Origin: Deltaproteobacteria bacterium
Lineage (GTDB): Bacteria > Desulfobacterota > Desulfobulbia > Desulfobulbales > JAGXFP01
DNA: 64,000 nt
NCBI GenBank assembly: GCA_020056965.1
Contig: JAGVGT010000083.1
Location: forward strand, 2,286 to 66,285
Reading direction: 5' to 3'
The notes beneath the pieces are model-generated. The model saw nothing but the letters and a program-made list of their open reading frames with translations, ran no database searches and had not been told where the DNA came from. Both the position numbers and the translations under genes were made by a program. Below, in pieces: positions 1 through 64,000 of the stretch; the first letter of the stretch is position 1, and each line of letters begins with the position of its first letter.

Positions 1-1164
1 CAAAAAGGCGAGACCGACCTGGCCCCCCATGCCGGCGGCCGCCGCTTTCATGTCTCCGACCTGCTCGCCGCCTACCAGCGCAACATCCCCGGCGGGATCA
101 GCGGCCTCTTCCAGGAGGTGGTGGTCATGGGGCTGCACGATATCCCCGGCAGCATCCTGCAGAGCTATGCCCTGGAAGGTAAGGTGCCCATCTACTTCGA
201 CCGGGAGCGGGTGGCCTCCCTGCGTCTCCTGCCTTTGGAGTGTCGGATCTATTCCGCCCAGGCCCTGGAGAAGAGGCGGGTGGTTCAGCATGATCCTGTC
301 GCCCTGGCCAAAGCGATCCGGGCCATCTGGGCGGTCCGGGAACGACTGGCTCCACCTTCGTCGGTTCCGGTGATTGCGGACCCCTTGCTGCTTCGGGTCA
401 ACCCCCATGGGCAGACCCCGGCCCGCCGCTACGCCGCCCTTGAGGCCAGGCTTCGCGAACTGGTCATCGAACCGGCCCTGCACCAGGGTCTGGCGGAAAT
501 TCTCTGGCGCCATCAGGATATCGCCCAGACCCACCTCGAAAACCTGGCCGGGCTGGTCCTGGTTGACCCCCAGGAGTGGCCCCGTTCTCAGGAATGGGAC
601 CGGATATTTTCTTTTTATGACCCAACTGATCGGTTGATCAAAATCCGGGCCGACATCTTCGCCGAGCCGGACCGTTTCGAGCTGGCCTTCCTGGTCGCCC
701 TGGGCGAGTCCCTGTTGGGTAACTATGCGGCCGCCAAGGAAATGCAGCCGGTGGTCGACGAGACGGGTCTGTTGGGCCGGGTCTTTCGGGTCACCTTGCG
801 CCCCCTGGCTGAGCGGCAGGCCTGGCTGGGTGACGCCGATCTGCACGACTACCTGCGGCTGGCCCGGATGAGTCGCTCCGAGCGCAATCCTCTGGTCTAC
901 ACCCGGCTGGTCAGCGGCGCCGAGGGCTTCACCCCGCCTGGGTTGCTCTTCGGCCTGGTTTACGCCTGGTATCTCGACAACCGTTTTGCCCCCCATATCG
1001 AATACAAGATGGCTATTCTCCGCATGGAGGTGCCGGACATGATCCCCGAGCAGGTCAAGGTCGGGGGCCGGCGGCGGTTGCTGGTCGATTTCTTCCGGCG
1101 CCGGGTCTTCGGCTTTGCCGATGTGGAACTGGGGCCGGAGATCTCGGACTGGAACGAAACATGA
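1..1164 (+). CDS. YvcK/CofD-like (UDP-GlcNAc-binding) protein with long C-terminal extension, 5'-truncated by the window edge
   Basis: Frame is open from base 1. QKGETD...FHVSDLL and VVQHDPVALAKAI resemble the YvcK motifs QxGET and RHDPxxLA. Confidence 0.6.
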   Translation, partial: QKGETDLAPHAGGRRFHVSDLLAAYQRNIPGGISGLFQEVVVMGLHDIPGSILQSYALEGKVPIYFDRERVASLRLLPLECRIYSAQALEKRRVVQHDPVALAKAIRAIWAVRERLAPPSSVPVIADPLLLRVNPHGQTPARRYAALEARLRELVIEPALHQGLAEILWRHQDIAQTHLENLAGLVLVDPQEWPRSQEWDRIFSFYDPTDRLIKIRADIFAEPDRFELAFLVALGESLLGNYAAAKEMQPVVDETGLLGRVFRVTLRPLAERQAWLGDADLHDYLRLARMSRSERNPLVYTRLVSGAEGFTPPGLLFGLVYAWYLDNRFAPHIEYKMAILRMEVPDMIPEQVKVGGRRRLLVDFFRRRVFGFADVELGPEISDWNET

Positions 1165-2066
1165 GCGGCATCACTTTGGCGGAGTACGACCCGGCCGCCC
1201 CCCGCCAGCAACTGCATGCCCTGCTTAAGGCGCCTGGAGCCCTTGCCGCCGGTCTAAGTGAACGGTTGCGCTGTCTGTGTCCGGGGATCGTGGTCAGTCA
1301 TGATTCCGAAGGCGAACTGCTGCTGGTGGCCTTTCCCGAGGCGGGTGAACGGGCGGTCTTTTTGCGGGCCCTGGTCGAGGTGTTGGATGTTTACTCCGGC
1401 GCTCCGGCCGGGACGGCCCCGGAGTTGTTGGAGACCCGGCTGGTGGCAGTTCCGGAGGTGAATGAACCGGAGCTGCCTTTTTCTCGCCACTTCCGCTTGT
1501 TAACCGATCCCACCCGCATAATTCCCGGCGAACCCTATCTGCTTCTGAAACATGGCACCAGCTTTGGCTCCGGCCGCCATCCTTCCACCCGGCTGGCCAT
1601 GGCGGCCCTGGATCGACTGGCTGAAGGCGCGGTGGTGTTTCCGGACCGGGTGCTCGATGTGGGCTGCGGTTCGGGCATTCTGGCCCTCGCCTGTGGATTG
1701 TTGGGGGCGCGGGAGGTGCTGGGGGTCGATATCGAGGCCGAGGCGCTGGCGGTGGCGGCCGGGAATGCCGAGGCCAACAACCAGGCCGACCGGGTGTGCT
1801 TCTCCGCCCAGCCTCTGGCCGAGTTGATCGGGCCATACGAGTTGCTGGTGGTCAACGTCACCGGCGCGGTGATGGGCGGAATGGCGGGGGAGTTTGCCCG
1901 CCTGGTTTGCCCCGGCGGCTGGCTGGTGGTTTCCGGATTGCAGGGGCGGCAGCTGGGTGAGATGGTTGAAGTGCTTGGCCGGTTGGGCTTTGCGGAGGTA
2001 GAGCAGTTTAGCGCCGGACCCTGGCGGGCCGGGTTGTTGCAGTTCGGCGGTTCCGGTTCGGTATAG
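1161..2066 (+). CDS. prmA: Ribosomal protein L11 methyltransferase-like
   Basis: SFGSGRHPSTRL and VLDVGCGSGILA motifs; ATGA overlap with the upstream stop. Confidence 0.8.
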   Translation: MSGITLAEYDPAAPRQQLHALLKAPGALAAGLSERLRCLCPGIVVSHDSEGELLLVAFPEAGERAVFLRALVEVLDVYSGAPAGTAPELLETRLVAVPEVNEPELPFSRHFRLLTDPTRIIPGEPYLLLKHGTSFGSGRHPSTRLAMAALDRLAEGAVVFPDRVLDVGCGSGILALACGLLGAREVLGVDIEAEALAVAAGNAEANNQADRVCFSAQPLAELIGPYELLVVNVTGAVMGGMAGEFARLVCPGGWLVVSGLQGRQLGEMVEVLGRLGFAEVEQFSAGPWRAGLLQFGGSGSV

Positions 2067-2115
2067 GACTTATAGGTCTCATGGTCCCTATGAGTCCCAT
2101 AGCTCCTGTAAGTCA
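2062..2115. repeat. Six degenerate 9-bp tandem units forming an imperfect hairpin between convergent genes
   Basis: TATAGGACT TATAGGTCT CATGGTCCC TATGAGTCC CATAGCTCC TGTAAGTCA. Confidence 0.6.
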
Positions 2116-2125
2116 GCCGAGCCGA

Positions 2126-2797
2126 TTATCTGCCCCGGTCAGCCTCCGGCCAGAGCACCTTGTGGAGCTGGATCTGCAGCCGCACTCCCAGTCGGTCGGC
2201 CAGGATCCAGTCGGCGAGAGTCCCCGGCTCCAGCAGGGCGGTCATCGGGGAAAAATGGATGATCCGGCGGCCGGGCAGTGGCTGGAGCCGCAAAAAGTCC
2301 ACCGCCCAGTTGTAGTCGTCCCGCGAGGAGATGACGAATTTTAACTCGTCTTCCGGGCAGAGCAGCAGCAGGTTGTTCCGGTCGAAACTCTCGCCGGTCC
2401 CGCTGTCGGGGCACTTGACGTCGACGATTTTTACCACCCCGGCCGGGACCCGGTCCAAGGGCAGGCTGCCGTTGGTCTCCAGGAGCACCCGGCGGCCGCC
2501 GGCCAGGAGGGATTCCATCAGCTGGTAAACCTCTTCCTGGAGCAGTGGTTCACCGCCGGTGATCTCCACCGGAAAGCCCGGGTATTCGGCGGCGAAGGCC
2601 AGGATTTCCGCCAGACTCCGGCGGGTGGGCACCTCTTCGTTGGCGTAGCGGGCGTCGCAGAAATTGCACTGCAGGTTGCAGCCGGCCAGGCGGATAAAGA
2701 CGCAGGGCTGCCCGGCGTAACTCGATTCGCCCTGGATACTGAAGAACAGCTCGGCTATGTCAAGCGCCGGCAGGGTCTTCACGGTAGACGACTCCAC
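2126..2797 (-). CDS. queE: 7-carboxy-7-deazaguanine synthase (radical SAM)
   Basis: ELFFSIQGES, CNLQCNFCD, ITGGEPLLQ, ETNG, QIQLHK; adjacent to queD. Confidence 0.93.
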   Translation of the reverse strand: MESSTVKTLPALDIAELFFSIQGESSYAGQPCVFIRLAGCNLQCNFCDARYANEEVPTRRSLAEILAFAAEYPGFPVEITGGEPLLQEEVYQLMESLLAGGRRVLLETNGSLPLDRVPAGVVKIVDVKCPDSGTGESFDRNNLLLLCPEDELKFVISSRDDYNWAVDFLRLQPLPGRRIIHFSPMTALLEPGTLADWILADRLGVRLQIQLHKVLWPEADRGR

Positions 2798-3143
2798 AGC
2801 TGTCGGTTTCCCGCACCTCTACACTGTAAGGGGCGTAGTGCGGGCCGCGCAGGGATTCCTTCAGGTTGTTGAAGATATAGACGGCGATGTTCTCCGAGGA
2901 GGGGTTGGCGGCCAGAAAGGCCGGGTGTTCGTTGAGGTCGCGGTGATCGAGGGTTTCCAGCGCTTCCTTGACGGCGTTTTTCGCCACCCGGAAGTCCACG
3001 GCCATGCCCAGTTCATCCAGTTGACTGGCCCGCACCGTCACCACAATCTTCCAGTTGTGGCCGTGCGGTCTTTCGCAGTTGCCCGGATAATTGCGGAGAT
3101 GGTGGCCGGCCGAGAAATGGCTTTCCACAAAGATGTCGAACAT
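2760..3143 (-). CDS. queD: 6-carboxytetrahydropterin synthase
   Basis: FSAGHHL, CERPHGHN, LDHRDLNE, NPSSENIA. Confidence 0.95.
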   Translation of the reverse strand: MFDIFVESHFSAGHHLRNYPGNCERPHGHNWKIVVTVRASQLDELGMAVDFRVAKNAVKEALETLDHRDLNEHPAFLAANPSSENIAVYIFNNLKESLRGPHYAPYSVEVRETDSCGVVYREDPAGA

Positions 3144-3324
3144 GCTTGCCTCCTGGCCGGCCCGGCATCGGGACGGCCTGCGATTCTATTTGCTGGTGGG
3201 CCGGTGGTGATATATCTTGAAAGTTCACCGGTTATTTACTACTAATGTCTGACTTTTTTACCCGATGACAACGATTCTTGACAGCTATATTTCCTGAGCC
3301 AACCGCATTCAGAGGTACCCGCCC

Positions 3325-4683
3325 GTGGCCTTGATCGCCCCTTTCCGCGGCCTGCGTTATAATTCCGAGAAGATCGCCAATCTCGAAGAGGTGGTGACCC
3401 CGCCCTATGATGTCATCGATGACCAGGCCCAGGCCGACCTCCTGCGCCGCAACCCCTACAGCATGATCCGGCTCGATCTGAGCAAGAGCGTCAAGAGCGA
3501 GGAGATGACCGAGGGGCGCTATCAGCAGTCCCGGCAACTCCTCGACGAGTGGCTGGCGGCCGGAGTGCTGCGCCGCGATGAGACCCCGGCCATCTACCTG
3601 TATTTCATTGACTACCAGCACCCATCCGGCCGCCGCCTGACCCGCAAGGGGCTGGTCTGTCTGACCGGTCTGGCCGAATTCTCAGAGGGGATCGTCAAGC
3701 CCCACGAGCAGATCTTTCGCGGCGTGGTCACCGACCGGCTGAGGCTGCTCGACGCCTGTCGGACCCAGTTCAGCCAGGTCTTTTCGATCTTTCCCGATCC
3801 GCTCGGCCAGGTCATGGCCCTGCTGGAGCCGGCCCGCGAGGTGGCGCCCCTTGGCCAGTGTCAGGACAAAGACGGTTGTCGCCACGCGCTCTGGCGGGTT
3901 TCCGACCCGGCGGTGATCGCCCAGGTCCGCGAGTTGTTCCGGACCAAGTGTGTGTATATTGCCGACGGCCACCACCGCTACAACACCGCCCTGCAGATGC
4001 GCGAATTGATGACCAGCCGTCAAGGCGAAGTGGCCGGTGCCAGCCCCTTCAACTTCGCCATGATGTATCTCTGCCCCATGGAAGACCCGGGCCTCTCGGT
4101 GCTGCCGACCCACCGCTTGGTCCGTCTGCCCCGCCGGGGCGCGGCCGCCCTGGTCGAACTGCTGGCCGCCGGTTTTGTCGCCGAGGAGATCCGGGGCGGC
4201 AGCCGCGAGGCGCTGGTCGCCGAGGTGCTGTTGCGGATGGACGAGCGTCGCGCGGCCAGCATGACCTTCGGTCTTTACCACCCCGGCGAGGACCGCTGCT
4301 TCCTGTTGAGCTTGAAAGAGGGGCGCATGGAGTCCGAAGGTTTCGACTCGATCCCGCCGGAACTGCGGCAACTCGACGTGGTGGTGCTTTCCGAACTGAT
4401 CCTGGGTCGCTACCTGGGCCTCGACCATCACCGCTGCGAGGCGGAGCACCTGATCGACTACTTCAGCGACCCGGATGAGGCCCTGGACAAGGCGGTCAAG
4501 GAGTCGCAGGCGGGCGAGGGCGACAGCGTGGTCTTCCTGATGAACAATACCCTGGTGGACCAGGTCCGCCAGGTCTCCGACGCCGGGCTGATCATGCCCC
4601 ACAAATCGACCTACTTCTACCCCAAGGTCCTGACCGGCCTGGTCATGAACCAGCTGGTGGAAGGGGAAAAGGTTGATGGCTAA
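3325..4683 (+). CDS. DUF1015 family protein
   Basis: PFRGLRY, PPYDVI, PHE, IADGHHRY, MPHKSTYFYPK. Confidence 0.92.
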   Translation: MALIAPFRGLRYNSEKIANLEEVVTPPYDVIDDQAQADLLRRNPYSMIRLDLSKSVKSEEMTEGRYQQSRQLLDEWLAAGVLRRDETPAIYLYFIDYQHPSGRRLTRKGLVCLTGLAEFSEGIVKPHEQIFRGVVTDRLRLLDACRTQFSQVFSIFPDPLGQVMALLEPAREVAPLGQCQDKDGCRHALWRVSDPAVIAQVRELFRTKCVYIADGHHRYNTALQMRELMTSRQGEVAGASPFNFAMMYLCPMEDPGLSVLPTHRLVRLPRRGAAALVELLAAGFVAEEIRGGSREALVAEVLLRMDERRAASMTFGLYHPGEDRCFLLSLKEGRMESEGFDSIPPELRQLDVVVLSELILGRYLGLDHHRCEAEHLIDYFSDPDEALDKAVKESQAGEGDSVVFLMNNTLVDQVRQVSDAGLIMPHKSTYFYPKVLTGLVMNQLVEGEKVDG

Positions 4684-4807
4684 TTCCAAGTTCAAATCAG
4701 AAGTAGAACGCGGAGGCAAGTGAGCGGCGACGAGACAGTACATTTCGGTACGGCGAGGAGCCGCGCAGCGCCGCCGACAAAGTTATACGAATGATTTGGA
4801 ATTTGGA
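4684..4807. repeat. RPE-like/MITE-like palindromic element overlapping the start of the downstream gene
   Basis: Imperfect inverted ends TTCCAAGTTCAAATCA...TGATTTGGAATTTGGA with an internal GAGACAGTAC-ATTTCG-GTACGGCGAG core. Confidence 0.5.
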
Positions 4808-5543
4808 TGAACTTCCCGCCCGGGAACTGACCGACGACACCCTCTTTGCGGGGCGGCTCATCTGCCGCCAACATCGCGACGGCTACCGTTTCTCGGTGGA
4901 CGCCGTCCTGCTCGCCCATTTCTTTACCCCCCGGCCCGCTGAGTCGATTCTTGACCTCGGCTGCGGCTGCGGGGTTATACCCCTGATTCTCGCCTACCGC
5001 TGGTCGAACTTAAACCTGACCGGCCTGGAGTTGCAGCCGCAACTGGCCGCTCTGGCCCGGCGCAACGTGACCGATAACGGCCTGGCGGCTCGGATTGCTG
5101 TGGTCGGGGGGGATCTGCGCGCCATCGGTAGCCTTTTTGGACCGGGCCAGTTCCAGCGGGTGGTCTGCAACCCCCCCTTTTATCGGAGCGAGGGGGCGCG
5201 GCTCAATCTCGATCCCGAGCGGCGACTGGCCCGGCATGAAGTGGCCGTCGAGTTGGCCGAGGTGGTGGCGGCGGCGGCCTGGCTGTTGCACAAGGGGGGG
5301 CGGGTTGATCTGGTCTATCCGGCCGAACGACTGGCGGCGCTGCTCGCCGCCCTGCGTGAGGCGGAGTTGGAACCCAAGCGGTTGCAGGTGGTCCACAGCT
5401 TTCCCGGCGGCCCCGGTAAACTGGTGCTGGTCGAGGCTTTGAAAGGCGGCGGTGAGGAGCTGGAAATCCTGCCGCCGTTTTTTATTTATCAACAGCAGGG
5501 GGGAGAATACAGCCCGGAGATGGCCAGGTGCTACGAACCATGA
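4791..5543 (+). CDS. tRNA1(Val) adenine(37)-N6 methyltransferase family protein
   Basis: GYRFSVDAVLLA, LDLGCGCG, CNPPF, ARHE. Confidence 0.88.
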   Translation: MIWNLDELPARELTDDTLFAGRLICRQHRDGYRFSVDAVLLAHFFTPRPAESILDLGCGCGVIPLILAYRWSNLNLTGLELQPQLAALARRNVTDNGLAARIAVVGGDLRAIGSLFGPGQFQRVVCNPPFYRSEGARLNLDPERRLARHEVAVELAEVVAAAAWLLHKGGRVDLVYPAERLAALLAALREAELEPKRLQVVHSFPGGPGKLVLVEALKGGGEELEILPPFFIYQQQGGEYSPEMARCYEP

Positions 5544-5565
5544 TGACCGCAATCCGGCCGATTGA

Positions 5566-7467
5566 CTACTGCAAAGCGGCCAGATTCAAATCGTTGATGT
5601 AGCCGGTGACCCCGGTGACGATCTGGTCGGCCACCAGCCCCTGGTATTTCTCGGTACGCAGCCAGGCCGCTTCCTCGGGGTTGCTGAGGAAGGCGATCTC
5701 GGTGAGGATGGCCGGCATCTGGGCGCCCAGCAGGACCACGAACGGCGCCTGCTTGACCCCCAGGTTCCTGACCTCCGGGTAGCTGCCCTGGAGTCCGCTG
5801 ATCAAGTTGTCCTGCACATACTCGGCCAGTTTGATCGACTCGCTCTTCTTGCTGTTCTGGATCAGGTCCAGAAGGATCGACTGCAGGTCGTTCAACTGGT
5901 GGTCGGATGAGGCGTTTTCGCGGGCCGCCACCTGCATGGCGTTCTTGCTCTTGGCCAGATCGAGGATATAGGTCTCGATGCCCCTCGCCTTGGCCGAGGG
6001 GGCGGCGTTGACGTGGATGGAGATGAAGAGATCGCCTTCCTTGCTGTTGGCGATGGCGGTCCGCTCCTCCAGGGGGATGAATACATCGCTGTCGCGGGTC
6101 ATGATGACCTGGCAGTCCAGCCGGGTCCGGAGTCGTGCCGCCAGTTCCCGGGCTACCGCCAGGGTGATGTCCTTCTCCAGCAGGCCGCCGATGCCGATTG
6201 CCCCGCTGTCCTTGCCGCCGTGGCCGGCGTCGACGATGATCCGCCGGATCCCTAAACCGAGTTGCTGGGCCAGGGTCGGGGTGTTGTCGGCCTGGTCCGG
6301 TTCCGACTGGGTCTGGCCGGGCCGTTGCCCCCGGACGTCGATGACAATTCGGAAGGGGTTTTGCAGGCTGAAAACCTTGTAATCGGCCAGCGATTGGGTG
6401 TCCAGCACCACCCGCACCTGATTGGCGGTGTACTGACCGCTGCGGACCTGACGGAGCAGCCCATCGTCGATGCGGATCAGCTTCTGTAGTTCCGGCGTCA
6501 CCCGGCAGTTGTCCAAATCAAGATAAAGGCGGCGGGGCTGGTCGCCGGTCGGTTCCAGAAGCTTTTCGCGATAGGTGACCGGGGTGGAGGTTTCGATGAC
6601 CACCCGGGTATAGTTGCTGGTCGACCAGTAGCGCAGAGGGGTGAGATTGGCCGGCGGCCCGGCTGGCTGGGCAGGCGGGGCGGTGCGGAGCTGAACCGGC
6701 TTAAGTTGGGCCGGGGTGGTGGCGGCTGGTTTTTCGGTTCCGCTTGTTCTGGTGGTCTGGCCGGCCAGAATGGCGGCCGGGCCGGCCATGTCCGCGTCCG
6801 GGTAGTTTCTCAGCAGTCGTTCCAGGAGTTTCTCGGCCTTCTCCCGATCTTTGCGTTCATCCAGATAGATCCTGGCGATGTTTAAGAGGGCATCGTCGGC
6901 CAAGCGGCTTTGGGGATAGAGGGAAACGATGTCTTCGTTGTAGGCGACGGCCTCGCCGAGATCAAGGGGGTTGTGGGAATGATCGTAGAGCTCCCGATAG
7001 ATCTTGGCGATCATGAAGAGGCTCGATGGGGCCAGATCGTGGTTCTGGTCGGTCTGGTAGATTTTGCGGAACTTGCGGGCGGCGGTAAGCCAGTCCTTGC
7101 GGTCAGTGGTCGGGGCGTTGGCGCGGGAGATCTGCCGGTAGTAATCCTTGGCTTGCTGGTACTGGTCGGCCAGGGGAATTGCTGGGGTGGCGGTCCGGTT
7201 CCCGGCTTCGGCCGCTGTTGCTACCAAAGTGAAAAGCAGCGGGAACAGTAGTAGAAGGCTGCGGATGGTTGAAAAATTTGTAAAAAGTCGCCGGACGTCA
7301 TTGCGAGGAGCTATGCGACGAAGCAATCTTTCGCTAATCCAGTAAGATAAAGATTGCTTGGCGGCGCTCGCAATGACTACTTTCCGGCTTTCGCGTCTTG
7401 CCGCGAGGCCATCAAAACTTCGTGGGGCCAGGGATTTCCGGGGCAGCATTTGGTAACTTTCCATCAT
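5566..7467 (-). CDS. N-acetylmuramoyl-L-alanine amidase (TPR + AMIN + Amidase_3)
   Basis: DAGHGGKDSGA, LEKD, LEERTAIAN, FISIHVNA, APFVVL; TPR-like N-region; signal-type hydrophobic stretch after an inserted palindrome. Confidence 0.93.
   Translation of the reverse strand: MMESYQMLPRKSLAPRSFDGLAARRESRKVVIASAAKQSLSYWISERLLRRIAPRNDVRRLFTNFSTIRSLLLLFPLLFTLVATAAEAGNRTATPAIPLADQYQQAKDYYRQISRANAPTTDRKDWLTAARKFRKIYQTDQNHDLAPSSLFMIAKIYRELYDHSHNPLDLGEAVAYNEDIVSLYPQSRLADDALLNIARIYLDERKDREKAEKLLERLLRNYPDADMAGPAAILAGQTTRTSGTEKPAATTPAQLKPVQLRTAPPAQPAGPPANLTPLRYWSTSNYTRVVIETSTPVTYREKLLEPTGDQPRRLYLDLDNCRVTPELQKLIRIDDGLLRQVRSGQYTANQVRVVLDTQSLADYKVFSLQNPFRIVIDVRGQRPGQTQSEPDQADNTPTLAQQLGLGIRRIIVDAGHGGKDSGAIGIGGLLEKDITLAVARELAARLRTRLDCQVIMTRDSDVFIPLEERTAIANSKEGDLFISIHVNAAPSAKARGIETYILDLAKSKNAMQVAARENASSDHQLNDLQSILLDLIQNSKKSESIKLAEYVQDNLISGLQGSYPEVRNLGVKQAPFVVLLGAQMPAILTEIAFLSNPEEAAWLRTEKYQGLVADQIVTGVTGYINDLNLAALQ
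7269..7415. mobile_element. MITE/REP-like palindromic element inserted in frame in the amidase 5' region
   Basis: GTCATTGCGAG (7297-7307) / CTCGCAATGAC (7367-7377) and AAGCAATCTTT / AAAGATTGCTT inverted pairs; decayed outer ends, so boundaries are approximate. Confidence 0.7.
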
Positions 7468-7486
7468 TTCGCAAGGTTAGCGCGAA

Positions 7487-10108
7487 TTATTCCTTTTTGC
7501 TCAACTTTTTTAATTCATACAAGAGGTTAAGGGCCTCCAGGGGGCTTAAACCATCGGGGCTAATTTCCGCCATGCGCAGGTGGAGGGGATCGGGCGGCGC
7601 CCCGAACAGGCTCATCTGGCTGGGCTGGCCGCTGGTTTCGATGGGGCCGGACAGCCGGGGCCGGCCGTTCTGGGTAAACTCCCCTTGCTCGATGTTGTGG
7701 AGGATCTCCTTGGCCCGGGCCACCACCCGGGGCGGCACCCCGGCCAGGGCCGCCACCTGGATGCCGTAGCTGCGGCTGGTCCCGCCGGGCAGCAGCTTGT
7801 GGAGGAAGATAATACTGTCGTCCCATTCGCGCACGGCGATGTGGTAATTTTTGATCCGCGGGATGGTCAGCGCCAGGTCGGTCAGTTCGTGGTAGTGGGT
7901 GGCGAAGATGGTCTTGACCCCCTTGCCGTCGCGGGTGGCCAGCTCCTCGCTGACCGCCCAGGCGATGGAAAGGCCATCGAAGGTGGAGGTGCCGCGGCCG
8001 ATCTCGTCGAGAATCACCAGGCTCTTCGGGGTGGCGTTGTTCAAGATATTGGCGGTCTCGTTCATCTCGACCATGAAGGTCGATTGGGCGCGGCGCAGGT
8101 CGTCCATGGCCCCGACCCGGGTGAAGATCCGGTCGACCAGACCGATTTTGGCCGCGGCGGCCGGCACGAAGCCGCCCATCTGGGCCATCAGGACGATCAG
8201 AGCGGTCTGCCGCAGCACCGTCGATTTACCGGCCATGTTGGGGCCGGTGATGATCAGCACCTGGTCGTCGCCCTGGTTGAGCAGCAGGTCGTTGGGCACG
8301 AAGCGCCCGGCCGGCAGGACCTGCTCGATCACCGGGTGGCGCCCCTCGCTGATGCTGATCTCGGCCGAGTCGTCCACCTCCGGCCGCACGTAGCGATGGC
8401 GGCGGGCAACCTCGGCCTGGCTGCAAAAGAAGTCGAGCTCGGCCACAAAAGCGGCGGCCTTGATGATCCTGGGGCTCTCGGCCGCGACCCGGGCGCGAAT
8501 CTCGACGAACAACCGGTACTCCAGCTCCAGCCGTTTCTCTTGGGCGCCGGCCACCTTCTCTTCAAACTCCTTAAGCTCCGGGGTAATGTAGCGCTCGGCG
8601 TTGACCAGGGTCTGCTTGCGGATGAAGTAGTCGGGAACGTTGGCCAGCTGGCCCTTGGTGACTTCCAGATAGTAGCCGAAGACCTTGTTGAAGCCGATCT
8701 TGAGGTTGCTGATCCCGGTGCGTTCCTTCTCGCCCCGCTCCAGCCCGGCGATCAGGGACTTACCCTCGGTGAGGATGGTCACCAACTCGTCCAGTTCACC
8801 GTTATAACCGGGGTTGATCAGGCCACCGTCGCGGATGGTGACCGGGGCGTCCTCGCGGAGCGATTCCTCCAGAAGTTGGCGGATTTCCGCCAGTTCGTCA
8901 AGGTCGGCGCAGGGGCTGGTTAAGACCCCGGCCGTCCCGGCCACCGCTTTGAGCTGTGGCAACTGGGCCAGGGATTGGGCCAGGGCGATGAGGTCGCGGC
9001 CGTTACCGTGGCCCAGGACGATGCGGCTGTTCAATCTCTCCAGGTCATAGACCCGGTCCAGGCAGGCGCGGATCGCCTCGGTCGCGACCGGCTCGCGGAG
9101 CAGTTGCTCGATGGTGTCCAGCCGGTGGTGGATGGCCGCCAAATCCTGGAGGGGGAAGAGCAGGTTATGCTTCAGAAGCCGGGCGCCCATGGGGGTGCGG
9201 GTCCGGTCCAGGCAGTGGAGCAGGGAGCCCTCGCGTTTGGCGCCGCTGATGGTCTGGGTCAGTTCCAGATTGCGGCGGGAGGATTCGTCGATCAGCAGCA
9301 CGTCCTTTAAGACCAGGGGCGAGATTCGCTCGATGTGCGCCAGTTCGCACTTCTGGGTCTCCCGCAGGTAGCCGATTAGCGCCCCGGCGGCGGTGAGCCC
9401 GGCGGTGAGTTCAGCGCAACCGAAACCGGCCAGGTTGGCGACCCGGAAATGCTCCAGCAGTAGATCCCGGCAGGTCTCGGGCTGGAAGCTGGAGGGTGGT
9501 TTCTTGGTCAAGCAGAGATTGGCGGGCCAGAAGGGCGCCTCGCCCAGCTCGCTTAAGCGGTTGGCCTCGATCAGCAGTTCCGAGGGTTGCAGGCGGTGTA
9601 ACTCATCGAATAACTCGCTCACCTCCTCGCGCTCGGCGACCAGGAACTCGCCGGTGGAGAGGTCGAGAAAACTTAAGCCCCAGCGGCCTTGACCGAAGGC
9701 GATACTGGCCAGATAACGGTTGGACTTGTCGTCCAGGAGCAGCGCCTCGGTGACCAGTCCGGGGGTGACCACCCGCACCACCTCCCGTTTGACCACCCCC
9801 TTGGCCTCTTTGGGGTCTTCCATCTGCTCGCAGACCGCCACCCGGTGGCCGGCCTTGACCAGCTTGGCCAGATATCCGGCGGCGGCATGGTAGGGCACCC
9901 CGCACAGGGGGATGCGCTTGTCCTCGTCGTCCTTCTGGTTGCGAGAGGTCAGGGTGATGCCGAGGACCTTCGAAGCGATTTGCGCGTCCTCGAAGAACAT
10001 CTCGTAGAAGTCACCCAGCCGGTAGAAGAGGATGGCGTCCTGATGCTGCTCCTTGATTTCCAGGTATTGCCGGAGCATGGGGGTGAGTTTGTCGGGGGTA
10101 ACGCTCAT
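7487..10108 (-). CDS. mutS: DNA mismatch repair protein MutS
   Basis: TPMLRQY, GDFYEMFFEDA, TGPNMAGKST, STFMVEM, DEIGRGTST; C-terminal QMSLF clamp motif. Confidence 0.99.
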   Translation of the reverse strand: MSVTPDKLTPMLRQYLEIKEQHQDAILFYRLGDFYEMFFEDAQIASKVLGITLTSRNQKDDEDKRIPLCGVPYHAAAGYLAKLVKAGHRVAVCEQMEDPKEAKGVVKREVVRVVTPGLVTEALLLDDKSNRYLASIAFGQGRWGLSFLDLSTGEFLVAEREEVSELFDELHRLQPSELLIEANRLSELGEAPFWPANLCLTKKPPSSFQPETCRDLLLEHFRVANLAGFGCAELTAGLTAAGALIGYLRETQKCELAHIERISPLVLKDVLLIDESSRRNLELTQTISGAKREGSLLHCLDRTRTPMGARLLKHNLLFPLQDLAAIHHRLDTIEQLLREPVATEAIRACLDRVYDLERLNSRIVLGHGNGRDLIALAQSLAQLPQLKAVAGTAGVLTSPCADLDELAEIRQLLEESLREDAPVTIRDGGLINPGYNGELDELVTILTEGKSLIAGLERGEKERTGISNLKIGFNKVFGYYLEVTKGQLANVPDYFIRKQTLVNAERYITPELKEFEEKVAGAQEKRLELEYRLFVEIRARVAAESPRIIKAAAFVAELDFFCSQAEVARRHRYVRPEVDDSAEISISEGRHPVIEQVLPAGRFVPNDLLLNQGDDQVLIITGPNMAGKSTVLRQTALIVLMAQMGGFVPAAAAKIGLVDRIFTRVGAMDDLRRAQSTFMVEMNETANILNNATPKSLVILDEIGRGTSTFDGLSIAWAVSEELATRDGKGVKTIFATHYHELTDLALTIPRIKNYHIAVREWDDSIIFLHKLLPGGTSRSYGIQVAALAGVPPRVVARAKEILHNIEQGEFTQNGRPRLSGPIETSGQPSQMSLFGAPPDPLHLRMAEISPDGLSPLEALNLLYELKKLSKKE

Positions 10109-10153
10109 TTATGAACTCCTGTGGGCGAAGCGAAATTTCTTAAGATTACCGAC

Positions 10154-10196
10154 GAACCGCAGAATATCGAATATCCAACCGCAGAACCGCAGAAGT
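10154..10196. repeat. AACCGCAG/AATATCG short-unit repeat array (one arm)
   Basis: GAACCGCAGAATATCGAATATCCAACCGCAGAACCGCAGAAGT; same units as 18388-18516. Confidence 0.7.
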
Positions 10197-10260
10197 AAAA
10201 AGAATATAACCTATTGCGCCTATCGGTCATTATTGGGATATCCCGGTTCCGGGTACTATC

Positions 10261-10290
10261 GTAGGTCGGGTTAGCGAAGCGTAACCCGAC
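10261..10290. repeat. GTAG-type REP element
   Basis: GTAG followed by the palindrome GTCGGGTTA-GCGAAGCG-TAACCCGAC. Confidence 0.8.
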
Positions 10291-10294
10291 AACG

Positions 10295-10384
10295 TCACTC
10301 ATGTCCTACCGCCGCAATCTCTACTTCCCCCTGCCCCCAATCCGCCGGATAAATACCCGCCTCCACAAAACGGTGAAAACTCGC
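10295..10384 (-). pseudogene. C-terminal remnant of a REP-associated tyrosine transposase (RAYT)
   Basis: Translates ASFHRFVEAGIYPADWG..., resembling the RAYT C-terminal SSFHRYVxxGxYPxDWG; stop lies 4 bp from a GTAG REP. Confidence 0.65.
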
Positions 10385-10476
10385 TGGTCCGGGGCGGCCT
10401 CGAAGATGCAGCCTTGGTATTTCTCGGCCTGGCCGAGGATGTGTTCCATGCGCCAGGGGGTCCAGAGGTTCTTCAT
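10321..10476 (-). pseudogene. Truncated HIT-family hydrolase (N-terminal ~30 codons only)
   Basis: MKNLWTPWRMEHILGQAEKYQGCIFE matches the LWxPWRxxY...GCIF start of FHIT-like HIT proteins; ATGA-coupled to the upstream gene; no HxHxH motif before the stop. Confidence 0.75.
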
Positions 10477-10976
10477 GGCCAGGGGGTGACCTCGCAAATC
10501 TGGCCGGCCAGTTCACTGCCCACGGTCAGGATGGCGTAGGTGGGCGGGGCGCCGTGGCGGCCGGGGGCGGTGAAGCTGCCGGGATTAAGCATCAGGGTTC
10601 CGCCCAGTTGGTGGCAGGCCGGGCGGTGGGTGTGGCCGTAGACAATGCAGTCGGCCTCACCGAAGGCGGTGAAGAGGCGCTCCTCGATGTTGCTGTAACC
10701 GAAGGCATCGCCGTGGACCAGGACGAGGTTGAAGCCGCCCACTTTGAAGGTGCGCAGGGCAGGCAGGGCGGCGGCGCTCTCCCGGTCGCACATGTTGCCG
10801 TGCACCGCCAGCACCTCCTTGGGGGCAAAGGCGGCCAGGATGGCCGGACTGGTCAGATCGCCGGCGTGGAGGACCAGATCGACCCCGGCGAAGCAGGCCG
10901 CCACCTGGGCCTGGAAGCGGTCGGTCAGTCCGGTCAGATGGGTGTCGGAAAGGATGCCGATCCTGGTGGTTGCCAT
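10473..10976 (-). CDS. YfcE-family metallophosphoesterase
   Basis: ILSDTH, HAGD, VHGNMC, GHTH, NPGS. Confidence 0.92.
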   Translation of the reverse strand: MATTRIGILSDTHLTGLTDRFQAQVAACFAGVDLVLHAGDLTSPAILAAFAPKEVLAVHGNMCDRESAAALPALRTFKVGGFNLVLVHGDAFGYSNIEERLFTAFGEADCIVYGHTHRPACHQLGGTLMLNPGSFTAPGRHGAPPTYAILTVGSELAGQICEVTPWP

Positions 10977-11044
10977 GGTTCTGGTGGTTGGGAGGTTTGC
11001 GAAAGTGTCGGCGCAGAGGCCTGGTTGCTGGTCGTGTCGGACTG

Positions 11045-11404
11045 TTACAGTAACGGCGAAAGTACCCGGGCCGCCTCGGCCAGACTGATCCCGCCAATGG
11101 TCAGCCGCTTGCTGCGGCTCTGGCTGCCGCTTTCCAGGGAGATCGAGCCCTTGGGCACCCGGAAAAGCTTGGCCAGAAAAGCGATCACCTGGCTGTTGGC
11201 CTGGCCTTCCACGGGCGGCGCGGTGATTGCCAGTTTCAGCCGACCATCGTGCAGGCCAATGACCCCGACCCGGCTGGCCCGGGGTTGTACGTAAATGCTC
11301 AGGCTTACCAACCCCGCGCCGTTGGCGCTCAGGCAGGGCGGCGGTGCGTTGGCCGGCGCGTCTTTGGCCGAACCGGAGCCAGGACCGTCAGGCCCTTTTT
11401 TCAC
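11045..11404 (-). CDS. DUF167 (YggU) family protein
   Basis: VQPRASR, LKLAITAPPVEGQAN, GSQSRSK. Confidence 0.92.
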   Translation of the reverse strand: MKKGPDGPGSGSAKDAPANAPPPCLSANGAGLVSLSIYVQPRASRVGVIGLHDGRLKLAITAPPVEGQANSQVIAFLAKLFRVPKGSISLESGSQSRSKRLTIGGISLAEAARVLSPLL

Positions 11405-12450
11405 CGTTTGTAGCGGTCGTCGTTGCCCCGGATGGAGATCGACGGTTCCAGGTCGTCCAGCGGGTCTTCCAGGGTGAAGAGCATGTCGCGTTCCAGGCCG
11501 GCAATAGAAATGTCCTGGGGCTGGCGGGTAACTCCCGTAGCGGTGGCGGGGAGTTCCTCGGCCTCAGTGTTGTCTTCGAGGTCCAGGGTGTCGATGTCGT
11601 TCAACTCCAGGGCGGCGAATTCTTCGTCCGTATTGCGGACGTTGCCGGTGCTGGTCATGGGCGCCGGTTCCAGCATATCCTCGGCAAGGTCGATCTTCTC
11701 ATAGAGGTTGTCGAGGGAATCGTCCAGGTTGTCGGACGTCGCTTCCGCGGCCTCCCGTTGGGCGAGGGGCTGGGCTGCGCCCCAGAGCCCGGTTGGTCTT
11801 GGCCGGGTTTCCGGGCCATCGGCAAAGGTCGCCGGTGTTGCCACCGGTTCTTGGGGGGGCAGGACCGGTTCCGGTGGCGGTAACGTTTGCAAACCCCGCA
11901 GGCTGGCCGGCATCCCTTCTTCCAGGTGAGTAAGGTAGTCTTCCAGCAACCGGCGCAGGTCGGAGGTAATCCCCTCCTTGATGGCGACCAACCGGTTGAC
12001 GTCAGCGGTGAGGGAGACCATTTTGGCGCCCAGGTTTTCCACCATCTCCCGGGACTTGCTCTCGGCCAGCTCCCGGATCGTGGCGGCCTCCTGGTTGGCT
12101 CGGAGCAGAGTGGCTTCGGCCTCGGCCTTGCTCCTGGCCTCTAGCTCGGCGGCTTCCTGTTTGGCCTTACTGACGGTCTCCTCCGACTCGCGGCGGCTGC
12201 GCTCCTGCATCTCGTCGCTGATCCTTTGGGCCGAGATGATGGCAGTTTGGAAGCCCTGCTCCTTGTTGCGGAAGTTGGCGATCTCTTTTTCCAGGGTATC
12301 GATCCGCTCAAAAGCCTGCTTGTGCTCAAGAGAGAGGACCAGAAACTCCTCGGAGATCTTCTCCAGGAACTTGTCCACCTCGTCAACGTCGAAACCGCGC
12401 AGGCGAACATGGAACTGTTTTGATTGGATGTCTTGGGGGGTGATGGTCAT
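11401..12450 (-). CDS. DivIVA domain protein with coiled coil and long acidic tail
   Basis: ITPQDIQSKQFHVRLRGFDVDEVDKFL. Confidence 0.9.
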   Translation of the reverse strand: MTITPQDIQSKQFHVRLRGFDVDEVDKFLEKISEEFLVLSLEHKQAFERIDTLEKEIANFRNKEQGFQTAIISAQRISDEMQERSRRESEETVSKAKQEAAELEARSKAEAEATLLRANQEAATIRELAESKSREMVENLGAKMVSLTADVNRLVAIKEGITSDLRRLLEDYLTHLEEGMPASLRGLQTLPPPEPVLPPQEPVATPATFADGPETRPRPTGLWGAAQPLAQREAAEATSDNLDDSLDNLYEKIDLAEDMLEPAPMTSTGNVRNTDEEFAALELNDIDTLDLEDNTEAEELPATATGVTRQPQDISIAGLERDMLFTLEDPLDDLEPSISIRGNDDRYKR

Positions 12451-12487
12451 TGCTTGTGGCTCCTTGGTTCGGCGGCGGCCCGTTGAT

Positions 12488-12805
12488 TTAATGCCCGGTC
12501 ATGGCCAGCTGCTGCAGGGTTGGGACGATAAAGCTTTGCAGAAAATAAATAATCAGGATCAGAATCATCGGTGAAAAATCCAGGCTGCCGCCCAGAATTG
12601 GCACAACCCGGCGGATTCTGGAGAGCAGAGGTTCGGTTATATCATAGATGAAGCGAACGATCGGGTTGTAGGGATCGGCGTTGACCCAGGAGATGATGAC
12701 CCGGCCGATGATCACCCACATATAGGCACTGAGGACTATGTTTAGCACACCTGCTATGGAGCGCAGGAAATTACTGAGGGTGAGGGAGAACATATCGTTT
12801 ACCAC
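12488..12805 (-). CDS. YggT family membrane protein
   Basis: IISWVNADPYNPIVRFIYDITEPLL, LDFSP. Confidence 0.93.
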   Translation of the reverse strand: MVNDMFSLTLSNFLRSIAGVLNIVLSAYMWVIIGRVIISWVNADPYNPIVRFIYDITEPLLSRIRRVVPILGGSLDFSPMILILIIYFLQSFIVPTLQQLAMTGH

Positions 12806-12908
12806 CTAGGGTCGTATTGACGGCGTTTAATAAAAGAATAATTTATAAAAAACAACAGGTTAGCCGATAAAACAAGATATTTTTTATCTTTTGTTACTGT
12901 GCGGTGGT

Positions 12909-14858
12909 TCAGGCCACCTTGCTACCGGCCGGCAGGCACCCGGCCAGGGTTGAGACCACCAGGCGCTCGCCGTCCTTGGCGGCCAGGACCATGCCCTGGG
13001 AGGTGATGCCCATCAGCTTGGCCGGCTTGAGGTTGGCGACGATGATCACCTGTTTGCCGATCAATTCCTCGGGGCTGTAATGGGCGGCGATTCCGGCCAC
13101 GATGGTGCGCTCTTCCGGGGCCTTGACGGTAAGCTTCAGGAGCCGGTCCGATTTGGCCACCTTTTCGGCGGCGACGATCTCGGCTACCCGCAGGTCGAGC
13201 TTTTGGAATTGCTCATAGGTGATCAATCCCTCGGTGTCGTCGGCGGCAGGAGGCGGGGCGGTGGGCGCGGCCGCCATCGCTGCCGCCGGTTGGGACGGTT
13301 TGACCTTTGGGGCCGGGGCCGGTTGATTACCCGGTTTTTTCATTTCCAGTCGGGGGAAGAGCGATTCGCCGGGTTGAATGGCCGAGCCGACCGGTAGCAG
13401 TCCCCAGGTGCTGTGGGCCGCCAGGTCGGGCTCGTTTGTCAGCCCCAAGGTGGCGGCCATTTTGCCGGCGGTTTCCGGCATGACCGGATGCATGGTCAGG
13501 GTGATCAGCCGCAGGGTCTCCAGCAGGGTGTTGAGGACCGTCTCCAACCGCTCCCGGTGGGTCGGATCCTTGGCCAGCTCCCAGGGGGCATTGGTGACGA
13601 TGTATTTGTTGGCCAGGCTGATCACCTGCCAGACCGCCTGCAGGGCCCGGTTGAAGGCGAACCCGTTCATCTGCTCGCGGTACTCGGCGACCATGGCCAG
13701 GGCCGCATCGCGCATCTCCCGGTCACCTTCGGCCAGCGGTCCGGCCGGGGGAACCTGGGCGGCGCAAAAATTCTTGACCATGGTCAGCGAGCGGCTGAAG
13801 AGGTTGCCCAGGTCGTTGGCCAGATCGGTGTTCTGGCGGGTCAGCAGCGTCGCGGGGCTGTATGAAGAATCCAGGCCGAAGGTCATCTCCCGCAGCAGGA
13901 AGTAGCGGGTGGCGTCCACCCCGAACTGGGCGACCAGGTCGGCCGGGCGCACCACGTTGCCCAACGATTTCGACATCTTGGTCTCGTTGATGTTCCAGTA
14001 CCCGTGCACGTGCAGACGGCGGAAAGGGGCCAGCCCCAGGGAACGCAGCATGGTCGGCCAGTAGATGGCGTGGGGCTTCAAAATGTCCTTGGCGATGATG
14101 TGCTCGGCCCCGCTCCAGAGCTCGGCGAAGTCGGCTCCGTCCGGATAGCCGATGCCGGTCAGGTAATTGATCAGGGCGTCGAACCAGACATAGGTGACGA
14201 ACTTGGCGTCGAAGGGCAAGGGGATGCCCCAGGTCAGGCGGCTGGTGGGCCGGGAGATGCAGAGATCCTCCAGCGGTTCCTTGAGGAAGGAGAGGACCTC
14301 GTTGCGGTAGCGCTCCGGGGTGATGAAGTCGGGGTTGGTCTGAATATGGTCGATCAGCCACCCCTGGTACTTGGACATCCGGAAGAAGTAGTTCTGCTCG
14401 GTGATCTGGGCCGGCGGGGTCAGATGGTCCGGGCAGTTGCCCGCCACCAGTTCCTTTTCGGTCAGGAAGCGTTCGCAGCCCTGGCAGTAGAGACCGGAGT
14501 ACTCGCTGAAGTAGATGTCGCCCTGGTCGTAAACCTTTTGCAGGATGGCCTGGACGGTGCGGATGTGCTCGGGGTCGGTGGTGCGGATGAAGTGGTCGGG
14601 CTGGACGGCTAGGGGCGGCCAGGCCTCCCGGAAGAGGTTGCTGATTCGGTCCGCGTATTCTTTAGGGGTCTGGCCGGATGCCGCTGCGGCGGCGGCGATC
14701 TTGTCGCCGTGTTCATCGGTGCCGGTCTGAAAGTGGACCTTTTCACCGGCCAATCTTTTGAAGCGGCTGATGGTGTCGGCGACGATGGCGGTGTAAGCGT
14801 GGCCCAGATGGGGTTGGGCGTTGACGTAAAAGATCGGGGTGGTGAAGTAGGTGCTCAT
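12909..14858 (-). CDS. metG: Methionine--tRNA ligase with C-terminal tRNA-binding domain
   Basis: TTPIFYVN, HLGH, GTDEHG, YVWFDAL, KMSKS. Confidence 0.99.
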   Translation of the reverse strand: MSTYFTTPIFYVNAQPHLGHAYTAIVADTISRFKRLAGEKVHFQTGTDEHGDKIAAAAAASGQTPKEYADRISNLFREAWPPLAVQPDHFIRTTDPEHIRTVQAILQKVYDQGDIYFSEYSGLYCQGCERFLTEKELVAGNCPDHLTPPAQITEQNYFFRMSKYQGWLIDHIQTNPDFITPERYRNEVLSFLKEPLEDLCISRPTSRLTWGIPLPFDAKFVTYVWFDALINYLTGIGYPDGADFAELWSGAEHIIAKDILKPHAIYWPTMLRSLGLAPFRRLHVHGYWNINETKMSKSLGNVVRPADLVAQFGVDATRYFLLREMTFGLDSSYSPATLLTRQNTDLANDLGNLFSRSLTMVKNFCAAQVPPAGPLAEGDREMRDAALAMVAEYREQMNGFAFNRALQAVWQVISLANKYIVTNAPWELAKDPTHRERLETVLNTLLETLRLITLTMHPVMPETAGKMAATLGLTNEPDLAAHSTWGLLPVGSAIQPGESLFPRLEMKKPGNQPAPAPKVKPSQPAAAMAAAPTAPPPAADDTEGLITYEQFQKLDLRVAEIVAAEKVAKSDRLLKLTVKAPEERTIVAGIAAHYSPEELIGKQVIIVANLKPAKLMGITSQGMVLAAKDGERLVVSTLAGCLPAGSKVA

Positions 14859-14953
14859 GCAATATGCCTATGGTTCGGCCCCCCCTGTCATGTGCGAGGC
14901 GGCCGGGGTTATGGTCTGGTTTGCCGGCTGTCAAAGGCAGGGGCAGGGAAAGC

Positions 14954-16060
14954 CTATTCCTCCGTGGAACTATCGCCGGATTCGCTGCCTGCGTCACTCC
15001 GGACTTTCGGTTCCACATCGGAGCCGTCCCGCCTCTTGCCTTTCGGACGGCGGGGCCGTTCCCGGGGTGGGCGGGGCTGCCGCCGGTCGGTGGCCGGTGC
15101 GGCGGTCGAAACCACGGTCGGGGCGACAGTCCTGGGGGCGCCGGGAAGCAGGAGCGGTTCCCATTCCTGCCGGGTCAGAACCCGCAGGCCATCGGGCCCG
15201 CCCGGGCCGGAAATCACGGTGACGGTACCTTTCAGGACGTTGGTCTGGATCACCTTCAACTCGACGCCCTCCAGGACCAGGATTTTGCCGGGTTTGGGCA
15301 TGCCCTTGCGCAGGGCGTGGTAGGTGTCGTATTCGTAGGTCAGGCAACAGAGCAGCCGGTTGCAAACCCCGGAGATCTTGGCGGGGTTCAGGGGCAGGTT
15401 TTGCTCCTTGGCCATCTTGATCGAAACCGGCGCGAAGTTGTTGATGAAGGTGGCGCAGCAAAGTTCCCGGCCGCAGCAGCCGATGCCGCCGATCATCTTG
15501 GTTTCGTGGCGGACGCCGATCTGGCGGATTTCCACCCGGGTCCGGAATTCCTGGACCAGGTCCTTGACCAGTTCGCGGAAGTCCACCCGGTTTTCGGCGG
15601 TGAAATAGAAGATTACCTTGCTGCCGTTGAAGTAGCGCTCCACCCGGATCAGTTTCATGTCCAGCTTGTGCTTGGCGATGTGGGTCTGGCAGGTCTTGAA
15701 GGCCTCGGTTTCTCGGCTCACCAGGCTTTCGAACTTATCCATCTCGTCCCGGTTGGCGCGGCGGCTGATCGTATAGGTGGCCTGGGTCGCGCCGGTCTGG
15801 GGTTGATCCTGGAAGTCCGGCCCGGGTCCGGTGAGGGTGGCCGGTTCGGGACCGTGCTCGGTTTGAACCATCACCACCTCGTCCCGGCTCAGACCGGCCA
15901 GACGGGAAACGGCTGAGAAGGGAGGGGTGCCCGTTCGGAAGCGCACATAATAATGGTAGCTCGGCGCTGATGACTCATTGGCAGGCAGGGCGGGAGCTGC
16001 CTCTGGTGTAGCCAGCTCGGCTGGTTGGTCGTCGGTCGGATCTGGTGAATTATCCTGCAA
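14954..16060 (-). CDS. PSP1/RicT (YaaT) family protein
   Basis: RVDFRELVKDL, QIGVR, CGRELCC, MAKEQ, CNRLLCCL; holB-ricT-metG gene order. Confidence 0.92.
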   Translation of the reverse strand: MQDNSPDPTDDQPAELATPEAAPALPANESSAPSYHYYVRFRTGTPPFSAVSRLAGLSRDEVVMVQTEHGPEPATLTGPGPDFQDQPQTGATQATYTISRRANRDEMDKFESLVSRETEAFKTCQTHIAKHKLDMKLIRVERYFNGSKVIFYFTAENRVDFRELVKDLVQEFRTRVEIRQIGVRHETKMIGGIGCCGRELCCATFINNFAPVSIKMAKEQNLPLNPAKISGVCNRLLCCLTYEYDTYHALRKGMPKPGKILVLEGVELKVIQTNVLKGTVTVISGPGGPDGLRVLTRQEWEPLLLPGAPRTVAPTVVSTAAPATDRRQPRPPRERPRRPKGKRRDGSDVEPKVRSDAGSESGDSSTEE

Positions 16061-16225
16061 AATGGATCCTATATTTGCTGAAGCTGTGACAACATTTATA
16101 CCCGGTCGGACCCTCGATTCCTTGATCCTTCGGCTGGCTCGGGTTCAGGAAGAACGGAATAACTGTTTGAAAGTACGTGGGCAGCCCTTTTTGTTGGAGC
16201 CGGTTATTTTAACAGCTGCCCCTGG

Positions 16226-17221
16226 TTAAAGCAATCCAAAGTAAAGGACCTCGCAGACCAGCGCCCGGTTGCAATTGCGGGCCAGCTGTCTTTCCGCCTG
16301 TTCGAAAAGTCGGAACCGGGCGGGCAGTTCGGCCAGGGGCCAGCGGGTCTGCCCCTGGGTCAGGGCTTCTCGAAGATCGAGGTTGACGATCCGGGTTGGC
16401 TGGTGGTGGTGAATGAGCAGGAGATCGCGGAACCAGAGTTTCAAGAGTCCCAAAAATTGCGGCAGCAATTCGCCAAGTCCGGCGGCGCTTTCGGCCAGGG
16501 CGAAAATCGTCTCGGCGGTATTGGCCCGGCTGGGGCGCAAGTCGAGAAGGGTGGTTATCGCAGTCCGGCGTAGTTCCAGAAGGTCAAGGGTGGCCAGTTG
16601 GCGGGCCTGGCCCAGGCTGCCGCCGCCGAGGGCCGCCAGGGTGGCGGCGGTTTCCGGGGCGCTGCCCTCGGACACCAGTTCCCGGGCCACCTGGTCAAGG
16701 GGGAGAGGGGTAAGGGGGATTTGCTGGCAGCGGGAGGTGATGGTCGGCAGGATTTCGCTGGCCCCGTCGCCGGTGAGGATCAAGAGATTGCCAGGAGGCG
16801 GTTCCTCAAGGATCTTCAAGAGGCTGTTGGCCGCCTCCCTTCGCATGGTGTGGACTTCGCTGATCAGGACGATCCGCAACCGCGCTTCCAGGGGCGGGAA
16901 GGTCAGGGCTCGTTTAAGTTCGCGGATCTGGGCGATCTTGATGGCCGCCCCGTCCGGTTCGATCAGCAGCCGGTCCGGATGGTTGCCGCTCCTGAGCTTG
17001 CGGCAGGAGCGGCAGTGGCCGCAGGCGTCTTGTTCCGGTACCGGCTCCAGGCAGTTGAGGTAATTGCCGAAGGCCCGGGCCAGGCTTTTCTTGCCAACCC
17101 CGCTGGGGCCTCGAAAGAGGTAGGCGTGGGCCAGCCGGCCACCCCCGGCCGCTCGGCGCAGCATGGTCTTGGCCTTCTCCTGGCCGAGGATGTCATTAAT
17201 GGTGAAGTAGTCTTGGGGCAT
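16226..17221 (-). CDS. holB: DNA polymerase III subunit delta'
   Basis: HAYLFRGPSGVGK, CGHCRSC, HPD, AANSLLKILEEPP, TITSRC. Confidence 0.95.
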   Translation of the reverse strand: MPQDYFTINDILGQEKAKTMLRRAAGGGRLAHAYLFRGPSGVGKKSLARAFGNYLNCLEPVPEQDACGHCRSCRKLRSGNHPDRLLIEPDGAAIKIAQIRELKRALTFPPLEARLRIVLISEVHTMRREAANSLLKILEEPPPGNLLILTGDGASEILPTITSRCQQIPLTPLPLDQVARELVSEGSAPETAATLAALGGGSLGQARQLATLDLLELRRTAITTLLDLRPSRANTAETIFALAESAAGLGELLPQFLGLLKLWFRDLLLIHHHQPTRIVNLDLREALTQGQTRWPLAELPARFRLFEQAERQLARNCNRALVCEVLYFGLL

Positions 17222-17299
17222 GGGAAACCTTTCTTAGCTGCGAAGCGCGAAAACTGCCCCGACAGGCCGGCCCAGGCGGTTCTGGAGCCTGGCGCCCGC

Positions 17300-18352
17300 T
17301 CAGTCCTTCCAGAGAATGCCCTGGCGGTGGTCGATCTCTTTCCCGTTGGCGTCAAACTCTGCGGAACGGTCGATGTCGGGGTTGCGCACGTAGAGGAAGC
17401 GCTCAAGATTGCGCTGGAATTCGCTCCAATGGTAGCCCGGTTCCTCGCGCCGCCGTCCCAGGCCGGAGATGTAGTTGACCTTCGAGTCAAGATTGTCGAG
17501 GAAGTGTAAGACGAAGGCCTCCAGCATCATCGGCAGGGCGGGGGCGCCGAAGGCATGCTCGCCGTGGTGGGAGAGGACCAGATGCTGCAGCTGAGTCATG
17601 GTCTCCTCGGGAAAATCGGGGATGGCGTTGGCCAGTTTGCGCAGCAGTTCGATGCCCAGCACCATGTGGCCCACCAGGCGGCCCCGGTCCGAGTAGTCGT
17701 AGGGGTAATTGTCGTAGTCAAACTCGATCAGTTTGCCCAAATCGTGGGTGATCGCCCCGGCCAGCAGCAGGGAGCGGTCGATGGCCGGATAGAGGGTGGT
17801 GACCGCCTCGGCCAGTTTGGTCACCCCCAGGGTGTGCTCCAGAAGGCCGCCCAGATAGGCGTGGTGCATATACTTGGCGGCCGGGGCCTTCTTGAACAGC
17901 CCGGTCAGCCGGCGGTCGGTGAGAAAGGCCAGGGTCAGGTCGCGCAGGGGCGGGTTGGTAATGGACTTGGCCAACCGGGTCAATTCGGCCAGCATTTCCT
18001 TGAGATCGCCGGGGGCGGCGGGGATGAACTGGGCCATCTCCTCGGCACTCACTTCGGCCTTCTCCAGGTAATCCACCCGCAGTTGCACCACCCCCTTGTA
18101 CGACTGGGACTGGCCGCGCAGGTTGATGATCGCGCCCGGTTGGCACTGCGGCAGGTAACGGTCGGCATTGTCCCAAACCCGGCCGGCCAGCTCGCCGGAG
18201 GCGTCCATCAGGGTCAGTGACAAAAAGGGGCTGCCGCTCTTGGTCTCGCCGCGACTGGCCTCGCGGACCATGAACTGTCCTTCGACGTTCTGGTTGTCCT
18301 TGATGTCTTTGATCAGACTGCCCTTCATGTCTGGCCGGTGTCCTTTGTTCAA
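17300..18352 (-). CDS. YhaM-like 3'-5' exoribonuclease (OB + HD)
   Basis: PAAKYMHHAYLGGLLEHT, HDLGK, LSHHG. Confidence 0.92.
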   Translation of the reverse strand: MNKGHRPDMKGSLIKDIKDNQNVEGQFMVREASRGETKSGSPFLSLTLMDASGELAGRVWDNADRYLPQCQPGAIINLRGQSQSYKGVVQLRVDYLEKAEVSAEEMAQFIPAAPGDLKEMLAELTRLAKSITNPPLRDLTLAFLTDRRLTGLFKKAPAAKYMHHAYLGGLLEHTLGVTKLAEAVTTLYPAIDRSLLLAGAITHDLGKLIEFDYDNYPYDYSDRGRLVGHMVLGIELLRKLANAIPDFPEETMTQLQHLVLSHHGEHAFGAPALPMMLEAFVLHFLDNLDSKVNYISGLGRRREEPGYHWSEFQRNLERFLYVRNPDIDRSAEFDANGKEIDHRQGILWKD

Positions 18353-18387
18353 AGTTGTTTCAAGCTGGTGCCAGCCCTTTTAAAAGC

Positions 18388-18516
18388 GAACCGCAGAACC
18401 GCAGAACCGCGAAATATCCAACCGCAGAAGTGAGAAGCAAAGACGCGGACGGTCTCGCCTACGATTTTTTTCACTTCTACATTCTGCGGTTCCGCGGTTC
18501 GATATTCTGCGGTTGA
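18388..18516. repeat. Palindromic element with inverted arms of AACCGCAG/AATATC units
   Basis: Left arm GAACCGCAGAACCGCAGAACCGCGAAATATCCAACCGCAGAAGTG; right arm CACTTCTACATTCTGCGGTTCCGCGGTTCGATATTCTGCGGTTGA. Confidence 0.75.
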
Positions 18517-18565
18517 TCTTTAGGTGTGTACAAAAGCGGCCTGCAGCGGAGATCCAGAAAAGGAA

Positions 18566-21556
18566 TCAAAAGTTCAGGGTGGCCTGCCAGGCCCCCTTGA
18601 GTCCGACCAGCGGTTCGTCGAGTGCCACCACACCTTTGAGGCCGGTGATCAGCAGCTTTTTGGTTTCGATCACCGAGCCAATCTGGTGCCAGGTGGTGCC
18701 GGCCATGGCCTCCTCGAAACCGTCGGCCTGGGCCGGGTGGACCGTCACCAGCAAGCGGCTGGCCGATTCGGAGAAGAGCAGCACATCGTCGCGGTCGATC
18801 TCTTCGGCCGGGACGTTACGCAGGTCGATTTCCAGACCCAGCGCCCCGGCGAAGGCGGTTTCGGCCAGCGCCACGCCCAGGCCGCCGTCGGAGCAGTCGT
18901 GGCAGGAGGCGACCAGCCCCTTCTCGATGGCCAGGGCCAAGGCCCGGTAGCGGGCGATGGCCTCGACCCCGTCCACCTTGGGGACCCGGTTGCCGACTGC
19001 CCCCAGCTGGGCGCCGTATTCGGAACCGCCCAATTCCGGGTAGGTCATCCCCAAAATGTAGACCAGATCGCCGGCTCGTTTGGCGTCCATGGTCACCGCC
19101 TTGCGGACGTCGTCGATCTTGGCGACCACCGAGAAGAGCAGGGTGGGCGGGATGGAGATTTTGGTCCCGCCCACCTGGTAGTCGTTCTTCATCGAGTCCT
19201 TACCGGAGATGCAGGGCACCCCGTAGATCTTGGCGTAGTGGGCCAGGGCCTGGTTGGCCCGGACCAGCTGGGCCAGCTTGTAGGGGCCGTCCGGGGTCTT
19301 CTCGGAGAGGATCGGGTCGCACCAGCAAAAGTTGTCGAGCCCGGCCATGGTGGTCAGTCCCGCCCCCACGGAAACGGCGTTGCGCACCGCCTCGTCCATG
19401 GCGTTGGCGACCATGTGGTAACTGTCGATGTCGGAGTAGCGGGGGCAGATGCCGTGGGCGATGACCAGCCCTTCGAAGGAGTCGAGGATGGGCCGCAGCA
19501 CCGCCGCATCGCTGGGTCCGTCGTTGTCGGCCCCGGTCAGCGGCTTGACCACGCTGCCGGCCTGGACCTCGTGGTCGTACTGACGAACGATGTACTCCTT
19601 GCTACAGATGTTGAGGCGGCCCAGGAGTTTCTTCAACTCATGGCCCAGGTCCGGGGTGGTCGGCAGGGTCGGCTCGGGATAGTGCTTCTGCTCCCAGCGG
19701 GCCACCATCTGCATGGGCGGCAGGCCCTTGTGAACGAACTCCATGTCCATGCAGGCTACGGTTTTGCCTTAGTAGAGGACGTGGAACTTGCCGGAATCGG
19801 TGAAGGTGCCCAGCACAGTGGCCTCGACGTCCATCCGGGCGCAGAGATCCAAGAAGGGTGCGAGCTTTTCCTCCGGCACCGCCAGGGTCATGCGCTCCTG
19901 GGCCTCGGAGATGAAGATCTCCCAAGGCTGGAGTCCGGCGTATTTCAGGGGAGCCTTGTCCAGGTGCAGTTCGAAGCCGCCGGTGTCTTGGGCCATCTCG
20001 CCCACCGAGGAGGAGAGGCCGCCGGCGCCGTTGTCGGTGATGCAGTTGTACAGCCCCTGGTCGCGGGCCATCAGCAGGCAGTCGAACATCTTCTTCTGGG
20101 TGATGGGGTCGCCGATCTGGACTGCCGTGGCCGGGGAGTTTTCGTTCAGTTCCTCCGAGGAGAAGGTGGCGCCGTGGATGCCGTCCTTGCCGATCCGGCC
20201 GCCGGTCATGACGATATGGTCGCCGACCTTGGCCAATTTGTATTCGGAGGAAACCCCGTTGACGATGGCCGGCATGATTCCCACCGTGCCGCAGAAGACC
20301 AGGGGCTTACCGGCGAAGCGGTCGTCGAAGACCACCGAGCCGTTGACCGTGGGGATGCCGCTCTTGTTGCCGCCGTGCTCGACCCCTTCGCGCACCCCTT
20401 CCATGATCCGCTTGGGATGCAGCAACCGGGCCGGCAGGGGCTGGTCGTAGAAAGGCGTGGCGAAGCAGAAGACGTTGGTGTTGCAGATCAGCTTGGCGCC
20501 CTGGCCGGTGCCGAAGGGGTCGCGGTTGACCCCGACGATGCCGGTCAAGGCGCCGCCGTACGGGTCGAGGGCTGAGGGGCTGTTGTGGGTCTCGGCCTTG
20601 AAGACCACGTTCCAATCGGAGTTAAAGCGGATCACCCCGGCGTTGTCCTTGAAGACCGACAGGCACCAGTCGTCCTGGCCCATGTTGGCGCGGATCTCGG
20701 CGGTGGGCTGGCGGATGTAGGTGTCGAAGAGGTTATTGATCTGGCTCTTCTCGCCGGTCTCAGCATCCTCATAGGCGATGTCGCCGGAGAAGATCTTGTG
20801 CTTGCAGTGTTCCGACCAGGTCTGGGCCAGGACCTCCAGTTCCACATCGGTGATTTTCTCGCCCAACCCCATCTGTTTGCGGCTGGCGATGGTCTCGGGG
20901 CGGGCCAGGTAGTCGCGAATCAGCACCATCTCGGCCAGGGTCAGGGCCAGCACCCCGTCGCGACTGATCCGGATCAGTTCCGCGTCGGGTACATGCAGGT
21001 TGATCTCGGTGACCTGGGCCACCGCGTTGTTGACCACCTTGGCGGCAAAGGGCTTGATCCCTCCGGCCGCGGTGAATTCGGCCCGATCCATGACGGTGAA
21101 GCGCTGGATCAGCTCGTTGGCCAGCAGCTTTCTGGCGATGTTCTCGGCCCCGGCCCGGTCGATCGGGCCGGAGAGCAGGTACTGCACCGAGGTATAGACT
21201 GCCTCGGTGGTAGCGAGCTTGCGGCCCAGCAGCAGTTCCAGGGCCTGGGCCGAGGTGCGCCCCTCGTTGTCGGTGACGCCGGGGCGGAAACCCACCTCGA
21301 TCAGCCAGTCGAAATCCAGTTGCCACTTAAGGGCCAGCGGGGTCAGCGACCATTCCTGGGTGACCGGATCGCAGAACGGCCCGGCGGCGGCCGCGGCCAG
21401 CTCGTCCTGGCTGATCTCGGCGTCGATGGTGAAGACCTTGATGGTCCGGACCTTGTTCACCGGCAGGGCAAGATCGGTGTTGATCCGCTTGCAGGTGTTG
21501 TCCCCGAAGGCGTCCTTCAGGGAAAGCTTTAGTCCTACCTGGATTCTGGCGAGCAT
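18566..21556 (-). CDS. purL: Phosphoribosylformylglycinamidine synthase PurL (~996 codons, no glutaminase domain), interrupted by one in-frame TAA at 19769-19771
   Basis: AQTWSEHCKHK, KAETHNSPS, DNGAGG, SEAQERM, QYDHEVQ, GKDSM, HDCSDGGL. The two listed ORFs share one frame. ATG 21556 follows AGGAG. Confidence 0.93.
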
Positions 21557-22009
21557 ACAGACTCCTGTGATAAAGGCGATAAGTTGATAAAAGAACGACA
21601 GCGCCGCTACTATACTAAAAGGTCTTCTTCTTGGAAACGGGGAAAGATATGGCGGGGTGCCATTTTGTTTTGGTAACGGGAAAGCGGTCGCTTGCCGTCG
21701 CGACGAAACCGTCTCGGGCAGCATTCCCGGGCCGGTTTGTGGGTGTGCTAATCGCCGGATTGCTAAATTGGGCCATTTGGGTTTATTGTGAGTCTCAGCT
21801 GAGGCATGGAACTTGGCAATACCCGGGTGGCTATTAAAAAATATTACAAACTCTGCTGCCTGCTGTAATTGTTTTTTATAATGGCTGGTCGGTCGCTTTC
21901 GCGGTCGGGTTTCTTCTTAGGTGAAAACCTCTTTAATATCGAGATGTTGCTGCAAAAAAAGATGGGGTGGCGGTTGTGGGTGTGAAAATTGCATTTGGAA
22001 TTTGGTGCC

Positions 22010-22726
22010 ATGATAACAATAAAACACAATAACTGCGAAACCAGCCGTTTGGGCAGCCGGGGCTTCTCCCTGATCGAATTGATGGTCGTGGTCGCCATCC
22101 TCGGTATCCTGGCCGCCGCCGTCGGCATTTACATCAACAATGCCGATGCCAAGCTCAAATCCTTCGCCTTCAATGTGGGCAGCCGTTTCAAACAGGCCAA
22201 GTTCGAGGCCATGAAGCGCGGCCGTAATGTCTATATTGATTTCGACCTGTTGCGCGATGGCGTTATCGATAACGGCTACACCCTGTGGGTCAACAATAAC
22301 GACAACGTCAATAGCACCTATGAAGCGTGGATTGACGCCAACGCCGACGGTGTGTGTCAAGATACCGAGGGGGATTGTCTGATCGCCACTGTGGATTTCC
22401 CCAATCGGGCCAGTCTCGGCCATCCGGGGCCGGAGATCTATAACGCTGATGCCGCCTTTCCCACCGGTGGGCCGGAGGCTGACGGCCCCGGCACCAAAGT
22501 CATCAACACCGGAGTACCCGCTACCCCCCGTTTCTTTTTTAAGCCCAGTGGCGACGCAGATAACGCGACGATCTACATATATTTTCCCAGTGGCGGAGTT
22601 GGTGCCGAAGAGGTCGCCGCTGGCCCGTGGGCGATAACCGTCAACACTGTGGGCCGGATCCAGCTGGATGAATGGAAGCCGGAATTGAAGAGACCTGGGC
22701 ATAGCGGGTGGGTATCGGAAGGGTAA
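22010..22726 (+). CDS. FimT/FimU-like minor pilin
   Basis: Prepilin motif RG|FSLIELMVVVAILGILAA; FFFKPSG and ITVNTVGRI C-terminal pattern. Confidence 0.8.
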   Translation: MITIKHNNCETSRLGSRGFSLIELMVVVAILGILAAAVGIYINNADAKLKSFAFNVGSRFKQAKFEAMKRGRNVYIDFDLLRDGVIDNGYTLWVNNNDNVNSTYEAWIDANADGVCQDTEGDCLIATVDFPNRASLGHPGPEIYNADAAFPTGGPEADGPGTKVINTGVPATPRFFFKPSGDADNATIYIYFPSGGVGAEEVAAGPWAITVNTVGRIQLDEWKPELKRPGHSGWVSEG

Positions 22727-22757
22727 CCAAGTTAGCGAGAATTATCGGAATCCAATT

Positions 22758-23957
22758 ATGAAATTTGTAAAAAAGAGCTATTTGCCGCCGGGCTTCACCC
22801 TGGTGGAGATCATGGTCTCCATGGTCATCACCCTGATTGTCATGGGCGGGGTGTATCGGACCCTGGCCGATGAAGACATCAACCATGACCGGAGCGAGAA
22901 GATTCTGGACATGCAGAACAATGCCCGGTCAGCCATGGAGCGTATCGCCCGGGATGTCCGGCGCACCGGTTCCCTAGGATGCGGCGGAGAATTGGCCAAA
23001 AATACCCTTAAAAACTCGGTGACTACCGATACCGCCTTCATCAGTCAATATACGGCGGGGGCGCCTTGGACCGGCGGCGAGGCTATCCTCTCCACGCTGG
23101 TAACTGCGGCCGGAGCAGGGACGAGCATTAACTTTTTGAGCGAGGTGATGGGTTTCAATAACGATGCCGCCGCCGGACACGCCCTATACCAGGTGGCTAC
23201 TGACGCCTTAACCCTGGTCTACCTTTCCGAGGAACGGGAGGTGGTGGGTGGGACCATGGGGGCTGGGGCGCCACCGACGGACGACTCCTTCACCCTTACC
23301 GCCCGGGGTTTTGGGCAAAACGATATCCTCTACATCACCGATTGCCAGAACTATTCCCTTTTCCAGAAGACCAACGGCGCTGATGTTGCCACTGTGGATC
23401 ACCTTGCCAGCACCGGAATTAACACCGCCGATGTTGATCTGGGTAAAGACTACGGCGCTCAAGCAACGGCCCGGGTTTTTAAGCTCAATACCGCCACCTA
23501 TTTCATTCGTACCGGCGGGGGTTTTGAGCTGTGCCGGAACGACATCACCCGGCAAATCGCCTCCAACATCGAGGACCTGCAGTTCGAGTTTCTGGGCGAC
23601 CTTGACGGGAACGGGAACCTGGCCAACGATACCTGGCAGCCTAGCCTTGCCGGCTTTACCTCCGCCAGGGCGGTACGGGCGGTACGGATCTGGGTGCTGG
23701 CCATGAGCGAGCCGGACTTTTCCTATTCCGATAACAACACCTACGATTACCCCAACAGCCCTTACTATACACCCGACCCGAATACGATCTACAGGGACGC
23801 CGCCGGGAACCTTAAACCGCCCAATCCCTTCACCAGCCTTAACGGGGCTGGTGGTTCGCCGGCCGCCCTGGCGCTGGCCAGCCCGCCCGACGGTGAGCAT
23901 CGGCACCGGTATCTGGCCTCGGCGGTGGTCTATTTACGCAATGCCGGACTTTCGTGA
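22758..23957 (+). CDS. pilW: PilW-like minor pilin
   Basis: G|FTLVEIMVSM, MQNNARSAMERIARDVRRTG, NIEDLQF, VRAVRI, VYLRN. Confidence 0.85.
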   Translation: MKFVKKSYLPPGFTLVEIMVSMVITLIVMGGVYRTLADEDINHDRSEKILDMQNNARSAMERIARDVRRTGSLGCGGELAKNTLKNSVTTDTAFISQYTAGAPWTGGEAILSTLVTAAGAGTSINFLSEVMGFNNDAAAGHALYQVATDALTLVYLSEEREVVGGTMGAGAPPTDDSFTLTARGFGQNDILYITDCQNYSLFQKTNGADVATVDHLASTGINTADVDLGKDYGAQATARVFKLNTATYFIRTGGGFELCRNDITRQIASNIEDLQFEFLGDLDGNGNLANDTWQPSLAGFTSARAVRAVRIWVLAMSEPDFSYSDNNTYDYPNSPYYTPDPNTIYRDAAGNLKPPNPFTSLNGAGGSPAALALASPPDGEHRHRYLASAVVYLRNAGLS

Positions 23958-24424
23958 GGATGAATATGCGAAAACATCTCTTGGCGCAGGAGAAGGGCTT
24001 TACTCTTCTGGAAGTGGTCTTTGCCGTGGGTATCCTGGCCATCGGCATGATGGGTTATACAGCGCTCAAAATCTCCAACCGGTATAGCTGGGTTTTCGCC
24101 AAGGACCTCTCCCAGGCCGTGCAGTTAACCGGCGCCAACCTGGAAGGTTTATGGGTGGCCGGTTTCCACGATATCGGCTGGATGAGTTCCGGTGACCACA
24201 GCGTCATCGTCAACCCCGACGGGAGTCATGCCCTGAATAATGCACTGAATGTTGCCGACCAGGAACCTCCGGTTAGTGCCGGCGATTTTACCGCCACCAG
24301 CGTGGACTGGACGGTGCGGGTAGGTTGTCCCAGTGAGTTGACCAAGATGGTCAACTATACCACCAACTGGAGCGTTGCTGGCGCCAAGAGCATGGCCGTA
24401 ACCCAGGTGCAGGTGCGGCCATGA
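23954..24424 (+). CDS. pilV: PilV-like minor pilin
   Basis: KG|FTLLEVVFAVGILAIGMMG; overlaps its neighbours. Confidence 0.8.
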   Translation: MRMNMRKHLLAQEKGFTLLEVVFAVGILAIGMMGYTALKISNRYSWVFAKDLSQAVQLTGANLEGLWVAGFHDIGWMSSGDHSVIVNPDGSHALNNALNVADQEPPVSAGDFTATSVDWTVRVGCPSELTKMVNYTTNWSVAGAKSMAVTQVQVRP

Positions 24425-25038
24425 ACAAATTCGCGATGCTGGCCGAACCGGCCCGGGACCAGCGGGGCATGGCCCTGATCTCGGCCCTGCTGTTGCTGCT
24501 GGTGATTTCCCTGCTGGCCGTGGGCTTGAGCATGGATTCCTCCATGGATGTGCGTGGGGCCGCCTATCAGCGTTTCAGGGCGCGGGCCTTCGGTTCCGCC
24601 GAGGCGGGCCTGATGGCGGCCACCGATATCCTCGAGGAAAACGCCTTCGTGGGCGGCTGGACCAACCCCAATGGTCTTTTGCCCTTTACCTTTCCCAACC
24701 TGAGCGAGCAATACGATGACATCAACCCGGGAACCATCAATATCCTCCAGGACGGCGTCTTCTATATGGACAAAAATGACCTCACCAACCCCCCTAATAC
24801 GATCATGCAGATGACCGGCGATATCGAGGCGGACATCATCACCCAGTACATCACCTCGCAGCTGGCCTATGGCGGGGCCATCCAGGTTGCCGCCGGCTAT
24901 GGCGGCTCCGGCAAAGGGGTCGGGGGCGGCGGCGGGCATATTATCTACAACATCCAATCAACCGGGCGCGATGGAGCCGTTGGTTCGGAGCAGGCCTCAA
25001 CCGTTTTGGCCTTGAATTACCGTTATGTAACCAAGTAG
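24421..25038 (+). CDS. pilX: PilX-like minor pilin
   Basis: QRG|MALISALLLL lacking Glu5; AFGSAEAGL. Confidence 0.85.
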   Translation: MNKFAMLAEPARDQRGMALISALLLLLVISLLAVGLSMDSSMDVRGAAYQRFRARAFGSAEAGLMAATDILEENAFVGGWTNPNGLLPFTFPNLSEQYDDINPGTINILQDGVFYMDKNDLTNPPNTIMQMTGDIEADIITQYITSQLAYGGAIQVAAGYGGSGKGVGGGGGHIIYNIQSTGRDGAVGSEQASTVLALNYRYVTK

Positions 25039-25087
25039 TCGGGCGAGTTGGCAGTCCCCGGCAGGGAACTTCAGAGGAGGAAAGGCG

Positions 25088-25447
25088 ATGTCCATGAGAA
25101 TGGCGGTATGGTTGCCCGGAATGGTCGCAGTGGTTTTTTCGGTGTTGTTGTCATTGGGATCGGCGGTGGCGGCCGATTATTCCGCCAGTGACATGCATCG
25201 CGGTGAACAGTTTTATGATGAGGCCCTGCTTGGGGTAGAGAATGTTGATGAACGCTGGCTGTTGAATTTTGACCGGCAGAAACCAGCGATACTGCCGGAT
25301 AATTTCACCATGAGCTATTGCGGCAAGGAACTGGCACCCACCGGCGCTAACTTGACGGCCATGATCGGCAAGCCTTGTCGCTCGTGGTCCATGGCGGTGG
25401 AGCATAAAATGCTGGTCTACCACCGGTTGGAATTCCAGTGCAGGTGA
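25088..25447 (+). CDS. Small secreted hypothetical protein in the pilus operon
   Basis: GAGGAA RBS; signal peptide ending AVA-A; three Cys. Confidence 0.7.
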   Translation: MSMRMAVWLPGMVAVVFSVLLSLGSAVAADYSASDMHRGEQFYDEALLGVENVDERWLLNFDRQKPAILPDNFTMSYCGKELAPTGANLTAMIGKPCRSWSMAVEHKMLVYHRLEFQCR

Positions 25448-25522
25448 ATCGATCAGTTTTCGCAGAGTCTGTGCGTTTGAGGGTTGATTAGGGTTTGTCT
25501 GGAGTAATTTGGTTGAGGAGGA

Positions 25523-28500
25523 ATGGTCATGAGAGCAGCGACAGGCATTAGGGCGACGTGCGTTTTCTTGTTGTTTGGGGGTGTTCTGCTCATCGGCCCG
25601 GGACGGGCGCTGGCCATCAATACCGTGAGCGACTATCAGAAGAGTCCGGCCTTCGTCACCTCGCCGGTCCAGCCCTTAACCATGCTGATGCTGGATAACA
25701 GCGGAAGTATGGGTTTCGATGCCTACTCCGGCACCTACGATGCCACCAGGAATTACTACGGACTTTTTGAGACGAGAACGACGTCAGCGAGCGCTGCGGA
25801 CATCTACTATTACCACCCCTTCAACATTGCCGGCAGCGGCGATGTCTGCAACTATGACGGCATCAGCGGTTCGTGCAACAAACCGGACCTCACGGCCACC
25901 GGCGAGTGCACCTACCCGGAGCGAACCTGCACTACCGGCGCGGTCGGCGACTACGTCTGCTTCCAGGCCGGGAGTGATTCCGGTACATATACCTCTGATA
26001 ATTGTAATGATGATTGTTCTGGTAATACCAACTGTTCAGAGTATCAATATACCTGTCAAAGTGGCTATGTGACTTCTGGAAGTAAATATGACAAGAAATG
26101 TAGCGATGTTAGTTGTTCCAGCGGCTACTCCTGTACCGAAGCGTATTACTGCAGCGGCAACACCAGTGTTATCTATGCCGAGGATGCTTGCGATGCAGAT
26201 GGTAGCGGTACCTCCGACTGCTCTGGGGGGGCGAGTAACTGCAAACCATTCACCTATAGCAGCGGGAGTAAGAACTCTAAAACATGCGTGAAGTACTCTC
26301 TGAGTGGGACCTACGACAACAACACCTGTGACAGCCAGTGTTCGAGTTCGGCATGTCAGGCGAAGAATTATACCTGTAAAGGACTAGATCGTTCCACCGG
26401 CATAACCTACAGTAACTCTACCTGTGACGGCAGTGACGGCAACACCACCACCGATTGCTCAAGCGGCTACTCCTGCGTGAATGCCTCCAAGTGCGTCAAA
26501 CAGGGGAGCACAACCAGGTATTATGGTAGCTCGAGTTGTGAAGATTACTACGACACCGATGACGATAAAACAAGATCCTGTTCCGGTACCTGTTCGTCAA
26601 CCGGTGGCGGCGGCAGCGTGGTTACCTGGACCGGCCAAGCCTGTGCGTCCTGTACAGCCTTGGGCGGCGTCTGCAACAACACCGGGTCCTTATATGCCAT
26701 TCCCAACTATAACTGTGTGGCCGATAGCACGGTGTGCGACAGTTTTAAGCTGGCCGACTCGGTGTGTACTCCCACCGGGGGTACCGTCACGACCTGCGAT
26801 TGGGTCGACTTGGAGCAGAAGGCTACCTGTCAGGCCATCTGCGGCGGCATCCTGGTTGATGTCCCCACGGGGCCTCAGCAGGCCGGTTGCACAACCGCCA
26901 CCGAGAAGAGCGATTGTGTTACCAAGTATGGCAGCGTCTGCGAGACCGGGATCACCTATACCACCGCTCGGGCCTCATATTGGCGTAAAACCCCGGCCGA
27001 CGGCACGAATCCTCTCGGTTGGAATTGCAACACCGGCGACTGTCTCGGGGCCGGCGCCAATGTCACCCTCGGCAACCAGCTTAATTTTGACCAGATGACC
27101 CAGATGGACGTGGCCAAGAAGGTCCTGATCGGCGGCAAGCGGACCACGGTTTCGTCCATCCCCGGAACCGTCGAGCTGGACGGCGATTTCAACCAGACCT
27201 CCAACAAGTACATCTGTTCCACCAATGGGCTGATTTACAACTCGCGGAGTGATTGCCGAGATGCCAGTGGTTGCGATAGTTCCACCTGTACCCCCTTCTC
27301 GGAAGGCGGCAACAACGGGAATATTGTCCTGCAGCCGGGCGAGGATCCCAAGGGCATCCTGCAGAACAACGAGGGGCTGGCCTGGGGCTTCGGTGTGTTC
27401 AACTCCCCCGACGGCGGTATCATCAAGAATTACATCGGCAGCCCCAATGCCGATATCGTCAAATCGATCAATGATACCCCCTCCAGCGGAGCAACCCCCG
27501 TGGCCGAGTCCCTCAACACGGTGGTCAACTATTTCCGGCAGGTGACGCCGTACTACAAAAACCCCGGGGAATACACTGTCGATACCCCATCCAGCGGGAC
27601 CGGCCTCTGGGATCCTTTCGTCGCCGATGACGGCTCCAAGTCATTTGCCCCCTGCGGTCGGGCCTCGACCATCCTCATTACCGACGGTGAGCCGAATCAG
27701 GACGATAAGTTCGATGCCACTATCAAAAACTACGCCAATAATAACAGCAGCGGCATAACCGATTTCATCTCCCCAACCTCCGGGACCAATACTTACTTCG
27801 TGGACGATGTCGCTTACTGGGCCCATAAAAACGATCTGCGGACCGAGGCCCAGATGGGTGGCCCCCAGACCTTGGACACCTACATGATTTACGCCTTCGG
27901 CAATGACCCCGCCAGTAAGTTGAAATTGCAGAACGCGGCGGTGCTGGGCGCCTTCATCGACAAGAACGGCGACGGCAAGCCCAACAGCAAGGCCGTGGAG
28001 AAGCTTGCCGCCGCCGATGCCAGGGAGTGGGATTTTTACGTGGACCCCGCCACCCCCGGAGACGATATCCCCGACAACTATGCCGAAGCCAACGACGGTG
28101 AGCTGCTGGCCAGCAAGCTGCAGAACATGCTCGGGCAGATTCAGCAGAAGGTTTCGGCCGGTTCGGCCGCCTCGGTCATCTCGGCCAGCCGTAGCGGCGA
28201 GGGCGCCATCTACCAGGCGATCTTCTACCCCAAGACCCCGCCCGACGACGCCTACCGGAAGATCACCTGGGTGGGGGATGTCCATGCCCTCTGGCTGGAC
28301 GACTACGGCAACATGCGGGAGGACTGCGACGCCGACGATACCGGCGACGCCTGCGTCGCCAGCGATGCGACCTTGAACGTCAAGACCGACAAAATCATCG
28401 AATTTTATTCCGACACCACCACCGGCGAGGCCATGATCCGGACCTTCCGCGACCTCAACGGGGACAGTAAGTATATCTCGGGGGTATGCAGCGTGGCCCT

Positions 28501-30847
28501 CGTCAAGAACGGGGCCAATGTTGCGGCAAATGCCACCAGCTACGAGGTCCGGGAGTTTGACTGCACCAGCAAGGGTGGAATCTGGAATTCCCTTGCCAGT
28601 CCTGATTATATCGCCACCGGTACCATGAAGGATTTTTCCCATTATCTGTGGAGCGGCGGGCGCTGGCTGGCCAATGCTGACGCCGCCACCCAGAGGGTTT
28701 ACACCACAGCCGCCAAGCAGCGCCACATCCTGACCATGGAGAAAATCTCCGCTGGTTTTTATGACGATATGTATCCTTTCACTACCACTTCGATCCAAAG
28801 TTTTTACAGCGCTACGGGCTACAAGAATATCTTTAATGCCGCCAGCCAGGCGGAGGCCGACAATATCGTCAACTATATTCGCGGGGTCGACATTGCCGGC
28901 TACCGCTCCCGCCTATACGACTGGGGCTGGGGAGACGGGGCCCAGGTCAACAAGCTGGGCGATATCGTCGGTTCGACGCCGACCATCGTCGCCAAGCCGG
29001 CCGAGGACTATGATGTTGTGTATGCCGACAAGTCGTATCAGCGGTTCCGCCAGGCCTACGAAAGCCGCCGGGTCATGGTTTATGCCGGCGGCAATGACGG
29101 CGGTCTGCATGCCTTCAATGGCGGTTATTACCAGCGGTCAAATAAAAAGTTCCTTAATGGTCCGCCCGGGAAAGTTCAATATGATCTGGGCAGCGAAATG
29201 TGGATGTTCGTCCCCCGGAATATCCTGCCGCACCTGAAATGGCTGACCGATCCCAATTACAGCCATATCTACTACCTGGACATGAAGCCCTATGTCTTCG
29301 ACGCCAAGATCTTTGACCCGGACGCCACTCATCCCGATGGCTGGGGGACAGTGCTGGTCGGCGGCATGGGCTTCGGCGGCGGCGATTTCACCGTCGATAC
29401 CGACGGCGACGGAGTCAAGGAAACCACCTTGCGTTCCACCTATTTCATTCTCGATGTCACCAACCCGGAACGTCCGCCGGTGTTGTTGAAGGAGTTTAAC
29501 GATGCCCAGTTGGGATTCACTCTGGGCGCCCCCAACGCCGTCCCCATGCTGCGTTGCGATCGCCGTGTACACGGGAGTTGCCCGGACAATAGCAGTGCCG
29601 CCGCCACCTGGCCCATGGATTGGTACCTGGCTTTCGGTTCTGGCCCCCATAACGACAGCGTCACCAATCCCGCCGGGATCCAGAATGCCATGCTGGGCAA
29701 GAGCGATCAGGAGGCCAAGCTTTACATGCTCAATCTGGGCGGCACCGGCGCCCCGGCCTTGGCCCGCGCGGCCGGCCCGTCATTGTCCTGGGTGCCGCCG
29801 TACACGACGCCAGGTTATCCCAAGACCATCTCGGCCGCCACCTTCCCCAAGTCGTTCTTCTCCGACCTGATTGCGGTGGACTACGATTTGAACTTTAAAA
29901 CCGATGTGATGTATTTTGGTTCCATCGCCGACACCCAATCGAGCCCGATCGTCTACAAAGGTGGTATGCATCGGCTGGTAACCGCTGAATCGCTTACCCC
30001 GTCAACGTGGACGCTCAACACCATGTTCAACGCCGGTCGACCAGTCAGCGCCTCCGCCACGGCCTCGTGGGACGGCAGCCGGGCCTGGGTTTACTTTGGT
30101 ACGGGGCGATTGTTGAACGCCTTCGAGGACAAAGCCGATACCAGCCAGCAGTCCTATTACGGCCTGACGGAGAACCATGTTTATGATGGGGTCAGCAAAA
30201 AATACAAGATGGATCTTAGCCTGCCCAACGGCGGGAACCTGGTTAACGTTTCCAACGTCTGGGTGAATACCAGTCGCGTGGACAGCGTTACCGGCCTAAC
30301 TGTTCTGGGCTCACTGTATGACACCGTGACCAATAATCCGGCGGTGCTGACGACCACCGCGGGACTTTATAGCCCGCTGGCCGCCAAGACCTTCAAGGAG
30401 CTGGACCTGGAGATTGGGGAAACGGATGGTGTTAACGGACCCTATAAGTACAACGGCTGGAAGATCAATTTCCCCCGGACCAAGGAACGGAACCTGGGGC
30501 AGGCCGCCCTCCTGGGTAGTATTTTGACCTTTACCACCTATATGCCGTCATCCGATATCTGTACCGCCGAGGGTGAGAGCATTATCTGGGCGCCCTATTA
30601 CCGGACGGGCACGGCTTACTTCAAGCCGGTGCTTGGCATGGCTGACCGGGGCGGCAAGTTGGAGGCCGTCCGAGAAACCACGCCGGTCAAGGGTATGACG
30701 CTGACCCCCAGCCTCCATTCCGGCGCCGAGAGCGGCACCAAGGCCCTGATCCAGACCAGTACCGGTGCCATCATTAGTGTTGATCAAGAGGCCCCCGGCA
30801 CGGTAAAGAGCGGCGTGATTTCCTGGCGTGATAAGGCTGCGGAATGA
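25523..30847 (+). CDS. pilY1: PilY1/PilC tip adhesin (vWA domain with Cys-rich insertion + PilC beta-propeller), 1774 aa
   Basis: Signal peptide; MIDAS LDNSGSM; TPVAESL; LITDGEP; KLGDIVGSTP; YAGGNDGGLHAF; YFGTGR. Confidence 0.9.
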   Translation: MVMRAATGIRATCVFLLFGGVLLIGPGRALAINTVSDYQKSPAFVTSPVQPLTMLMLDNSGSMGFDAYSGTYDATRNYYGLFETRTTSASAADIYYYHPFNIAGSGDVCNYDGISGSCNKPDLTATGECTYPERTCTTGAVGDYVCFQAGSDSGTYTSDNCNDDCSGNTNCSEYQYTCQSGYVTSGSKYDKKCSDVSCSSGYSCTEAYYCSGNTSVIYAEDACDADGSGTSDCSGGASNCKPFTYSSGSKNSKTCVKYSLSGTYDNNTCDSQCSSSACQAKNYTCKGLDRSTGITYSNSTCDGSDGNTTTDCSSGYSCVNASKCVKQGSTTRYYGSSSCEDYYDTDDDKTRSCSGTCSSTGGGGSVVTWTGQACASCTALGGVCNNTGSLYAIPNYNCVADSTVCDSFKLADSVCTPTGGTVTTCDWVDLEQKATCQAICGGILVDVPTGPQQAGCTTATEKSDCVTKYGSVCETGITYTTARASYWRKTPADGTNPLGWNCNTGDCLGAGANVTLGNQLNFDQMTQMDVAKKVLIGGKRTTVSSIPGTVELDGDFNQTSNKYICSTNGLIYNSRSDCRDASGCDSSTCTPFSEGGNNGNIVLQPGEDPKGILQNNEGLAWGFGVFNSPDGGIIKNYIGSPNADIVKSINDTPSSGATPVAESLNTVVNYFRQVTPYYKNPGEYTVDTPSSGTGLWDPFVADDGSKSFAPCGRASTILITDGEPNQDDKFDATIKNYANNNSSGITDFISPTSGTNTYFVDDVAYWAHKNDLRTEAQMGGPQTLDTYMIYAFGNDPASKLKLQNAAVLGAFIDKNGDGKPNSKAVEKLAAADAREWDFYVDPATPGDDIPDNYAEANDGELLASKLQNMLGQIQQKVSAGSAASVISASRSGEGAIYQAIFYPKTPPDDAYRKITWVGDVHALWLDDYGNMREDCDADDTGDACVASDATLNVKTDKIIEFYSDTTTGEAMIRTFRDLNGDSKYISGVCSVALVKNGANVAANATSYEVREFDCTSKGGIWNSLASPDYIATGTMKDFSHYLWSGGRWLANADAATQRVYTTAAKQRHILTMEKISAGFYDDMYPFTTTSIQSFYSATGYKNIFNAASQAEADNIVNYIRGVDIAGYRSRLYDWGWGDGAQVNKLGDIVGSTPTIVAKPAEDYDVVYADKSYQRFRQAYESRRVMVYAGGNDGGLHAFNGGYYQRSNKKFLNGPPGKVQYDLGSEMWMFVPRNILPHLKWLTDPNYSHIYYLDMKPYVFDAKIFDPDATHPDGWGTVLVGGMGFGGGDFTVDTDGDGVKETTLRSTYFILDVTNPERPPVLLKEFNDAQLGFTLGAPNAVPMLRCDRRVHGSCPDNSSAAATWPMDWYLAFGSGPHNDSVTNPAGIQNAMLGKSDQEAKLYMLNLGGTGAPALARAAGPSLSWVPPYTTPGYPKTISAATFPKSFFSDLIAVDYDLNFKTDVMYFGSIADTQSSPIVYKGGMHRLVTAESLTPSTWTLNTMFNAGRPVSASATASWDGSRAWVYFGTGRLLNAFEDKADTSQQSYYGLTENHVYDGVSKKYKMDLSLPNGGNLVNVSNVWVNTSRVDSVTGLTVLGSLYDTVTNNPAVLTTTAGLYSPLAAKTFKELDLEIGETDGVNGPYKYNGWKINFPRTKERNLGQAALLGSILTFTTYMPSSDICTAEGESIIWAPYYRTGTAYFKPVLGMADRGGKLEAVRETTPVKGMTLTPSLHSGAESGTKALIQTSTGAIISVDQEAPGTVKSGVISWRDKAAE

Positions 30848-31371
30848 TCAGAGACCGGAAAACTGCAATAGGGGTAATGATGGTGAGATCTCCGAAGGAA
30901 ATGCCCCGATCGGGCGGCTTCAGTCTTCTTGAACTGATGATCGCGGTGGCCATCGTCGCTATTTTGGCGGCGGTGTCCATCCCGGCCTACTTCAACCATA
31001 CGATGCGCAGCCGGCAGTCGGCGGTGGTTGGTGAGTTGATGGCGATCAAGGCGGCCCAGGAGCGTTTCTTTGCTGAAAATGGTGGCTACGCCGGCCGGAT
31101 GAGTCGGCTGCAAGCGGGCGCGAGTAATGATCTCGACGATATGTATGCCGTGGCCGGTACCTATACCAACGGCGATTACCGGTACTGGATTACCCCCAAT
31201 ACCATCGCCCTGATCAGGACCGGATTCATCATGGCCGAGGGCGACCTCAACCACGATGGTAATTTTAACGATCAGTGGCGGATCTCGATCGACGATCTCG
31301 AGGCCAAACCCAACAATACCAGCAGCAACGAAGGCTTTACCTGGTCAAGTCTGGGCCGACTGTTCCAATGA
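30844..31371 (+). CDS. PilE-like type IV minor pilin (true start may be 30877-30901)
   Basis: GG|FSLLELMIAVAIVAILAAVSIPAY, AQERFF. Confidence 0.85.
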   Translation: MIRDRKTAIGVMMVRSPKEMPRSGGFSLLELMIAVAIVAILAAVSIPAYFNHTMRSRQSAVVGELMAIKAAQERFFAENGGYAGRMSRLQAGASNDLDDMYAVAGTYTNGDYRYWITPNTIALIRTGFIMAEGDLNHDGNFNDQWRISIDDLEAKPNNTSSNEGFTWSSLGRLFQ

Positions 31372-31495
31372 CCGGCGTTTTGGGTGGCGGCCACTCTTGG
31401 CACGTACCCATAGGTTGGTCTCCAGGCTGGGCGTGTACTGTGTGACCGGCCCGGTGCGTGTTGCGATTTCAATTTAAGGGCTGTAACGGTAATTC

Positions 31496-33295
31496 ATGGG
31501 CCTGCTGAACGACGATAAATACCTTTACGATCTGCTCCTGCGCAGCCGGCTGATCACAGTGCCGCAGCAGCAGCTCCTGGCCCAGAAGGGCACCCAGCAA
31601 AGGCAGCTGATTCTCCATGAGCGCCGCAAGCGGAAAAAGGTTGGTTCCACTGCCAGGATGCGGGAACCGGACCTGGTCGAGGTGGTGGTCTCCTTCAACT
31701 TCGAGATTCCCGGCGACCGTCCCCAGCCGCTGACCGAGGAGTTGATCATGCGGGCGGTGGCGGCCGACCAGGGGATGCCCTTCAAAAAGCTCGATCCCCT
31801 GGAGCTGAACCTGGAGGTGGTCACCAAGACCCTGCCCAAGAATTACGCCGTCAAGCACCTGCTGCTGCCCTTCGCGGTGAAGAACGGCATCCACGAGGTG
31901 GCCCTTTACGATCCCGACAGCCGTAATATCCTGGGCGAGATTGAACGGGTCTGCCAGATCAAGATCACCCCATATCTGAGTACCAGAAGCGATATCAGCC
32001 GGATGCTGGCCGAGTTCTTCGGTTTCCAGTCCTCGATCACCGCCGCCGAAAACCGTTTCGCCAAGCCCCTGGTCGATCTGGGCAACCTCGAACAGTACGT
32101 GCGCATCGACCGCGGCGAGATCAACTCCTCCGACCAGAACATCAAGAGCGCCGTCGATCATCTCTTTACCTACGGCTTCGATCAGCGGGCCAGCGACATC
32201 CACATCGAGCCCAAACGCCAGAAGAGCCACGTGCGGCTGCGGATCGACGGCGTTCTCCACACCATCTACCAATTGCCGATGGCGGTGCATGCGGCCATCG
32301 TCTCCCGGATCAAGACCCTTTCCCGGATGGATATCGCCGAAAAGCGGCGGCCCCAGGACGGGCGCATCAAGATCGACCACGAGGGCAAGGAGGCCGAGAT
32401 CCGGGTTTCCACCGTGCCGGTGGCCTTCGGCGAGAAGGTGGTGATGCGGATCCTCGACCCGGACATCATCTTCCAGTCCATCGACCATCTCGGCTTCAGC
32501 CCCCGCGACCTCAGGGTCTATCAGGATCTGATCACCAGGCCGCACGGGATTTTGCTGGTCACCGGCCCCACCGGCAGCGGCAAATCGACGACCCTCTACT
32601 CCACCCTGAAACTGATCTCCACCTCGGAGAACAATGTCGTCACCGTCGAGGACCCCATCGAAATGGTCCACGAGGAGTTTAACCAGATCGCCGTGCAGCC
32701 CCTCATCGATGTGACCTTCTCCACCATCCTCCGCAACATCCTGCGGCAGGACCCCGATATCATCATGATCGGCGAGATCCGCGACCTGCCGACCACGGTC
32801 AACGCCATCCAGGCCGCCCTCACCGGTCATCTGGTCTTTTCCACCCTGCATACCAACGATGCGGTTACCGCCATCAGCCGGCTCATCGACCTGGGTGCCC
32901 AGCCCTTCCTGGTCGGTTCCACCCTGATCGGCGCCATGGCCCAGCGGCTGGTGCGGACCAATTGCCCGCACTGCCGGGAAGAGGTGATGGTCAGTGCCGG
33001 TCTGCTGCGCAGTTTCGGCTTCCCCGCCGAGGGTGAGGGCGAGATCGCCTTGCAGAAGGGCAGTGGCTGCAAGGATTGCCGCAACACCGGCTACCTGGGG
33101 CGTTGCGGGGTCTTCGAGATCTTCGCGATCTCCCCGGAGATCAACCGGATGATCTGCACCGGGGTTTCGGAGGCGGAGATCCGCGCCCAGGCCAGCCGCG
33201 AGGGGATGACCACCCTCAAGCAGGACGCCTGGGCCAAGGTAAAAAGCGGCATTACCACCTACGAGGAAGCGGCCCGGGTTACCGGCCTGAATTAA
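31496..33295 (+). CDS. GspE/PilB family assembly ATPase
   Basis: ASDIHIEP, RRPQDGR, GPTGSGKSTT, VEDPIE, LRQDPD, GEIRD, TGHLVFSTLHTND, CPHC...CKDC. Confidence 0.95.
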   Translation: MGLLNDDKYLYDLLLRSRLITVPQQQLLAQKGTQQRQLILHERRKRKKVGSTARMREPDLVEVVVSFNFEIPGDRPQPLTEELIMRAVAADQGMPFKKLDPLELNLEVVTKTLPKNYAVKHLLLPFAVKNGIHEVALYDPDSRNILGEIERVCQIKITPYLSTRSDISRMLAEFFGFQSSITAAENRFAKPLVDLGNLEQYVRIDRGEINSSDQNIKSAVDHLFTYGFDQRASDIHIEPKRQKSHVRLRIDGVLHTIYQLPMAVHAAIVSRIKTLSRMDIAEKRRPQDGRIKIDHEGKEAEIRVSTVPVAFGEKVVMRILDPDIIFQSIDHLGFSPRDLRVYQDLITRPHGILLVTGPTGSGKSTTLYSTLKLISTSENNVVTVEDPIEMVHEEFNQIAVQPLIDVTFSTILRNILRQDPDIIMIGEIRDLPTTVNAIQAALTGHLVFSTLHTNDAVTAISRLIDLGAQPFLVGSTLIGAMAQRLVRTNCPHCREEVMVSAGLLRSFGFPAEGEGEIALQKGSGCKDCRNTGYLGRCGVFEIFAISPEINRMICTGVSEAEIRAQASREGMTTLKQDAWAKVKSGITTYEEAARVTGLN

Positions 33296-33356
33296 TTAGG
33301 ACTGCTCCGGACTAGGCAAAAGTTTCGCGAGTGGTTATAGTGGGAGCCTGATGATG

Positions 33357-33390
33357 CCCCTGGCGCTTGTGGAAGCGGCTGGGGTTTTTT
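33357..33390 (+). terminator. Probable intrinsic terminator after the ATPase gene
   Basis: CCCCTGGCGCTT-GTGG-AAGCGGCTGGGG then TTTTTT; stem is imperfect. Confidence 0.45.
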
Positions 33391-33415
33391 GTTTGGTTTG
33401 AAAGGAGGATTGGCT

Positions 33416-33868
33416 TTGTCCGGCAAAGTGGTGGCCAGCAACAAGAAGGCCTATCATGACTATTTCATCGATATGACCTATGAGTGCGGCATGGTGCTCA
33501 AGGGTCCGGAGGTGAAATCCATGCGGGGCGGCAAGGTCCAACTCAAGGACGGCTACGCCAAGATCAAGGACGGCGAGGTCTTCCTCTACAACATCCACAT
33601 CTCGCCCTATACCCATACCACCTATGATCTGCCGGATCCGGAGCGGGTGCGCAAGCTCCTGCTCACCCGTCAGGAGATCAAGAAGCTGATCGGCAAGGTT
33701 CAGGAAAAGGGGTTTGCTTTGGTGCCCCTGAAGATATACTTTAAGGCTAACGGCAAGGCTAAATTGGAACTCGGACTTTGCCGGGGCAAGAAGCTCCACG
33801 ACAAACGCGAAACCCTCAAGAAGAAGGAAGGCAATCGCGACATGGAGCGGGCCCTGCGAAGGGATTAA
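33416..33868 (+). CDS. smpB: SsrA-binding protein
   Basis: NKKAYHDY, GPEVKSMR, RKLLL, GKKLHDKR; TTG start 7 nt after AGGAGG; next to tmRNA. Confidence 0.98.
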   Translation: MSGKVVASNKKAYHDYFIDMTYECGMVLKGPEVKSMRGGKVQLKDGYAKIKDGEVFLYNIHISPYTHTTYDLPDPERVRKLLLTRQEIKKLIGKVQEKGFALVPLKIYFKANGKAKLELGLCRGKKLHDKRETLKKKEGNRDMERALRRD

Positions 33869-33880
33869 AGGAAAATGGCG

Positions 33881-33931
33881 GGAATTAAGAATTACCCACA
33901 TTCGTAATTCCCAATTCGTAATTAGTAATTC
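33881..33931. repeat. Opposed heptamer repeats (AATTCGT-type)
   Basis: GGAATTAAGAATTA facing ATTCGT AATTCCC AATTCGT AATTAGT AATTC. Confidence 0.6.
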
Positions 33932-33939
33932 AAAAATAT

Positions 33940-34293
33940 GGGGGCGAAACGGCTTCGACGGGGATATATAAGCTTGGGCTGCATACCGAGCTCTGGTTGC
34001 TCGTTAATCCATCAGACATTAAACATAATCGCTGACGATTATGCCTACGCTGTAGCAGCTTAATGCTACCGTTCCGGTTGACCTCTCCCGTGGGGTCTTC
34101 TAGGGGCGTCGCGCACACGGGATAGCCTGCCGGCTGCACCTGCCGGCCGAATGGCGAATCCAACAGCAGGATAGTGTCGAAGCCCCGGTCCCGGGCAAGC
34201 TTCGACACGATAAGCAATTTAACGGGACTAAGTATGTAGAAGCCTACAGGGGAGTATTTTCGGACCCGGGTTCAACTCCCGGCGCCTCCACCA
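33940..34293 (+). ncRNA. ssrA: tmRNA; tag reading frame ADDYAYAVAA* at 34031-34063
   Basis: 5' GGGGGCGAAACGGCTTCGACGGG; 3' GACCCGGGTTCAACTCCCGGCGCCTCCACCA; tag ending in AA; downstream of smpB. Confidence 0.98.
34268..34293 (+). repeat. attL core (26-bp direct repeat)
   Basis: GGGTTCAACTCCCGGCGCCTCCACCA, identical to 43426-43451. Confidence 0.95.
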
Positions 34294-34299
34294 GTATTT

Positions 34300-34343
34300 A
34301 GCCAATGATTTCAGGTAGTTATCTGGGGTCATTGGCTTTTTTT
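34300..34343 (+). terminator. Phage-supplied terminator directly after ssrA
   Basis: AGCCAATGA...TCATTGGCT followed by TTTTTT. Confidence 0.75.
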
Positions 34344-35489
34344 ATGTATCACAGCCGTATCACAACCACCGGTCTGTGTGAGGTTATAAACATTCTTCAT
34401 TTCCGCACCCTCGATCCGGAAGTATCTTTCAAAGGCTTTGTTCGTTCCGTGCATGGTCGCCCGGCGGATCTGCTCGGGGGAGATCAAGTCACGAAGTGCC
34501 AGGGCGGACGAATGCCGAGTCCCGCCATAAAGATCAACGCCCTCGATCCCCAGATTGTCACAAGCTTTCTTCCACCACTTATATAGGTATTTGCCGCCGA
34601 ACCGTTGGCCTTCCCTGCAGCCGCTGACATTGGCGATATGGCGGAAGAAAAATAGTTCAGGAAATCCTCGAGGCAAATCACAAATCAACTCGATGTCGCT
34701 GTCAATGATGGGAACAACCTTCGGTTTTTTCTCCTTAGGGTGGGGAATGAAAAAATAGCCGGACTTGATATCAATGAACCTCTCTTTCAATCCAAGCATT
34801 TCGGCCGGCCGAATCGAAATATAAGTCGAAAGCCATTTAATGCCGATCCAAATTTTAGGATTCAGGTGGTAGGAAATCCTTTTCACTTCATCCAGGATGG
34901 CCATCTGTGTTTCCTTGGATATGGTCTGACGCCAACCAAGTTCAAAGGATATCTCGGGAAACTCTGGGAATTGGGCCTGATTAATGACTCGGCGTTTTCT
35001 GAGCCAGACCCAGAAGGTATGAAGGCAGGATCTTATATTAGAACGGGTTTTATCGGAAACGTCCTGGGAGAAAAGGAAATCTTCAAGTTCAGCATAGCCG
35101 ATTGTTTTGATATTCCGGCTGCCCCAAGCTTTAACGGCTCGAGCCATATAGTTGGAAAGGTTGTCATAAGAACCAGGTTTGACTTCCTGCTTCTTAAGAA
35201 GAAGCCATTGGATGGAAAGAGTTTTAAAAGCTAATGGTTGTGCGGCTTGGTAATCTCGATGGTCAAAAGTTCCCTTATCGACTTCATAGCGCAAGCCGTC
35301 GAGAAACCTCTCGGCCTGGATGTAGTTATTGAAACGCTGCCGCACCAGGCGGCCAAACTGAACGGTAAATAATTTAGTTGCCTGCTGATCCGGGTGGTTC
35401 GGACAGAACAAGCCACGGCTGCGGCCGTCATAATGAAACTTAGAGCCACAAGCTGGACAGAACTGATCAGAAAAAATACTACCGCGCAT
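34329..35489 (-). CDS. Tyrosine recombinase/integrase with N-terminal Zn-ribbon-like motif
   Basis: IRPAEML, LYGGTRHS, MHGTNKAFERY; CPAC...CPNH; adjacent to att. The ORF extends to 35537. Confidence 0.88.
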   Translation of the reverse strand: MRGSIFSDQFCPACGSKFHYDGRSRGLFCPNHPDQQATKLFTVQFGRLVRQRFNNYIQAERFLDGLRYEVDKGTFDHRDYQAAQPLAFKTLSIQWLLLKKQEVKPGSYDNLSNYMARAVKAWGSRNIKTIGYAELEDFLFSQDVSDKTRSNIRSCLHTFWVWLRKRRVINQAQFPEFPEISFELGWRQTISKETQMAILDEVKRISYHLNPKIWIGIKWLSTYISIRPAEMLGLKERFIDIKSGYFFIPHPKEKKPKVVPIIDSDIELICDLPRGFPELFFFRHIANVSGCREGQRFGGKYLYKWWKKACDNLGIEGVDLYGGTRHSSALALRDLISPEQIRRATMHGTNKAFERYFRIEGAEMKNVYNLTQTGGCDTAVIHKKSQ

Positions 35490-35541
35490 ACAGAGTACCC
35501 CCTGCATCGAGATAGCTTTTTTAAGCAACAAAGTCAAATTT

Positions 35542-35883
35542 TCAACCTGGGAACAAATTCAGTTGCCGGGGATCTATCGGTTGAGAGCGATGCCGAATAC
35601 CAAGCAGTAGATCCAGGGGTTCTTTGTGGTTCTTTCCCTGGAGCCGGTTAAGAATCCGGGCACATTGAATAACTTGAGCGCCGCGCTTAAGCTGTTTTAA
35701 CTTAATAAGGACTTCACGACCATCATCGATGCCTACAAATGTGAAACCGGCTATTGTATATCTCCGAGAACCAAATTTTTTTAATTCCCTTAATGCTTCT
35801 TCGCGCATTCCTTTTCGAATAAATTCAAGAGCATTCTGTCTATGATCAATATCATCGTTAAACATAATCACCCCATAGCCCAT
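35542..35883 (-). CDS. Phage hypothetical basic protein ending QLNLFPG (start may be 35871 or 35865)
   Basis: Fills the gap between rep and int on the same strand. Confidence 0.65.
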   Translation of the reverse strand: MGYGVIMFNDDIDHRQNALEFIRKGMREEALRELKKFGSRRYTIAGFTFVGIDDGREVLIKLKQLKRGAQVIQCARILNRLQGKNHKEPLDLLLGIRHRSQPIDPRQLNLFPG

Positions 35884-37160
35884 TCAGCTTGAATGAAGGA
35901 CGGCTGAAAACCCATAGGCCAGATATTGGCAAAGCGGAGCTTCATCTTATGATCAAAGAGGTTCTTTCCAGCGATCGTCTTTTCTTTGTGCAGCCGTCTA
36001 AAGCCTTCCTCGATAAAAGCTTGTGATTGAGCAATGACGTTTTCAATGGTTGGTGTCACACCACGGATTGTTTGGGCCGACATAAGGCAGCCCAGGGACA
36101 TATCGAGCAGAGTATTGATATTCCGAGACGGTTGAATCTTGATCCTGGATAGCTCGACCAGGGGTGTTTTGAAATCTGCTTTCTGAACTTCACGCCACCA
36201 GGGATGCAGGGCGGCTCGATCCTGGTGGCGGTTTTTTCGGTCCACCGGCTCCAGGGCAAAACGTGTCCATTCTTGAGTACAATATTTCCAGACTCCGGAA
36301 CGTTTCTTCTTGAGGTCTGAGAGCGTATTCACGTGCAGCTGCCGGAGAACGTCACGGCGTAACTGGTATTCGACCCGGGTAACTGGCTTTTCGTCATATT
36401 CATCCTGTTGCCAGACCGAGGCAAACACAGATTGCTTGGTTGCACTTCGCTTGAGCTCGAGAGACTTGTCGTAGATCCGCAGCATGATATCGCCGGTACC
36501 GAAAGAAATTCCCGTTTCCCGAAGCACGATGGAATCCTTATCCCCTGGCGGCAGTTCGCCCATTGTCTGAGCTATGGTGATGCCGGAAAGCCTGGTTCTG
36601 TCCTGATAACAATGGAACCGATTGGCCCTGGTCACCCAATGTTCGGAGCGATCAATGGGAAGTTCCTCGATGTCCAGGCCGACGAAGTCAGAACAAAGAT
36701 GGACTTCTGAAACCACATCTTTGACGATATGGCCGCCCAAGGTGGCCACCAACCGCTTTACTTCCTTGATGATGTTGTTGTAGCCGGGTGACCAGCAGGA
36801 TTGAGAGCCAATATCTACCCAGATATTAGGAGTGGTATTATCCTTTCGGGTGCTGAAGAAGATGTTCACATCAGAGCGGGAAATGTGATAGGCGTAACCG
36901 CCTTTGCGGCCGGTCGGGTGGCAGTTAAAGACCAGGTCGCCATGTTCGGTAAAAGAGATGGTCACGGGTTCGTTGATTTCCTTGGCTCGTTCCTTGGCAT
37001 CAGCCAGGGTTAATAAAATTTCGGGCCTTTCCCATGCCACGTACAAACCATATTTAAGGCGATCATAGCCCGTGGCGAGTTGTGACCCCCATGTTATTCG
37101 CCTTGGGGGAACAGCCAAAGACCGGGCAACTTTTCCAAGTGATGATTTCAAGCTTCCCAT
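35868..37160 (-). CDS. Rolling-circle replication initiation protein (Rep_trans-like)
   Basis: VSEVHLCSDF, MLRIYDKSLE, VTRVEYQLRR, HPWW; AGGAGG RBS. Confidence 0.8.
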   Translation of the reverse strand: MGSLKSSLGKVARSLAVPPRRITWGSQLATGYDRLKYGLYVAWERPEILLTLADAKERAKEINEPVTISFTEHGDLVFNCHPTGRKGGYAYHISRSDVNIFFSTRKDNTTPNIWVDIGSQSCWSPGYNNIIKEVKRLVATLGGHIVKDVVSEVHLCSDFVGLDIEELPIDRSEHWVTRANRFHCYQDRTRLSGITIAQTMGELPPGDKDSIVLRETGISFGTGDIMLRIYDKSLELKRSATKQSVFASVWQQDEYDEKPVTRVEYQLRRDVLRQLHVNTLSDLKKKRSGVWKYCTQEWTRFALEPVDRKNRHQDRAALHPWWREVQKADFKTPLVELSRIKIQPSRNINTLLDMSLGCLMSAQTIRGVTPTIENVIAQSQAFIEEGFRRLHKEKTIAGKNLFDHKMKLRFANIWPMGFQPSFIQAEWAMG

Positions 37161-37339
37161 GAGCTAGGCCTCCTGTTGAATTAAGAAAAGTGCGCCGTGA
37201 TCGTGGCGGACTGGTCCGGGTAACTGGATACAAGACGCGGTTCCGAGTAATGGGCCTTCGGCCTGTTCCTGGAAGAGAAAAAACCAGGGCAGGGCCGGCG
37301 GGGCTGAAGCAAGGCTATAAATTCAGTCCCATGAAGCTG

Positions 37340-38434
37340 TTATGATGCCTTCTCTGAAGGAAGGTCGGTCTCTGGAATATCTGCGTATAGACGACCGTCG
37401 GTGCCGGTGATCGGATATGGAAACGTATCCTTGGTGAAGACTTGGCCACGGAAAACGAACAGGTATAAGATTTTTCCTTCCCGGGTATATTCAGCGTAAT
37501 TGAGTTTGACTCGATGGATTATAGGAGGAATGGCAACGAGCTCAGGGCTGTTTAAAGAAGATTGAGCCGCGGGGATCCCCGCAGCCGATTGTGAGCTCGA
37601 GACAACGGAAGCTCCCTGGTCATGACCAGGGGAAGAAGGGGGAGTTGATGCTTTAGCTTCGGAGGCATCAATCACGGAAAGGGCTTTCTGTTGGATCTTC
37701 TTAGTTCCGAAAATATCGCCGGTTGCCAGGCTGGACTTGAAAAAGATCATGTAGACCGTGAAGCCCAGGACAATCGGAATTGCCAAAAAGACCGGATGCC
37801 GCAAGACGTTGATTGTCGGCATGATCGATTGTTCTTTAATGTCTTTAGCTGCGTAGCTCTGATAACAACTGAAAATTTTCGATTTATAGCGGCGGCTGGC
37901 ACGTTTGAGAGGTTGGCCGGCAGTATCTTCGCCAGCGTAGATATTGCAGAGGTAGCCCTTTTGAACCAGGGAACCAAAAAAGTTGATTTTCCGAAAACAG
38001 TAATTCCACTCAGTCAAAGACCGGACGGCCGAGTCGATCCGTTCGGCGTTCTGGGTGATGATGACAAGGTCATAGCCTTCATGTCGGTGGGTGGAGGCCC
38101 AATCACCGAAAAGCCGATTTTTTGTGGCTTGCCAATCACGATTGCTGAAGTACTTCTGGACCTCATCAAGGACGATCAGGGAATTACGTTCCGGGCAATG
38201 ATCCCAAAAGTTTTCAATTACTTCACGACTATTGCCCAGATGATGAAACTGATTACCAAACTGAAGATCATCCAGGCCGGCCAGGACCTTGAGCGTCTCC
38301 TGACAATGAGGATCATCCATGCCATCAATATTAGTGTAAACACATTTTCCAAGGCGCAGGTTGTTAAGGATCTTCTCTACTGCTTCGTAGGTTTTGCCGC
38401 TGCCCGGGGTGCCGGTGAAAAAGAAAATGGTCAT
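37340..38434 (-). CDS. Zot-like morphogenesis ATPase (pI)
   Basis: GTPGSGKTYEAV, YTNIDG, IVLDEVQ, HRHEGYDLVIITQ, one TM segment. Confidence 0.93.
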   Translation of the reverse strand: MTIFFFTGTPGSGKTYEAVEKILNNLRLGKCVYTNIDGMDDPHCQETLKVLAGLDDLQFGNQFHHLGNSREVIENFWDHCPERNSLIVLDEVQKYFSNRDWQATKNRLFGDWASTHRHEGYDLVIITQNAERIDSAVRSLTEWNYCFRKINFFGSLVQKGYLCNIYAGEDTAGQPLKRASRRYKSKIFSCYQSYAAKDIKEQSIMPTINVLRHPVFLAIPIVLGFTVYMIFFKSSLATGDIFGTKKIQQKALSVIDASEAKASTPPSSPGHDQGASVVSSSQSAAGIPAAQSSLNSPELVAIPPIIHRVKLNYAEYTREGKILYLFVFRGQVFTKDTFPYPITGTDGRLYADIPETDLPSEKAS

Positions 38435-38438
38435 GATG

Positions 38439-38765
38439 TTACACCCTGGTCACGGCAGCGGGGATCAAGTTCAATAGAAGTCGAACAATCATGGCGCCAG
38501 CGATCAAAGAAGCACACTGAGGCAAGGCCAACTGGTTGACCAAATAGATGGCTTGTGGCGGCAGGTTAGTCCATTGGGCATATTGAGTGAAGACCAGGGC
38601 GGACAAGTCCAAGGATGTAACAAAAAGAGTGACAACCGTCAGGAGACCGTCAAGGATCATGTAAACAAAAGTAGAAATTACAGAGAAAAACCCCATAAGG
38701 CCGAGCTTGATAAAGCCCCATAGGGAGGAGAAAAAAGATCCGACGAAGGCAAGAAAGGTGTCCAT
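38439..38765 (-). CDS. DUF2523 family minor coat protein (pVI-like)
   Basis: Hydrophobic 108 aa ending IAGAMIVRLLLNLIP; immediately upstream of zot. Confidence 0.85.
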   Translation of the reverse strand: MDTFLAFVGSFFSSLWGFIKLGLMGFFSVISTFVYMILDGLLTVVTLFVTSLDLSALVFTQYAQWTNLPPQAIYLVNQLALPQCASLIAGAMIVRLLLNLIPAAVTRV

Positions 38766-38769
38766 TATC

Positions 38770-40431
38770 TCACCGATGTGAAAGAAGGATTCGTAAGGCC
38801 GCGAACGAGAAACAGACCAAGAAAATCGTTCGGCAGATGGAAAAAAGAGAATTGTAATTGCTCAGGTCAATATCAACGGTGCCATACTGACCCATTTCAA
38901 CGGTATAAACAGGTTCACCACCAGAGGGAATGTTGCCTAAGACTTGATCAGGTAGGGAAAAAAGCGGAGTGTGCCGCATATCATCGATAAATTTATTAAA
39001 GCGGTCAGTATACAGCGCCTTTTCTTCATCAGACGGAGTGTAAATAAAATCAGAACCATGCTGACAGGTACCATGCCCAGTTTTACAGTCAAAAGAGACA
39101 AAAACATCACCTGTTTCAGAACAGTATGATTGTTTCCAATTGTTTTCAGCATCAACACAAGCATTTGACAAATCACAGACACCAGTGTCAGCAACACAAT
39201 TATAGGAAACAAAAACCTCTCCTTCTGCCGAACAAAACTTTGCTTTCCAAGCCTCTTCTTTAGCAACGCAGCCATTAGGGTCGTCGCAATGGCCTGTATC
39301 TGTTACACAATCATAGTCTAATAGCTCTAAATTCAAAGCAGTACAATGAGACGCTTTCCAGGCATTTTCTTTTGATGTACAGTCGTTTTCGTCACGACAT
39401 ATACCGTCTTTAGTATCACAATCAAAAGAAATCAGTGTTTGACCAGGCTCAGAACAATTAACTTCTTTCCATAACTGACGATCATTATCACAAAGATCAT
39501 TGCCGCAGATACCAGCATCGGCAGCACAGTCATAACTGAGCAGCACTTTCCCCACAGGCTTGCAATAAAGGTTTTCATAGTTTTGTTTTTCGATCAGACA
39601 ATCACCACAAACGCCAGCACCAGCAGACCCATGCGCTTCACAATTGTACGAGGTTGTAGACATACCGGGACCATTGCAATAGCCTAACTCCCATTCCTTT
39701 TGAGCTTTAACGCAATCGGTACAAGTACCGGTGTTAGCGGCACAATCATAACCAGTAACTTCAATTCCAGGGCCAGGAGGACAATTAGCATCGCCCCAAG
39801 CTATTTCAGCGGCGGCACAGTCAGAAATGCATTCACATACATTATCGAGGGTAGTAGGATGACCTTGCGGATCAGTAGAGGTTACATCACAAGCTTGCTG
39901 CAAAGTTTCACCTGAGGGACAAGGACCAACACAAGAAGCCGAGATATCATCACAAGTTTTACAATAACCTTGGCATAATGCCGCATCCCAATAGGCAACG
40001 TTTTCGGCACCGCCACAGCTAGTTTGGAGAGCAGGATACAGAGCAGGATCACAGGGAGGATTTGGCCCACACTGTGGCAATTGGGCAAAACCATGATCAG
40101 CCTGGCTAGCACCAATGGTGGTGAAATCATTATCGACAACACCACTAACGTTACGATACGCAACGGTCGATGGACTACCCTGCACCCAACCGGCAGCCTC
40201 AGTGCATTCCCAAGAGTAATACTGACTGTTAACAACTGGAAGGCCCTGCCCATCACCAACAACAACCGCATCGCTACAACTAAAAGTTGCAGTCACCCAG
40301 GTACCATTACCGCCAGTAGATGAACCACTTAAAATTGCAAAAGAATAATGATAACAACCGTATTCAACATAGGCAAAAGATACAGAAGGAGCTAAAAAAA
40401 TACTAATAAATAGTGCCGCGAATAATTTCAT
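38770..40431 (-). CDS. pIII-like attachment protein with seven 4-Cys repeats
   Basis: Signal peptide (VSFA-Y), C-terminal membrane anchor RTIFLVCFSFAALRILL, position upstream of pVI. Confidence 0.82.
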   Translation of the reverse strand: MKLFAALFISIFLAPSVSFAYVEYGCYHYSFAILSGSSTGGNGTWVTATFSCSDAVVVGDGQGLPVVNSQYYSWECTEAAGWVQGSPSTVAYRNVSGVVDNDFTTIGASQADHGFAQLPQCGPNPPCDPALYPALQTSCGGAENVAYWDAALCQGYCKTCDDISASCVGPCPSGETLQQACDVTSTDPQGHPTTLDNVCECISDCAAAEIAWGDANCPPGPGIEVTGYDCAANTGTCTDCVKAQKEWELGYCNGPGMSTTSYNCEAHGSAGAGVCGDCLIEKQNYENLYCKPVGKVLLSYDCAADAGICGNDLCDNDRQLWKEVNCSEPGQTLISFDCDTKDGICRDENDCTSKENAWKASHCTALNLELLDYDCVTDTGHCDDPNGCVAKEEAWKAKFCSAEGEVFVSYNCVADTGVCDLSNACVDAENNWKQSYCSETGDVFVSFDCKTGHGTCQHGSDFIYTPSDEEKALYTDRFNKFIDDMRHTPLFSLPDQVLGNIPSGGEPVYTVEMGQYGTVDIDLSNYNSLFSICRTIFLVCFSFAALRILLSHR

Positions 40432-40733
40432 CTAACAACAACCTCATTAATAAGAGATGAATTAGGCACATATTGAGAAACAACAGGAAAATATGGATAA
40501 ACACCAATAAGTATTTCGCTGACAGTATTAGATCTGGAGCATAGAAAATAAAGCTGTTTTGAACGAAACGAATATCGGAGTGAATAGTTAAGAGAACAAG
40601 AAGAAGGATATTCAATAGTCAAAGGGGTAGTTGCAAGGCACCATTTAGCAAATCCGATTATCCAAAACAGAATAAAAAAACCAAGAATGAGAGCAACCAG
40701 GCGGATTTTGAAGAAAGAAGGTAACTGGAACAT
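40428..40733 (-). CDS. Phage hypothetical membrane/secreted protein, 101 aa
   Basis: N-terminal hydrophobic helix; ATGA overlap with the pIII start. Confidence 0.65.
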   Translation of the reverse strand: MFQLPSFFKIRLVALILGFFILFWIIGFAKWCLATTPLTIEYPSSCSLNYSLRYSFRSKQLYFLCSRSNTVSEILIGVYPYFPVVSQYVPNSSLINEVVVR

Positions 40734-40744
40734 GGCTTTGATTC

Positions 40745-40879
40745 CTAAAGTCGGTTGCTAAGCTTCTTGATCAGCGCATATGCCAGAAACAGCAGCGCGA
40801 TAGATACGAAGGGCAGGGCGATCTGGATAACGTCAGAAGCAAACTGTGCTGCATCAAAATTAGGAGGCAGGGTAACCAT
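40745..40879 (-). CDS. Coat-like protein, 44 aa (not in ORF track)
   Basis: MVTLPPNFDAAQFASDVIQIALPFVSIALLFLAYALIKKLSNRL; TGATG coupling; single TM plus basic tail. Confidence 0.75.
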   Translation of the reverse strand: MVTLPPNFDAAQFASDVIQIALPFVSIALLFLAYALIKKLSNRL

Positions 40880-40974
40880 CAAAAATTCCTACCAGATACG
40901 GCGATAACAAAAGCTATTGCCGTAAGCGTTCCGGCAAAGAAACTAACGATCTGGGAGAGGTCAGCAGCGGTCAT
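40879..40974 (-). CDS. Small minor coat-like protein, 31 aa (pVII/pIX-like)
   Basis: MTAADLSQIVSFFAGTLTAIAFVIAVSGRNF; ATGA coupling to the upstream ORF. Confidence 0.7.
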   Translation of the reverse strand: MTAADLSQIVSFFAGTLTAIAFVIAVSGRNF

Positions 40975-41081
40975 ACAAGTACGCGACCAATCTTGAAAAC
41001 GTAACCGATGGCCATGCCCGCGACCCAGCCGGACAAGACAAGTCCCATTCCCCAGGAAAACGGTTCCACGCCAAATTCCAT
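40971..41081 (-). CDS. Small minor coat-like protein, 36 aa (pVII/pIX-like; not in ORF track)
   Basis: MEFGVEPFSWGMGLVLSGWVAGMAIGYVFKIGRVLV; GAGG RBS. Confidence 0.7.
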   Translation of the reverse strand: MEFGVEPFSWGMGLVLSGWVAGMAIGYVFKIGRVLV

Positions 41082-41090
41082 AACTGTGCC

Positions 41091-41291
41091 TCAAAGGTCC
41101 TGGTCATTATTTTTAAAAAGCCCGTTGCCGCCCTTCGGGCCGGAACCGATACCAATATTAAAAACGTTCATAAGAACGGAAACGCCGATGATTATGAGTA
41201 AAACGGAGATGGCACCAACAACGAAGGTTCTGACATCTGTGGTAATGCCATCCATGCCAACGCCGAAAAGCTGAAAGAGAGAGTCGATCAT
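41091..41291 (-). CDS. Coat-like single-TM protein, 66 aa
   Basis: DGITTDVRTFVVGAISVLLIIIGVSVL; similar to 41558-41698. Confidence 0.7.
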   Translation of the reverse strand: MIDSLFQLFGVGMDGITTDVRTFVVGAISVLLIIIGVSVLMNVFNIGIGSGPKGGNGLFKNNDQDL

Positions 41292-41310
41292 TTACGTTCA
41301 CTTAAGGTTG

Positions 41311-41342
41311 TTCCCCGGGAGTCAAATCGACCTCCCGGGAAA
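41311..41342 (-). other. Hairpin downstream of the putative major coat gene (terminator or RNA stabiliser)
   Basis: TTCCCCGGGAGTC-AAATC-GACCTCCCGGGAA. Confidence 0.55.
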
Positions 41343-41353
41343 CGGGGAAGGGT

Positions 41354-41488
41354 TCACACCTTGTTGCCGACCTTCTTGATGAAGCGGTAGCCGACGAACA
41401 GAAGCAGGATGCCAACGCCGGCCAGCAATGCCGTGGAGATATTGCCGGAAAGAGTTGAAATGTCGAAAGCGGTGAACAGTGCAGCCAT
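41354..41488 (-). CDS. Probable major coat protein (pVIII-like, leaderless, 44 aa; not in ORF track)
   Basis: MAALFTAFDISTLSGNISTALLAGVGILLLFVGYRFIKKVGNKV; strongest RBS in the module (TAAGGAGG); hairpin follows. Confidence 0.8.
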   Translation of the reverse strand: MAALFTAFDISTLSGNISTALLAGVGILLLFVGYRFIKKVGNKV

Positions 41489-41557
41489 TTGATTTTGCCT
41501 CCTTAAATGATTGATATGGTTGGGTTTGCCTTCTGGCCAAGAAGCTCTGGAATTATA

Positions 41558-41698
41558 TTAGCGGTTCATGATCGTCCGGATGATCAGGCCGGCGCCCAGG
41601 ATGATCAGGCAGATAGTCAAAATGCCGGAACTGGCCGAAAGTACATCGGCCTTGATGCCATCAAACCAGGTGATGTCAATCAGTGGGGTCCAGGTCAT
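41558..41698 (-). CDS. Coat-like single-TM protein, 46 aa
   Basis: MTWTPLIDITWFDGIKADVLSASSGILTICLIILGAGLIIRTIMNR; GGAG RBS. Confidence 0.72.
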   Translation of the reverse strand: MTWTPLIDITWFDGIKADVLSASSGILTICLIILGAGLIIRTIMNR

Positions 41699-41731
41699 GA
41701 GCCGAAATCTCCGTTTGGTTGGGGAGTGGAG

Positions 41732-41787
41732 CCGGTAAGGGGCGGGCCGGCACCCGCTAACGCGGGAAACCGTCCGCCCCTCACCGG
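41732..41787. other. Long GC-rich hairpin between ssb and the coat genes
   Basis: CCGGT-A-AGGGGCGG...CCCGC-TAAC-GCGGG...CCGCCCCT-C-ACCGG. Confidence 0.65.
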
Positions 41788-41793
41788 GGGGGA

Positions 41794-42099
41794 TCAGTCG
41801 TTTACCCAAAGGTCAGGGGTATGGTTGACCTTGCCGGCATTGTTTTTCCAGTAACGAGAAGAGACGGTGGCCTTGATATCGATCATTTCTTCAGGGCGGC
41901 CGAGCTTTCGCTTTGATTTGACCTGAATCTTGGTCGGGCTTTTCATCGGGTCGCCGGACGGAATAATGATCAAGGTCATGTAGGTAATGCCGTTTTCACC
42001 GTCATGTTGATCGATCTTGTCAATCTTGCCGTGAATCCGGACGGTGAGCATGGAGTTGTTGGGGGGGGATGCTGCTTGGTCTTTTGCGGGGTCTGCCAT
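41794..42099 (-). CDS. Single-stranded DNA-binding protein (pV-like)
   Basis: 101 aa, beta-rich; IHGKI...TLIIIPSGDPMKSPTKIQVKSKRKLG resembles inovirus SSBs; first gene of the structural operon. Confidence 0.7.
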   Translation of the reverse strand: MADPAKDQAASPPNNSMLTVRIHGKIDKIDQHDGENGITYMTLIIIPSGDPMKSPTKIQVKSKRKLGRPEEMIDIKATVSSRYWKNNAGKVNHTPDLWVND

Positions 42100-42202
42100 G
42101 ATGGGTTCCTCTTCGGGTTGTGATTTGGCCAGTTTTCGTGTCGTTGACTATTTACGGCCGCTTCGGTAGTGTGAAAGGTTAGGATGAGATAACAAACAAA
42201 CT

Positions 42203-42245
42203 ATAACTACAGTTATATATATTGGTTTTATATAGCTGTAGTTAT
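42203..42245. promoter_or_regulatory. Twin palindromic operator candidates in the divergent ssb/repressor promoter region
   Basis: ATAACT-AC-AGTTAT and ATAGCT-GT-AGTTAT, together a 17-bp inverted repeat with one mismatch. Confidence 0.7.
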
Positions 42246-42279
42246 CTTGCGTCAAGAAAAAAATTACTGGCGTAATAAA

Positions 42280-42687
42280 ATGAGCTTCGAAGAGATTTGG
42301 GACAGAATAAGAAAAGAGACGAAACTCAAAAAAATAACTGAGTTAGCAGAGCTTGCGGAAACGTCACAACCGAACGTTTCCAAAAAAAAGAAAGAAAATA
42401 ATTTCCCTGTAGATTGGGCTTATAAGATTGCAAAAAAATACGAGCTCAACATCGAATGGATTTTGGAAGGAACCGGGCCGCAACGTCCAGGGCAAGGCAG
42501 CGATGATCCAGAGATCATCAAGCAGATAGTAAAATGGATTAAGGAGCAGGAAAGGAAAGAGCCAGGGGCGCTGGCTTGGTTCACATACGACTTCAGGAAA
42601 AAATATCCAGAGTTCGACAGGTGGGAAAAAAGAGAGGAAGATAGTTCCGCTGATCATAATGCGGGAATCAAGAGCAATACAGCCTAA
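42280..42687 (+). CDS. Phage CI-like HTH repressor
   Basis: ELAELAETSQPNVSKKKKENNFPVDW...LNIEWILEGTGP; divergent from the structural genes. Confidence 0.85.
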   Translation: MSFEEIWDRIRKETKLKKITELAELAETSQPNVSKKKKENNFPVDWAYKIAKKYELNIEWILEGTGPQRPGQGSDDPEIIKQIVKWIKEQERKEPGALAWFTYDFRKKYPEFDRWEKREEDSSADHNAGIKSNTA

Positions 42688-42714
42688 ATAACCTAACTGT
42701 AAATAGATTATACC

Positions 42715-43296
42715 ATGGAAGAAACCATAACCATGCTGGGAGGTGTGTTTGCGTTACTAATTTCGGCCGCAATCATTCTTTCGGTTTTTTGGATATGGAT
42801 GCTAATTGAATGCATCCATAATAAAGATATAAAAGGAGCAGAAAAAGCCTTTTTCTTATTGCTTATCACGTTTTTGCACTGGATAGGCGGAGCTATTTAT
42901 TGCTTTAGCGTCAATAGAAAAGAAAAACTTGGATGTTTTGCGCTTATTTCGATGATATCAGCTGCAACAATAATTCTCTTTGTGGTGATCGGACTAATAT
43001 ATTCAACACCAGCAATACAGAAAGGTAATATCAACAAAACATCAATCCCTATAAGTCCTACTAAGCAATGAAATAAAACAAATCTTCCAGTTGGAAGAGC
43101 CACAGGAACCAAAACACAAACAGTAAATAAAACACCAAAAGACAGATATGTAGTGCTAAACAAAAGCGACGAAAATAGAAACCCCGCCAAAACACCAAAA
43201 GAAATAGCCAATATCAATACAGCAAAATACAGTGAACCACTAAAATCATGGATAGACAGAGAAGGAAAGGTTCATTTCTCAAATGGTGGTCTGTAG
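42715..43296 (+). pseudogene. Accessory membrane protein (PLDc_N-like TM helices + DUF4124-like tail) interrupted by in-frame TGA at 43069-43071
   Basis: FWIWMLIECI...IGGAIY; the frame stays open after the TGA to KSWIDREGKVHFSNGGL*. Confidence 0.65.
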
Positions 43297-43425
43297 TTAG
43301 CAGTAAAATGATTTTCAACCAAACGAACCAGCGGCCAAGCCGCTAATCTTAGTGTTGCGTGTCACAGCCGTGTAACAGGCGAAAAATAACTAATTGTAAT
43401 TACGTTTGTTTTTATAGTGGGACTT

Positions 43426-43451
43426 GGGTTCAACTCCCGGCGCCTCCACCA
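43426..43451 (+). repeat. attR core (duplicated tmRNA 3' end)
   Basis: Identical to 34268-34293. Confidence 0.95.
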
Positions 43452-43483
43452 AGTTGATAGGCCGGTAAAGTCCGGTGAAGTAC

Positions 43484-43519
43484 AAAAAGCCCGCTTCCTG
43501 CAAAGGAAACGGGCTTTTT
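43484..43519 (+). terminator. Intrinsic terminator after attR
   Basis: AAAAAGCCCG-CTTCCTGCAAAGGAAA-CGGGCTTTTT. Confidence 0.75.
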
Positions 43520-43699
43520 GCTGTCCGGCAGAGTCCGAGGGGTTTGTTTTTTTCCGGGTAGGGAAAGTGTAGGAAACGAGTAGATTTGTTGCTGGTTCGA
43601 GTTTTACCCGTTATCCAACTGGAAAGGTGTCAGGCTATGCCAAAACAAGGGGCTTTGCGCGAATGGCGCTAGCATAAGGGTTATGGGGCTGAGAACATC

Positions 43700-43756
43700 A
43701 TCGTTCCCACGCTCCAGCGTCCAGGTCTGCGTTCCCACGGAGACCGTGGGAGCGAT
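43700..43756. repeat. REP-like element (TCGTTCCCACGCTC type), internally deleted
   Basis: ATCGTTCCCACGCTCCAGCGT...GCGTTCCCACGGAGACCGTGGGAGCGAT. Confidence 0.65.
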
Positions 43757-43869
43757 AGAAAACCTTTAAACTACTGCCATTCTAATGCATCCCCGGAACT
43801 GATGGGCGGATTGACCGGGCGTCATAGTTGTTGATCCTCCCTGGCGGCTGGTGTCGTGAGGTGACTCAT

Positions 43870-43983
43870 TCAGGCCAACAGCTTTTCCACCAACGGCTTC
43901 AACTTCGGCAACCGCTCCTGCGCCACTTTCCGTACGATCATTAGTTCTATGCCCATATCGTTGTGGATCAGACCGTCGTGCCC
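43870..43983 (-). pseudogene. Decayed C-terminal fragment of a HepT/DUF86 HEPN ribonuclease toxin
   Basis: HDGLIHNDMGIELMIVRKVAQERLPKLKPLVEKLLA* versus family pattern RDxLIHxYxGVDLxIVWxxxxxxLPxLK. Confidence 0.55.
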
Positions 43984-44057
43984 AGGCTGGAGGATCCCTC
44001 CGGCCGCCTTCCCTTCTCCGCGGGTTCGGGAGGCAAGGCAAACCGGCCGGGATCAGC

Positions 44058-45176
44058 TCAGTCCTGTTCCATGGCCTGGAAGCGGCGCATGAACTGGCGG
44101 TCGATGTAATCTTTAAGGATGAAGGCCGGGCGGCCGCCGAAGGTCAGCCAGCCTTTGTGCAGCACCCCTTCACCGTCACCCAGGTTGAAGATCAGCAGGT
44201 AATCGCCGCCGGGGGCAAATGGTTGCAGCTCCCCGCCTTCCAGGCTGACCAGCAGATTGTGGAAGAGCACCGGATTTTCTCGGACCGCGTAAACCCCGAC
44301 CTTGTCCAAGGGTGAGTCCTGGAAATAGATGCAGTCGCCGCCGCCGAAGATTTCCGGATGGGCCGGTGACTGCAAAAAGCGGTTGACCAGGAGCCCGCCC
44401 TCCGGCCCGACCGGCAGACCGGAATCGGCGAAGATCGGTGAGGGTTTGACGCCCACCGCCAGGAAAATCAGATCGGCTTGGTGGCTCCGGCCGTCCGCCA
44501 GTTCAAGCCGGCCGCTGGTTACTTCCCTGACATAGCTGCCCGCAACGATCTCGATTCCCCGCCTCTCCAGGCTTTTGCGGACCAGATCGACGACCTTGGC
44601 CGGAAACCGTTTCATGAATGCCGGCCCCGAGAAGATGCTGATTTTGGGGGGCTGCAAACCGTGCCGGTACATGAGCTGGTGGATATTGCCGGCCACCTCG
44701 GCCGAGGATGGGCCGCCGCCGACGATGGCGATGCGGCTCCGGCCGCCGGCGGCCAGCTCCAGAAGCCGCTTCTGCGCGGCCTGCAGGCTTTCGATGGGCT
44801 TGACCGAGAAGATATCCTCCCGGTTGCCGCTGATTGCCGACTGGGTGACCTGGCTGCCAGCGTTGCAGGAGAGGACATCGTACTCCAGGGTGGCCCCGGA
44901 GGCCAGCCGCAGCTTTTTCCCCAGTGGGTCGATGCGGCTGACCGCATCCAGCACAAAGGTGCCGCCCTGTTTCTCCACGACCTTGCGGGTGGCAAAGCGG
45001 ATCGTCTCGGGGCTGTAGGTTTCCCCCAGCATGCCCGGCCCCATGCCCGAGTAATAGTGCTGCTCGGATGGCCCCACCACCGTCACCTGATGCCCATTGG
45101 CGATCAGGGAGGAAAGGTTGGCCAGAGTCACCATGTGGGCGTGGCCGCCGCCGATCAGAACCAGCTTCTTGCCCAT
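44058..45176 (-). CDS. FAD-dependent pyridine nucleotide-disulfide oxidoreductase (like the SelD-fused N-terminal domain)
   Basis: LVLIGGGHAH, YYSGMGPGML, VKPIE, IFGGGDC, KVGVYAVR, LKDYIDRQFM. Confidence 0.88.
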   Translation of the reverse strand: MGKKLVLIGGGHAHMVTLANLSSLIANGHQVTVVGPSEQHYYSGMGPGMLGETYSPETIRFATRKVVEKQGGTFVLDAVSRIDPLGKKLRLASGATLEYDVLSCNAGSQVTQSAISGNREDIFSVKPIESLQAAQKRLLELAAGGRSRIAIVGGGPSSAEVAGNIHQLMYRHGLQPPKISIFSGPAFMKRFPAKVVDLVRKSLERRGIEIVAGSYVREVTSGRLELADGRSHQADLIFLAVGVKPSPIFADSGLPVGPEGGLLVNRFLQSPAHPEIFGGGDCIYFQDSPLDKVGVYAVRENPVLFHNLLVSLEGGELQPFAPGGDYLLIFNLGDGEGVLHKGWLTFGGRPAFILKDYIDRQFMRRFQAMEQD

Positions 45177-45403
45177 ATTCGCTCCGCCGTTGAGATGCTT
45201 GCCGGTCTTGGCCCGGCCGATTAGTTCAAGCTGCCCATATCATAGCAGGGCGGGTTGGCGCCCGCATAAAATGTTGCCGTCGGGTTGGCAATGTCCATGT
45301 CGCTTCGGGGAAATTTGTATTATATTGGGGCAGTTCACGGGAACCAGGAAAATCGGTGCCGGTATGCTTCCCGACTGCAAACGGCCGCGCAGATGTTGGA
45401 GAG

Positions 45404-46426
45404 ATGATGATGACAGGTAAATCGAGGTTTGCCCAAGGGCTGGCGATGGCCCTGGTTCTGCTGGCCCTGTTTTGCGGTTTGGCGCGGGGGCAAGGAGAGG
45501 CGGGGGAGCGCAAAAAGGTGTTGGTGGTCATGAGCTACCATCCGGGTTACGAAGGCGAGGAGGAGATTGCCCGGGGGCTGGAGGCCTATCTGCCCGAAGT
45601 CGAGTTCAGGTATTTCTACCTCAACACCAAATATGATTATGCCGGGGGCGCTCGGCTGGCCGCCGAGGCCTTCCGGATTTATCAAGAGTACCGGCCCGAT
45701 GCGGTGGTGGCGGTGGATGACCCGGCCCAGGAATTCCTGGTGGTGCCCTACCTGCGGGAGCGGGTGGCGACGCCAGTGGTTTTCTGCGGCGTCAACTTCG
45801 AGGCCGGCAAGTATCGCTATCCGGCCGCCAACGTCACCGGGGTGGTGGAAAAGAAACATTACCGCGAAAGCCTGGGCTTTGCCAAGCTCGTGGCGCCCGG
45901 GTTGCGGCGGGTGGCCGTGCTCTACTTGGACGACCCCACCAATCGCCAGAATCTCGCCCAGATTGAGGCCGAGGGCGCCGGCTACCCCCTGGAGATTGCC
46001 GGCAAATATCCGGTGGCAAGCCTGATTGAACTGCAGGGGTTGCTCGCTCGCCTGGAAAAGGAGGTCGATGGCCTGCTGCTCCTCAACCTGAGCGGCCTGG
46101 TGGATGCCCGGGGGAAGGCCCTGGACGGCAGCGATGTCCTGACCCGGGTGGTGGAAAGTTGCCGGGTGCCGACCATCGGCTCCAGCTCCTGGGAGATCAA
46201 GGCCGGCACCCTCTGCGGGGTGATCAAGTCGAACACTGAGCAGGGGAGTATTGCCGCCTCTCTGCTCCAGAAGATCTGGGCGGGAACGCCGGTGACGGAG
46301 CTGCCCCTGCTGCAGAACCGCAACGGCCGGCGCTTGGTCAACCTGACCACCCTGAAAAAACTGGACCTGAACCTTTCGCCCGAGGTGGTGCTCGGCACCG
46401 AACTGCTGACGACCGGCCAGGATTGA
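45404..46426 (+). CDS. Periplasmic ABC-type substrate-binding protein coupled to a sensor kinase
   Basis: Signal peptide; VLVVMSYHPGY, AVDDPA, PVVFCGVN, NVTGVVE. Confidence 0.82.
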   Translation: MMMTGKSRFAQGLAMALVLLALFCGLARGQGEAGERKKVLVVMSYHPGYEGEEEIARGLEAYLPEVEFRYFYLNTKYDYAGGARLAAEAFRIYQEYRPDAVVAVDDPAQEFLVVPYLRERVATPVVFCGVNFEAGKYRYPAANVTGVVEKKHYRESLGFAKLVAPGLRRVAVLYLDDPTNRQNLAQIEAEGAGYPLEIAGKYPVASLIELQGLLARLEKEVDGLLLLNLSGLVDARGKALDGSDVLTRVVESCRVPTIGSSSWEIKAGTLCGVIKSNTEQGSIAASLLQKIWAGTPVTELPLLQNRNGRRLVNLTTLKKLDLNLSPEVVLGTELLTTGQD

Positions 46427-49227
46427 TGAACCAGCCACCGCCACCCATCACTGCCTCTTCCAGCAACCGAAGGCTGCTCGGGGTCAACTTTGTGACCTTT
46501 GTGCTGGTTGCCCTGGCCTTTGTCTGGATAGTCGTCTATTTCCGGGGGGTGCATGCGCGCATTTTCACCGATGTCGAGCAGGCGACGGTGGAAATTGCTT
46601 TCAGCATCGAGTTGCGCCGTTCCCTGGCCAAACTGGAAGTGGATGTTCAGGAATTCATCAATCAGGTTTTGCGCAAACCGGAGGTGCTGAACCGCGAAAA
46701 GGCCCGCCTACTGAAGGAATTTCAGGAGTTAAACCAAAGGGTGGCGCAGAATGCCAAGACCGAGGCTGACCGGCGGTTGCTGGCCAGTCTGACCAAATAT
46801 TACGGAGGGTTAGAGGGTCTGCTCCGGGATTATACGGTGCTTAATGAGGTCTTAAGCCGGTTGCGCGGACACCACGAATTGATCGCGAAAAGACTTAATG
46901 CCATGGGCAAAAACACCGGGCGGCTCATGGTCGAGCAGGCCATGGTCGGCCATGATACCACCGGTCTGCAACAACTTTATCTCCTGGTGCCGCTCTGCCA
47001 GGAGAATTTTTTACACGGCCGGGTCTTGATCGACGCCGGTGTCTTGAACAACGACCCCGCCCTGCTGGGGGCAAGCGCCAAGCAGCCGATCGAGCCGCCC
47101 GAGAATACGGCGGCCGGCAAGCTCCTGGTCCTGCGCCAGACCCTGCAGACCCTGACCTCGGCCGATCCCTCGATCAGCGGTCCGGCCCGGGAGGTGTTGG
47201 CCGATCTGCCGGTCTATCTTGGCGAGATCGGGGCCCTGCACGATGGCCTGGTGGTTCTGGACGCCGACTGGAAACAGTTTGAAGCGCTCAGGCAGGACAC
47301 CATGCTCCTGCAGGAGAAGATGTTTGCCCATCTGGCCGATAACATCACCAGCCTGAAGGGGTTGGTCGTCGGCCACGATCAGCGCCAGGTTCTCTTTACC
47401 CTGCTGCTCTCGCTCCTGGTCTTCGCCGTGGCCCTGACCGGTTTTTTGTTGAGCCGTCGGCTCGGGGTGCAGCTGGAGAACATGGCCGACCAGGCCATCC
47501 GGACCAAGGATCTGGCTGAAAACGCCAATGCCCTGCTGCAGATTGAAATCGGGGAGCGGCGCTTGGCCGAGGAGGCCCTGCGGGAGGCTGGGGAGCAACT
47601 GGACCAGCGGGTTCGGGAGCGCACCGCCCAACTGGCGGCCGCCAACCGGATGCTGCAGGAGGAGATCGATATCCGTTTCAAGGCCGAGGAGGCCCTGGCC
47701 GCCGAAAAAGAGCGTCTGGTCGTGACCTTGCGTAGCATCGGCGAGGGGGTGATCGCCACCGATCATGAGGGCCGGGTAGTCATGGTCAACAAGGTGGCCG
47801 AGGAACTCACCGGCTGGTCCCAGGAGGCGGCGATTAGCCATCCCTTGGCGGAGGTCTTCCCGATCCGAGATCGACTCAGCCGGGAACCGGTGGCCGATCC
47901 GCTGGATCGGGAGCGCCGCAACGGCCGGGTGGTGCCGGGCCAGAACTTGTTGTTGACCAGGGACGGCCGGGAGCGGCTGATCGCCGACAGCGGCGCGCCG
48001 ATTCGCGACATGGAGAGCCGGGTGGTCGGCTGGGTTTTGGTCTTTCGGGACATCTCCGAGCAGGAGAAGTTGGAGGAGGAGCTGCTCAAGATCAGAAAGC
48101 TGGAGTCGGTGGGAATTCTGGCCGGCGGCATAGCCCATGATTTCAACAACATTCTGGCCGCCATTCTGGGCAACATCAATCTGGCCATGCTGTACACCGA
48201 TCCCGACGACCGGCGCCACAACCTGCTGGCCAGCGCCGAGAAAGCCTCGCTCCGGGCCAAGGAACTGACCAACCAGCTCCTCACCTTCTCCAAGGGGGGA
48301 GAGCCGGTGAAGAAGATCACCGCCATCGCCGAAATCATCGAAGACTCGGCCGAATTTGTCCTGCGGGGCAGCAAGAGCAAATGCCGTTACCTGATTCCGG
48401 CTGACCTCTGGGCGGTGGAGATTGACGCCGGGCAGATCAGTCAGGTGGTCCAGAATATCGCCCTGAACGCCAGTCAGGCCATGCCGGAGGGCGGGATCAT
48501 CGAGATTGCCTGCGCCAACTTCGATAACCGGAGCCGGACCATTCCGGTCGCGGCCGATTGCCTGCTGCGCCTGACCATCAGCGACAACGGCGGCGGTATT
48601 GCCCCGGAGCAGGTGGCGCGAATCTTTGATCCTTACTACACCACCAAGGATGAGGGCAGCGGCCTGGGGCTGGCCATCACCCACTCCATCATCACCAAAC
48701 ATGGCGGCCACATCAGCGTGGCGTCGCAACCCGGGGTCGGGACGACCTTCACCATCTACCTGGTTGCCGTCGCCGACCATGGGCAGGCGGATGAGCAACT
48801 GGTGGAGTCGCGAAAATTTACGGGCAGCGGCCGGATTTTGGTCCTCGACGACGAGGAGATGGTTCGGGAGGTCGCCCGGGAGATGCTGACCCATTTGGGG
48901 TATGAGGTTCTGCTGGCCGCCGATGGCCGGGAGGCCATCGACCTCTATCGGCAAGGTCGGCAGGAGGGACGGCCCATCGAGGTCTTCCTGATGGATCTGA
49001 CCATTCCCGGCGGCATGGGTGGCCAGGAGGCAGTCGCCAAGCTTTTGGCCCTCGACCCGCGGGTCAAGGCGGTGGTGTCCAGCGGCTATTCCAACGATCC
49101 GGTGGTGGCCAACTTCCGGGATTACGGTTTCGTCGAGGTGGTTGCCAAGCCCTTTCGGATCAGCGATCTTGGCAAGGTCATCGCCAAGGTCATGACCGCA
49201 AAGGAGTCGGAGTCGAACCCCGCCTGA
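46426..49227 (+). CDS. Hybrid sensor histidine kinase (TM-PAS-HisKA-HATPase-REC)
   Basis: TLRSIGEGVIATD, AGGIAHDFNN, DNGGG, GLGL, ILVLDDE, MDLTIPGGMGG. Confidence 0.93.
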   Translation: MNQPPPPITASSSNRRLLGVNFVTFVLVALAFVWIVVYFRGVHARIFTDVEQATVEIAFSIELRRSLAKLEVDVQEFINQVLRKPEVLNREKARLLKEFQELNQRVAQNAKTEADRRLLASLTKYYGGLEGLLRDYTVLNEVLSRLRGHHELIAKRLNAMGKNTGRLMVEQAMVGHDTTGLQQLYLLVPLCQENFLHGRVLIDAGVLNNDPALLGASAKQPIEPPENTAAGKLLVLRQTLQTLTSADPSISGPAREVLADLPVYLGEIGALHDGLVVLDADWKQFEALRQDTMLLQEKMFAHLADNITSLKGLVVGHDQRQVLFTLLLSLLVFAVALTGFLLSRRLGVQLENMADQAIRTKDLAENANALLQIEIGERRLAEEALREAGEQLDQRVRERTAQLAAANRMLQEEIDIRFKAEEALAAEKERLVVTLRSIGEGVIATDHEGRVVMVNKVAEELTGWSQEAAISHPLAEVFPIRDRLSREPVADPLDRERRNGRVVPGQNLLLTRDGRERLIADSGAPIRDMESRVVGWVLVFRDISEQEKLEEELLKIRKLESVGILAGGIAHDFNNILAAILGNINLAMLYTDPDDRRHNLLASAEKASLRAKELTNQLLTFSKGGEPVKKITAIAEIIEDSAEFVLRGSKSKCRYLIPADLWAVEIDAGQISQVVQNIALNASQAMPEGGIIEIACANFDNRSRTIPVAADCLLRLTISDNGGGIAPEQVARIFDPYYTTKDEGSGLGLAITHSIITKHGGHISVASQPGVGTTFTIYLVAVADHGQADEQLVESRKFTGSGRILVLDDEEMVREVAREMLTHLGYEVLLAADGREAIDLYRQGRQEGRPIEVFLMDLTIPGGMGGQEAVAKLLALDPRVKAVVSSGYSNDPVVANFRDYGFVEVVAKPFRISDLGKVIAKVMTAKESESNPA

Positions 49228-49275
49228 TTTTTCCGGGAAAAAATCCCTAGGCCAGCCAACCGGCCTTTTTTACCA

Positions 49276-50271
49276 TCAGCCTTTAATGCCCTGGAGTACG
49301 GCCGAGTCATTACCGGAACGGAAGGGCAACCGGACAATCTCCTCCACCCCCGCCTCGCCCAGCATTTCGCGCAATTCCTTTTCCGAGTACGATCGGCCTT
49401 GGTTGTTGACCAGCATGTTGAGGGAAAAGAGGGCCGGAAATAGAGGCCCGGCCAGATCGTCGTTCAACAGGAATTCATGGATCAGGATGCGGCCGCCCGG
49501 GGGGAGCGTCGCCACGCTCCGGGCGATCAGGCGTCGGCAATCCTGGGGCGCCAGGCCGTGCAGAATCTGGGAGAGCCAGACGGCATCATAACCGACGGGC
49601 AACGGATCGGCCAGAAAGTCGCCGGCTACGAAATCCACCCGCCCGCTCACCCCGAAACGATTGATGACCTCGGTGGCAAAGGGATGGCTGGTGGGCCGGT
49701 CGAAGACCGTGGCGCGCAGGTGCGGATTGGCCAGACAGAAGTACACGGCATGGGTGCCGGGGCCACCGCCCAGGTCGAGCAGATGTTTGACGCCGGTCAG
49801 TGTCACTGTCCCGGCCAGTTCCGGGGCGATGGCCGAGGCCAGGTTGAACATGCCCATCTGAAAGCTTTCCCGCTCGGCCTCTTCTCCGTGCCCTCGCCGT
49901 TCAACCGGTTCGCCGCTCAACACCGCCTCGTCCAGCCGCGACCAGGCCTCGACCAGATGGTGGTGATGCATGACGATATGGCCGGCATAGTCAGGCGAGT
50001 TGCGGTCCAGATAGCGGGCGGTCAGAGGGGTGTTGCGGAAGAGTTTCTGTTCCTTCTCCAGCAGGCCCATGGCGGTCAGGCCGTTAAGCAGGGCGGCCAG
50101 ACTGCGGGGATCGGCGCCCAGGCGGGCGGCCAGTTCCGGAGCGGTCGCAGGGCCGATCGCCAGGTTGGTAAATACGGCCAGTTTGACGGCGGCGTGCAGG
50201 GCACAGGGTTGCCAATAGGCACTGGCCAGGGCAAAGATCTTACCGGGGTGGGTGGCGGTCTGGTCCGGCAT
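49276..50271 (-). CDS. SAM-dependent O-methyltransferase (dimerisation domain + Methyltransf_2)
   Basis: LDLGGGPG, AGDF, WLSQILH, LFSLNML. Confidence 0.9.
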   Translation of the reverse strand: MPDQTATHPGKIFALASAYWQPCALHAAVKLAVFTNLAIGPATAPELAARLGADPRSLAALLNGLTAMGLLEKEQKLFRNTPLTARYLDRNSPDYAGHIVMHHHHLVEAWSRLDEAVLSGEPVERRGHGEEAERESFQMGMFNLASAIAPELAGTVTLTGVKHLLDLGGGPGTHAVYFCLANPHLRATVFDRPTSHPFATEVINRFGVSGRVDFVAGDFLADPLPVGYDAVWLSQILHGLAPQDCRRLIARSVATLPPGGRILIHEFLLNDDLAGPLFPALFSLNMLVNNQGRSYSEKELREMLGEAGVEEIVRLPFRSGNDSAVLQGIKG

Positions 50272-50308
50272 GTCAGGTTCTCCTGGTTTCTGGGTTGGCT
50301 GCGAGGGT

Positions 50309-50779
50309 TTAACTCAAGAGATAATATTCCAGGGCCGCGTTTTCCGTGAGTAGCCGGCAGCCCACGAAGTTCCCCTTGACGTGGCGGACCTCGCAATCCT
50401 GGCTAATTCTGGTCGCCTCGCCATCGTCCAAAGTCAGGCTGACCCTGACCCTCTCCCCGGCCTTCAGTTCCCGGCCGGTACTTTTCAGGAAGGCCAGCCC
50501 GGTCCGGGAAAGATCGATGACCCGGCAGCTGCCGGCTTCGGGAGCTGTCGGGGCGGGGGTGGCCCGGTCGACAATCTCGTAGGAGCCCGGGAGATCGAGC
50601 TGTTTGCGGGGCCGCTCCCGGAGTTCGATTTCGGCGCTGAAGATATTGCCGCAGGAGCATTTGACCTGACAGTGGTAGGTGTGACCGATCTTGTCCAGCC
50701 CGACCTTGGTGCGGAGGCGACACTTCGGGCAGTCGAAGGCAATGGTGTGGTCCCCGGCGAGGCTGGCCCTGGTGGTCAT
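50309..50779 (-). CDS. PilZ domain protein with N-terminal Zn ribbon
   Basis: CPKC...CSC; RERPR and DLSRTG c-di-GMP motifs. Confidence 0.85.
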   Translation of the reverse strand: MTTRASLAGDHTIAFDCPKCRLRTKVGLDKIGHTYHCQVKCSCGNIFSAEIELRERPRKQLDLPGSYEIVDRATPAPTAPEAGSCRVIDLSRTGLAFLKSTGRELKAGERVRVSLTLDDGEATRISQDCEVRHVKGNFVGCRLLTENAALEYYLLS

Positions 50780-50853
50780 GGCTTTCTCCTTGGTTAGTCA
50801 GGCGTCAGGCGGCCTGTCGGCAAGAAGATCATACCGGGGAAACGGTTTCGATT

Positions 50854-51474
50854 TCAACCGGCCAGCAGGCTGTGGGCAAAATTGATCATCGGCATCATGA
50901 GCTTGGAGATGACGCCCAGGTAAAAAAGCAGGAGCAGGACGATGAAACCGAACGGCTCCATTTTCCGCATGAACAGTACCCCCTCGGCCGGCAGGAAGCC
51001 GCTCAGGATGCGGCTGCCGTCCAGGGGCGGGATGGGAATCAGATTGAAGAAGCCCAGCATCAGATTGATCCACACCCCGGCGGCCGCCATGTTCAGCACT
51101 GGCCAGAGGACATACTCCGGGATGAAGCCGGCCGTGGCCAGCAGCCCTTTGACGGCCACGGCGCTCAGGATGGCCAGAGAAAAGTTGGCCCCGGGTCCGG
51201 CCAGGGAGACCCACATCATGTCGCGAATGGGGTTCTTGAAATAGCTGGGGTTGACCGGCACCGGCTTGGCCCAGCCAATCTTCATGATGATGAAGGCCAG
51301 GACGCCCAGCGGGTCCAGGTGCTTCAGGGGGTTCATGGTCAACCGCCCCTGTTCCTGGGCGGTGGGGTCGCCCAGCTTCCAGGCCACATAGCCGTGGCAA
51401 AATTCGTGAAAGGTCAGGGCCAGCAGAAAAGGCGGGGCGAGGATGGCGATCTGCTGGATCAGGTTGTTGCCCAT
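50854..51474 (-). CDS. Site-2 protease (M50) family
   Basis: HEFCH, GWAKPVP, AGPGAN, NLIPIPPLDG. Confidence 0.95.
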   Translation of the reverse strand: MGNNLIQQIAILAPPFLLALTFHEFCHGYVAWKLGDPTAQEQGRLTMNPLKHLDPLGVLAFIIMKIGWAKPVPVNPSYFKNPIRDMMWVSLAGPGANFSLAILSAVAVKGLLATAGFIPEYVLWPVLNMAAAGVWINLMLGFFNLIPIPPLDGSRILSGFLPAEGVLFMRKMEPFGFIVLLLLFYLGVISKLMMPMINFAHSLLAG

Positions 51475-51479
51475 GTCTG

Positions 51480-54167
51480 CTATTTATTCCGGCCGTCGGG
51501 CCGTTCTCCATTTAAGGGTTTTCCGGGAGGGAAATGCGTGGTCACAAAGGTAATCTCATCTTCCCGGCTGTCAACCTCATTGTCGAGGCGGGCCTGGAGC
51601 AGCCGGTCGAGGATCCGCCGGTAATCCGGGCCTTCGGCATATCCCAGTTTCTGCAGATCGCGCCCCTGGAGTTGGGTCTTCACATGCCGTTGGTAGGTAA
51701 TGTAGTGGGAGATGGCCTTTTTGCCTTCCGGCTGGCGGACCAACCCCATCAAAGCCAGCAGGGTTTCCAGGGCCAGCGGTTGCAGGAGCCGGTGGATCTG
51801 GCTGGGCTTGAGGGTGCGGGGCTTTTTAAGGACTTTCTGGAGGATGCCCAGATAGCCTTTTTCCCGCAGGAACAGCTGGGCCTGGCGTTCCGGGACGGCA
51901 AGGCGGCGGCAGAAGACCGGGAGTTGGCGCATGGTCAGCCGACTGGTCAGGGCCAGCAGGAAGACCATCCACTGGCGGCAGCGTTCTTCCTGGTAGAGCA
52001 AGCGGTACCAGGTCAGCGACTGCTGGGTGGATTCGATGGACTCCTCGAGGTGTGGGTCGAGCTGGAGGGCCGGGTGGAGGAATTTCAGCAGGTCGAAGTG
52101 GGTCATCCGCTGGAGGGCCGGGAGCGGCGTCTCTTCGGAAAGGATCAGCTGCAGTTCCCCGAACAGGCGAAAGCCCAGGCGGGTGGACTTGCTGCCCGGC
52201 AGGCTGTCGAAGATATGCATGCGCAGGGCAGTGCGCAGCAGCCGCTCGGTATGCTTGGCCAGATGGAAGCCCATGCGCTGCTCGAAGCGGATGGCCCGGA
52301 AGATCCGGGTGGGGTCCTCGACGAAGCTTAAGTTGTGGAGGATGCGAACCTGGCGGTCCTTCAGGTCGTTCTGGCAGTTGAAGAAGTCCACCAGGATGCC
52401 GAATGATTCCGGGTCCAGGTGGAGGGCCATCGCATTGATGGTGAAGTCGCGCCGGTAAAGATCGAGCTTGAGCGACGAGAGCTCGACGGTGGGCATGGCG
52501 GCCGGGTACTCGTAGTACTCCAGGCGGGCGGTGGCGATGTCGATCTTGAAACCGTCCGGCAGGATAACCATGGCGGTGCTGAACTTGTCGTGGATGCGGA
52601 CCTTGCCGTGCAGGTGGGCGGCCAGCCGCTGGGCGAAACCGATGCCGTCACCCTCAATGACCACGTCCAGGTCGAGGTTGGCTTTGCGCAACAGGAGGTC
52701 GCGGACGAAGCCGCCCACCGCGTAGGCCTTGGTGCCGGCGGCGGCGGCCACCTCACCGATGGTGCGCAAGAGGACGATGATCTCGCGGGAGAGGGTGTCA
52801 ACCATCAGGTTGTTGAGGTTGCGCTGACGGGCGCTGGCGGTTTGGTCCGGCGCCCCCACGGTCTCCTTGGGCAGATGGGCCGGATCGTTGATCAAGAGGT
52901 TCAACAGATCGGTGCGGGTGATCACCCCGATGATCAAATCATTCTCGACGATGGGGATGAAGCGTTGGCGATGGCCGATGATCAGTTCCTGGATGTCGGC
53001 CAGGGTGGCGGTTGAGGTCAGAGTGGCGAACTCGCTGGTCATGTAGTCGCTGACCGGCTGGTCGCCCAGGCCGTGGTAGATGGCTTTACCGGCCACTCGT
53101 CGGGAGATCAACCCCACCGCCTGGCCGGCCTTGACGACCGGCAGGACCGTGACGTTGTAGCGGTCGATGATCTGGTTGGCCTCTTTCAGCGAGACCTCCG
53201 GATCCACCGATATCACTGGTGCCGACATGATTCGGGCGGCAATGGCCACCGGCTGCACGTGCTTGTGGAAGAGGAGGAGCAGCTTCTCCTCGGCCTCGCC
53301 CAAGGTCATCTCGGTAACGGTGGCGGAGGCGGCCGAGGCGTGGCCGCCGCCGCCGAACTCGATACAGATCTCGCCGACGTTGACCTCGGGGATGCGGCTC
53401 CTGGCGATCAGGTAGACCCGTTCGCCCATGTTGGCCAGGGCGAAGAGGCAATTCAAATTCTCCATGGCCATGAAGCGGCGGGCGATCAGGGCGAATTCAT
53501 CCACATATTCGGGTAAGCGGATCTTGGCGACGACGAGGTCGATGCCCTGGATGTTGTAGGTGGTGGCCGCCTTCATCAGCTGGTGCAGCAGGGTTACTTG
53601 ATTTGTGGTCAACTCCTGGGAAACGAATTGGGCGACGCTGGGCAGGTCGGCGCCTTGGCCGAGCAGCCAGGCCATGGCCTCCAGGTCGCCGGGGGTGGTC
53701 GTGCCGAAAGTGAAGGAGCCGGTATCTTCGTAAAGGGCCATGGCCAGGAGGGTGGCTTCGTCGCGGCTCACCGGCAGATCGCGCTCGCGGAAGAGCTGGG
53801 TGAAGATGGTGGCGGTGGAGCCCACCGGGCGGATTTCCTCGAAATCACCTTTGAGATCGTCGGGCAGTTCCGGGTGGTGGTCGAAAATATGGATGGAGAG
53901 GCCGGGGTTGGCCAGGCATTTGCTGAAGTTGCCGATCCGCCCGGACTGGCGGGTGTCGACCAGGATCAACCGGGTGACATCGGCCAGATTGATGTCTTTC
54001 TGGCGGGTGAAGTCATAAGCGTAGGGCGAGGTGGCCAGGTAGCGACGGAGGTTGCGCTCCTGGGAGCCGGAGAAGACCAGCTTGGCGTCAGGGTACAGTC
54101 GGCGGGCGGCCAGCATCGAGGCCAGGCCGTCGAAGTCGGCGTTTAAGTGGGTGGTGATGATTTCCAT
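51480..54167 (-). CDS. DHH-CBS-tRNA nucleotidyltransferase (A-adding type CCA enzyme)
   Basis: HLNADFD, DHH, GGGGH, CBS pair, VGGFVRD, DLDVV, DLYRRDFTINA, EDPTRIFRAIRF. Confidence 0.92.
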   Translation of the reverse strand: MEIITTHLNADFDGLASMLAARRLYPDAKLVFSGSQERNLRRYLATSPYAYDFTRQKDINLADVTRLILVDTRQSGRIGNFSKCLANPGLSIHIFDHHPELPDDLKGDFEEIRPVGSTATIFTQLFRERDLPVSRDEATLLAMALYEDTGSFTFGTTTPGDLEAMAWLLGQGADLPSVAQFVSQELTTNQVTLLHQLMKAATTYNIQGIDLVVAKIRLPEYVDEFALIARRFMAMENLNCLFALANMGERVYLIARSRIPEVNVGEICIEFGGGGHASAASATVTEMTLGEAEEKLLLLFHKHVQPVAIAARIMSAPVISVDPEVSLKEANQIIDRYNVTVLPVVKAGQAVGLISRRVAGKAIYHGLGDQPVSDYMTSEFATLTSTATLADIQELIIGHRQRFIPIVENDLIIGVITRTDLLNLLINDPAHLPKETVGAPDQTASARQRNLNNLMVDTLSREIIVLLRTIGEVAAAAGTKAYAVGGFVRDLLLRKANLDLDVVIEGDGIGFAQRLAAHLHGKVRIHDKFSTAMVILPDGFKIDIATARLEYYEYPAAMPTVELSSLKLDLYRRDFTINAMALHLDPESFGILVDFFNCQNDLKDRQVRILHNLSFVEDPTRIFRAIRFEQRMGFHLAKHTERLLRTALRMHIFDSLPGSKSTRLGFRLFGELQLILSEETPLPALQRMTHFDLLKFLHPALQLDPHLEESIESTQQSLTWYRLLYQEERCRQWMVFLLALTSRLTMRQLPVFCRRLAVPERQAQLFLREKGYLGILQKVLKKPRTLKPSQIHRLLQPLALETLLALMGLVRQPEGKKAISHYITYQRHVKTQLQGRDLQKLGYAEGPDYRRILDRLLQARLDNEVDSREDEITFVTTHFPPGKPLNGERPDGRNK

Positions 54168-54222
54168 GGCTTCGAATCTACCATTTCGGGCCGGGAAAAC
54201 CAACAATTGCGGCCAGCAGCCC

Positions 54223-55182
54223 TCAACCCCGGGGATGAAACTTGCGGTGAATCTTCTTCAAACGCTCGCCGTCCACATGGGTGTAAATCTGGGTGGTGGT
54301 GATATCGGCATGGCCCAGCATCATCTGCACCGCCCGCAGATCGGCGCCGTGGGCGAGCAGGTGGGTGGCGAAGGAATGGCGCAGGGTATGGGGGCTGATC
54401 TGCTTGGCGATCCCGGCGGTAAAGACCGTTTCCTGGATAATCTGCCAGAAACGTAGCCGGGTCATGGCCTGCCCCCGCGAGGTGACGAAGAGCGCCACGC
54501 TGCGCCGTTTGTTCAGGAGCTGCGGGCGGCCTTGGCGCAGGTAGGTTTCGATTCTTTCCCGGGCCTGCTCGCCGAAGGGGACCAGCCGCTCCTTGGCGCC
54601 TTTGCCGAAGATGCGCAGGTGGCCGCCGGTCAGGTTAACTGCGGCCAGCGGCAGGTTAACCAGTTCGGAAACCCGCAGCCCCGAGGCGTAGAGCAGGTGG
54701 AGCATGGCGTGGTTGCGCAGGGCGAGCGGCGCGTTGCCGGCCGGGGCGGCCAGCAGCAGGGCGACCTCTGATTCGCTTAAGACCTTGGGCAGGGGGCGGC
54801 CCGGTTTGGGCAGGTCGATCTGGTCGGTGGGGTTGGTGGTCAGCAGCCCCTCGCCGACCAGAAACTTGAAGAAGCCCCGCAGGGCCGAAACCCGCCGGGC
54901 GTTGCTGCGGCTGGTAATGCCCTGCTGGTGGCAATAGGTCAGCCAACCGCGCAGATTTTCGGTGCGGATGGCGGTCAGCGTCTTAATGCGTTTGGAATAG
55001 AGGTAGAGAAAAAAGGCGGCCAGGTCGGCCTGGTAGGAACTGAGGGTGTTTTTGGCCAACCTTCGTTCGGCGGCCAGGTACTGCAGATAAGATTCCAGCT
55101 CCCGGTCGAAAGGGTGGGCGGTGGCCGATCGCTTCGGCCGGGTGGGCTGGACAGGGCTTCCGGGGTTAACCGGTTTGGGCAT
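54223..55182 (-). CDS. xerD: Site-specific tyrosine recombinase XerD
   Basis: [54 protein letters not shown]. Confidence 0.95.
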
Positions 55183-55205
55183 GCGCGGAATCGGCGATTA
55201 GCCGA

Positions 55206-55400
55206 TTAACCGCGGGTCATGCGGTGCATCAGCTTACGGAGCTTGCGCTTGGATTCGGTGGACTTCCGGCGGCGCTTGTCGCTGGGCTTCTCGTAATATT
55301 CCCGGCGCTTGAGCTCTTTCTTCATGCCGTCCAGCTGCAACTTCTTCTTGAGAAAGCGCAGGGCCTGTTCCACGTCGCCTCTAACTTCAACCGTAATCAT
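55206..55400 (-). CDS. rpsU: 30S ribosomal protein S21
   Basis: EQALRFLKKK, REYYEKPSDKRRRK. Confidence 0.95.
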   Translation of the reverse strand: MITVEVRGDVEQALRFLKKKLQLDGMKKELKRREYYEKPSDKRRRKSTESKRKLRKLMHRMTRG

Positions 55401-55463
55401 CTGTTCTCCTGTCCTTATCAGTCTGGGCGTTAGTTGCCCTTTCGCGGTAAATGAAAGACGGAA

Positions 55464-55492
55464 TATATAGCGGATGGGTGGTCGGGTGTCAA
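55464..55492 (-). promoter_or_regulatory. Sigma70-type promoter for rpsU
   Basis: TTGACA-N17-TATATA on the minus strand. Confidence 0.55.
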
Positions 55493-55666
55493 ACCTTTTT
55501 TCGGATAGTCTGGGAAATCTTCGCTCGGCCCGTGGCCCGCAGGTTTCATTCGAACCGGCCTGTCCCGCGAAGGGGGGAAAGTCCCGGTATTAGTGTTTTG
55601 GCGTTGTTCGCCCGTGCGAAAAGCGGCTCAGCAGGCTGGCCACGGTTAGTTCCCTGCCGCAAGGAC

Positions 55667-55705
55667 AAAAAAGCCCGGGCCGTAGTATTACACGGCCCGG
55701 GCTTT
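55667..55705 (-). terminator. Intrinsic terminator of the tusA-dsrE operon
   Basis: 14-bp stem AAAGCCCGGGCCGT/ACGGCCCGGGCTTT with a U-tract on the minus strand. Confidence 0.85.
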
Positions 55706-55734
55706 GTAGGCAGTATCGGCCGATCAGCGGCGAA

Positions 55735-55908
55735 TTACCACCAGCTGATGGTCTGGTCGGCGGCGAAGATCTTGTCGACCAGGGCGCTGTAATCGGGGCT
55801 CTCGGTGTTCAGGCTGAAGCTGTCGGACTCGCGGTCCCGGGTGACGATCTCCACCAGTTTCTTGACGGTGGCGTCGGGCTCGGAGCGGTATACATTAAGA
55901 ACTTTCAT
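55735..55908 (-). CDS. 57-aa DsrH/TusB-like conserved hypothetical protein (not in ORF track)
   Basis: MKVLNVYRSEPD...DYSALVDKIFAADQTISWW; AGGAG RBS. Confidence 0.8.
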   Translation of the reverse strand: MKVLNVYRSEPDATVKKLVEIVTRDRESDSFSLNTESPDYSALVDKIFAADQTISWW

Positions 55909-55925
55909 GGCGGTTCTCCTTCTCC

Positions 55926-56237
55926 TTATTTGATGCCGTAAGGAATGACGACAGTCATCTCGCGCAGTTTCTCGCCGAGTTCCTCAATGGTCATGGCCTC
56001 GAAACCGCAGGTCTCGACGTTGGCCGGCACGGTGGTGTAGATCTCGCCTTCCATGTCGCGCAGCATCTCGATGCTTTCCTGCTGATTCTCATCCAGTGCG
56101 GGCATCTCGTTGTCCATGACTACGCCGTAGGCGTACATGTTTTCCACGGCCAGGCCCAGGGCGGAACGAATTCCGTCCATGGTGTAATCCTTGTTCCGAT
56201 ACATGAAGCAGACTTTCTTGTACTCTGACATTTTCAT
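55926..56237 (-). CDS. DsrF-like conserved hypothetical protein
   Basis: DGIRSALGLAVEN, EELGEKLREMTVVIPY; AGGAG RBS. Confidence 0.75.
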   Translation of the reverse strand: MKMSEYKKVCFMYRNKDYTMDGIRSALGLAVENMYAYGVVMDNEMPALDENQQESIEMLRDMEGEIYTTVPANVETCGFEAMTIEELGEKLREMTVVIPYGIK

Positions 56238-56244
56238 CTCCTCC

Positions 56245-56559
56245 TTATAGGCTCAGATAGCAGTCGTAATCTTCGAGGATGGCGCCGTGCTGGGCCTGGG
56301 TCGCCATTTTCTTGGCGTCCAGACCGACCGGGATGTCGTTGCGGTCAAAGCCCATCTTCTGATAGCTGTCCACGCAGATCGAAACGTCGTCGGCCAGCTT
56401 GCAGAGCTCGGGGAAATCAGGATTTTTGGCGTTCTTGGTGCCGGCCCAGGTAAAGAATACCTTGACCTTTGAACCCTTGGCTTTGGCCGCCTTGACGATG
56501 CCCATGACGTGCCGCCAGTTGTCGGGATTGGTGACAAATATGCCTAAACTCTTTGCCAT
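56245..56559 (-). CDS. DsrE-related sulfur relay protein
   Basis: LGIFVT, VKVFFTWAG, SICVDS. Confidence 0.8.
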   Translation of the reverse strand: MAKSLGIFVTNPDNWRHVMGIVKAAKAKGSKVKVFFTWAGTKNAKNPDFPELCKLADDVSICVDSYQKMGFDRNDIPVGLDAKKMATQAQHGAILEDYDCYLSL

Positions 56560-56638
56560 GTTAACCTCCAGTTTAAAAAGTGGTGGCGCAACGGTTAACG
56601 CGCCGTTGCGCCATTAGTGTCAGCGGGAATAGTCTGGA

Positions 56639-56896
56639 TCAACCTTTTTTAATGTAAAAACGGATGAAGCCGGTATCTTCCTTCTCGCCCAAAAACTGAT
56701 GGCCTGAACGCTCAGCCCAACCTGGCAGGTCGTTGCGGGAGCCGGGATCGGTGCCGAGAATCTCAAGAACCTGGCCGGAGGCGATCTTCTCGATCTCCTT
56801 CTTGGTGCGCAGCAGCGGCATGGGGCAGCTCAGTCCCTTGGCGTCCAGGGTGCGGTCTGCGGTGATTCCGTCTGGGGCTACTTTGTTGTCACTCAT
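56639..56896 (-). CDS. tusA: Sulfurtransferase TusA family
   Basis: LDAKGLSCPMPLL, TDPGSRNDLPGW; AGGAGG RBS. Confidence 0.93.
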   Translation of the reverse strand: MSDNKVAPDGITADRTLDAKGLSCPMPLLRTKKEIEKIASGQVLEILGTDPGSRNDLPGWAERSGHQFLGEKEDTGFIRFYIKKG

Positions 56897-57021
56897 ATTA
56901 CTCCTCCTTGGTGATTTTTGGGCTTTCAGGGCCGTGAAACGGGGTGGTGCAAGCCACCATTTTGCCAATCCCTAGTTTATACAGCGACTAACAACTTGGA
57001 TTTGTAGTTAACAAGAAAAAA

Positions 57022-57218
57022 TCTCTACCAAGATTCAGGAGGTGTGTCAAGCGGTAAATGAATGATTATTCACCGTCCGGAAACTCCTGGATAATCAGGG
57101 GAAAACTTTGATGCTAGCGGAAGGCTAGGCTCGGAACTAATCAGGAATTGCTAGCACAATGTGGTAGGGCCTTAAGGCCGGTATGAGGCTTGACAAAATT
57201 CGGTGCCACGAGTAAAGA
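57022..57218. promoter_or_regulatory. Divergent sigma70-like promoters for tusA and yeeE
   Basis: Minus strand TTGACA-N17-TAGAGA (57050-57022); plus strand TTGACA-N17-TAAAGA (57190-57218). Confidence 0.5.
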
Positions 57219-57333
57219 AATTTACGTTCGGTTTCCAGGCAGGGCCGAGGGGGTGGGTGCGGGTTCGGTCTGGCAGTACGGACTGCGGTCTGCAAATTAC
57301 CAGAGACATAAATTAATTCAGGAGGGAATCCAG

Positions 57334-58569
57334 ATGAGTGGAAGTGTGCTGGGAAGCAAGTTCAAGGAACTTTACAAGACCTGGTGCCAGGAGGAGTGGA
57401 ATCCTTACATGGTCGGGGTCATCATCGCCTTTCTCAGCGTGCTGATGTTGGCCTGGTCGCGGCCTTGGGGCGCGGTTGGCGCCGTCCGCAATTGGGGCGA
57501 GTGGATTCTCTACGGAGTTGGGGTCTTGGAAGAGGCGCCCGGTGGCTTCCTTACCGATACCGGCTCGGTGATCGGCATCGGCTTTATCGGTGGCGCTTTC
57601 CTTTCCGCCTGTCTGGGCAACCAATTTGCCCTGCGGGTTCCCCCTGCTCGTGAATTGGTTAAAGCGGTTATCGCCGGCATTTTGATGGGCATCGGTGCTG
57701 CCCTGGCTGGGGGTTGTAATGTCGGCGGTTTTTATAACGCCATCGGCAATCTCTCTGCCCACGGTTTTGCCATGTGGGTAGGATTGGTCGTGGGGGCGGT
57801 TACTGGTCTCAAACTTATCTATCTGGAGATGGAGCATATCTCTTGGGGTAGCGGTGGTGCCAAGACTATCGAGCTTCCCTTTAAGTTACAGTTGACCATG
57901 GGCATTGTCGCTTTGTTCGCCTTGATCTGGGGGGCCTATCACTATGCCGGCTTCACCGGTAATGAAGATGAAGAACTGGCCGCTCTGGGCAAGCTGGGTG
58001 GGATCATCCTGATCGCTGCCGCCCTGGGTTACTCGATGCAACGGGGGCGTTGGTGCATGATTCAGGGTTTCCGGGAGCCGCACATGACCGGCGACTGTAC
58101 CTTGGCCAAATCGGTAGCTTTAAGCGTACTCCTTTGCGCCTTGGGCGGGGTGATCATTAAAGCCGCCGGGGTGGCTAATGTTGCCCATTATGTGCGCGGC
58201 ACCTTCGGCTGGGGTGGCTTGGTCGGCGGCTTCATCTTCGGCCTGGGCGCCATGTTTGCCGGGGGTTGCGGAACCGGCACCCTCTGGCGGGTCGGTGAGG
58301 GGCAGATCAAGCTGTGGCTGGTGCTGCCGATCTTCGGGATCACCAACGCCCTGATGATCGGCTGGTTCAAGGGCATGGGCGAGGACGGCCTGGAAGGTGT
58401 TTTCGCCGAAGGCGAGATCGTCAGCGGCGGACTCGGCAAGTTCGTTTATATGCCGGATACCTTCCTGGGCTATGGTGGCACTCTGATCCTCATCACCCTG
58501 GCCATGGCGGCCTGGTATCTGTTGGTGAAATGGAACGAGGACTCCAATAAGTTGATCGTGCCCATGTGA
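57334..58569 (+). CDS. YeeE/YedE family sulfur-compound transporter
   Basis: GAALAGGCNVG, QRGRWCM, GAMFAGGCGTG; many TM helices; AGGAGG RBS. Confidence 0.92.
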   Translation: MSGSVLGSKFKELYKTWCQEEWNPYMVGVIIAFLSVLMLAWSRPWGAVGAVRNWGEWILYGVGVLEEAPGGFLTDTGSVIGIGFIGGAFLSACLGNQFALRVPPARELVKAVIAGILMGIGAALAGGCNVGGFYNAIGNLSAHGFAMWVGLVVGAVTGLKLIYLEMEHISWGSGGAKTIELPFKLQLTMGIVALFALIWGAYHYAGFTGNEDEELAALGKLGGIILIAAALGYSMQRGRWCMIQGFREPHMTGDCTLAKSVALSVLLCALGGVIIKAAGVANVAHYVRGTFGWGGLVGGFIFGLGAMFAGGCGTGTLWRVGEGQIKLWLVLPIFGITNALMIGWFKGMGEDGLEGVFAEGEIVSGGLGKFVYMPDTFLGYGGTLILITLAMAAWYLLVKWNEDSNKLIVPM

Positions 58570-58797
58570 AGTGTCGCCCCGGTCTCGGGGTGAAGATAGA
58601 GCGGCCGCCGGCCGCTACGGCCAGGCGCGCCTGCATCTTCGGTTGCAGACGCGCCTTCTTCTTTCGGCTGGATAAATAGCACTTGACTGCCGGGGCAGTT
58701 AGGCCATAGCCTTGAGCGTGGTACAGTTTTTAGACCTCTCGGATGATTTTTAATGGAACAAATTGTTCCTGACCATAACCACCCTTATTGATAAATC

Positions 58798-60765
58798 ATG
58801 GTTGAATCAGTATCCGGCCTGCGCCAGCACGTTTCCATTCCCACCGATCAGCTTCTGCTGCCGGGCGAGAAGGTCTATATCGTCGATGACGATCCGGCCA
58901 TCCGGGAGCCGTTGCGGATCTTCCTGGAAGAACAGGGATTGGTGGTAGGCGAGGCTGCCAGCGGTGAGGAATATCTGGACTTGCTGGAGCGGGACGACAC
59001 CGCCCTGGTGCTCCTTGATATCGGTCTGCCCGATCGGGACGGCCGCTCGGTGCTCGCTCAGATTGTGGCGAAAAAGCCGGATGTGGCCGTGGTCATGCTC
59101 ACCGGCGTGGCCGATCTCAAGGTCGCCTTGGAGTGCATCCGGGAGGGGGCCGACGATTACCTCTCCAAACCGGTCCAGTTCACCGAGATTCTCTTCGTGG
59201 TCAAGAAAGCTCTGGAAAAGCGGCGGCTGATTTTTGAGAACCGCAAGTATCACGAAGATCTGGAAAAGGCCCATTTTCGCATCCATGTGCTCCACCAGCT
59301 GTCGGTAAAGATGAACACCGCCTACCTGAGTACCGTCGAACTCGACGAGATCATGCAGGCGGTCCTGGTCGGGATCACCGCCGAGGAAGGGTTGCGTTTT
59401 AATCGCGCCTTTTTGGCCTTGTTCGACGACGATAACCAGTACCTGGTGGGCAAGATGGCCATCGGGCCCGACTGCCGGGAGGAGGCTGGCCGGATCTGGT
59501 CGGAGATCCAGGAAAGGTCCTTGAGTTTCCTGGAGATTGTCCATGGCTTTCGGGAAGGTTGCAAGGAGTTGGACCGGGAGGTCAACCGGATCATCAAAGT
59601 CTTGCGGATTCCCGTGGCCGATCAGGAGAATATCCTGATTAAATCGGCCCGGGAGCGGCGGAGCATCCTGGTGAGCCGCGAGAATGGCAGTGTGCCGAGG
59701 CCGCTGGAACGGCGGACCCCGATGTTCACCGAGGACCAGCACCTATGGCCAGCAGTCGTGGAAAGGCGCGGGGAAGAGGTGACAGAGCTGGCGATACCCC
59801 ATGAACTGATCGCCCTGCTCCGGGAGGATACCTTTGTGGTGGTGCCGCTTTTCTCGCCCAGTCGCGCTTTCGGGGTGATCATCGCCGATAATTACGTTAC
59901 CGGCCAACCGATCAGCCAAAACGACATCGGTTCCCTGGAGCTGTTCGCCAGTCAGGCCAGTCTGGCCATCGAACACAGCCATCTTTACCAGGATCAGCAG
60001 CGGAAGATCGCCGAACTGGAGGAATTGACCGAGGAGCTTAATAAAAACAAGGACCTGCTGGTCGAGGCCGAACGCTTCTCTGCCCTGGGGCAGATGGCGG
60101 CGCAGCTGGTCCATTCCATCCGCAACCCCGTCACCTCCATCGGCGGCATTGCCAGAATCCTGGTGCGCAAGCCGGCCAGTGCCGAACAGAAAAAATTTCT
60201 CGATGTGGTGGGTAAGGAGTCGGCCCGGTTGGAGCAGATTCTCGACGATTTATACAGCTATACCGACCAGTTCAATGTTCTTGATCTGGCCCCGGTCGAG
60301 CTGTGCAGCCTGCTGCAACGTACTCAGCTTCTGCTGCAGGCCGACATGGTCAGGCAGGCTGTGGTCTGGAAAATTTCGGGCTGCGAGGAGGCGATCTGGC
60401 TGAACGCCGATCAACGGCATCTGCGCCAGTTGTTTCTCCACCTGTTCAGAAACGCCCTCGATGCCATGCCGGAGGGGGGGGAGCTGGCGGTGGCGGTGGG
60501 TCTGGATGACCCGTGGCTCCGGGTAACGGTGCGGGACAACGGCGTCGGTATGCCCGAGGATTATCTGGGCAAGGTTACCGACCCATTTTTTACCACCAAG
60601 ACCTACGGGACCGGCATGGGGCTCACCCTGGTGGAAAAAATTCTCAAGACCCATGGCGGTAATTTCACCATTGCCAAGCGACCTGGCGGTGGCTTGGAGG
60701 TCCAGGTCAATCTGCCGCTTACCCTTTCGATCTCCACTCCCGTACCCGTAAAATTGCCACAATAG
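58798..60765 (+). CDS. Cytoplasmic hybrid kinase (REC-GAF-HisKA-HATPase)
   Basis: IVDDD, LLDIGLPD, KP, GLRFNRAFL, LVHSIRNP, DNGVG, GTGMGL. Confidence 0.9.
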   Translation: MVESVSGLRQHVSIPTDQLLLPGEKVYIVDDDPAIREPLRIFLEEQGLVVGEAASGEEYLDLLERDDTALVLLDIGLPDRDGRSVLAQIVAKKPDVAVVMLTGVADLKVALECIREGADDYLSKPVQFTEILFVVKKALEKRRLIFENRKYHEDLEKAHFRIHVLHQLSVKMNTAYLSTVELDEIMQAVLVGITAEEGLRFNRAFLALFDDDNQYLVGKMAIGPDCREEAGRIWSEIQERSLSFLEIVHGFREGCKELDREVNRIIKVLRIPVADQENILIKSARERRSILVSRENGSVPRPLERRTPMFTEDQHLWPAVVERRGEEVTELAIPHELIALLREDTFVVVPLFSPSRAFGVIIADNYVTGQPISQNDIGSLELFASQASLAIEHSHLYQDQQRKIAELEELTEELNKNKDLLVEAERFSALGQMAAQLVHSIRNPVTSIGGIARILVRKPASAEQKKFLDVVGKESARLEQILDDLYSYTDQFNVLDLAPVELCSLLQRTQLLLQADMVRQAVVWKISGCEEAIWLNADQRHLRQLFLHLFRNALDAMPEGGELAVAVGLDDPWLRVTVRDNGVGMPEDYLGKVTDPFFTTKTYGTGMGLTLVEKILKTHGGNFTIAKRPGGGLEVQVNLPLTLSISTPVPVKLPQ

Positions 60766-60834
60766 CCCAGCGGTCGGGCTGCCCAGACAACGTCTCCCTC
60801 CGTGCCCCCCCCCCCAAAAAAAAAAACTGAAAAT

Positions 60835-62319
60835 TTAGACCTCAGGCTCGGCTTTGCTTGAGCTGGGTCCCCGCGCCCGGGAGAGGGCGGCGCCGGCCAG
60901 CCCGACCACGGCCGCGACTATCAGCGCCCCCCGCAGGGCGGTAAGAAAAGCCTCGGCCTGATCCGGGTGGTAGTCCCGTAGGTCCAGGCCGCCGGTCTGC
61001 TGGCTGAAAATTCGGGCAAAGACCAGGGTGGCCAGCGAGATGCCGAGGAGCATCCCGAGATTCCTGGCGGCGGCCAGGAGGGCGGCGGCGGTACCGGAGC
61101 GGTGGAGTTGAGTGTGGGCCAACACCGCCGCGCTATTGGGGGAAAGGAACAGGGACTGCCCCGCCCCCAACAGGGCCAGGTGGATGGTCAAGGTGGTGAG
61201 GCTGGTCTCCGCTCCGGTGGTGGCCAACAGAAACAAGGCAATCGCACTGCACAGCAGGCCGAGGGTGGCGAGCCGGCTGCGGTCAACCAGGTCGGAAAGC
61301 CAGCCGGCCAGGGGCGAGGTCAGCATGATCGAGGCTGGAATGGCCATCATGATCAGGCCGATGTCGGAGGGGGCCATGCCCCGCAGGTGATCCAGATAAA
61401 ACGGGGTCAGGATGATGGCGCCGAAGAGACTCGCGAAGGAGAGGGCGGCGCTGACAATGCCGAGGCAGAAGAAACGGTCTGCGAAGATGTCCAGCGGCAA
61501 TAGTGGATGTTTGACCTGTTTCTCGATGGCCAAGAAGCCGGCCAGTAAAAAGGGGATGGGGATGGTCAGGAAGATGAGCGGTGCCCGCGACCCGTTATCG
61601 GCAAGGCGGGTCAGGAGCAGGGAGAAGAGGCAAAGGATGGCGGCGAGGATAACTGAGCCGAGCCAGTCGATGGGAGCGCCCCGGGAGCTTCGGTGCATGG
61701 GCAGGTAGCGGACGGCCAGGATGGAAAAGAGTAGGCCGATGGGCACGGTAAGATAGAAAAGCGCCCGCCAGGAAAAAAACTGGATCAACAGGCCGCCCAG
61801 ACCCGGGCCGGACATCAGCCCCAGGGAAACGGCGATGCCGAGTAATCCCAGGGCGCGCCCCAACTGCTCGGGGGGGAAGCTGTCGCGGATAATGGCCGGG
61901 CCGGTGGCCATCATCATCGCCGCGCCCAACCCCTGGGCGAACCGCGCAATGACCAGACTGGACAATCCGGGCGAAATGGCGCAGCTCAGGGAGCCGATCG
62001 CGAAGATCAGCATGCCGGTTCCGTAGACCCGGCCCCGGCCAAGCCGGTCGCCCAGGTGGCCCCAGAAGAGCAGGCTGGCGGTGGTGCTCAGAAGGTAGGC
62101 GAGAACCACCCATTCGGTGTCGTGCATGGGGCTGTGAAAATGGCGCATGAGGGTGGGCAGGGCGATGTTCACCATACTGCTGTCGAGGGTGGACATGAAC
62201 ACCCCCACAGCCACGATCAGAAATTTCTGCCACTTGTCGGGGTAATGTTCCAACGGAATTTGCTCGGGGGGTGGCGGGGCGAGGGACGCTTTTCCGGCGG
62301 CCCGGAAGCTGAGCGACAA
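60835..62319 (-). CDS. MFS transporter, DHA2/EmrB-like
   Basis: FMSTLDSSMVNIALP, GHLGDRLGRGR, ARFAQGLG. Confidence 0.92.
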   Translation of the reverse strand: MSLSFRAAGKASLAPPPPEQIPLEHYPDKWQKFLIVAVGVFMSTLDSSMVNIALPTLMRHFHSPMHDTEWVVLAYLLSTTASLLFWGHLGDRLGRGRVYGTGMLIFAIGSLSCAISPGLSSLVIARFAQGLGAAMMMATGPAIIRDSFPPEQLGRALGLLGIAVSLGLMSGPGLGGLLIQFFSWRALFYLTVPIGLLFSILAVRYLPMHRSSRGAPIDWLGSVILAAILCLFSLLLTRLADNGSRAPLIFLTIPIPFLLAGFLAIEKQVKHPLLPLDIFADRFFCLGIVSAALSFASLFGAIILTPFYLDHLRGMAPSDIGLIMMAIPASIMLTSPLAGWLSDLVDRSRLATLGLLCSAIALFLLATTGAETSLTTLTIHLALLGAGQSLFLSPNSAAVLAHTQLHRSGTAAALLAAARNLGMLLGISLATLVFARIFSQQTGGLDLRDYHPDQAEAFLTALRGALIVAAVVGLAGAALSRARGPSSSKAEPEV

Positions 62320-62362
62320 CCGGGGCGCCGTTAATTGGTTAGCTCAAAGCCATTTGGGCTGG

Positions 62363-62791
62363 TTACTCCCAGCTGTTGACGTCGGCGTCCTCACCGGTAC
62401 CGCCGGCCTTGTTGTCACCGCCCATGGAAATGATGTCAACCTCGCCGTGTTGGCCGGGGATTTGATAGACATACGGGTGGTTCCAGGGATCCTGGGGCAG
62501 CTGGCCCTTGGCCAGGTAAGGTCCGGCCCATTCCTGCGTGCCGGGATTGTTGATCAGGGAGTTCAACCCGTCCTGCTGGGAGGGGTAGCTGCCCACGTCC
62601 AGGCGATAGGCGTCCAGGGCGGCCATCAGCATGCCGATCTGGGCCTTGGCGGTTTTCTGCTTGGCCTTGCCCAGCTGGCCGAAAAGTTTGGGACCGACCA
62701 GGGAGGCCAAAAGGCCGATGATCACCATGACGATCATGATCTCGATCAACGAAAAACCCCGGTTGTCGCGGGTGTTCAGCTTGCAGCGCAT
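62363..62791 (-). CDS. gspG: Type II secretion major pseudopilin
   Basis: RG|FSLIEIMIV, ALDAYRLDVGSYP, WAGPYL, DPWNHPY, SMGGD. Confidence 0.95.
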   Translation of the reverse strand: MRCKLNTRDNRGFSLIEIMIVMVIIGLLASLVGPKLFGQLGKAKQKTAKAQIGMLMAALDAYRLDVGSYPSQQDGLNSLINNPGTQEWAGPYLAKGQLPQDPWNHPYVYQIPGQHGEVDIISMGGDNKAGGTGEDADVNSWE

Positions 62792-62798
62792 GGGCGTC

Positions 62799-63848
62799 TC
62801 ACTTTTTCGGTTTATTTGTTTGGCGGTTCTTCTGGAACCGGGAAACGGCCCGGTTGTGCTCGGGCAGGGACTTGGAAAAGTAATGTGAACCGTCGTTTTT
62901 TGAAACAAAATAATAATAATCACCTTCCGCTGCCGGCGCCATCACCGCTTGAATGGCGGCCTGGCCAGGGTTGGCGATGGGTCCAGGCGGCAACCCTTGA
63001 ATCAGATAGGTGTTGTAAGGGGTGGGGGTCATCAGGTCCAGCTTGGTCAAGTTGCCGTTAAAAGCCTTGATTCCATAGATCACGGTTGGGTCGGTCTGCA
63101 GTTTCATGTTGTCGCGCAGCCGGTTGAGGAAGACCCGGGCGATCAACGGGCGTTCGGCGGCCAGGCCGGTCTCCTTCTCGACGATGGAGGCCAGGGTCAG
63201 GACCTGGTGGGCGTTGAGCCCGTACGCCGGCAACCCCGAAGCCGCGCCGGTGGCGGCGAGGACCTTGCGGGTCTGGGCGACCATGGTGGCGAGAAAGGCG
63301 CGGATATTGAAGCCCCCCCGCTCCAGGAAATAGGTCTCGGGGAAAAGGTAACCTTCCAGACTGGGGGCTTGGATTCCCAGTTCGGCGAGAAACTTGGGAT
63401 CGGTGATGGCGGTGCGGAACTCCGACTCGCTGGTCCAACCCTCTTTGCTCAGGAGGGCGCCGATCTGCTTAAGGTTGGCGCCTTCCGGGATGGTCAGGGG
63501 GTGCTTGATTGACGAGCCGCGGTAGAGTTGGCGCAGGACCTGGTAGGGAGTGGGGCGGCCGCTGAACCGGTATTCCCCCGGGTGCAGGGCCTTGCTGACC
63601 CCCATCAGTTTGGCCAGGAGCCGGAAGCGGAGATCGGAGCGCAGCACCCCGGCCGCGGCCAGCTTTCCTTCAATGGCCGTAAAGGAGGAGGCGGCCGGGA
63701 TGATCACCGTTACTTCCGGGGTGGGCGTGGCTGGCCCGGGCCGATAGGCGTAGCTGCTCAGCCAGAGCAGCAGGAGAATGGCCGCCAGAAAGGCCCAGGG
63801 GGCGCCCTTCCGGTAGAGTTCCGCAAATCTCTCCTGCTGCCAGTGCAT
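62799..63848 (-). CDS. mltG: Endolytic transglycosylase
   Basis: TIPEG, LEGYLFPETY, LASIVEKE, LQTDPTVIY, YNTY, GLPPGPIANPG. Confidence 0.96.
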   Translation of the reverse strand: MHWQQERFAELYRKGAPWAFLAAILLLLWLSSYAYRPGPATPTPEVTVIIPAASSFTAIEGKLAAAGVLRSDLRFRLLAKLMGVSKALHPGEYRFSGRPTPYQVLRQLYRGSSIKHPLTIPEGANLKQIGALLSKEGWTSESEFRTAITDPKFLAELGIQAPSLEGYLFPETYFLERGGFNIRAFLATMVAQTRKVLAATGAASGLPAYGLNAHQVLTLASIVEKETGLAAERPLIARVFLNRLRDNMKLQTDPTVIYGIKAFNGNLTKLDLMTPTPYNTYLIQGLPPGPIANPGQAAIQAVMAPAAEGDYYYFVSKNDGSHYFSKSLPEHNRAVSRFQKNRQTNKPKK

Positions 63849-63872
63849 GTTCGGCCCGATCCAGCGCCACAA

Positions 63873-64000
63873 TTAGAAGAGGTGGGGGAAGGCCTGGTCC
63901 ATGTTCTTGACCGGGATGAACTTCAGCTGCTTGCGCAGGTCTTCGGGGATGTCCACCAGATCCTTCTGGTTCTGGTCCGGGATGATGATGGTCTTGATTC
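63873..64000 (-). CDS. lon: Lon protease, C-terminal end (partial)
   Basis: IKTIIIPDQNQKDLVDIPEDLRKQLKFIPVKNMDQ. Confidence 0.85.
   Translation of the reverse strand, partial: IKTIIIPDQNQKDLVDIPEDLRKQLKFIPVKNMDQAFPHLF

Follow-up and report, generated by a model that had tools for sequence, protein, structure and literature searches.

The window, by which we mean the whole 64,000-nt stretch of DNA that was analysed, very probably carries an integrated and apparently complete filamentous phage (inovirus) with a Pf-like architecture and a unit length of 9,158 bp. An element of this kind, its integration site and its dependence on a host secretin are already known; the copy described here provides a well-delimited, complete reference for a large, unstudied family of filamentous phages in the Desulfobulbales and their relatives. 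The host genome (3.08 Mb) is a MAG of 96 contigs that is 89.9% complete. BLASTN against this genome detected one integrated copy of the prophage, and no circular or empty-site contig was found in the MAG. A preliminary description of the window had proposed a Desulfobacterota host; a MutS match at ≥90% identity, named Desulfurivibrionaceae bacterium (Desulfobulbales), agrees with this proposal and supports assignment to an uncultured, Desulfurivibrionaceae-like sulfur-cycle member of the Desulfobulbales.

The left border of the element lies in the tmRNA gene. ARAGORN identified a single gene in the window, a tmRNA at 33940–34293 (+ strand) with the tag ADDYAYAVAA, which scored 180.6 bits against Rfam RF00023 (gathering score 47), aligned with model positions 1–374 of 374 and was not cut. 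A repeat search of the window revealed a 39-nt direct repeat, 87% identical, at 34255–34293 and 43413–43451 with a spacing of 9158. The last 26 bp of the two copies, described earlier as exact att repeats, are indeed identical. Because the phage brings its own 26-nt copy of the tmRNA 3′ end, the tmRNA gene stays whole. The features at the two borders are as follows.

33940–34293, + strand: tmRNA (ssrA) gene, intact (ARAGORN; Rfam RF00023)
34268–34293, no strand: attL core, 26 nt, identical to attR
34300–34337, + strand: terminator-like hairpin supplied by the phage just past the tmRNA end, a 17-pair stem followed by a T run
34346–34364, no strand: int-side arm-type repeat flanking the core, GTATCACAGCCGTATCACA
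43359–43377, no strand: repressor-side arm-type repeat flanking the core, GTGTCACAGCCGTGTAACA
43426–43451, no strand: attR core, 26 nt, corresponding to the original tmRNA 3′ end, now displaced

The 19-nt arm pattern matched twice in the window (0 matches expected), about 50 nt from the core on either side, and its sequence and place are conserved in a related prophage (L098). The host's own terminator-like hairpin follows attR at approximately 43484–43520. Insertion into the tmRNA 3′ end, as originally proposed, was borne out by the full-length tmRNA and by empty sites in four relatives (G002, G016, G025 and G028; loci L087–L090), in which the tmRNA 3′ end directly joins the homologue of the DNA to the right of position 43451. 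Thus, the 9.16 kb is inserted DNA whose borders are precisely those given above. The GC content of 500-nt windows was 0.39–0.54 from 34500 to 43499 and 0.59–0.64 beyond, with an average of 0.463 for the prophage versus 0.590 for the genome. Related prophages are located at the tmRNA gene in L006, L007, L011 and L098; of the 33 genome loci that were scanned, 20 have a tRNA or tmRNA gene on the downstream side of pI. In another relative (L055), rep, int, the core, the regulatory genes and the structural genes follow one another without a tmRNA, which corresponds to an attP-type junction. At the sequence level, this tyrosine integrase family was shown to target the tmRNA 3′ end.

Between these borders we identified at least 13 conserved genes, all of which are open and full length. 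As the preliminary description had stated, they constitute an inovirus gene set in Pf-like order, running from the repressor through a divergent ssb, six small proteins, pIII, pVI, pI/Zot and rep to int. The genes and associated signals are listed by position.

34329–35537, − strand: tyrosine integrase, 402 aa, whose N-terminus bears a Cys4 zinc-ribbon-like motif (phrog_1, 1.1e-13)
35542–35883, − strand: orf113, between rep and int, no family match
35868–37160, − strand: rolling-circle replication initiator, 430 aa, predicted Rep_trans fold (AF2 and Foldseek)
37283–37299, − strand: terminator-like hairpin after pI
37340–38434, − strand: pI, Zot-family assembly ATPase, 364 aa (PF05707; phrog_197, 1.1e-46)
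38439–38765, − strand: pVI-type minor coat protein, 108 aa (phrog_974, 8.9e-9, and phrog_306)
38770–40431, − strand: pIII-type tip/adsorption protein, 553 aa
40428–40733, − strand: orf101, relic of an earlier pIII 5′ end, comprising the old leader and some 55 codons
40745–40882, − strand: p45, small coat-like membrane protein (33 of 74 loci; also in L092 and L093)
40879–40974, − strand: p31, small hydrophobic protein (pVII/pIX-like), corresponding to the conserved C-terminal portion of a 71-aa frame
40971–41081, − strand: p36, small membrane protein in an overlapping frame (homologous ORFs in L092 and L093)
41091–41291, − strand: p66, small membrane protein (6 of 74 loci)
41354–41488, − strand: p44, hydrophobic core and basic C-terminus (phrog_6548 'major coat protein', E 0.018; 30 of 74 loci)
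41558–41698, − strand: p46, small coat-like protein, conserved from Met38 of an 83-aa frame (36 of 74 loci)
41794–42099, − strand: ssDNA-binding protein, 101 aa (phrog_8473, 6.8e-10)
42202–42216 and 42231–42245, no strand: two 15-nt palindromes, candidate operators, immediately before the repressor gene
42247–42687, + strand: CI-type repressor, 146 aa, divergent from the structural operon (PF07022, 2.5e-7, 31.4 bits, cut-off 22; phrog_4)
42715–43071, + strand: orf118, membrane protein (PLDc_N, 19.5 bits, under the cut-off of 23.3)
43153–43296, + strand: orf47 (59% homologue in L098)

The match of the assembly ATPase pI to PF05707 scored 104.1 bits (E 8.5e-30, cut-off 20.3), its Walker A motif and D90-E91 pair were invariant in the family alignment (A1), and proteins P0002–P0005 covered 98–100% of its length. 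The six small membrane or coat proteins range from 31 to 66 aa. The best candidate for the major coat protein is p44, which gave the sole family match among the six (phrog_6548, E 0.018), and p46 corresponds to a 46-aa ORF in L093 that is 74% identical.

Assignment of the replication initiator came from structure prediction. Rep fell under the Pfam Rep_trans cut-off (PF02486, E 0.093, 12.8 bits, cut-off 29.6), 2 of 32 homologues matched this family at E ≤ 0.01, and a sequence-profile search of the PDB returned one irrelevant match (E 0.17). The AF2 model of Rep (pLDDT 79, pTM 0.72) gave six Foldseek matches at E ≤ 0.001, every one of them a rolling-circle initiator (4cij, 4cwc or 4cwe), with E values from 7e-11 to 1.6e-7 and a probability of 1.00; the match to 4cij had an E value of 7.1e-11 and a TM score (target) of 0.58. 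Rep has 202 homologues, with P0122–P0126 covering 100% of its length, and Y230, invariant in 32 homologues, is a candidate catalytic tyrosine.

The integrase also scored below its Pfam cut-off (PF00589, 14 bits, cut-off 27.1). Across the 11 aligned sequences, R243, K273 and Y372 do not vary and position 341 carries R nine times and K twice. Gly338 stands in place of the His of the HxxR box, as Gly does in at least 90% of these family members. The integrase of L098 is 89% identical over 402 of 402 aa. The same locus encodes homologues of orf113 (65% over 78 aa) and orf118 (35%); orf113 had no match in Pfam, PHROGs, NCBIfam or PADLOC, and its best atlas score was 0.77, with none ≥0.9. Between cI and ssb we found one 35-aa frame and no other ORF. 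Inspection of the pI–rep spacer revealed no origin or packaging hairpin, as folding was no better than that of shuffled sequences (z −0.41). A promoter scan returned 10 sites versus a shuffle mean of 12.6; because the sites were rarer than in shuffles, we claim no promoter.

The tip protein pIII comprises its own signal peptide, an N-domain, about seven Cys-rich repeats (approximately residues 204–458) and a conserved C-domain that bears a membrane anchor. HMMER returned 236 matches; among the 150 listed, 141 aligned with the last ~140 residues alone, mostly with the last 80–90, and the Cys-repeat array was found in few relatives. In the AF2 model each repeat folds as a helix plus hairpin (pLDDT 72–90), whereas the model of the N-domain is below pLDDT 50. 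Foldseek gave no match to this model at E ≤ 0.001, and a wide VIA-align search gave generic matches to the helical C-terminal 90 residues alone (Z ≤ 6.1).

The preliminary description had reported no breaks in core genes. This held, as the core genes are full length compared with relatives. Upstream of pIII, orf101 is a relic of a pIII 5′ end. Its first 39–56 residues are 61–77% identical to the N-termini of the full-length pIII relatives P0242 and P0244. A 35-aa relic is present in L092, while L093 has a single fused pIII of 435 aa. These alignments show that orf101 is not a clean gene but what remains of a pIII 5′ end that was exchanged, a detail that is newly recognized here. Since L092 has the same layout of a relic plus a new pIII, the swap predates the present copy.

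The age of this swap bears on the possibility that the element is a cryptic, fixed prophage, complete on paper, in which excision or particle production has been lost, for instance through lack of an excisionase or through the pIII rearrangement. We consider this unlikely. No Xis-like gene (XisF-type, HTH_17) was matched in any ORF compared with Pfam or PHROGs, the orf101 relic adjoins pIII, and the attR of L098 is partly degenerate, with 21 nt kept. Moreover, in a genome of the same genus (G001) the site retains nothing but an int remnant of 36 aa and another att-like copy, so decay does happen there. However, the 26 nt of attR in the window, although outside the tmRNA gene, are all identical to attL, the conserved genes are intact, and the relic-plus-new-pIII layout is older than this copy. 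In addition, int and rep appear to be under strong purifying selection, with dN/dS ratios of 0.05 for int (compared with L098) and 0.06–0.09 for rep, which are rough because dS was saturated at 1.3–2.1. The phage may be competent for excision and may depend on PilQ/GspD of its host, as the preliminary description had proposed.

Comparison with other genomes placed the element within a broad group of predicted phages. The pI-based set consists of 74 loci, 37 from IMG/VR and 37 from genomes, many of which are cut short. This set agrees with the expectation that predicted phages of this host group exist, and the relatives extend over IMG/VR and at least 30 Desulfobulbales and Geobacterales genomes, cultured strains among them: Desulfofustis glycolicus DSM 9705 (L015/L053), Desulfopila aestuarii DSM 18488 (L021/L057) and Desulfobulbus rhabdoformis DSM 8777 (L019). 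Among the 74 pI loci, pVI was found in 59, the pIII C-domain in 51, p46 in 36, rep and p45 in 33 each, p44 in 30, ssb in 21, cI in 20 and int in 13. A single-protein scan of IMG/VR had given no match, whereas the alignment-based scan gave the 37 loci, and the prophage DNA had no match in the deposited phage collection. A pI phylogeny had been suggested as a check on the inovirus assignment. In our tree the window falls in a 4-row clade (SH-aLRT 96) nested in a 49-row clade (95) made up of prophages from Thermodesulfobacteriota and contigs from IMG/VR, and all 185 of the phage records matched by pI are filamentous phages by name (23–28% identity). The nearest named genome locus by pI is L006 (60% identity).

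These results leave it very improbable that we are dealing with a non-viral element, either an integrative island or the remnant of a plasmid, that simply happens to carry a Zot-type ATPase. The Zot family was matched in 4 of 14 control genomes (three above the cut-off), including three archaea and Thermotoga, so a Zot match alone is weak evidence; what the element contains is the whole inovirus module in canonical order (SSB, six small membrane proteins, the pIII C-domain, pVI, pI and the rolling-circle initiator) within 9.2 kb, and its relatives are listed as viral contigs. An assembly chimera, in which a phage contig was misjoined into a host contig, is scarcely credible despite the fragmented, incomplete MAG and the sharp drop in GC inside the element, as each junction has the att structure expected in tmRNA, the DNA on the right is native tmRNA-downstream sequence in the four relatives with empty sites, smpB–tmRNA and the downstream oxidoreductase gene also share one contig in G001, and related prophages occupy the tmRNA in the four loci named above.

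The genome of this filamentous phage is a mosaic in which the front of pIII was swapped again. The int–orf113–rep and ssb–cI–orf118–orf47 blocks are common to the window and L098, and the morphogenesis block is common to the window and L006, L007 and L008.

Our model of the life cycle predicts that the CI-type repressor would silence the divergent structural operon through the two palindromes. On induction, Int would recombine attL and attR, the Rep_trans-fold protein would nick the resulting circle and start rolling-circle replication, and the 101-aa SSB would coat the single strand. The inner-membrane ATPase pI would then thread the DNA into a coat of p44, p45 and p46, one end of the filament being formed by p31 and p36 and the other by pVI and pIII. 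Exit may occur through one of four host secretins, a step proposed because the phage lacks a secretin; secretin-less filamentous phages leave through a host secretin, according to PMC7549136 and bioRxiv 10.1101/2024.03.19.585677. The reported lack of a secretin gene in the phage was upheld, as none is present on the window's contig. In the host genome, PF00263 gave four matches, two on contig C31 and one each on C35 and C5. Two are GspD-type above the cut-off, one is MshL-like and one is unassigned; none of the four reached the PilQ cut-off. Entry would involve the exchangeable N-terminal part of pIII. The neighbouring type IV pilus locus noted earlier is a minor-pilin and PilB/TfpB-like ATPase locus directly upstream, beside smpB–tmRNA. 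Spacer matches had also been suggested as a check, and here a simple repeat scan of the 96 MAG contigs detected no CRISPR array; nor did the prophage have any spacer-like match when compared with the genome by BLASTN.

The only part of this analysis that may surprise a specialist is a module that pIII has in common with a host Rhs protein. Residues 204–456 of pIII are 40% identical (E 9e-51) to part of a 1,779-aa protein whose gene lies outside the prophage on contig C81 and which matches PF05593 (4.4e-127, in 13 stretches) and DUF6531. The Rhs leader and the leader relic in orf101 share 69% identity. The Cys-rich repeats of pIII and its old leader recur in the host Rhs protein, a detail that is also new. 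A search among 5.8 billion proteins yielded no more than three long proteins of this type. Recent exchange between the prophage and the host Rhs gene was considered and rejected, as 40% identity is not above that between Rhs and pIII of other samples. In this phage family, the leader and the Cys-rich helix-hairpin repeats of pIII are thus homologues of the N-terminal portion of Sec-type Rhs toxins found in the same host lineage. A tentative and rather doubtful extension is that adsorption and toxin-delivery modules are one exchangeable unit. If so, the surface structure of kin cells that is used by these filamentous phages would also be what the Rhs toxin targets or is displayed on, and phage tip genes would supply targeting domains to polymorphic toxins, or the reverse.

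Pf phages matter for biofilm life in Pseudomonas. Chronic, non-lytic phages could likewise matter for the biofilm and sediment life of sulfur-cycle bacteria. Because the family includes cable-bacteria genomes and several cultured strains, induction and particle work is feasible in relatives.

The gene order of Pf phages and their integration into tmRNA are published (PMC7549136). The Pf-tmRNA prophages of Pseudomonas aeruginosa (Pf4-type) have the same order of repressor, ssb, coat, pIII, pVI, pI/Zot, initiator and terminal tyrosine integrase, use a 28-bp core in the tmRNA 3′ end (26 here), lack a secretin gene as this element does, and have likewise exchanged structural modules independently of integration modules (PMC7549136). 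Unlike Pf, the element described here resides in another host phylum, encodes six small membrane proteins and a pIII with Cys-rich repeats, and has no recognizable XisF-type excisionase beside the repressor; its pI is 24.3% identical to the best Pseudomonas phage match (H15), and no DNA match to the phage collection was found. Predicted Desulfobulbales and Geobacterales inoviruses, the kind of data set presented in Roux et al. 2019 (PMC6813254), fall in the same pI clade and have ssb-to-rep synteny. In contrast to these relatives, an L098-type int/rep backbone, an L006-type morphogenesis block and a Cys-repeat pIII are combined here. CTXphi exits via the host secretin EpsD. Phages of the CTXphi type and this element both lack a pIV gene, and the present host encodes GspD-type secretins; unlike CTXphi, which relies on XerCD at dif, the element has its own integrase. 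Finally, the predicted fold of Rep is that of the Rep_trans initiators RepSTK1 (4cij) and RepDE (4cwc/4cwe) at 12–13% identity, although Rep is 430 aa long compared with ~270 for those initiators and has an extra C-terminal helical region.

The gene set and the att borders bore out the preliminary description of an inovirus prophage in the tmRNA gene: the element is real, well delimited, apparently complete and Pf-like. Its features and those of its insertion site are as follows.

33940–34293, + strand: tmRNA gene, the sole one in the window (ARAGORN; tag peptide ADDYAYAVAA)
34300–34337: 17-pair terminator-like hairpin after the rebuilt tmRNA end
34329–35537, − strand: integrase, 402 aa (phrog_1, 1.1e-13)
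34346–34364 and 43359–43377: 19-nt repeat on both sides of the core, about 50 nt away
35542–35883, − strand: orf113, 113 aa, without a family match
35868–37160, − strand: replication protein, 430 aa
37340–38434, − strand: pI, 364 aa (Zot PF05707, 104 bits; cut-off 20.3)
38439–38765, − strand: pVI, 108 aa (phrog_974, 8.9e-9)
38770–40431, − strand: pIII, 553 aa
40745–41698, − strand: six small membrane proteins, 31–66 aa
41794–42099, − strand: ssDNA-binding protein (ssb), 101 aa (phrog_8473, 6.8e-10)
42202–42216 and 42231–42245: two 15-nt palindromes just before the repressor gene
42247–42687, + strand: CI-type repressor, divergent from ssb (PF07022, 31.4 bits)
+ strand: orf118 and orf47, divergent from ssb with the repressor

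The tmRNA gene, with smpB directly upstream, scored 180.6 bits across the full Rfam model. Its terminal 26 nt are repeated exactly at 43426–43451; the repeat reaches 39 nt at 87% identity, with a copy-to-copy spacing of 9,158 nt. GC content between them is 46.3% versus 59.0% for the genome (3.08 Mb, 96 contigs), and the prophage DNA occurs once in the host genome. Four related genomes (G002, G016, G025 and G028) have an empty site, and in all four the tmRNA 3′ end is followed immediately by the homologue of the DNA after 43451, including a terminator-like hairpin. Because these relatives make that join, the borders previously placed at the exact 26-nt repeats are exact. Outside the prophage, about 210 nt to the right of attR, lies a short interspersed repeat (43660–43782) with 75–93% identical copies on at least eight further host contigs (C5, C23, C24, C32, C43, C64, C91 and C92).

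All prophage genes but three are on the − strand, in the order ssb, six small genes, pIII, pVI, pI, rep, orf113 and int from the repressor side. The small genes (p46, p44, p66, p36, p31 and p45), several of which have overlapping stop and start codons, were settled by comparison with the L092 and L093 prophages, which are the same DNA as loci L007 and L006 and were left out of case counts. Among the small proteins, p44 alone gave a coat-protein match, which was weak (E 0.018). Sequence libraries did not recognise Rep (E 0.093 against Rep_trans), and just 2 of 32 Rep homologues matched Rep_trans at E≤0.01. An AlphaFold model from the 32 homologues (pLDDT 79, pTM 0.72) gave six Foldseek matches at E≤0.001, all of them solved Rep_trans rolling-circle initiators (4cij, 4cwc, 4cwe). 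Residue Y230 is invariant across the Rep family.

The integrase scored under the Pfam cut-off. In an 11-member family alignment R243, K273 and Y372 are invariant, R341 is present and is Lys in two members, and the His of HxxR is Gly in the prophage integrase, as it is in at least 90% of those aligned. Every member of the family has an N-terminal Cys cluster (C16, C27, C30 and C45), and at least 90% also have H48; the cluster resembles a zinc ribbon ahead of the recombinase domains. The 19-nt repeat has two matches in the window and no others, with 0 expected by chance, and both copies stand at the same places in a metagenome relative (L098) whose integrase is 89% identical. These repeats are probably arm-type integrase sites. 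The window also encodes a host XerC/XerD-type recombinase (54223–55182, − strand; PF00589, 1.2e-46, plus a SAM-like domain), which the phage can do without because it encodes an integrase itself.

Compared with their closest relatives the core genes are full length, and attR is identical to attL despite its position outside the tmRNA gene. An 11,661-bp IMG/VR contig without tmRNA (L055) runs from rep through int to a core and then into regulatory and structural genes; the junction lies at 1760–3100, and its core is tmRNA-like with two mismatches and has paired GGGACAC repeats on both sides. The junction is of the attP type and stems from a circular or tandem form. No excisionase, origin or packaging signal was recognised in the prophage, and the host MAG holds no circular or empty-site contig. 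Set against these negatives, the full-length genes, intact attR and L055 junction make it likely that the prophage is active. Elements do decay at the tmRNA site, since all that the same-genus genome G001 retains behind its tmRNA is 36 aa of an integrase and another att-like copy (L091, G001:C5:1352000-1371000). There, 15.6 kb separate the tmRNA from a conserved oxidoreductase gene, a spacing that suggests that this hot spot has taken up other islands, or holds decayed ones.

Database relatives of pI (n=275) included named ones from Desulfobulbus, Desulfofustis, Desulfolithobacter and Geobacter, and those of Rep (n=202) included Desulfobulbus propionicus and the cable bacteria Electrothrix and Electronema. 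An alignment-based pI scan yielded loci from species-representative genomes (37) and from IMG/VR (37); some of the IMG/VR contigs equal cultured-strain prophages in pI, as with L053 and L015 (Desulfofustis glycolicus). Across these 74 loci, many of them truncated, the same order held for pVI in 59, the pIII C-domain in 51, p46 in 36, rep and p45 in 33 each, p44 in 30, ssb in 21, cI in 20 and the window's integrase type in 13. Downstream of pI, 20 of 33 genome loci scanned had a tmRNA (3) or tRNA gene (17), as did none of nine viral loci scanned; the att structure itself was examined in the window, L045, L059 and L098. In a quick maximum-likelihood tree the window pI grouped (SH-aLRT 96) with L006 and L007, both at tmRNA, and L008 (Desulfurivibrionaceae), adjoining tRNA-Glu. 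This group is nested in a 49-row clade (95) of Thermodesulfobacteriota prophages, and tmRNA users are spread over at least three pI subclades. The expected grouping of pI with filamentous phages was upheld, as all 185 matching deposited phage records were filamentous by name (23–28% identity); no DNA match to deposited phages was found. Literature searches for 'inovirus' with 'Desulfobulb' gave no paper on such phages, and 'filamentous phage' with 'cable bacteria' gave an unrelated review only. A figure legend in Roux et al. 2019 (PMC6813254) places Deltaproteobacteria among inovirus host clades. The prophage belongs to an already known, already predicted phage group.

The Desulfobacterota host assignment held, as host MutS falls in the same 90%-identity cluster as one named Desulfurivibrionaceae bacterium (order Desulfobulbales). 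A sulfur-transport gene and a pyridine nucleotide-disulfide oxidoreductase in the window make a sulfur-cycling host plausible. The locus upstream of smpB is a type IV filament locus, as described earlier, with prepilin-type genes (GspH-like, PilW, GspK-like) and a TfpB/PilB-like ATPase. Its nearness is no evidence for a receptor role because the tmRNA happens to lie there. Between the minor-pilin genes and the ATPase is a 1,774-aa ORF (25523–30847, + strand) without a Pfam or NCBIfam match, a location in keeping with a pilus tip or adhesin protein. Dependence on host PilQ or GspD had been proposed. The prophage indeed has no secretin gene, and two of the four host secretins are GspD-type above the curated cut-off; however, one is MshL-like just below it, one has no assignment, and none reaches the PilQ cut-off. 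CTXphi uses the host secretin EpsD. By analogy, also with systems described in PMC7549136 and bioRxiv 10.1101/2024.03.19.585677, we infer that the prophage would leave via a host secretin.

Of 236 HMMER hits to pIII, 141 of the best 150 matched from residue 417 onward only, mostly over the last 80–90 residues and at the C-terminus of ~450-aa proteins; this region is a conserved anchor domain. The closest full-length relatives (P0242–P0244) start with the opening leader of orf101 (40428–40733, − strand) and realign with pIII from about residue 127, whereas the first ~126 residues of the window pIII, which include a separate signal peptide, look like those of a different type (P0249, P0251). In L093 pIII is one fused 435-aa protein; in L092 a pIII with a new front comes after a 35-aa relic of the leader. 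From these comparisons orf101 is a relic of a pIII front-end exchange. About seven Cys-rich repeats make up residues 204–458 of pIII; each is a helix plus hairpin in the model (pLDDT 72–90), and structure searches matched no solved fold to them. A 1,779-aa host Rhs protein (C81:52695-58034, − strand; L080:2696-8035; RHS_repeat 4.4e-127) opens with the old pIII leader and about 11 homologous repeats. The repeats are 40% identical over 253 aa (E 9e-51) and the orf101 and Rhs leaders 69% over 32 aa, with no detectable similarity in the stretch between leader and repeats. Just three long proteins (978–3,114 aa) among 5.8 billion carry a pIII-type front end, all Rhs; among 201 sampled genomes of the order, the host genome alone had it, apart from a leader-only match in G106. 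The sharing is old, since Rhs is no more identical to the prophage pIII than to pIII from other samples. No paper was found linking 'Rhs', 'filamentous phage' and 'pIII'. This common module somewhat raises the otherwise moderate interest of the prophage.

Besides the integrase, L098 resembles the prophage in rep (81%), ssb (66%) and orf113 (65%), and on the regulatory side in orf47 (59%), cI (52%) and orf118 (35%). Between the window and L098 or a second relative (L097), dN/dS was 0.05 for int and 0.06–0.09 for rep, with dS saturated. L098 has a pI of just 23% identity, and coat, pIII and pVI genes without a match to those of the prophage; the morphogenesis block is instead common to the prophage and the L006 group. 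The same mosaic pattern is reported in PMC7549136 for the two lineages of Pf phages.

What the first reader, a model, noticed from the sequence alone, without database searches (positions are those of the whole stretch)
40428..41698. Seven small membrane-protein genes, including two pairs of coat paralogues, where model inoviruses have three
Seen: ORFs of 46, 44, 66, 36, 31, 44 and 101 aa between ssb and pIII, with RBSs or stop/start overlaps; three are missing from the ORF track. Pair A: FDISTLSGNISTALLAGVGILLLFVGYRFIKKVGNKV versus FDAAQFASDVIQIALPFVSIALLFLAYALIKKLSNRL (ungapped, shared FD...I.LLF..Y..IKK..N). Pair B: DGIKADVLSASSGILTICLIILG versus DGITTDVRTFVVGAISVLLIIIG. All lack leader peptides, like Pf3 coat. 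Established: Ff has only pVII, pIX and pVIII here. Inference: a filament with several coat types (mosaic capsid, adaptor rings or elaborate caps), or duplicated coats repurposed for exclusion. This is my best candidate for an undescribed system in the window.
Basis: partly seen in the sequence, partly recalled or inferred. Interest (0 to 1): 0.8.

Follow-up and report, generated by a model that had tools for sequence, protein, structure and literature searches.

The report
Expanded coat-gene cassette in inovirus prophage
A filamentous-phage prophage carries seven real, conserved genes for tiny membrane proteins, four of them distant copies of the coat protein, where well-studied filamentous phages have two or three, which hints at a more elaborate virus particle that has not yet been seen.

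Summary
Observation confirmed. The seven ORFs (46, 44, 66, 36, 31, 44 and 101 aa, minus strand, 41698..40428) lie between ssb and pIII of a ~9.2-kb inovirus prophage integrated at the tmRNA gene. The same cassette, in the same order, occurs in 29 distinct relatives from genomes, metagenomes and viromes. All seven families are under purifying selection (pN/pS 0.08-0.37).

Both paralogue pairs exceed transmembrane-helix background:
- ORF2/ORF6: 0 of 2000 block-preserving shuffles reach the observed score.
- ORF1/ORF3: 1 of 2000.
- Profile comparisons give 94-97% probability, against less than 9% for every pair involving ORF4, ORF5 or ORF7.

What each gene looks like:
- **ORF2** is the major coat. 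It resembles VGJphi ORF44, matches PHROG coat families, and is followed by a conserved hairpin.
- **ORF1 and ORF3** resemble the Pf3 coat.
- **ORF4** matches the C-terminus of Pf1 ORF83.
- **ORF4 and ORF5** are apparently fused in some relatives, and ORF5 there carries ectodomains, which suggests tip proteins.
- **ORF7**: only the first ~35 aa are conserved. Elsewhere this segment is the signal peptide of pIII.

Whether these proteins sit in the virion is inferred, not shown. No close isolated phage exists (pI under 29% identical). I rate it a new variant of a known kind.

The parts
41794..42099 (-). ssDNA-binding protein gene (pV equivalent), upstream border of the cassette
   Evidence: phrog_8473 'single strand DNA binding protein', E 6.8e-10. 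Syntenic in L003, L009 and L010.
41558..41698 (-). ORF1, 46 aa. Leaderless coat-like protein (acidic N-terminus, TM, basic C-terminus). Partner of ORF3. Lies in the unit upstream of the post-coat hairpin.
   Evidence: 73% and 69% identical to the L003 and L011 orthologues. Family of 29-30 distinct members. pN/pS 0.12. Profile against ORF3: 96.9%. Pf3 coat 49%, Pf1 coat 33%. 13 of 30 orthologues carry a signal peptide that ends exactly before the conserved xWTPLI.
41354..41488 (-). ORF2, 44 aa. Major coat protein (pVIII equivalent), leaderless. Strong SD (AAGGAGG).
   Evidence: phrog_6548 major coat, E 0.018 for the window copy. 18 of 34 family members match phrog_6548 and 17 of 34 match phrog_3354. 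VGJphi ORF44 against the family profile: 96.1%, with 0 of 60 shuffles reaching it. Tandem duplicate in L028, L030, L046, L058, L065-L067. pN/pS 0.36.
41310..41343 (-). GC-rich 14-pair hairpin 10 nt after the ORF2 stop. Probable terminator, attenuator or RNA 3'-end element that closes the high-expression unit.
   Evidence: MFE -24.1, z -3.4. A hairpin of at least 7 pairs sits at this position in 28 of 29 distinct ORF2-ORF3 spacers, and 14 of those 28 have at least 4 T in the next 9 nt; the window has only 2 T. The Pf1 record annotates a rho-independent terminator after its coat gene.
41091..41291 (-). ORF3, 66 aa. Coat-like N-terminal half plus TM, then a variable charged C-terminal tail (up to ~150 aa in relatives).
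   Evidence: Present in 29 of 29 distinct modules. Profile against ORF1 96.9%, against ORF2 94%. Pf3 coat 91.7% over 41 columns, with 0 of 60 shuffles reaching it. pN/pS 0.17.
40971..41081 (-). ORF4, 36 aa, single TM. Homologue of the C-terminal TM segment of Pf1 ORF83 (PA0722 position in Pf4).
   Evidence: Present in 29 of 29 modules. 69% identical to the L003 orthologue. Pf1 ORF83 residues 50-82 against the profile: 93.2%, with 0 of 60 shuffles reaching it. pN/pS 0.08.
40879..40974 (-). ORF5, 31 aa, single TM. ATGA overlap with ORF4. Candidate tip protein with an exposed N-terminus.
   Evidence: 84% and 81% identical to the L003 and L011 orthologues. Separate gene in 22 of 29 modules. In six others (L039, L042, L046, L073-L075), and in L041 and L054, ORF4 is a 153-179-aa protein ending in a TM helix where ORF5 would lie. 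L010, L033, L043 and L061 have signal peptide + ectodomain + ORF5 TM. pN/pS 0.13.
40745..40879 (-). ORF6, 44 aa. Always leaderless. Divergent old duplicate of the major coat protein ORF2, lying just upstream of ORF7/pIII.
   Evidence: Window ORF2/ORF6: 0 of 2000 shuffles reach the observed score. Profiles 94.5%, z 11, 0 of 100 shuffles. 0 of 37 members have a leader. pN/pS 0.13. No PHROG or Pfam family: 1 of 37 members gives a weak hit.
40428..40733 (-). ORF7, 101 aa. Conserved leader-like TM peptide (first ~35 aa) plus a non-conserved 66-aa extension in AT-rich DNA. ATGA overlap with pIII.
   Evidence: Relatives mostly have a separate 34-40-aa ORF. In L003, L024 and L025 the same segment is the N-terminus of the pIII-sized protein. 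Window against L003 pIII: 66% over 35 aa only. GC 0.37 at 40200-40799. pN/pS 0.37.
38770..40431 (-). pIII-like adsorption protein, 553 aa, with its own signal peptide and Cys-rich repeats
   Evidence: The C-terminal 80 aa are 53% identical to L003 pIII, while the N-terminal part is unrelated to it. 29% identity along its length to L004 pIII.
38439..38765 (-). pVI-like minor coat protein, 108 aa
   Evidence: phrog_974 E 8.9e-9, phrog_306 'Ace-like' 1.6e-6. Alignment A1 was used to fetch relatives.
37340..38434 (-). pI/Zot-family assembly ATPase, 364 aa
   Evidence: PF05707 E 8.5e-30, phrog_197 1.1e-46.
34255..34293 (+). attL: 3' end of the tmRNA gene (33940-34293). The repeat copy (attR) lies at 43413-43451.
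   Evidence: tmRNA found by ARAGORN. 39-nt direct repeat, 87% identical, spacing 9158.

Best explanation
The seven ORFs are genuine genes of an intact-looking ~9.2-kb inovirus prophage (attL at the tmRNA 3' end, attR at 43413-43451). They form a structural and assembly cassette that is conserved in order across a clade of uncultivated inoviruses.

Proposed roles:
- ORF2 is the major coat protein. It is of the VGJphi ORF44 type and closes the highly expressed ssb-ORF1-ORF2 unit, which ends in a conserved hairpin.
- ORF6 is an old, divergent duplicate of ORF2.
- ORF1 and ORF3 are a second coat-like pair, closest to the Pf3 coat. All four share one coat architecture: acidic N-terminus outside, one TM helix, basic C-terminus.
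- ORF4 (homologous to the C-terminus of Pf1 ORF83) and ORF5 are a translationally coupled pair of tiny N-out membrane proteins. In relatives they appear to be fused, or ORF5 carries an ectodomain. They are analogues of the pVII/pIX tip pair.
- The conserved part of ORF7 is a 35-aa leader-like TM peptide that in some relatives is the signal peptide of pIII.

Proposed mechanism. All insert into the inner membrane. ORF2, possibly with ORF1, polymerises around the ssDNA as pI extrudes it. ORF3/ORF4/ORF5 form the initiating cap, with the charged tail of ORF3 facing the DNA. ORF6, perhaps with ORF7, forms with pIII and pVI the terminating, receptor-binding cap, ORF6 acting as a coat-derived adaptor ring.

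Shown: the genes are real and conserved, they are under purifying selection, the paralogy is genuine, and ORF2, ORF3 and ORF4 resemble known coat or Pf1 proteins. Inferred: presence in the virion, position in the particle and stoichiometry.
For: Context: Zot, pVI, ssb and a CI-like repressor; tmRNA and att repeats.

Conservation. pI and pVI searches gave 2 genome loci, 2 further genomes among 401 of the phylum, 46 metagenome loci and 19 viral loci. I selected the 32 loci (29 distinct) that hold both ORF1 and ORF6, so those two are present by construction. Among the 29, ORF3 is in 29, ORF4 in 29, ORF2 in 27, ORF5 in 22 as a separate gene, and ORF7 in 21. Order is colinear in 27; one exception is an artefact of the extended frame I used for the window, the other (L043) has an extra coat-like ORF.

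Purifying selection in unsaturated pairs: pN/pS is ORF1 0.12 (12 pairs), ORF2 0.36 (24), ORF3 0.17 (8), ORF4 0.08 (11), ORF5 0.13 (11), ORF6 0.13 (12), ORF7 0.37 (11).

Paralogy by hhalign: ORF1-ORF3 96.9%, ORF2-ORF6 94.5%, ORF2-ORF3 about 94%, ORF1-ORF2 67%, ORF3-ORF6 47%. All 15 pairs involving ORF4, ORF5 or ORF7 are under 9%. All 21 reversed-profile controls are at most 6%. Block-preserving column shuffles reach the observed score 0 of 100 times for the five best pairs, z 5-12. The window's own sequences agree.

Homology to known proteins: VGJphi ORF44 to ORF2 96.1%; Pf3 coat to ORF3 91.7%; Pf1 ORF83 to ORF4 93.2%; 0 of 60 shuffles reach each. PHROG coat families match 18 and 17 of 34 ORF2 members.

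Hairpin after the last ORF2 copy in 28 of 29 distinct spacers.

Apparent ORF4-ORF5 fusions, and ORF5 with an ectodomain, in several lineages. L043 has a 175-aa protein made of signal peptide, ectodomain and a coat-like C-terminus.

In f1, pVII and pIX are 33 and 32 aa, lack signal sequences, and can display peptides only at their N-termini (PMC10175506, passages read).

In Pf phages PA0722 varies together with the structural genes (PMC7549136, passages read).
Against: There is no virion, proteomic or expression data. No run on record as RNA holds the stretch.

ORF1, ORF3 and ORF6 have no significant match to Pfam or to solved coat structures. ORF1 matches structural PHROGs in only 3 of 29 members, and ORF6 gives a single weak hit to an unnamed PHROG in 1 of 37.

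ORF4 and ORF5 show no sequence similarity to M13 pVII or pIX (at most 18%), and they lie downstream of the coat gene, not upstream as in Ff.

The ORF5 model matches the C-terminus of the long ORF4 proteins only weakly (E 0.015 in 3 loci, 0.14 in one). In the other four the resemblance is by eye.

The window's hairpin lacks a T-tract, and the terminator scan did not flag it.

A small core inovirus protein can be non-structural: PfsE of Pf4, 30 aa, blocks type IV pili (PMC8764522, passages read).

The pN/pS pairs are not independent, and none includes the window itself. hhalign probabilities are calibrated on globular domains, not on TM proteins.
Confidence: 0.6

Rival explanations
1. Some of the extra small proteins (most plausibly ORF1, ORF6 or ORF7) are not virion parts. 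They would be membrane-resident effectors acting on the host: superinfection exclusion, or modulation of pili, secretins or signalling, as PfsE does in Pf4. On this view the coat-like fold was re-used to insert into the membrane and bind a host membrane protein.
For: PfsE (PA0721), a 30-residue core Pf4 protein encoded between ssb and the coat gene, suppresses twitching and blocks Pf infection by binding PilC (PMC8764522, abstract and passages). PA0721 is conserved across both Pf lineages (PMC7549136), so conservation alone does not prove a structural role. ORF6 sometimes lacks the basic C-terminus expected of a DNA-contacting coat protein, for example in L009.
Against: Pf1 orf30, the gene at the PfsE position, scores at most 7.2% against all seven family profiles. 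The four coat-like families keep a fixed order inside the structural module in 27 of 29 distinct modules. Relatives attach ectodomains to the N-termini of ORF5 and of a coat-like paralogue, which suits surface display better than an intramembrane inhibitor.
Confidence: 0.22
2. The extra proteins are assembly factors that stay in the inner membrane and never leave with the particle. They could be insertion or sorting chaperones for the leaderless coat, partners of pI analogous to pXI, or spacers that keep coat monomers from aggregating.
For: ORF3 has a long, variable, charged cytoplasmic tail (20 to about 150 aa) that would be hard to fit inside a filament except at an end. The window has no gene for a pIV secretin, while L009 has a secretin-like ORF by eye, so assembly here depends on partners that are not yet identified. 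ORF7 resembles a signal peptide.
Against: This does not explain why four of the proteins keep the coat architecture, acidic N-terminus and basic C-terminus included. Nor does it explain the ectodomain-bearing variants.
Confidence: 0.13
3. The ORFs, or the similarities between them, are chance products of hydrophobic, compositionally biased sequence.
For: A naive iterative HMM search drifted across ORF1, ORF2, ORF3 and ORF6, as TM-biased profiles can. In saturated pairs the dN/dS of ORF3 was about 1.
Against: Each ORF is conserved in frame and in order in 21-29 of 29 distinct modules. pN/pS is 0.08-0.37 in unsaturated pairs. Block-preserving shuffles and the three other TM families, used as internal controls, do not reproduce the similarities.
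Confidence: 0.02

Closest known systems
Ff phages (M13/f1): gene V - VII - IX - VIII - terminator - III - VI - I
   Same: The overall order is the same: ssb, small leaderless TM proteins with overlapping stops and starts, the major coat, a hairpin after the coat gene, then pIII, pVI and pI. ORF4 and ORF5 (36 and 31 aa) match pVII and pIX in size, in lacking a signal peptide and in translational coupling.
   Different: There are seven small genes instead of three. Four are coat-like. The tiny pair lies downstream of the coat gene and hairpin, not upstream. The coat is leaderless. No sequence similarity to pVII, pIX or pVIII was detected (at most 18%).
Vibrio phages VGJphi and fs1 (Fibrovirus): ORF81 - ORF44 (putative major capsid protein) - ORF29 - pIII
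   Same: ORF2 is a homologue of the leaderless 44-aa ORF44 (hhalign 96.1% over 43 columns). pI is among the best tblastn matches, at about 26% identity.
   Different: VGJphi and fs1 have three small genes. VGJphi ORF81 and ORF29 do not match any of the seven families (at most 8.6%). No second coat-like gene is annotated there.
Pseudomonas phages Pf1 and Pf4: orf30 (PfsE/PA0721) - orf83 (PA0722) - coat (CoaB) - terminator - pIII
   Same: ORF4 is homologous to residues 50-82 of Pf1 ORF83 (93.2%). A terminator follows the coat gene. The Pf1 coat weakly resembles ORF1 (33%).
   Different: In Pf1 the ORF83 gene precedes the coat gene and has a 49-aa N-terminal part that is absent here. No family here resembles orf30/PfsE. 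Pf1 has three small genes.
Pf3 major coat protein (44 aa, leaderless)
   Same: Leaderless and of the same size. The Pf3 coat aligns with the ORF3 profile (91.7% over 41 columns, 0 of 60 shuffles reaching it) and more weakly with ORF1 (49%, 1 of 60).
   Different: In Pf3 it is the only coat-like gene and forms the shaft (record annotation). Here the Pf3-like proteins are extra genes beside a VGJphi-type coat, and ORF3 has a long C-terminal tail.
'Short structural proteins (30-90 aa) with a single TMD', a generic inovirus feature (Roux et al. 2019, PMC6813254)
   Same: The seven ORFs fit this class. That paper reports 51 major-coat protein families, 47 minor-coat families and 934 putatively structural ones, and says each candidate family has its own set (passages read).
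   Different: The passages I read do not describe the number per genome, the paralogy or a fixed seven-gene order.

Membership tests
Inovirus (Tubulavirales) prophage | pI/Zot-family morphogenesis ATPase | tested here: met
   PF05707 E 8.5e-30, above the cut-off; phrog_197 1.1e-46.
Inovirus (Tubulavirales) prophage | Structural module ssb - small TM proteins - pIII - pVI - pI on one strand, with a replication initiator | tested here: met
   ssb phrog_8473 6.8e-10; pVI phrog_974 8.9e-9. The Rep-like 430-aa protein gives only weak hits (phrog_33635 6e-5, PF02486 0.093). The C-terminus of pIII is conserved with relatives.
Inovirus major coat protein (pVIII equivalent): ORF2 | Sequence match to a coat family | tested here: met
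   The window copy matches phrog_6548 at E 0.018 only. The family is stronger: 18 of 34 members match phrog_6548 (best 1.8e-6) and 17 of 34 match phrog_3354 (best 8.3e-7). VGJphi ORF44 scores 96.1%. No Pfam or PDB match.
Inovirus major coat protein (pVIII equivalent): ORF2 | About 45-50 mature residues with an acidic N-terminus, one TM helix and a basic C-terminus; gene followed by a terminator | tested here: met
   Sequence read. The hairpin is conserved in 28 of 29 spacers, but the window's lacks a T-tract.
Inovirus major coat protein (pVIII equivalent): ORF2 | Is the most abundant virion protein | not testable with these tools
   Needs virion proteomics.
Coat-protein paralogues: ORF1, ORF3, ORF6 | Similarity to a coat protein beyond TM composition and architecture | tested here: met
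   hhalign: ORF2-ORF6 94.5%, ORF1-ORF3 96.9%, ORF2-ORF3 94%. 0 of 100 block shuffles reach the observed scores. Window sequences: 0 and 1 of 2000. Pf3 coat to ORF3 91.7%. The Atlas lists only a lead, a Phage_Coat_B cluster at 0.87-0.88.
Coat-protein paralogues: ORF1, ORF3, ORF6 | Membership of a curated coat family (Pfam or PHROG) | tested here: not met
   No Pfam hit. ORF1: 3 of 29 members match phrog_2186. ORF6: 1 of 37 gives a weak hit to an unnamed PHROG. ORF3 members were not scanned as a set. PDB profile searches for ORF1 and ORF6 found nothing relevant.
pVII/pIX-type tip proteins: ORF4, ORF5 | Two adjacent, overlapping genes for ~30-aa leaderless single-TM proteins | tested here: met
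   36 and 31 aa with an ATGA overlap. The f1 description comes from PMC10175506.
pVII/pIX-type tip proteins: ORF4, ORF5 | Sequence homology to Ff pVII or pIX | tested here: not met
   hhalign of M13 pVII and pIX against the ORF4 and ORF5 profiles gives at most 17.8%. The claim is therefore 'works like', not 'is a member of'.
pVII/pIX-type tip proteins: ORF4, ORF5 | N-terminus exposed at the particle tip; the two proteins act together | tested here: inconclusive
   Indirect only. ORF5 carries a signal peptide and ectodomain in L010, L033, L043 and L061. Long ORF4 proteins with a terminal TM helix replace ORF5 in 8 loci, but the ORF5 model matches them only weakly.
Pf1 ORF83 / PA0722 family: ORF4 | Sequence homology | tested here: met
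   Pf1 ORF83 residues 50-82 against the ORF4 profile: 93.2%, 36% identity over 33 columns, 0 of 60 shuffles reaching it.
PfsE-type superinfection-exclusion peptide | Sequence similarity to Pf1 orf30 / PA0721 | tested here: not met
   hhalign of Pf1 orf30 against all seven profiles gives at most 7.2%. Function was not tested.

The most novel reading that the evidence does not exclude
The filament of this clade is not a homopolymer. Two abundant coat proteins of different coat lineages would co-assemble into the shaft: ORF1 (Pf3-like) and ORF2 (VGJphi-like), both encoded upstream of the post-coat hairpin. Two further coat-derived paralogues would form dedicated rings at the two ends, ORF3 with ORF4/ORF5 at one end and ORF6 with pIII/pVI at the other. 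The particle would then have at least eight protein species, with natural 'display' of ectodomains on ORF5 and on coat paralogues in some members.
Probability: 0.2. Interest if true: 0.8.

Novelty: new variant of a known kind. Interest (0 to 1): 0.55.

Why it matters
Filamentous-phage particles are understood from Ff: one shaft protein and two pairs of tip proteins. Here a whole clade of uncultivated inoviruses keeps seven small membrane-protein genes under purifying selection. The clade occurs in genomes of at least three families of one phylum and in many metagenomes.

Four of the seven descend from, or closely resemble, coat proteins. This shows that the coat gene has duplicated and specialised more than once, and it predicts extra virion or assembly components that no solved structure contains.

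It also gives Pf1 ORF83/PA0722, a protein of unknown role in the medically relevant Pf phages, a conserved partner context: the ORF4-ORF5 pair, their apparent fusions, and the ectodomain-bearing variants.

It further points to natural N-terminal display on small coat-type proteins, which is of interest for phage-display engineering. For annotation, these 31-46-aa genes are easily missed by gene callers.

Tried and rejected
- **DNA search of the cassette against isolated phages:** no match. pVI protein against phages: no match. A single-protein pI scan of viral contigs found nothing; the pVI alignment later did.
- **Naive iterative HMM search**: it drifted and merged ORF1, ORF2, ORF3 and ORF6, so I replaced it with best-family assignment.
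- **dN/dS over all pairs**: synonymous sites were saturated (pS about 0.5), so I redid it on unsaturated pairs.
- **Profile searches of solved structures** with the ORF1, ORF2 and ORF6 alignments: only chance-level hits, E at least 0.5. My recalled resemblance of ORF1 to the Pf1 coat was supported only weakly (hhalign 33%).
- **Shine-Dalgarno survey**: it did not separate the families, with 12-32 members per family carrying a core of at least 4 nt.
- **Promoter and terminator scan**: counts equalled the shuffles, and the post-ORF2 hairpin was not flagged because it has no T-tract.
- **Complex prediction on ORF4 + ORF5** with alignments: no verdict (score 0.03, mark 0.32). This is neither for nor against binding.
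- **The look-up of sequencing runs**: no RNA holder listed. One DNA run holds a 0.05 share, and I did not lay it.
- **ORF7 as a decayed remnant of an older pIII:** considered and rejected. Similarity to L003 pIII stops after 35 aa, and most relatives keep a separate 34-40-aa ORF.
- **Literature searches** for coat paralogues or duplicated coat genes in filamentous phages returned nothing relevant in the listings. The supplements of Roux et al. 2019 were closed and may list these protein families.

Full report
**1. What is there.**
The window holds an inovirus prophage on the minus strand.
- A tmRNA gene lies at 33940-34293. Its last 39 nt are repeated at 43413-43451 (87% identity), which bounds an element of about 9.2 kb.
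- Read along the minus strand (descending coordinates), after a divergently transcribed CI-type repressor gene (PF07022, 2.5e-7) the element encodes ssb (phrog_8473, 6.8e-10), the seven small ORFs of the finding, a 553-aa pIII-like protein, pVI (phrog_974, 8.9e-9), pI/Zot (PF05707, 8.5e-30), and a 430-aa protein with only weak replication-initiator hits.
- Next to the tmRNA lies a 402-aa ORF that looks like a tyrosine integrase by eye but has no Pfam hit at E 0.001 or better.

ORF2 has a strong AAGGAGG site. ORF4/ORF5, ORF5/ORF6 and ORF7/pIII overlap stop-to-start.

**2. Are the genes real?**
No isolated phage is close. The cassette DNA and the pVI protein find nothing in 50,697 phage records. 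pI finds 185 records, all below 60% identity, and no listed hit reaches 29%.

Relatives do exist in uncultivated material:
- 2 loci in species-representative genomes, with pI 60% and 53% identical;
- 2 further genomes among 401 sampled from the phylum (regions fetched);
- with a pVI profile, 46 metagenome loci confirmed out of 100 candidate stretches and 19 viral contigs out of 81.

I built one HMM per ORF from five syntenic loci and assigned every plus-strand ORF of 70 loci to its best-scoring family. I then took the 32 loci (29 distinct) that hold both ORF1 and ORF6, so those two are present by construction. Among the 29:

| Family | Distinct modules holding it (of 29) |
|---|---|
| ORF3 | 29 |
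| ORF4 | 29 |
| ORF2 | 27 |
| ORF5, as a separate gene | 22 |
| ORF7 | 21 |

The order is colinear in 27 of 29. One exception is an artefact of the extended frame used for the window's ORF5. The other, L043, has an additional coat-like ORF.

The window's proteins are 73% (ORF1), 58% (ORF2), 30% (ORF3), 69% (ORF4), 84% (ORF5) and 57% (ORF6) identical to those of L003.

Over all pairs the synonymous sites are saturated. In pairs with pS of 0.02-0.40 the pooled values are:

| Family | pN/pS | Pairs |
|---|---|---|
| ORF1 | 0.12 | 12 |
| ORF2 | 0.36 | 24 |
| ORF3 | 0.17 | 8 |
| ORF4 | 0.08 | 11 |
| ORF5 | 0.13 | 11 |
| ORF6 | 0.13 | 12 |
| ORF7 | 0.37 | 11 |

These pairs are not independent, and none includes the window. 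All seven are nonetheless conserved, selected coding genes.

**3. Are the paralogue pairs real?**
On the window's own sequences I compared Smith-Waterman scores with 2000 shuffles that preserve the N-terminal, TM and C-terminal blocks.
- ORF2/ORF6 is never reached (z 9.6).
- ORF1/ORF3 is reached once (z 4.7).
- Most other pairs are at background.

Profile-profile comparison of the family alignments gives:

| Pair | hhalign probability |
|---|---|
| ORF1-ORF3 | 96.9% |
| ORF2-ORF6 | 94.5% |
| ORF2-ORF3 | about 94% |
| ORF1-ORF2 | 67% |
| ORF3-ORF6 | 47% |
| all 15 pairs involving ORF4, ORF5 or ORF7 | under 9% |
| all 21 reversed-profile controls | at most 6% |

Block-preserving column shuffles reach the observed score 0 of 100 times for the five best pairs, with z from 5 to 12. 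They belong to one group of four coat-like proteins. ORF4, ORF5 and ORF7 are separate single-TM families and serve as internal controls.

Two caveats apply. hhalign probabilities are calibrated on globular proteins. One or two rows may be misassigned between ORF2 and ORF3; the ORF at the ORF2 position in L033, for instance, was called ORF3.

**4. What they resemble.**
- *ORF2 is the major coat.* 18 of 34 members match phrog_6548 ('major coat protein') and 17 of 34 match phrog_3354. The leaderless 44-aa ORF44 of VGJphi, annotated as putative major capsid protein, aligns to the ORF2 profile at 96.1% over 43 columns, and 0 of 60 shuffles reach that score. ORF2 is tandemly duplicated in L028, L030, L046, L058 and L065-L067.
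- *A conserved hairpin follows ORF2.* A GC-rich hairpin of at least 7 pairs follows the last ORF2 copy in 28 of 29 distinct spacers, and half of these have a T-rich tail. The window's hairpin (41310-41343, 14 pairs) has no T-rich tail. This mirrors the terminator after the coat gene of Pf1 and splits the cassette into ssb-ORF1-ORF2 and ORF3-ORF7-pIII-pVI-pI.
- *ORF3 and ORF1 resemble the Pf3 coat.* The Pf3 coat aligns with ORF3 at 91.7% over 41 columns (0 of 60 shuffles reaching it) and more weakly with ORF1 at 49%.
- *ORF4 matches Pf1 ORF83.* It is homologous to residues 50-82 of Pf1 ORF83 (93.2%, 0 of 60). In Pf prophages the protein at that position, PA0722, varies together with the structural genes (PMC7549136, passages).
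- *No curated family for the rest.* Pfam has nothing for any of the seven. Profile searches of the PDB gave only chance-level hits. The protein Atlas offered only a lead: a Phage_Coat_B cluster at 0.87-0.88 for ORF1 and ORF6.

**5. Variants in relatives that bear on function.**
- *Leaders.* ORF1 carries a signal peptide in 13 of 30 distinct members, cleavable just before the conserved xWTPLI. The leaderless forms, the window's among them, start one residue before that motif. ORF2 has leaders in 9 of 37 by my rule and about 14 by eye. ORF6 never has one.
- *ORF5.* It is the C-terminal TM anchor of a protein made of signal peptide and ectodomain (129-200 aa) in L010, L033, L043 and L061. In eight loci (L039, L041, L042, L046, L054, L073-L075) there is no separate ORF5. 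Instead ORF4 continues into a second hydrophobic segment, an ectodomain and a terminal TM helix. The ORF5 model matches that helix only weakly (E 0.015 in three loci, 0.14 in one); for the other four the resemblance is by eye.
- *A coat-like protein with an ectodomain.* L043 has a 175-aa protein made of signal peptide, ectodomain and a coat-like C-terminus.
- *How this reads.* These variants suit proteins whose N-termini face outward on a particle. In f1, pVII and pIX tolerate display only at their N-termini (PMC10175506, passages).
- *ORF7.* It is a separate 34-40-aa ORF in most relatives. It forms the N-terminus, with an AxA-type cleavage motif, of the pIII-sized protein in L003, L024 and L025. 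The window's ORF7 matches L003 pIII over the first 35 aa only, at 66%. Its 66-aa extension lies in DNA of 37% GC, next to a pIII whose N-terminal part differs from that of L003 while the C-terminal 80 aa are conserved. I read this as module exchange at pIII. That is an inference.

**6. Most likely mechanism.**
*Shown:* the genes are real, conserved in order and selected; four of them are paralogous; ORF2, ORF3 and ORF4 resemble known coat or Pf1 proteins.

*Inferred:* all seven insert N-out into the inner membrane.
- ORF2 forms the shaft, possibly with ORF1, which shares its transcription unit.
- ORF3, ORF4 and ORF5 form the cap that initiates assembly.
- ORF6, perhaps with ORF7, works with pIII and pVI in the terminating cap.

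I put about 0.6 on this structural reading.

*Rivals:*
- PfsE-like host-directed peptides (0.22). The precedent is PMC8764522, but Pf1 orf30 matches none of the families.
- Membrane-resident assembly factors (0.13).
- Chance (0.02).

**7. Comparison and novelty.**
The eight reference inoviruses I read have one to three annotated small genes between ssb and pIII.

Small single-TMD structural proteins are a recognised hallmark of inoviruses. Roux et al. 2019 catalogued hundreds of such families (PMC6813254, passages). The passages I read, and four literature searches, describe neither a fixed seven-gene cassette nor coat paralogues. The supplements that might list them were closed.

I therefore call this a new variant of a known kind. 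It is real and clade-wide, but what it does in the particle is untested.

**8. What led nowhere.**
See Tried and rejected. In short:
- The complex prediction for ORF4 + ORF5 gave no verdict.
- No RNA run was listed.

Noticed in passing
L084 (own genome, contig C81) 2696-8035, minus strand; first seen as L002: A 1779-aa chromosomal RHS-repeat protein (PF05593, E 4e-127; DUF6531) starts with a leader very like ORF7 (the DNA is 74% identical over 80 nt). It then carries the same type of Cys-rich repeats as the window's pIII. No inovirus genes lie beside it. A phage adsorption-protein N-terminus and a polymorphic-toxin-type host protein therefore share a module.
   Followed up: partly
window 40200-40800: GC drops to 0.37 across the 3' part of ORF7 and the 5' end of pIII, against 0.51-0.55 in ORF1-ORF3. 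The N-terminal part of pIII is unrelated to that of the closest relative L003, while the C-terminal 80 aa are 53% identical. This suggests a swap of the receptor-binding module.
   Followed up: partly
window 33940-34293 and 43413-43451; 34329-35537 (minus): The prophage is integrated at the 3' end of the tmRNA gene, with a 39-nt imperfect direct repeat. The adjacent 402-aa ORF has tyrosine-recombinase-like motifs by eye but no Pfam hit at E 0.001 or better. L003 has a similar 410-aa ORF.
   Followed up: partly
L028, L030, L046, L058, L065, L066, L067 (ORF2 positions listed): These loci carry tandem duplicates of the major coat gene ORF2. Synonymous divergence between the two copies ranges from pS 0.08 (L058, where pN is 0.05) to 0.35 (L028 and L030, where pN is 0.07), so at least the L028 and L030 copies look selected.
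   Followed up: partly
L043 3646-4173: A 175-aa ORF lies between ORF5 and ORF6. It consists of a signal peptide, an ectodomain of about 110 aa and a C-terminal coat-like domain assigned to the ORF2 family. It looks like natural 'display' on a coat paralogue.
   Followed up: no
L009 6355-6531 (minus); L010 4411-4957: Small Cys-rich (CxxC-type) ORFs are inserted between ORF2/ORF3 and ORF4 in two relatives. They are absent from the window.
   Followed up: no
window 42715-43071 (+) and 42897-43217 (-): Hydrophobic ORFs lie in AT-rich DNA (GC 0.35-0.37) between the repressor gene and attR. The 118-aa one has a weak PLDc_N hit (E 0.001, below the cut-off). These may be cargo genes of the prophage.
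   Followed up: no
L009 835-2481 (minus): One relative (G353) has a secretin-like 548-aa ORF after pI, judged by eye from its N-terminal sequence. The window prophage has none, so it probably depends on a host secretin.
   Followed up: no
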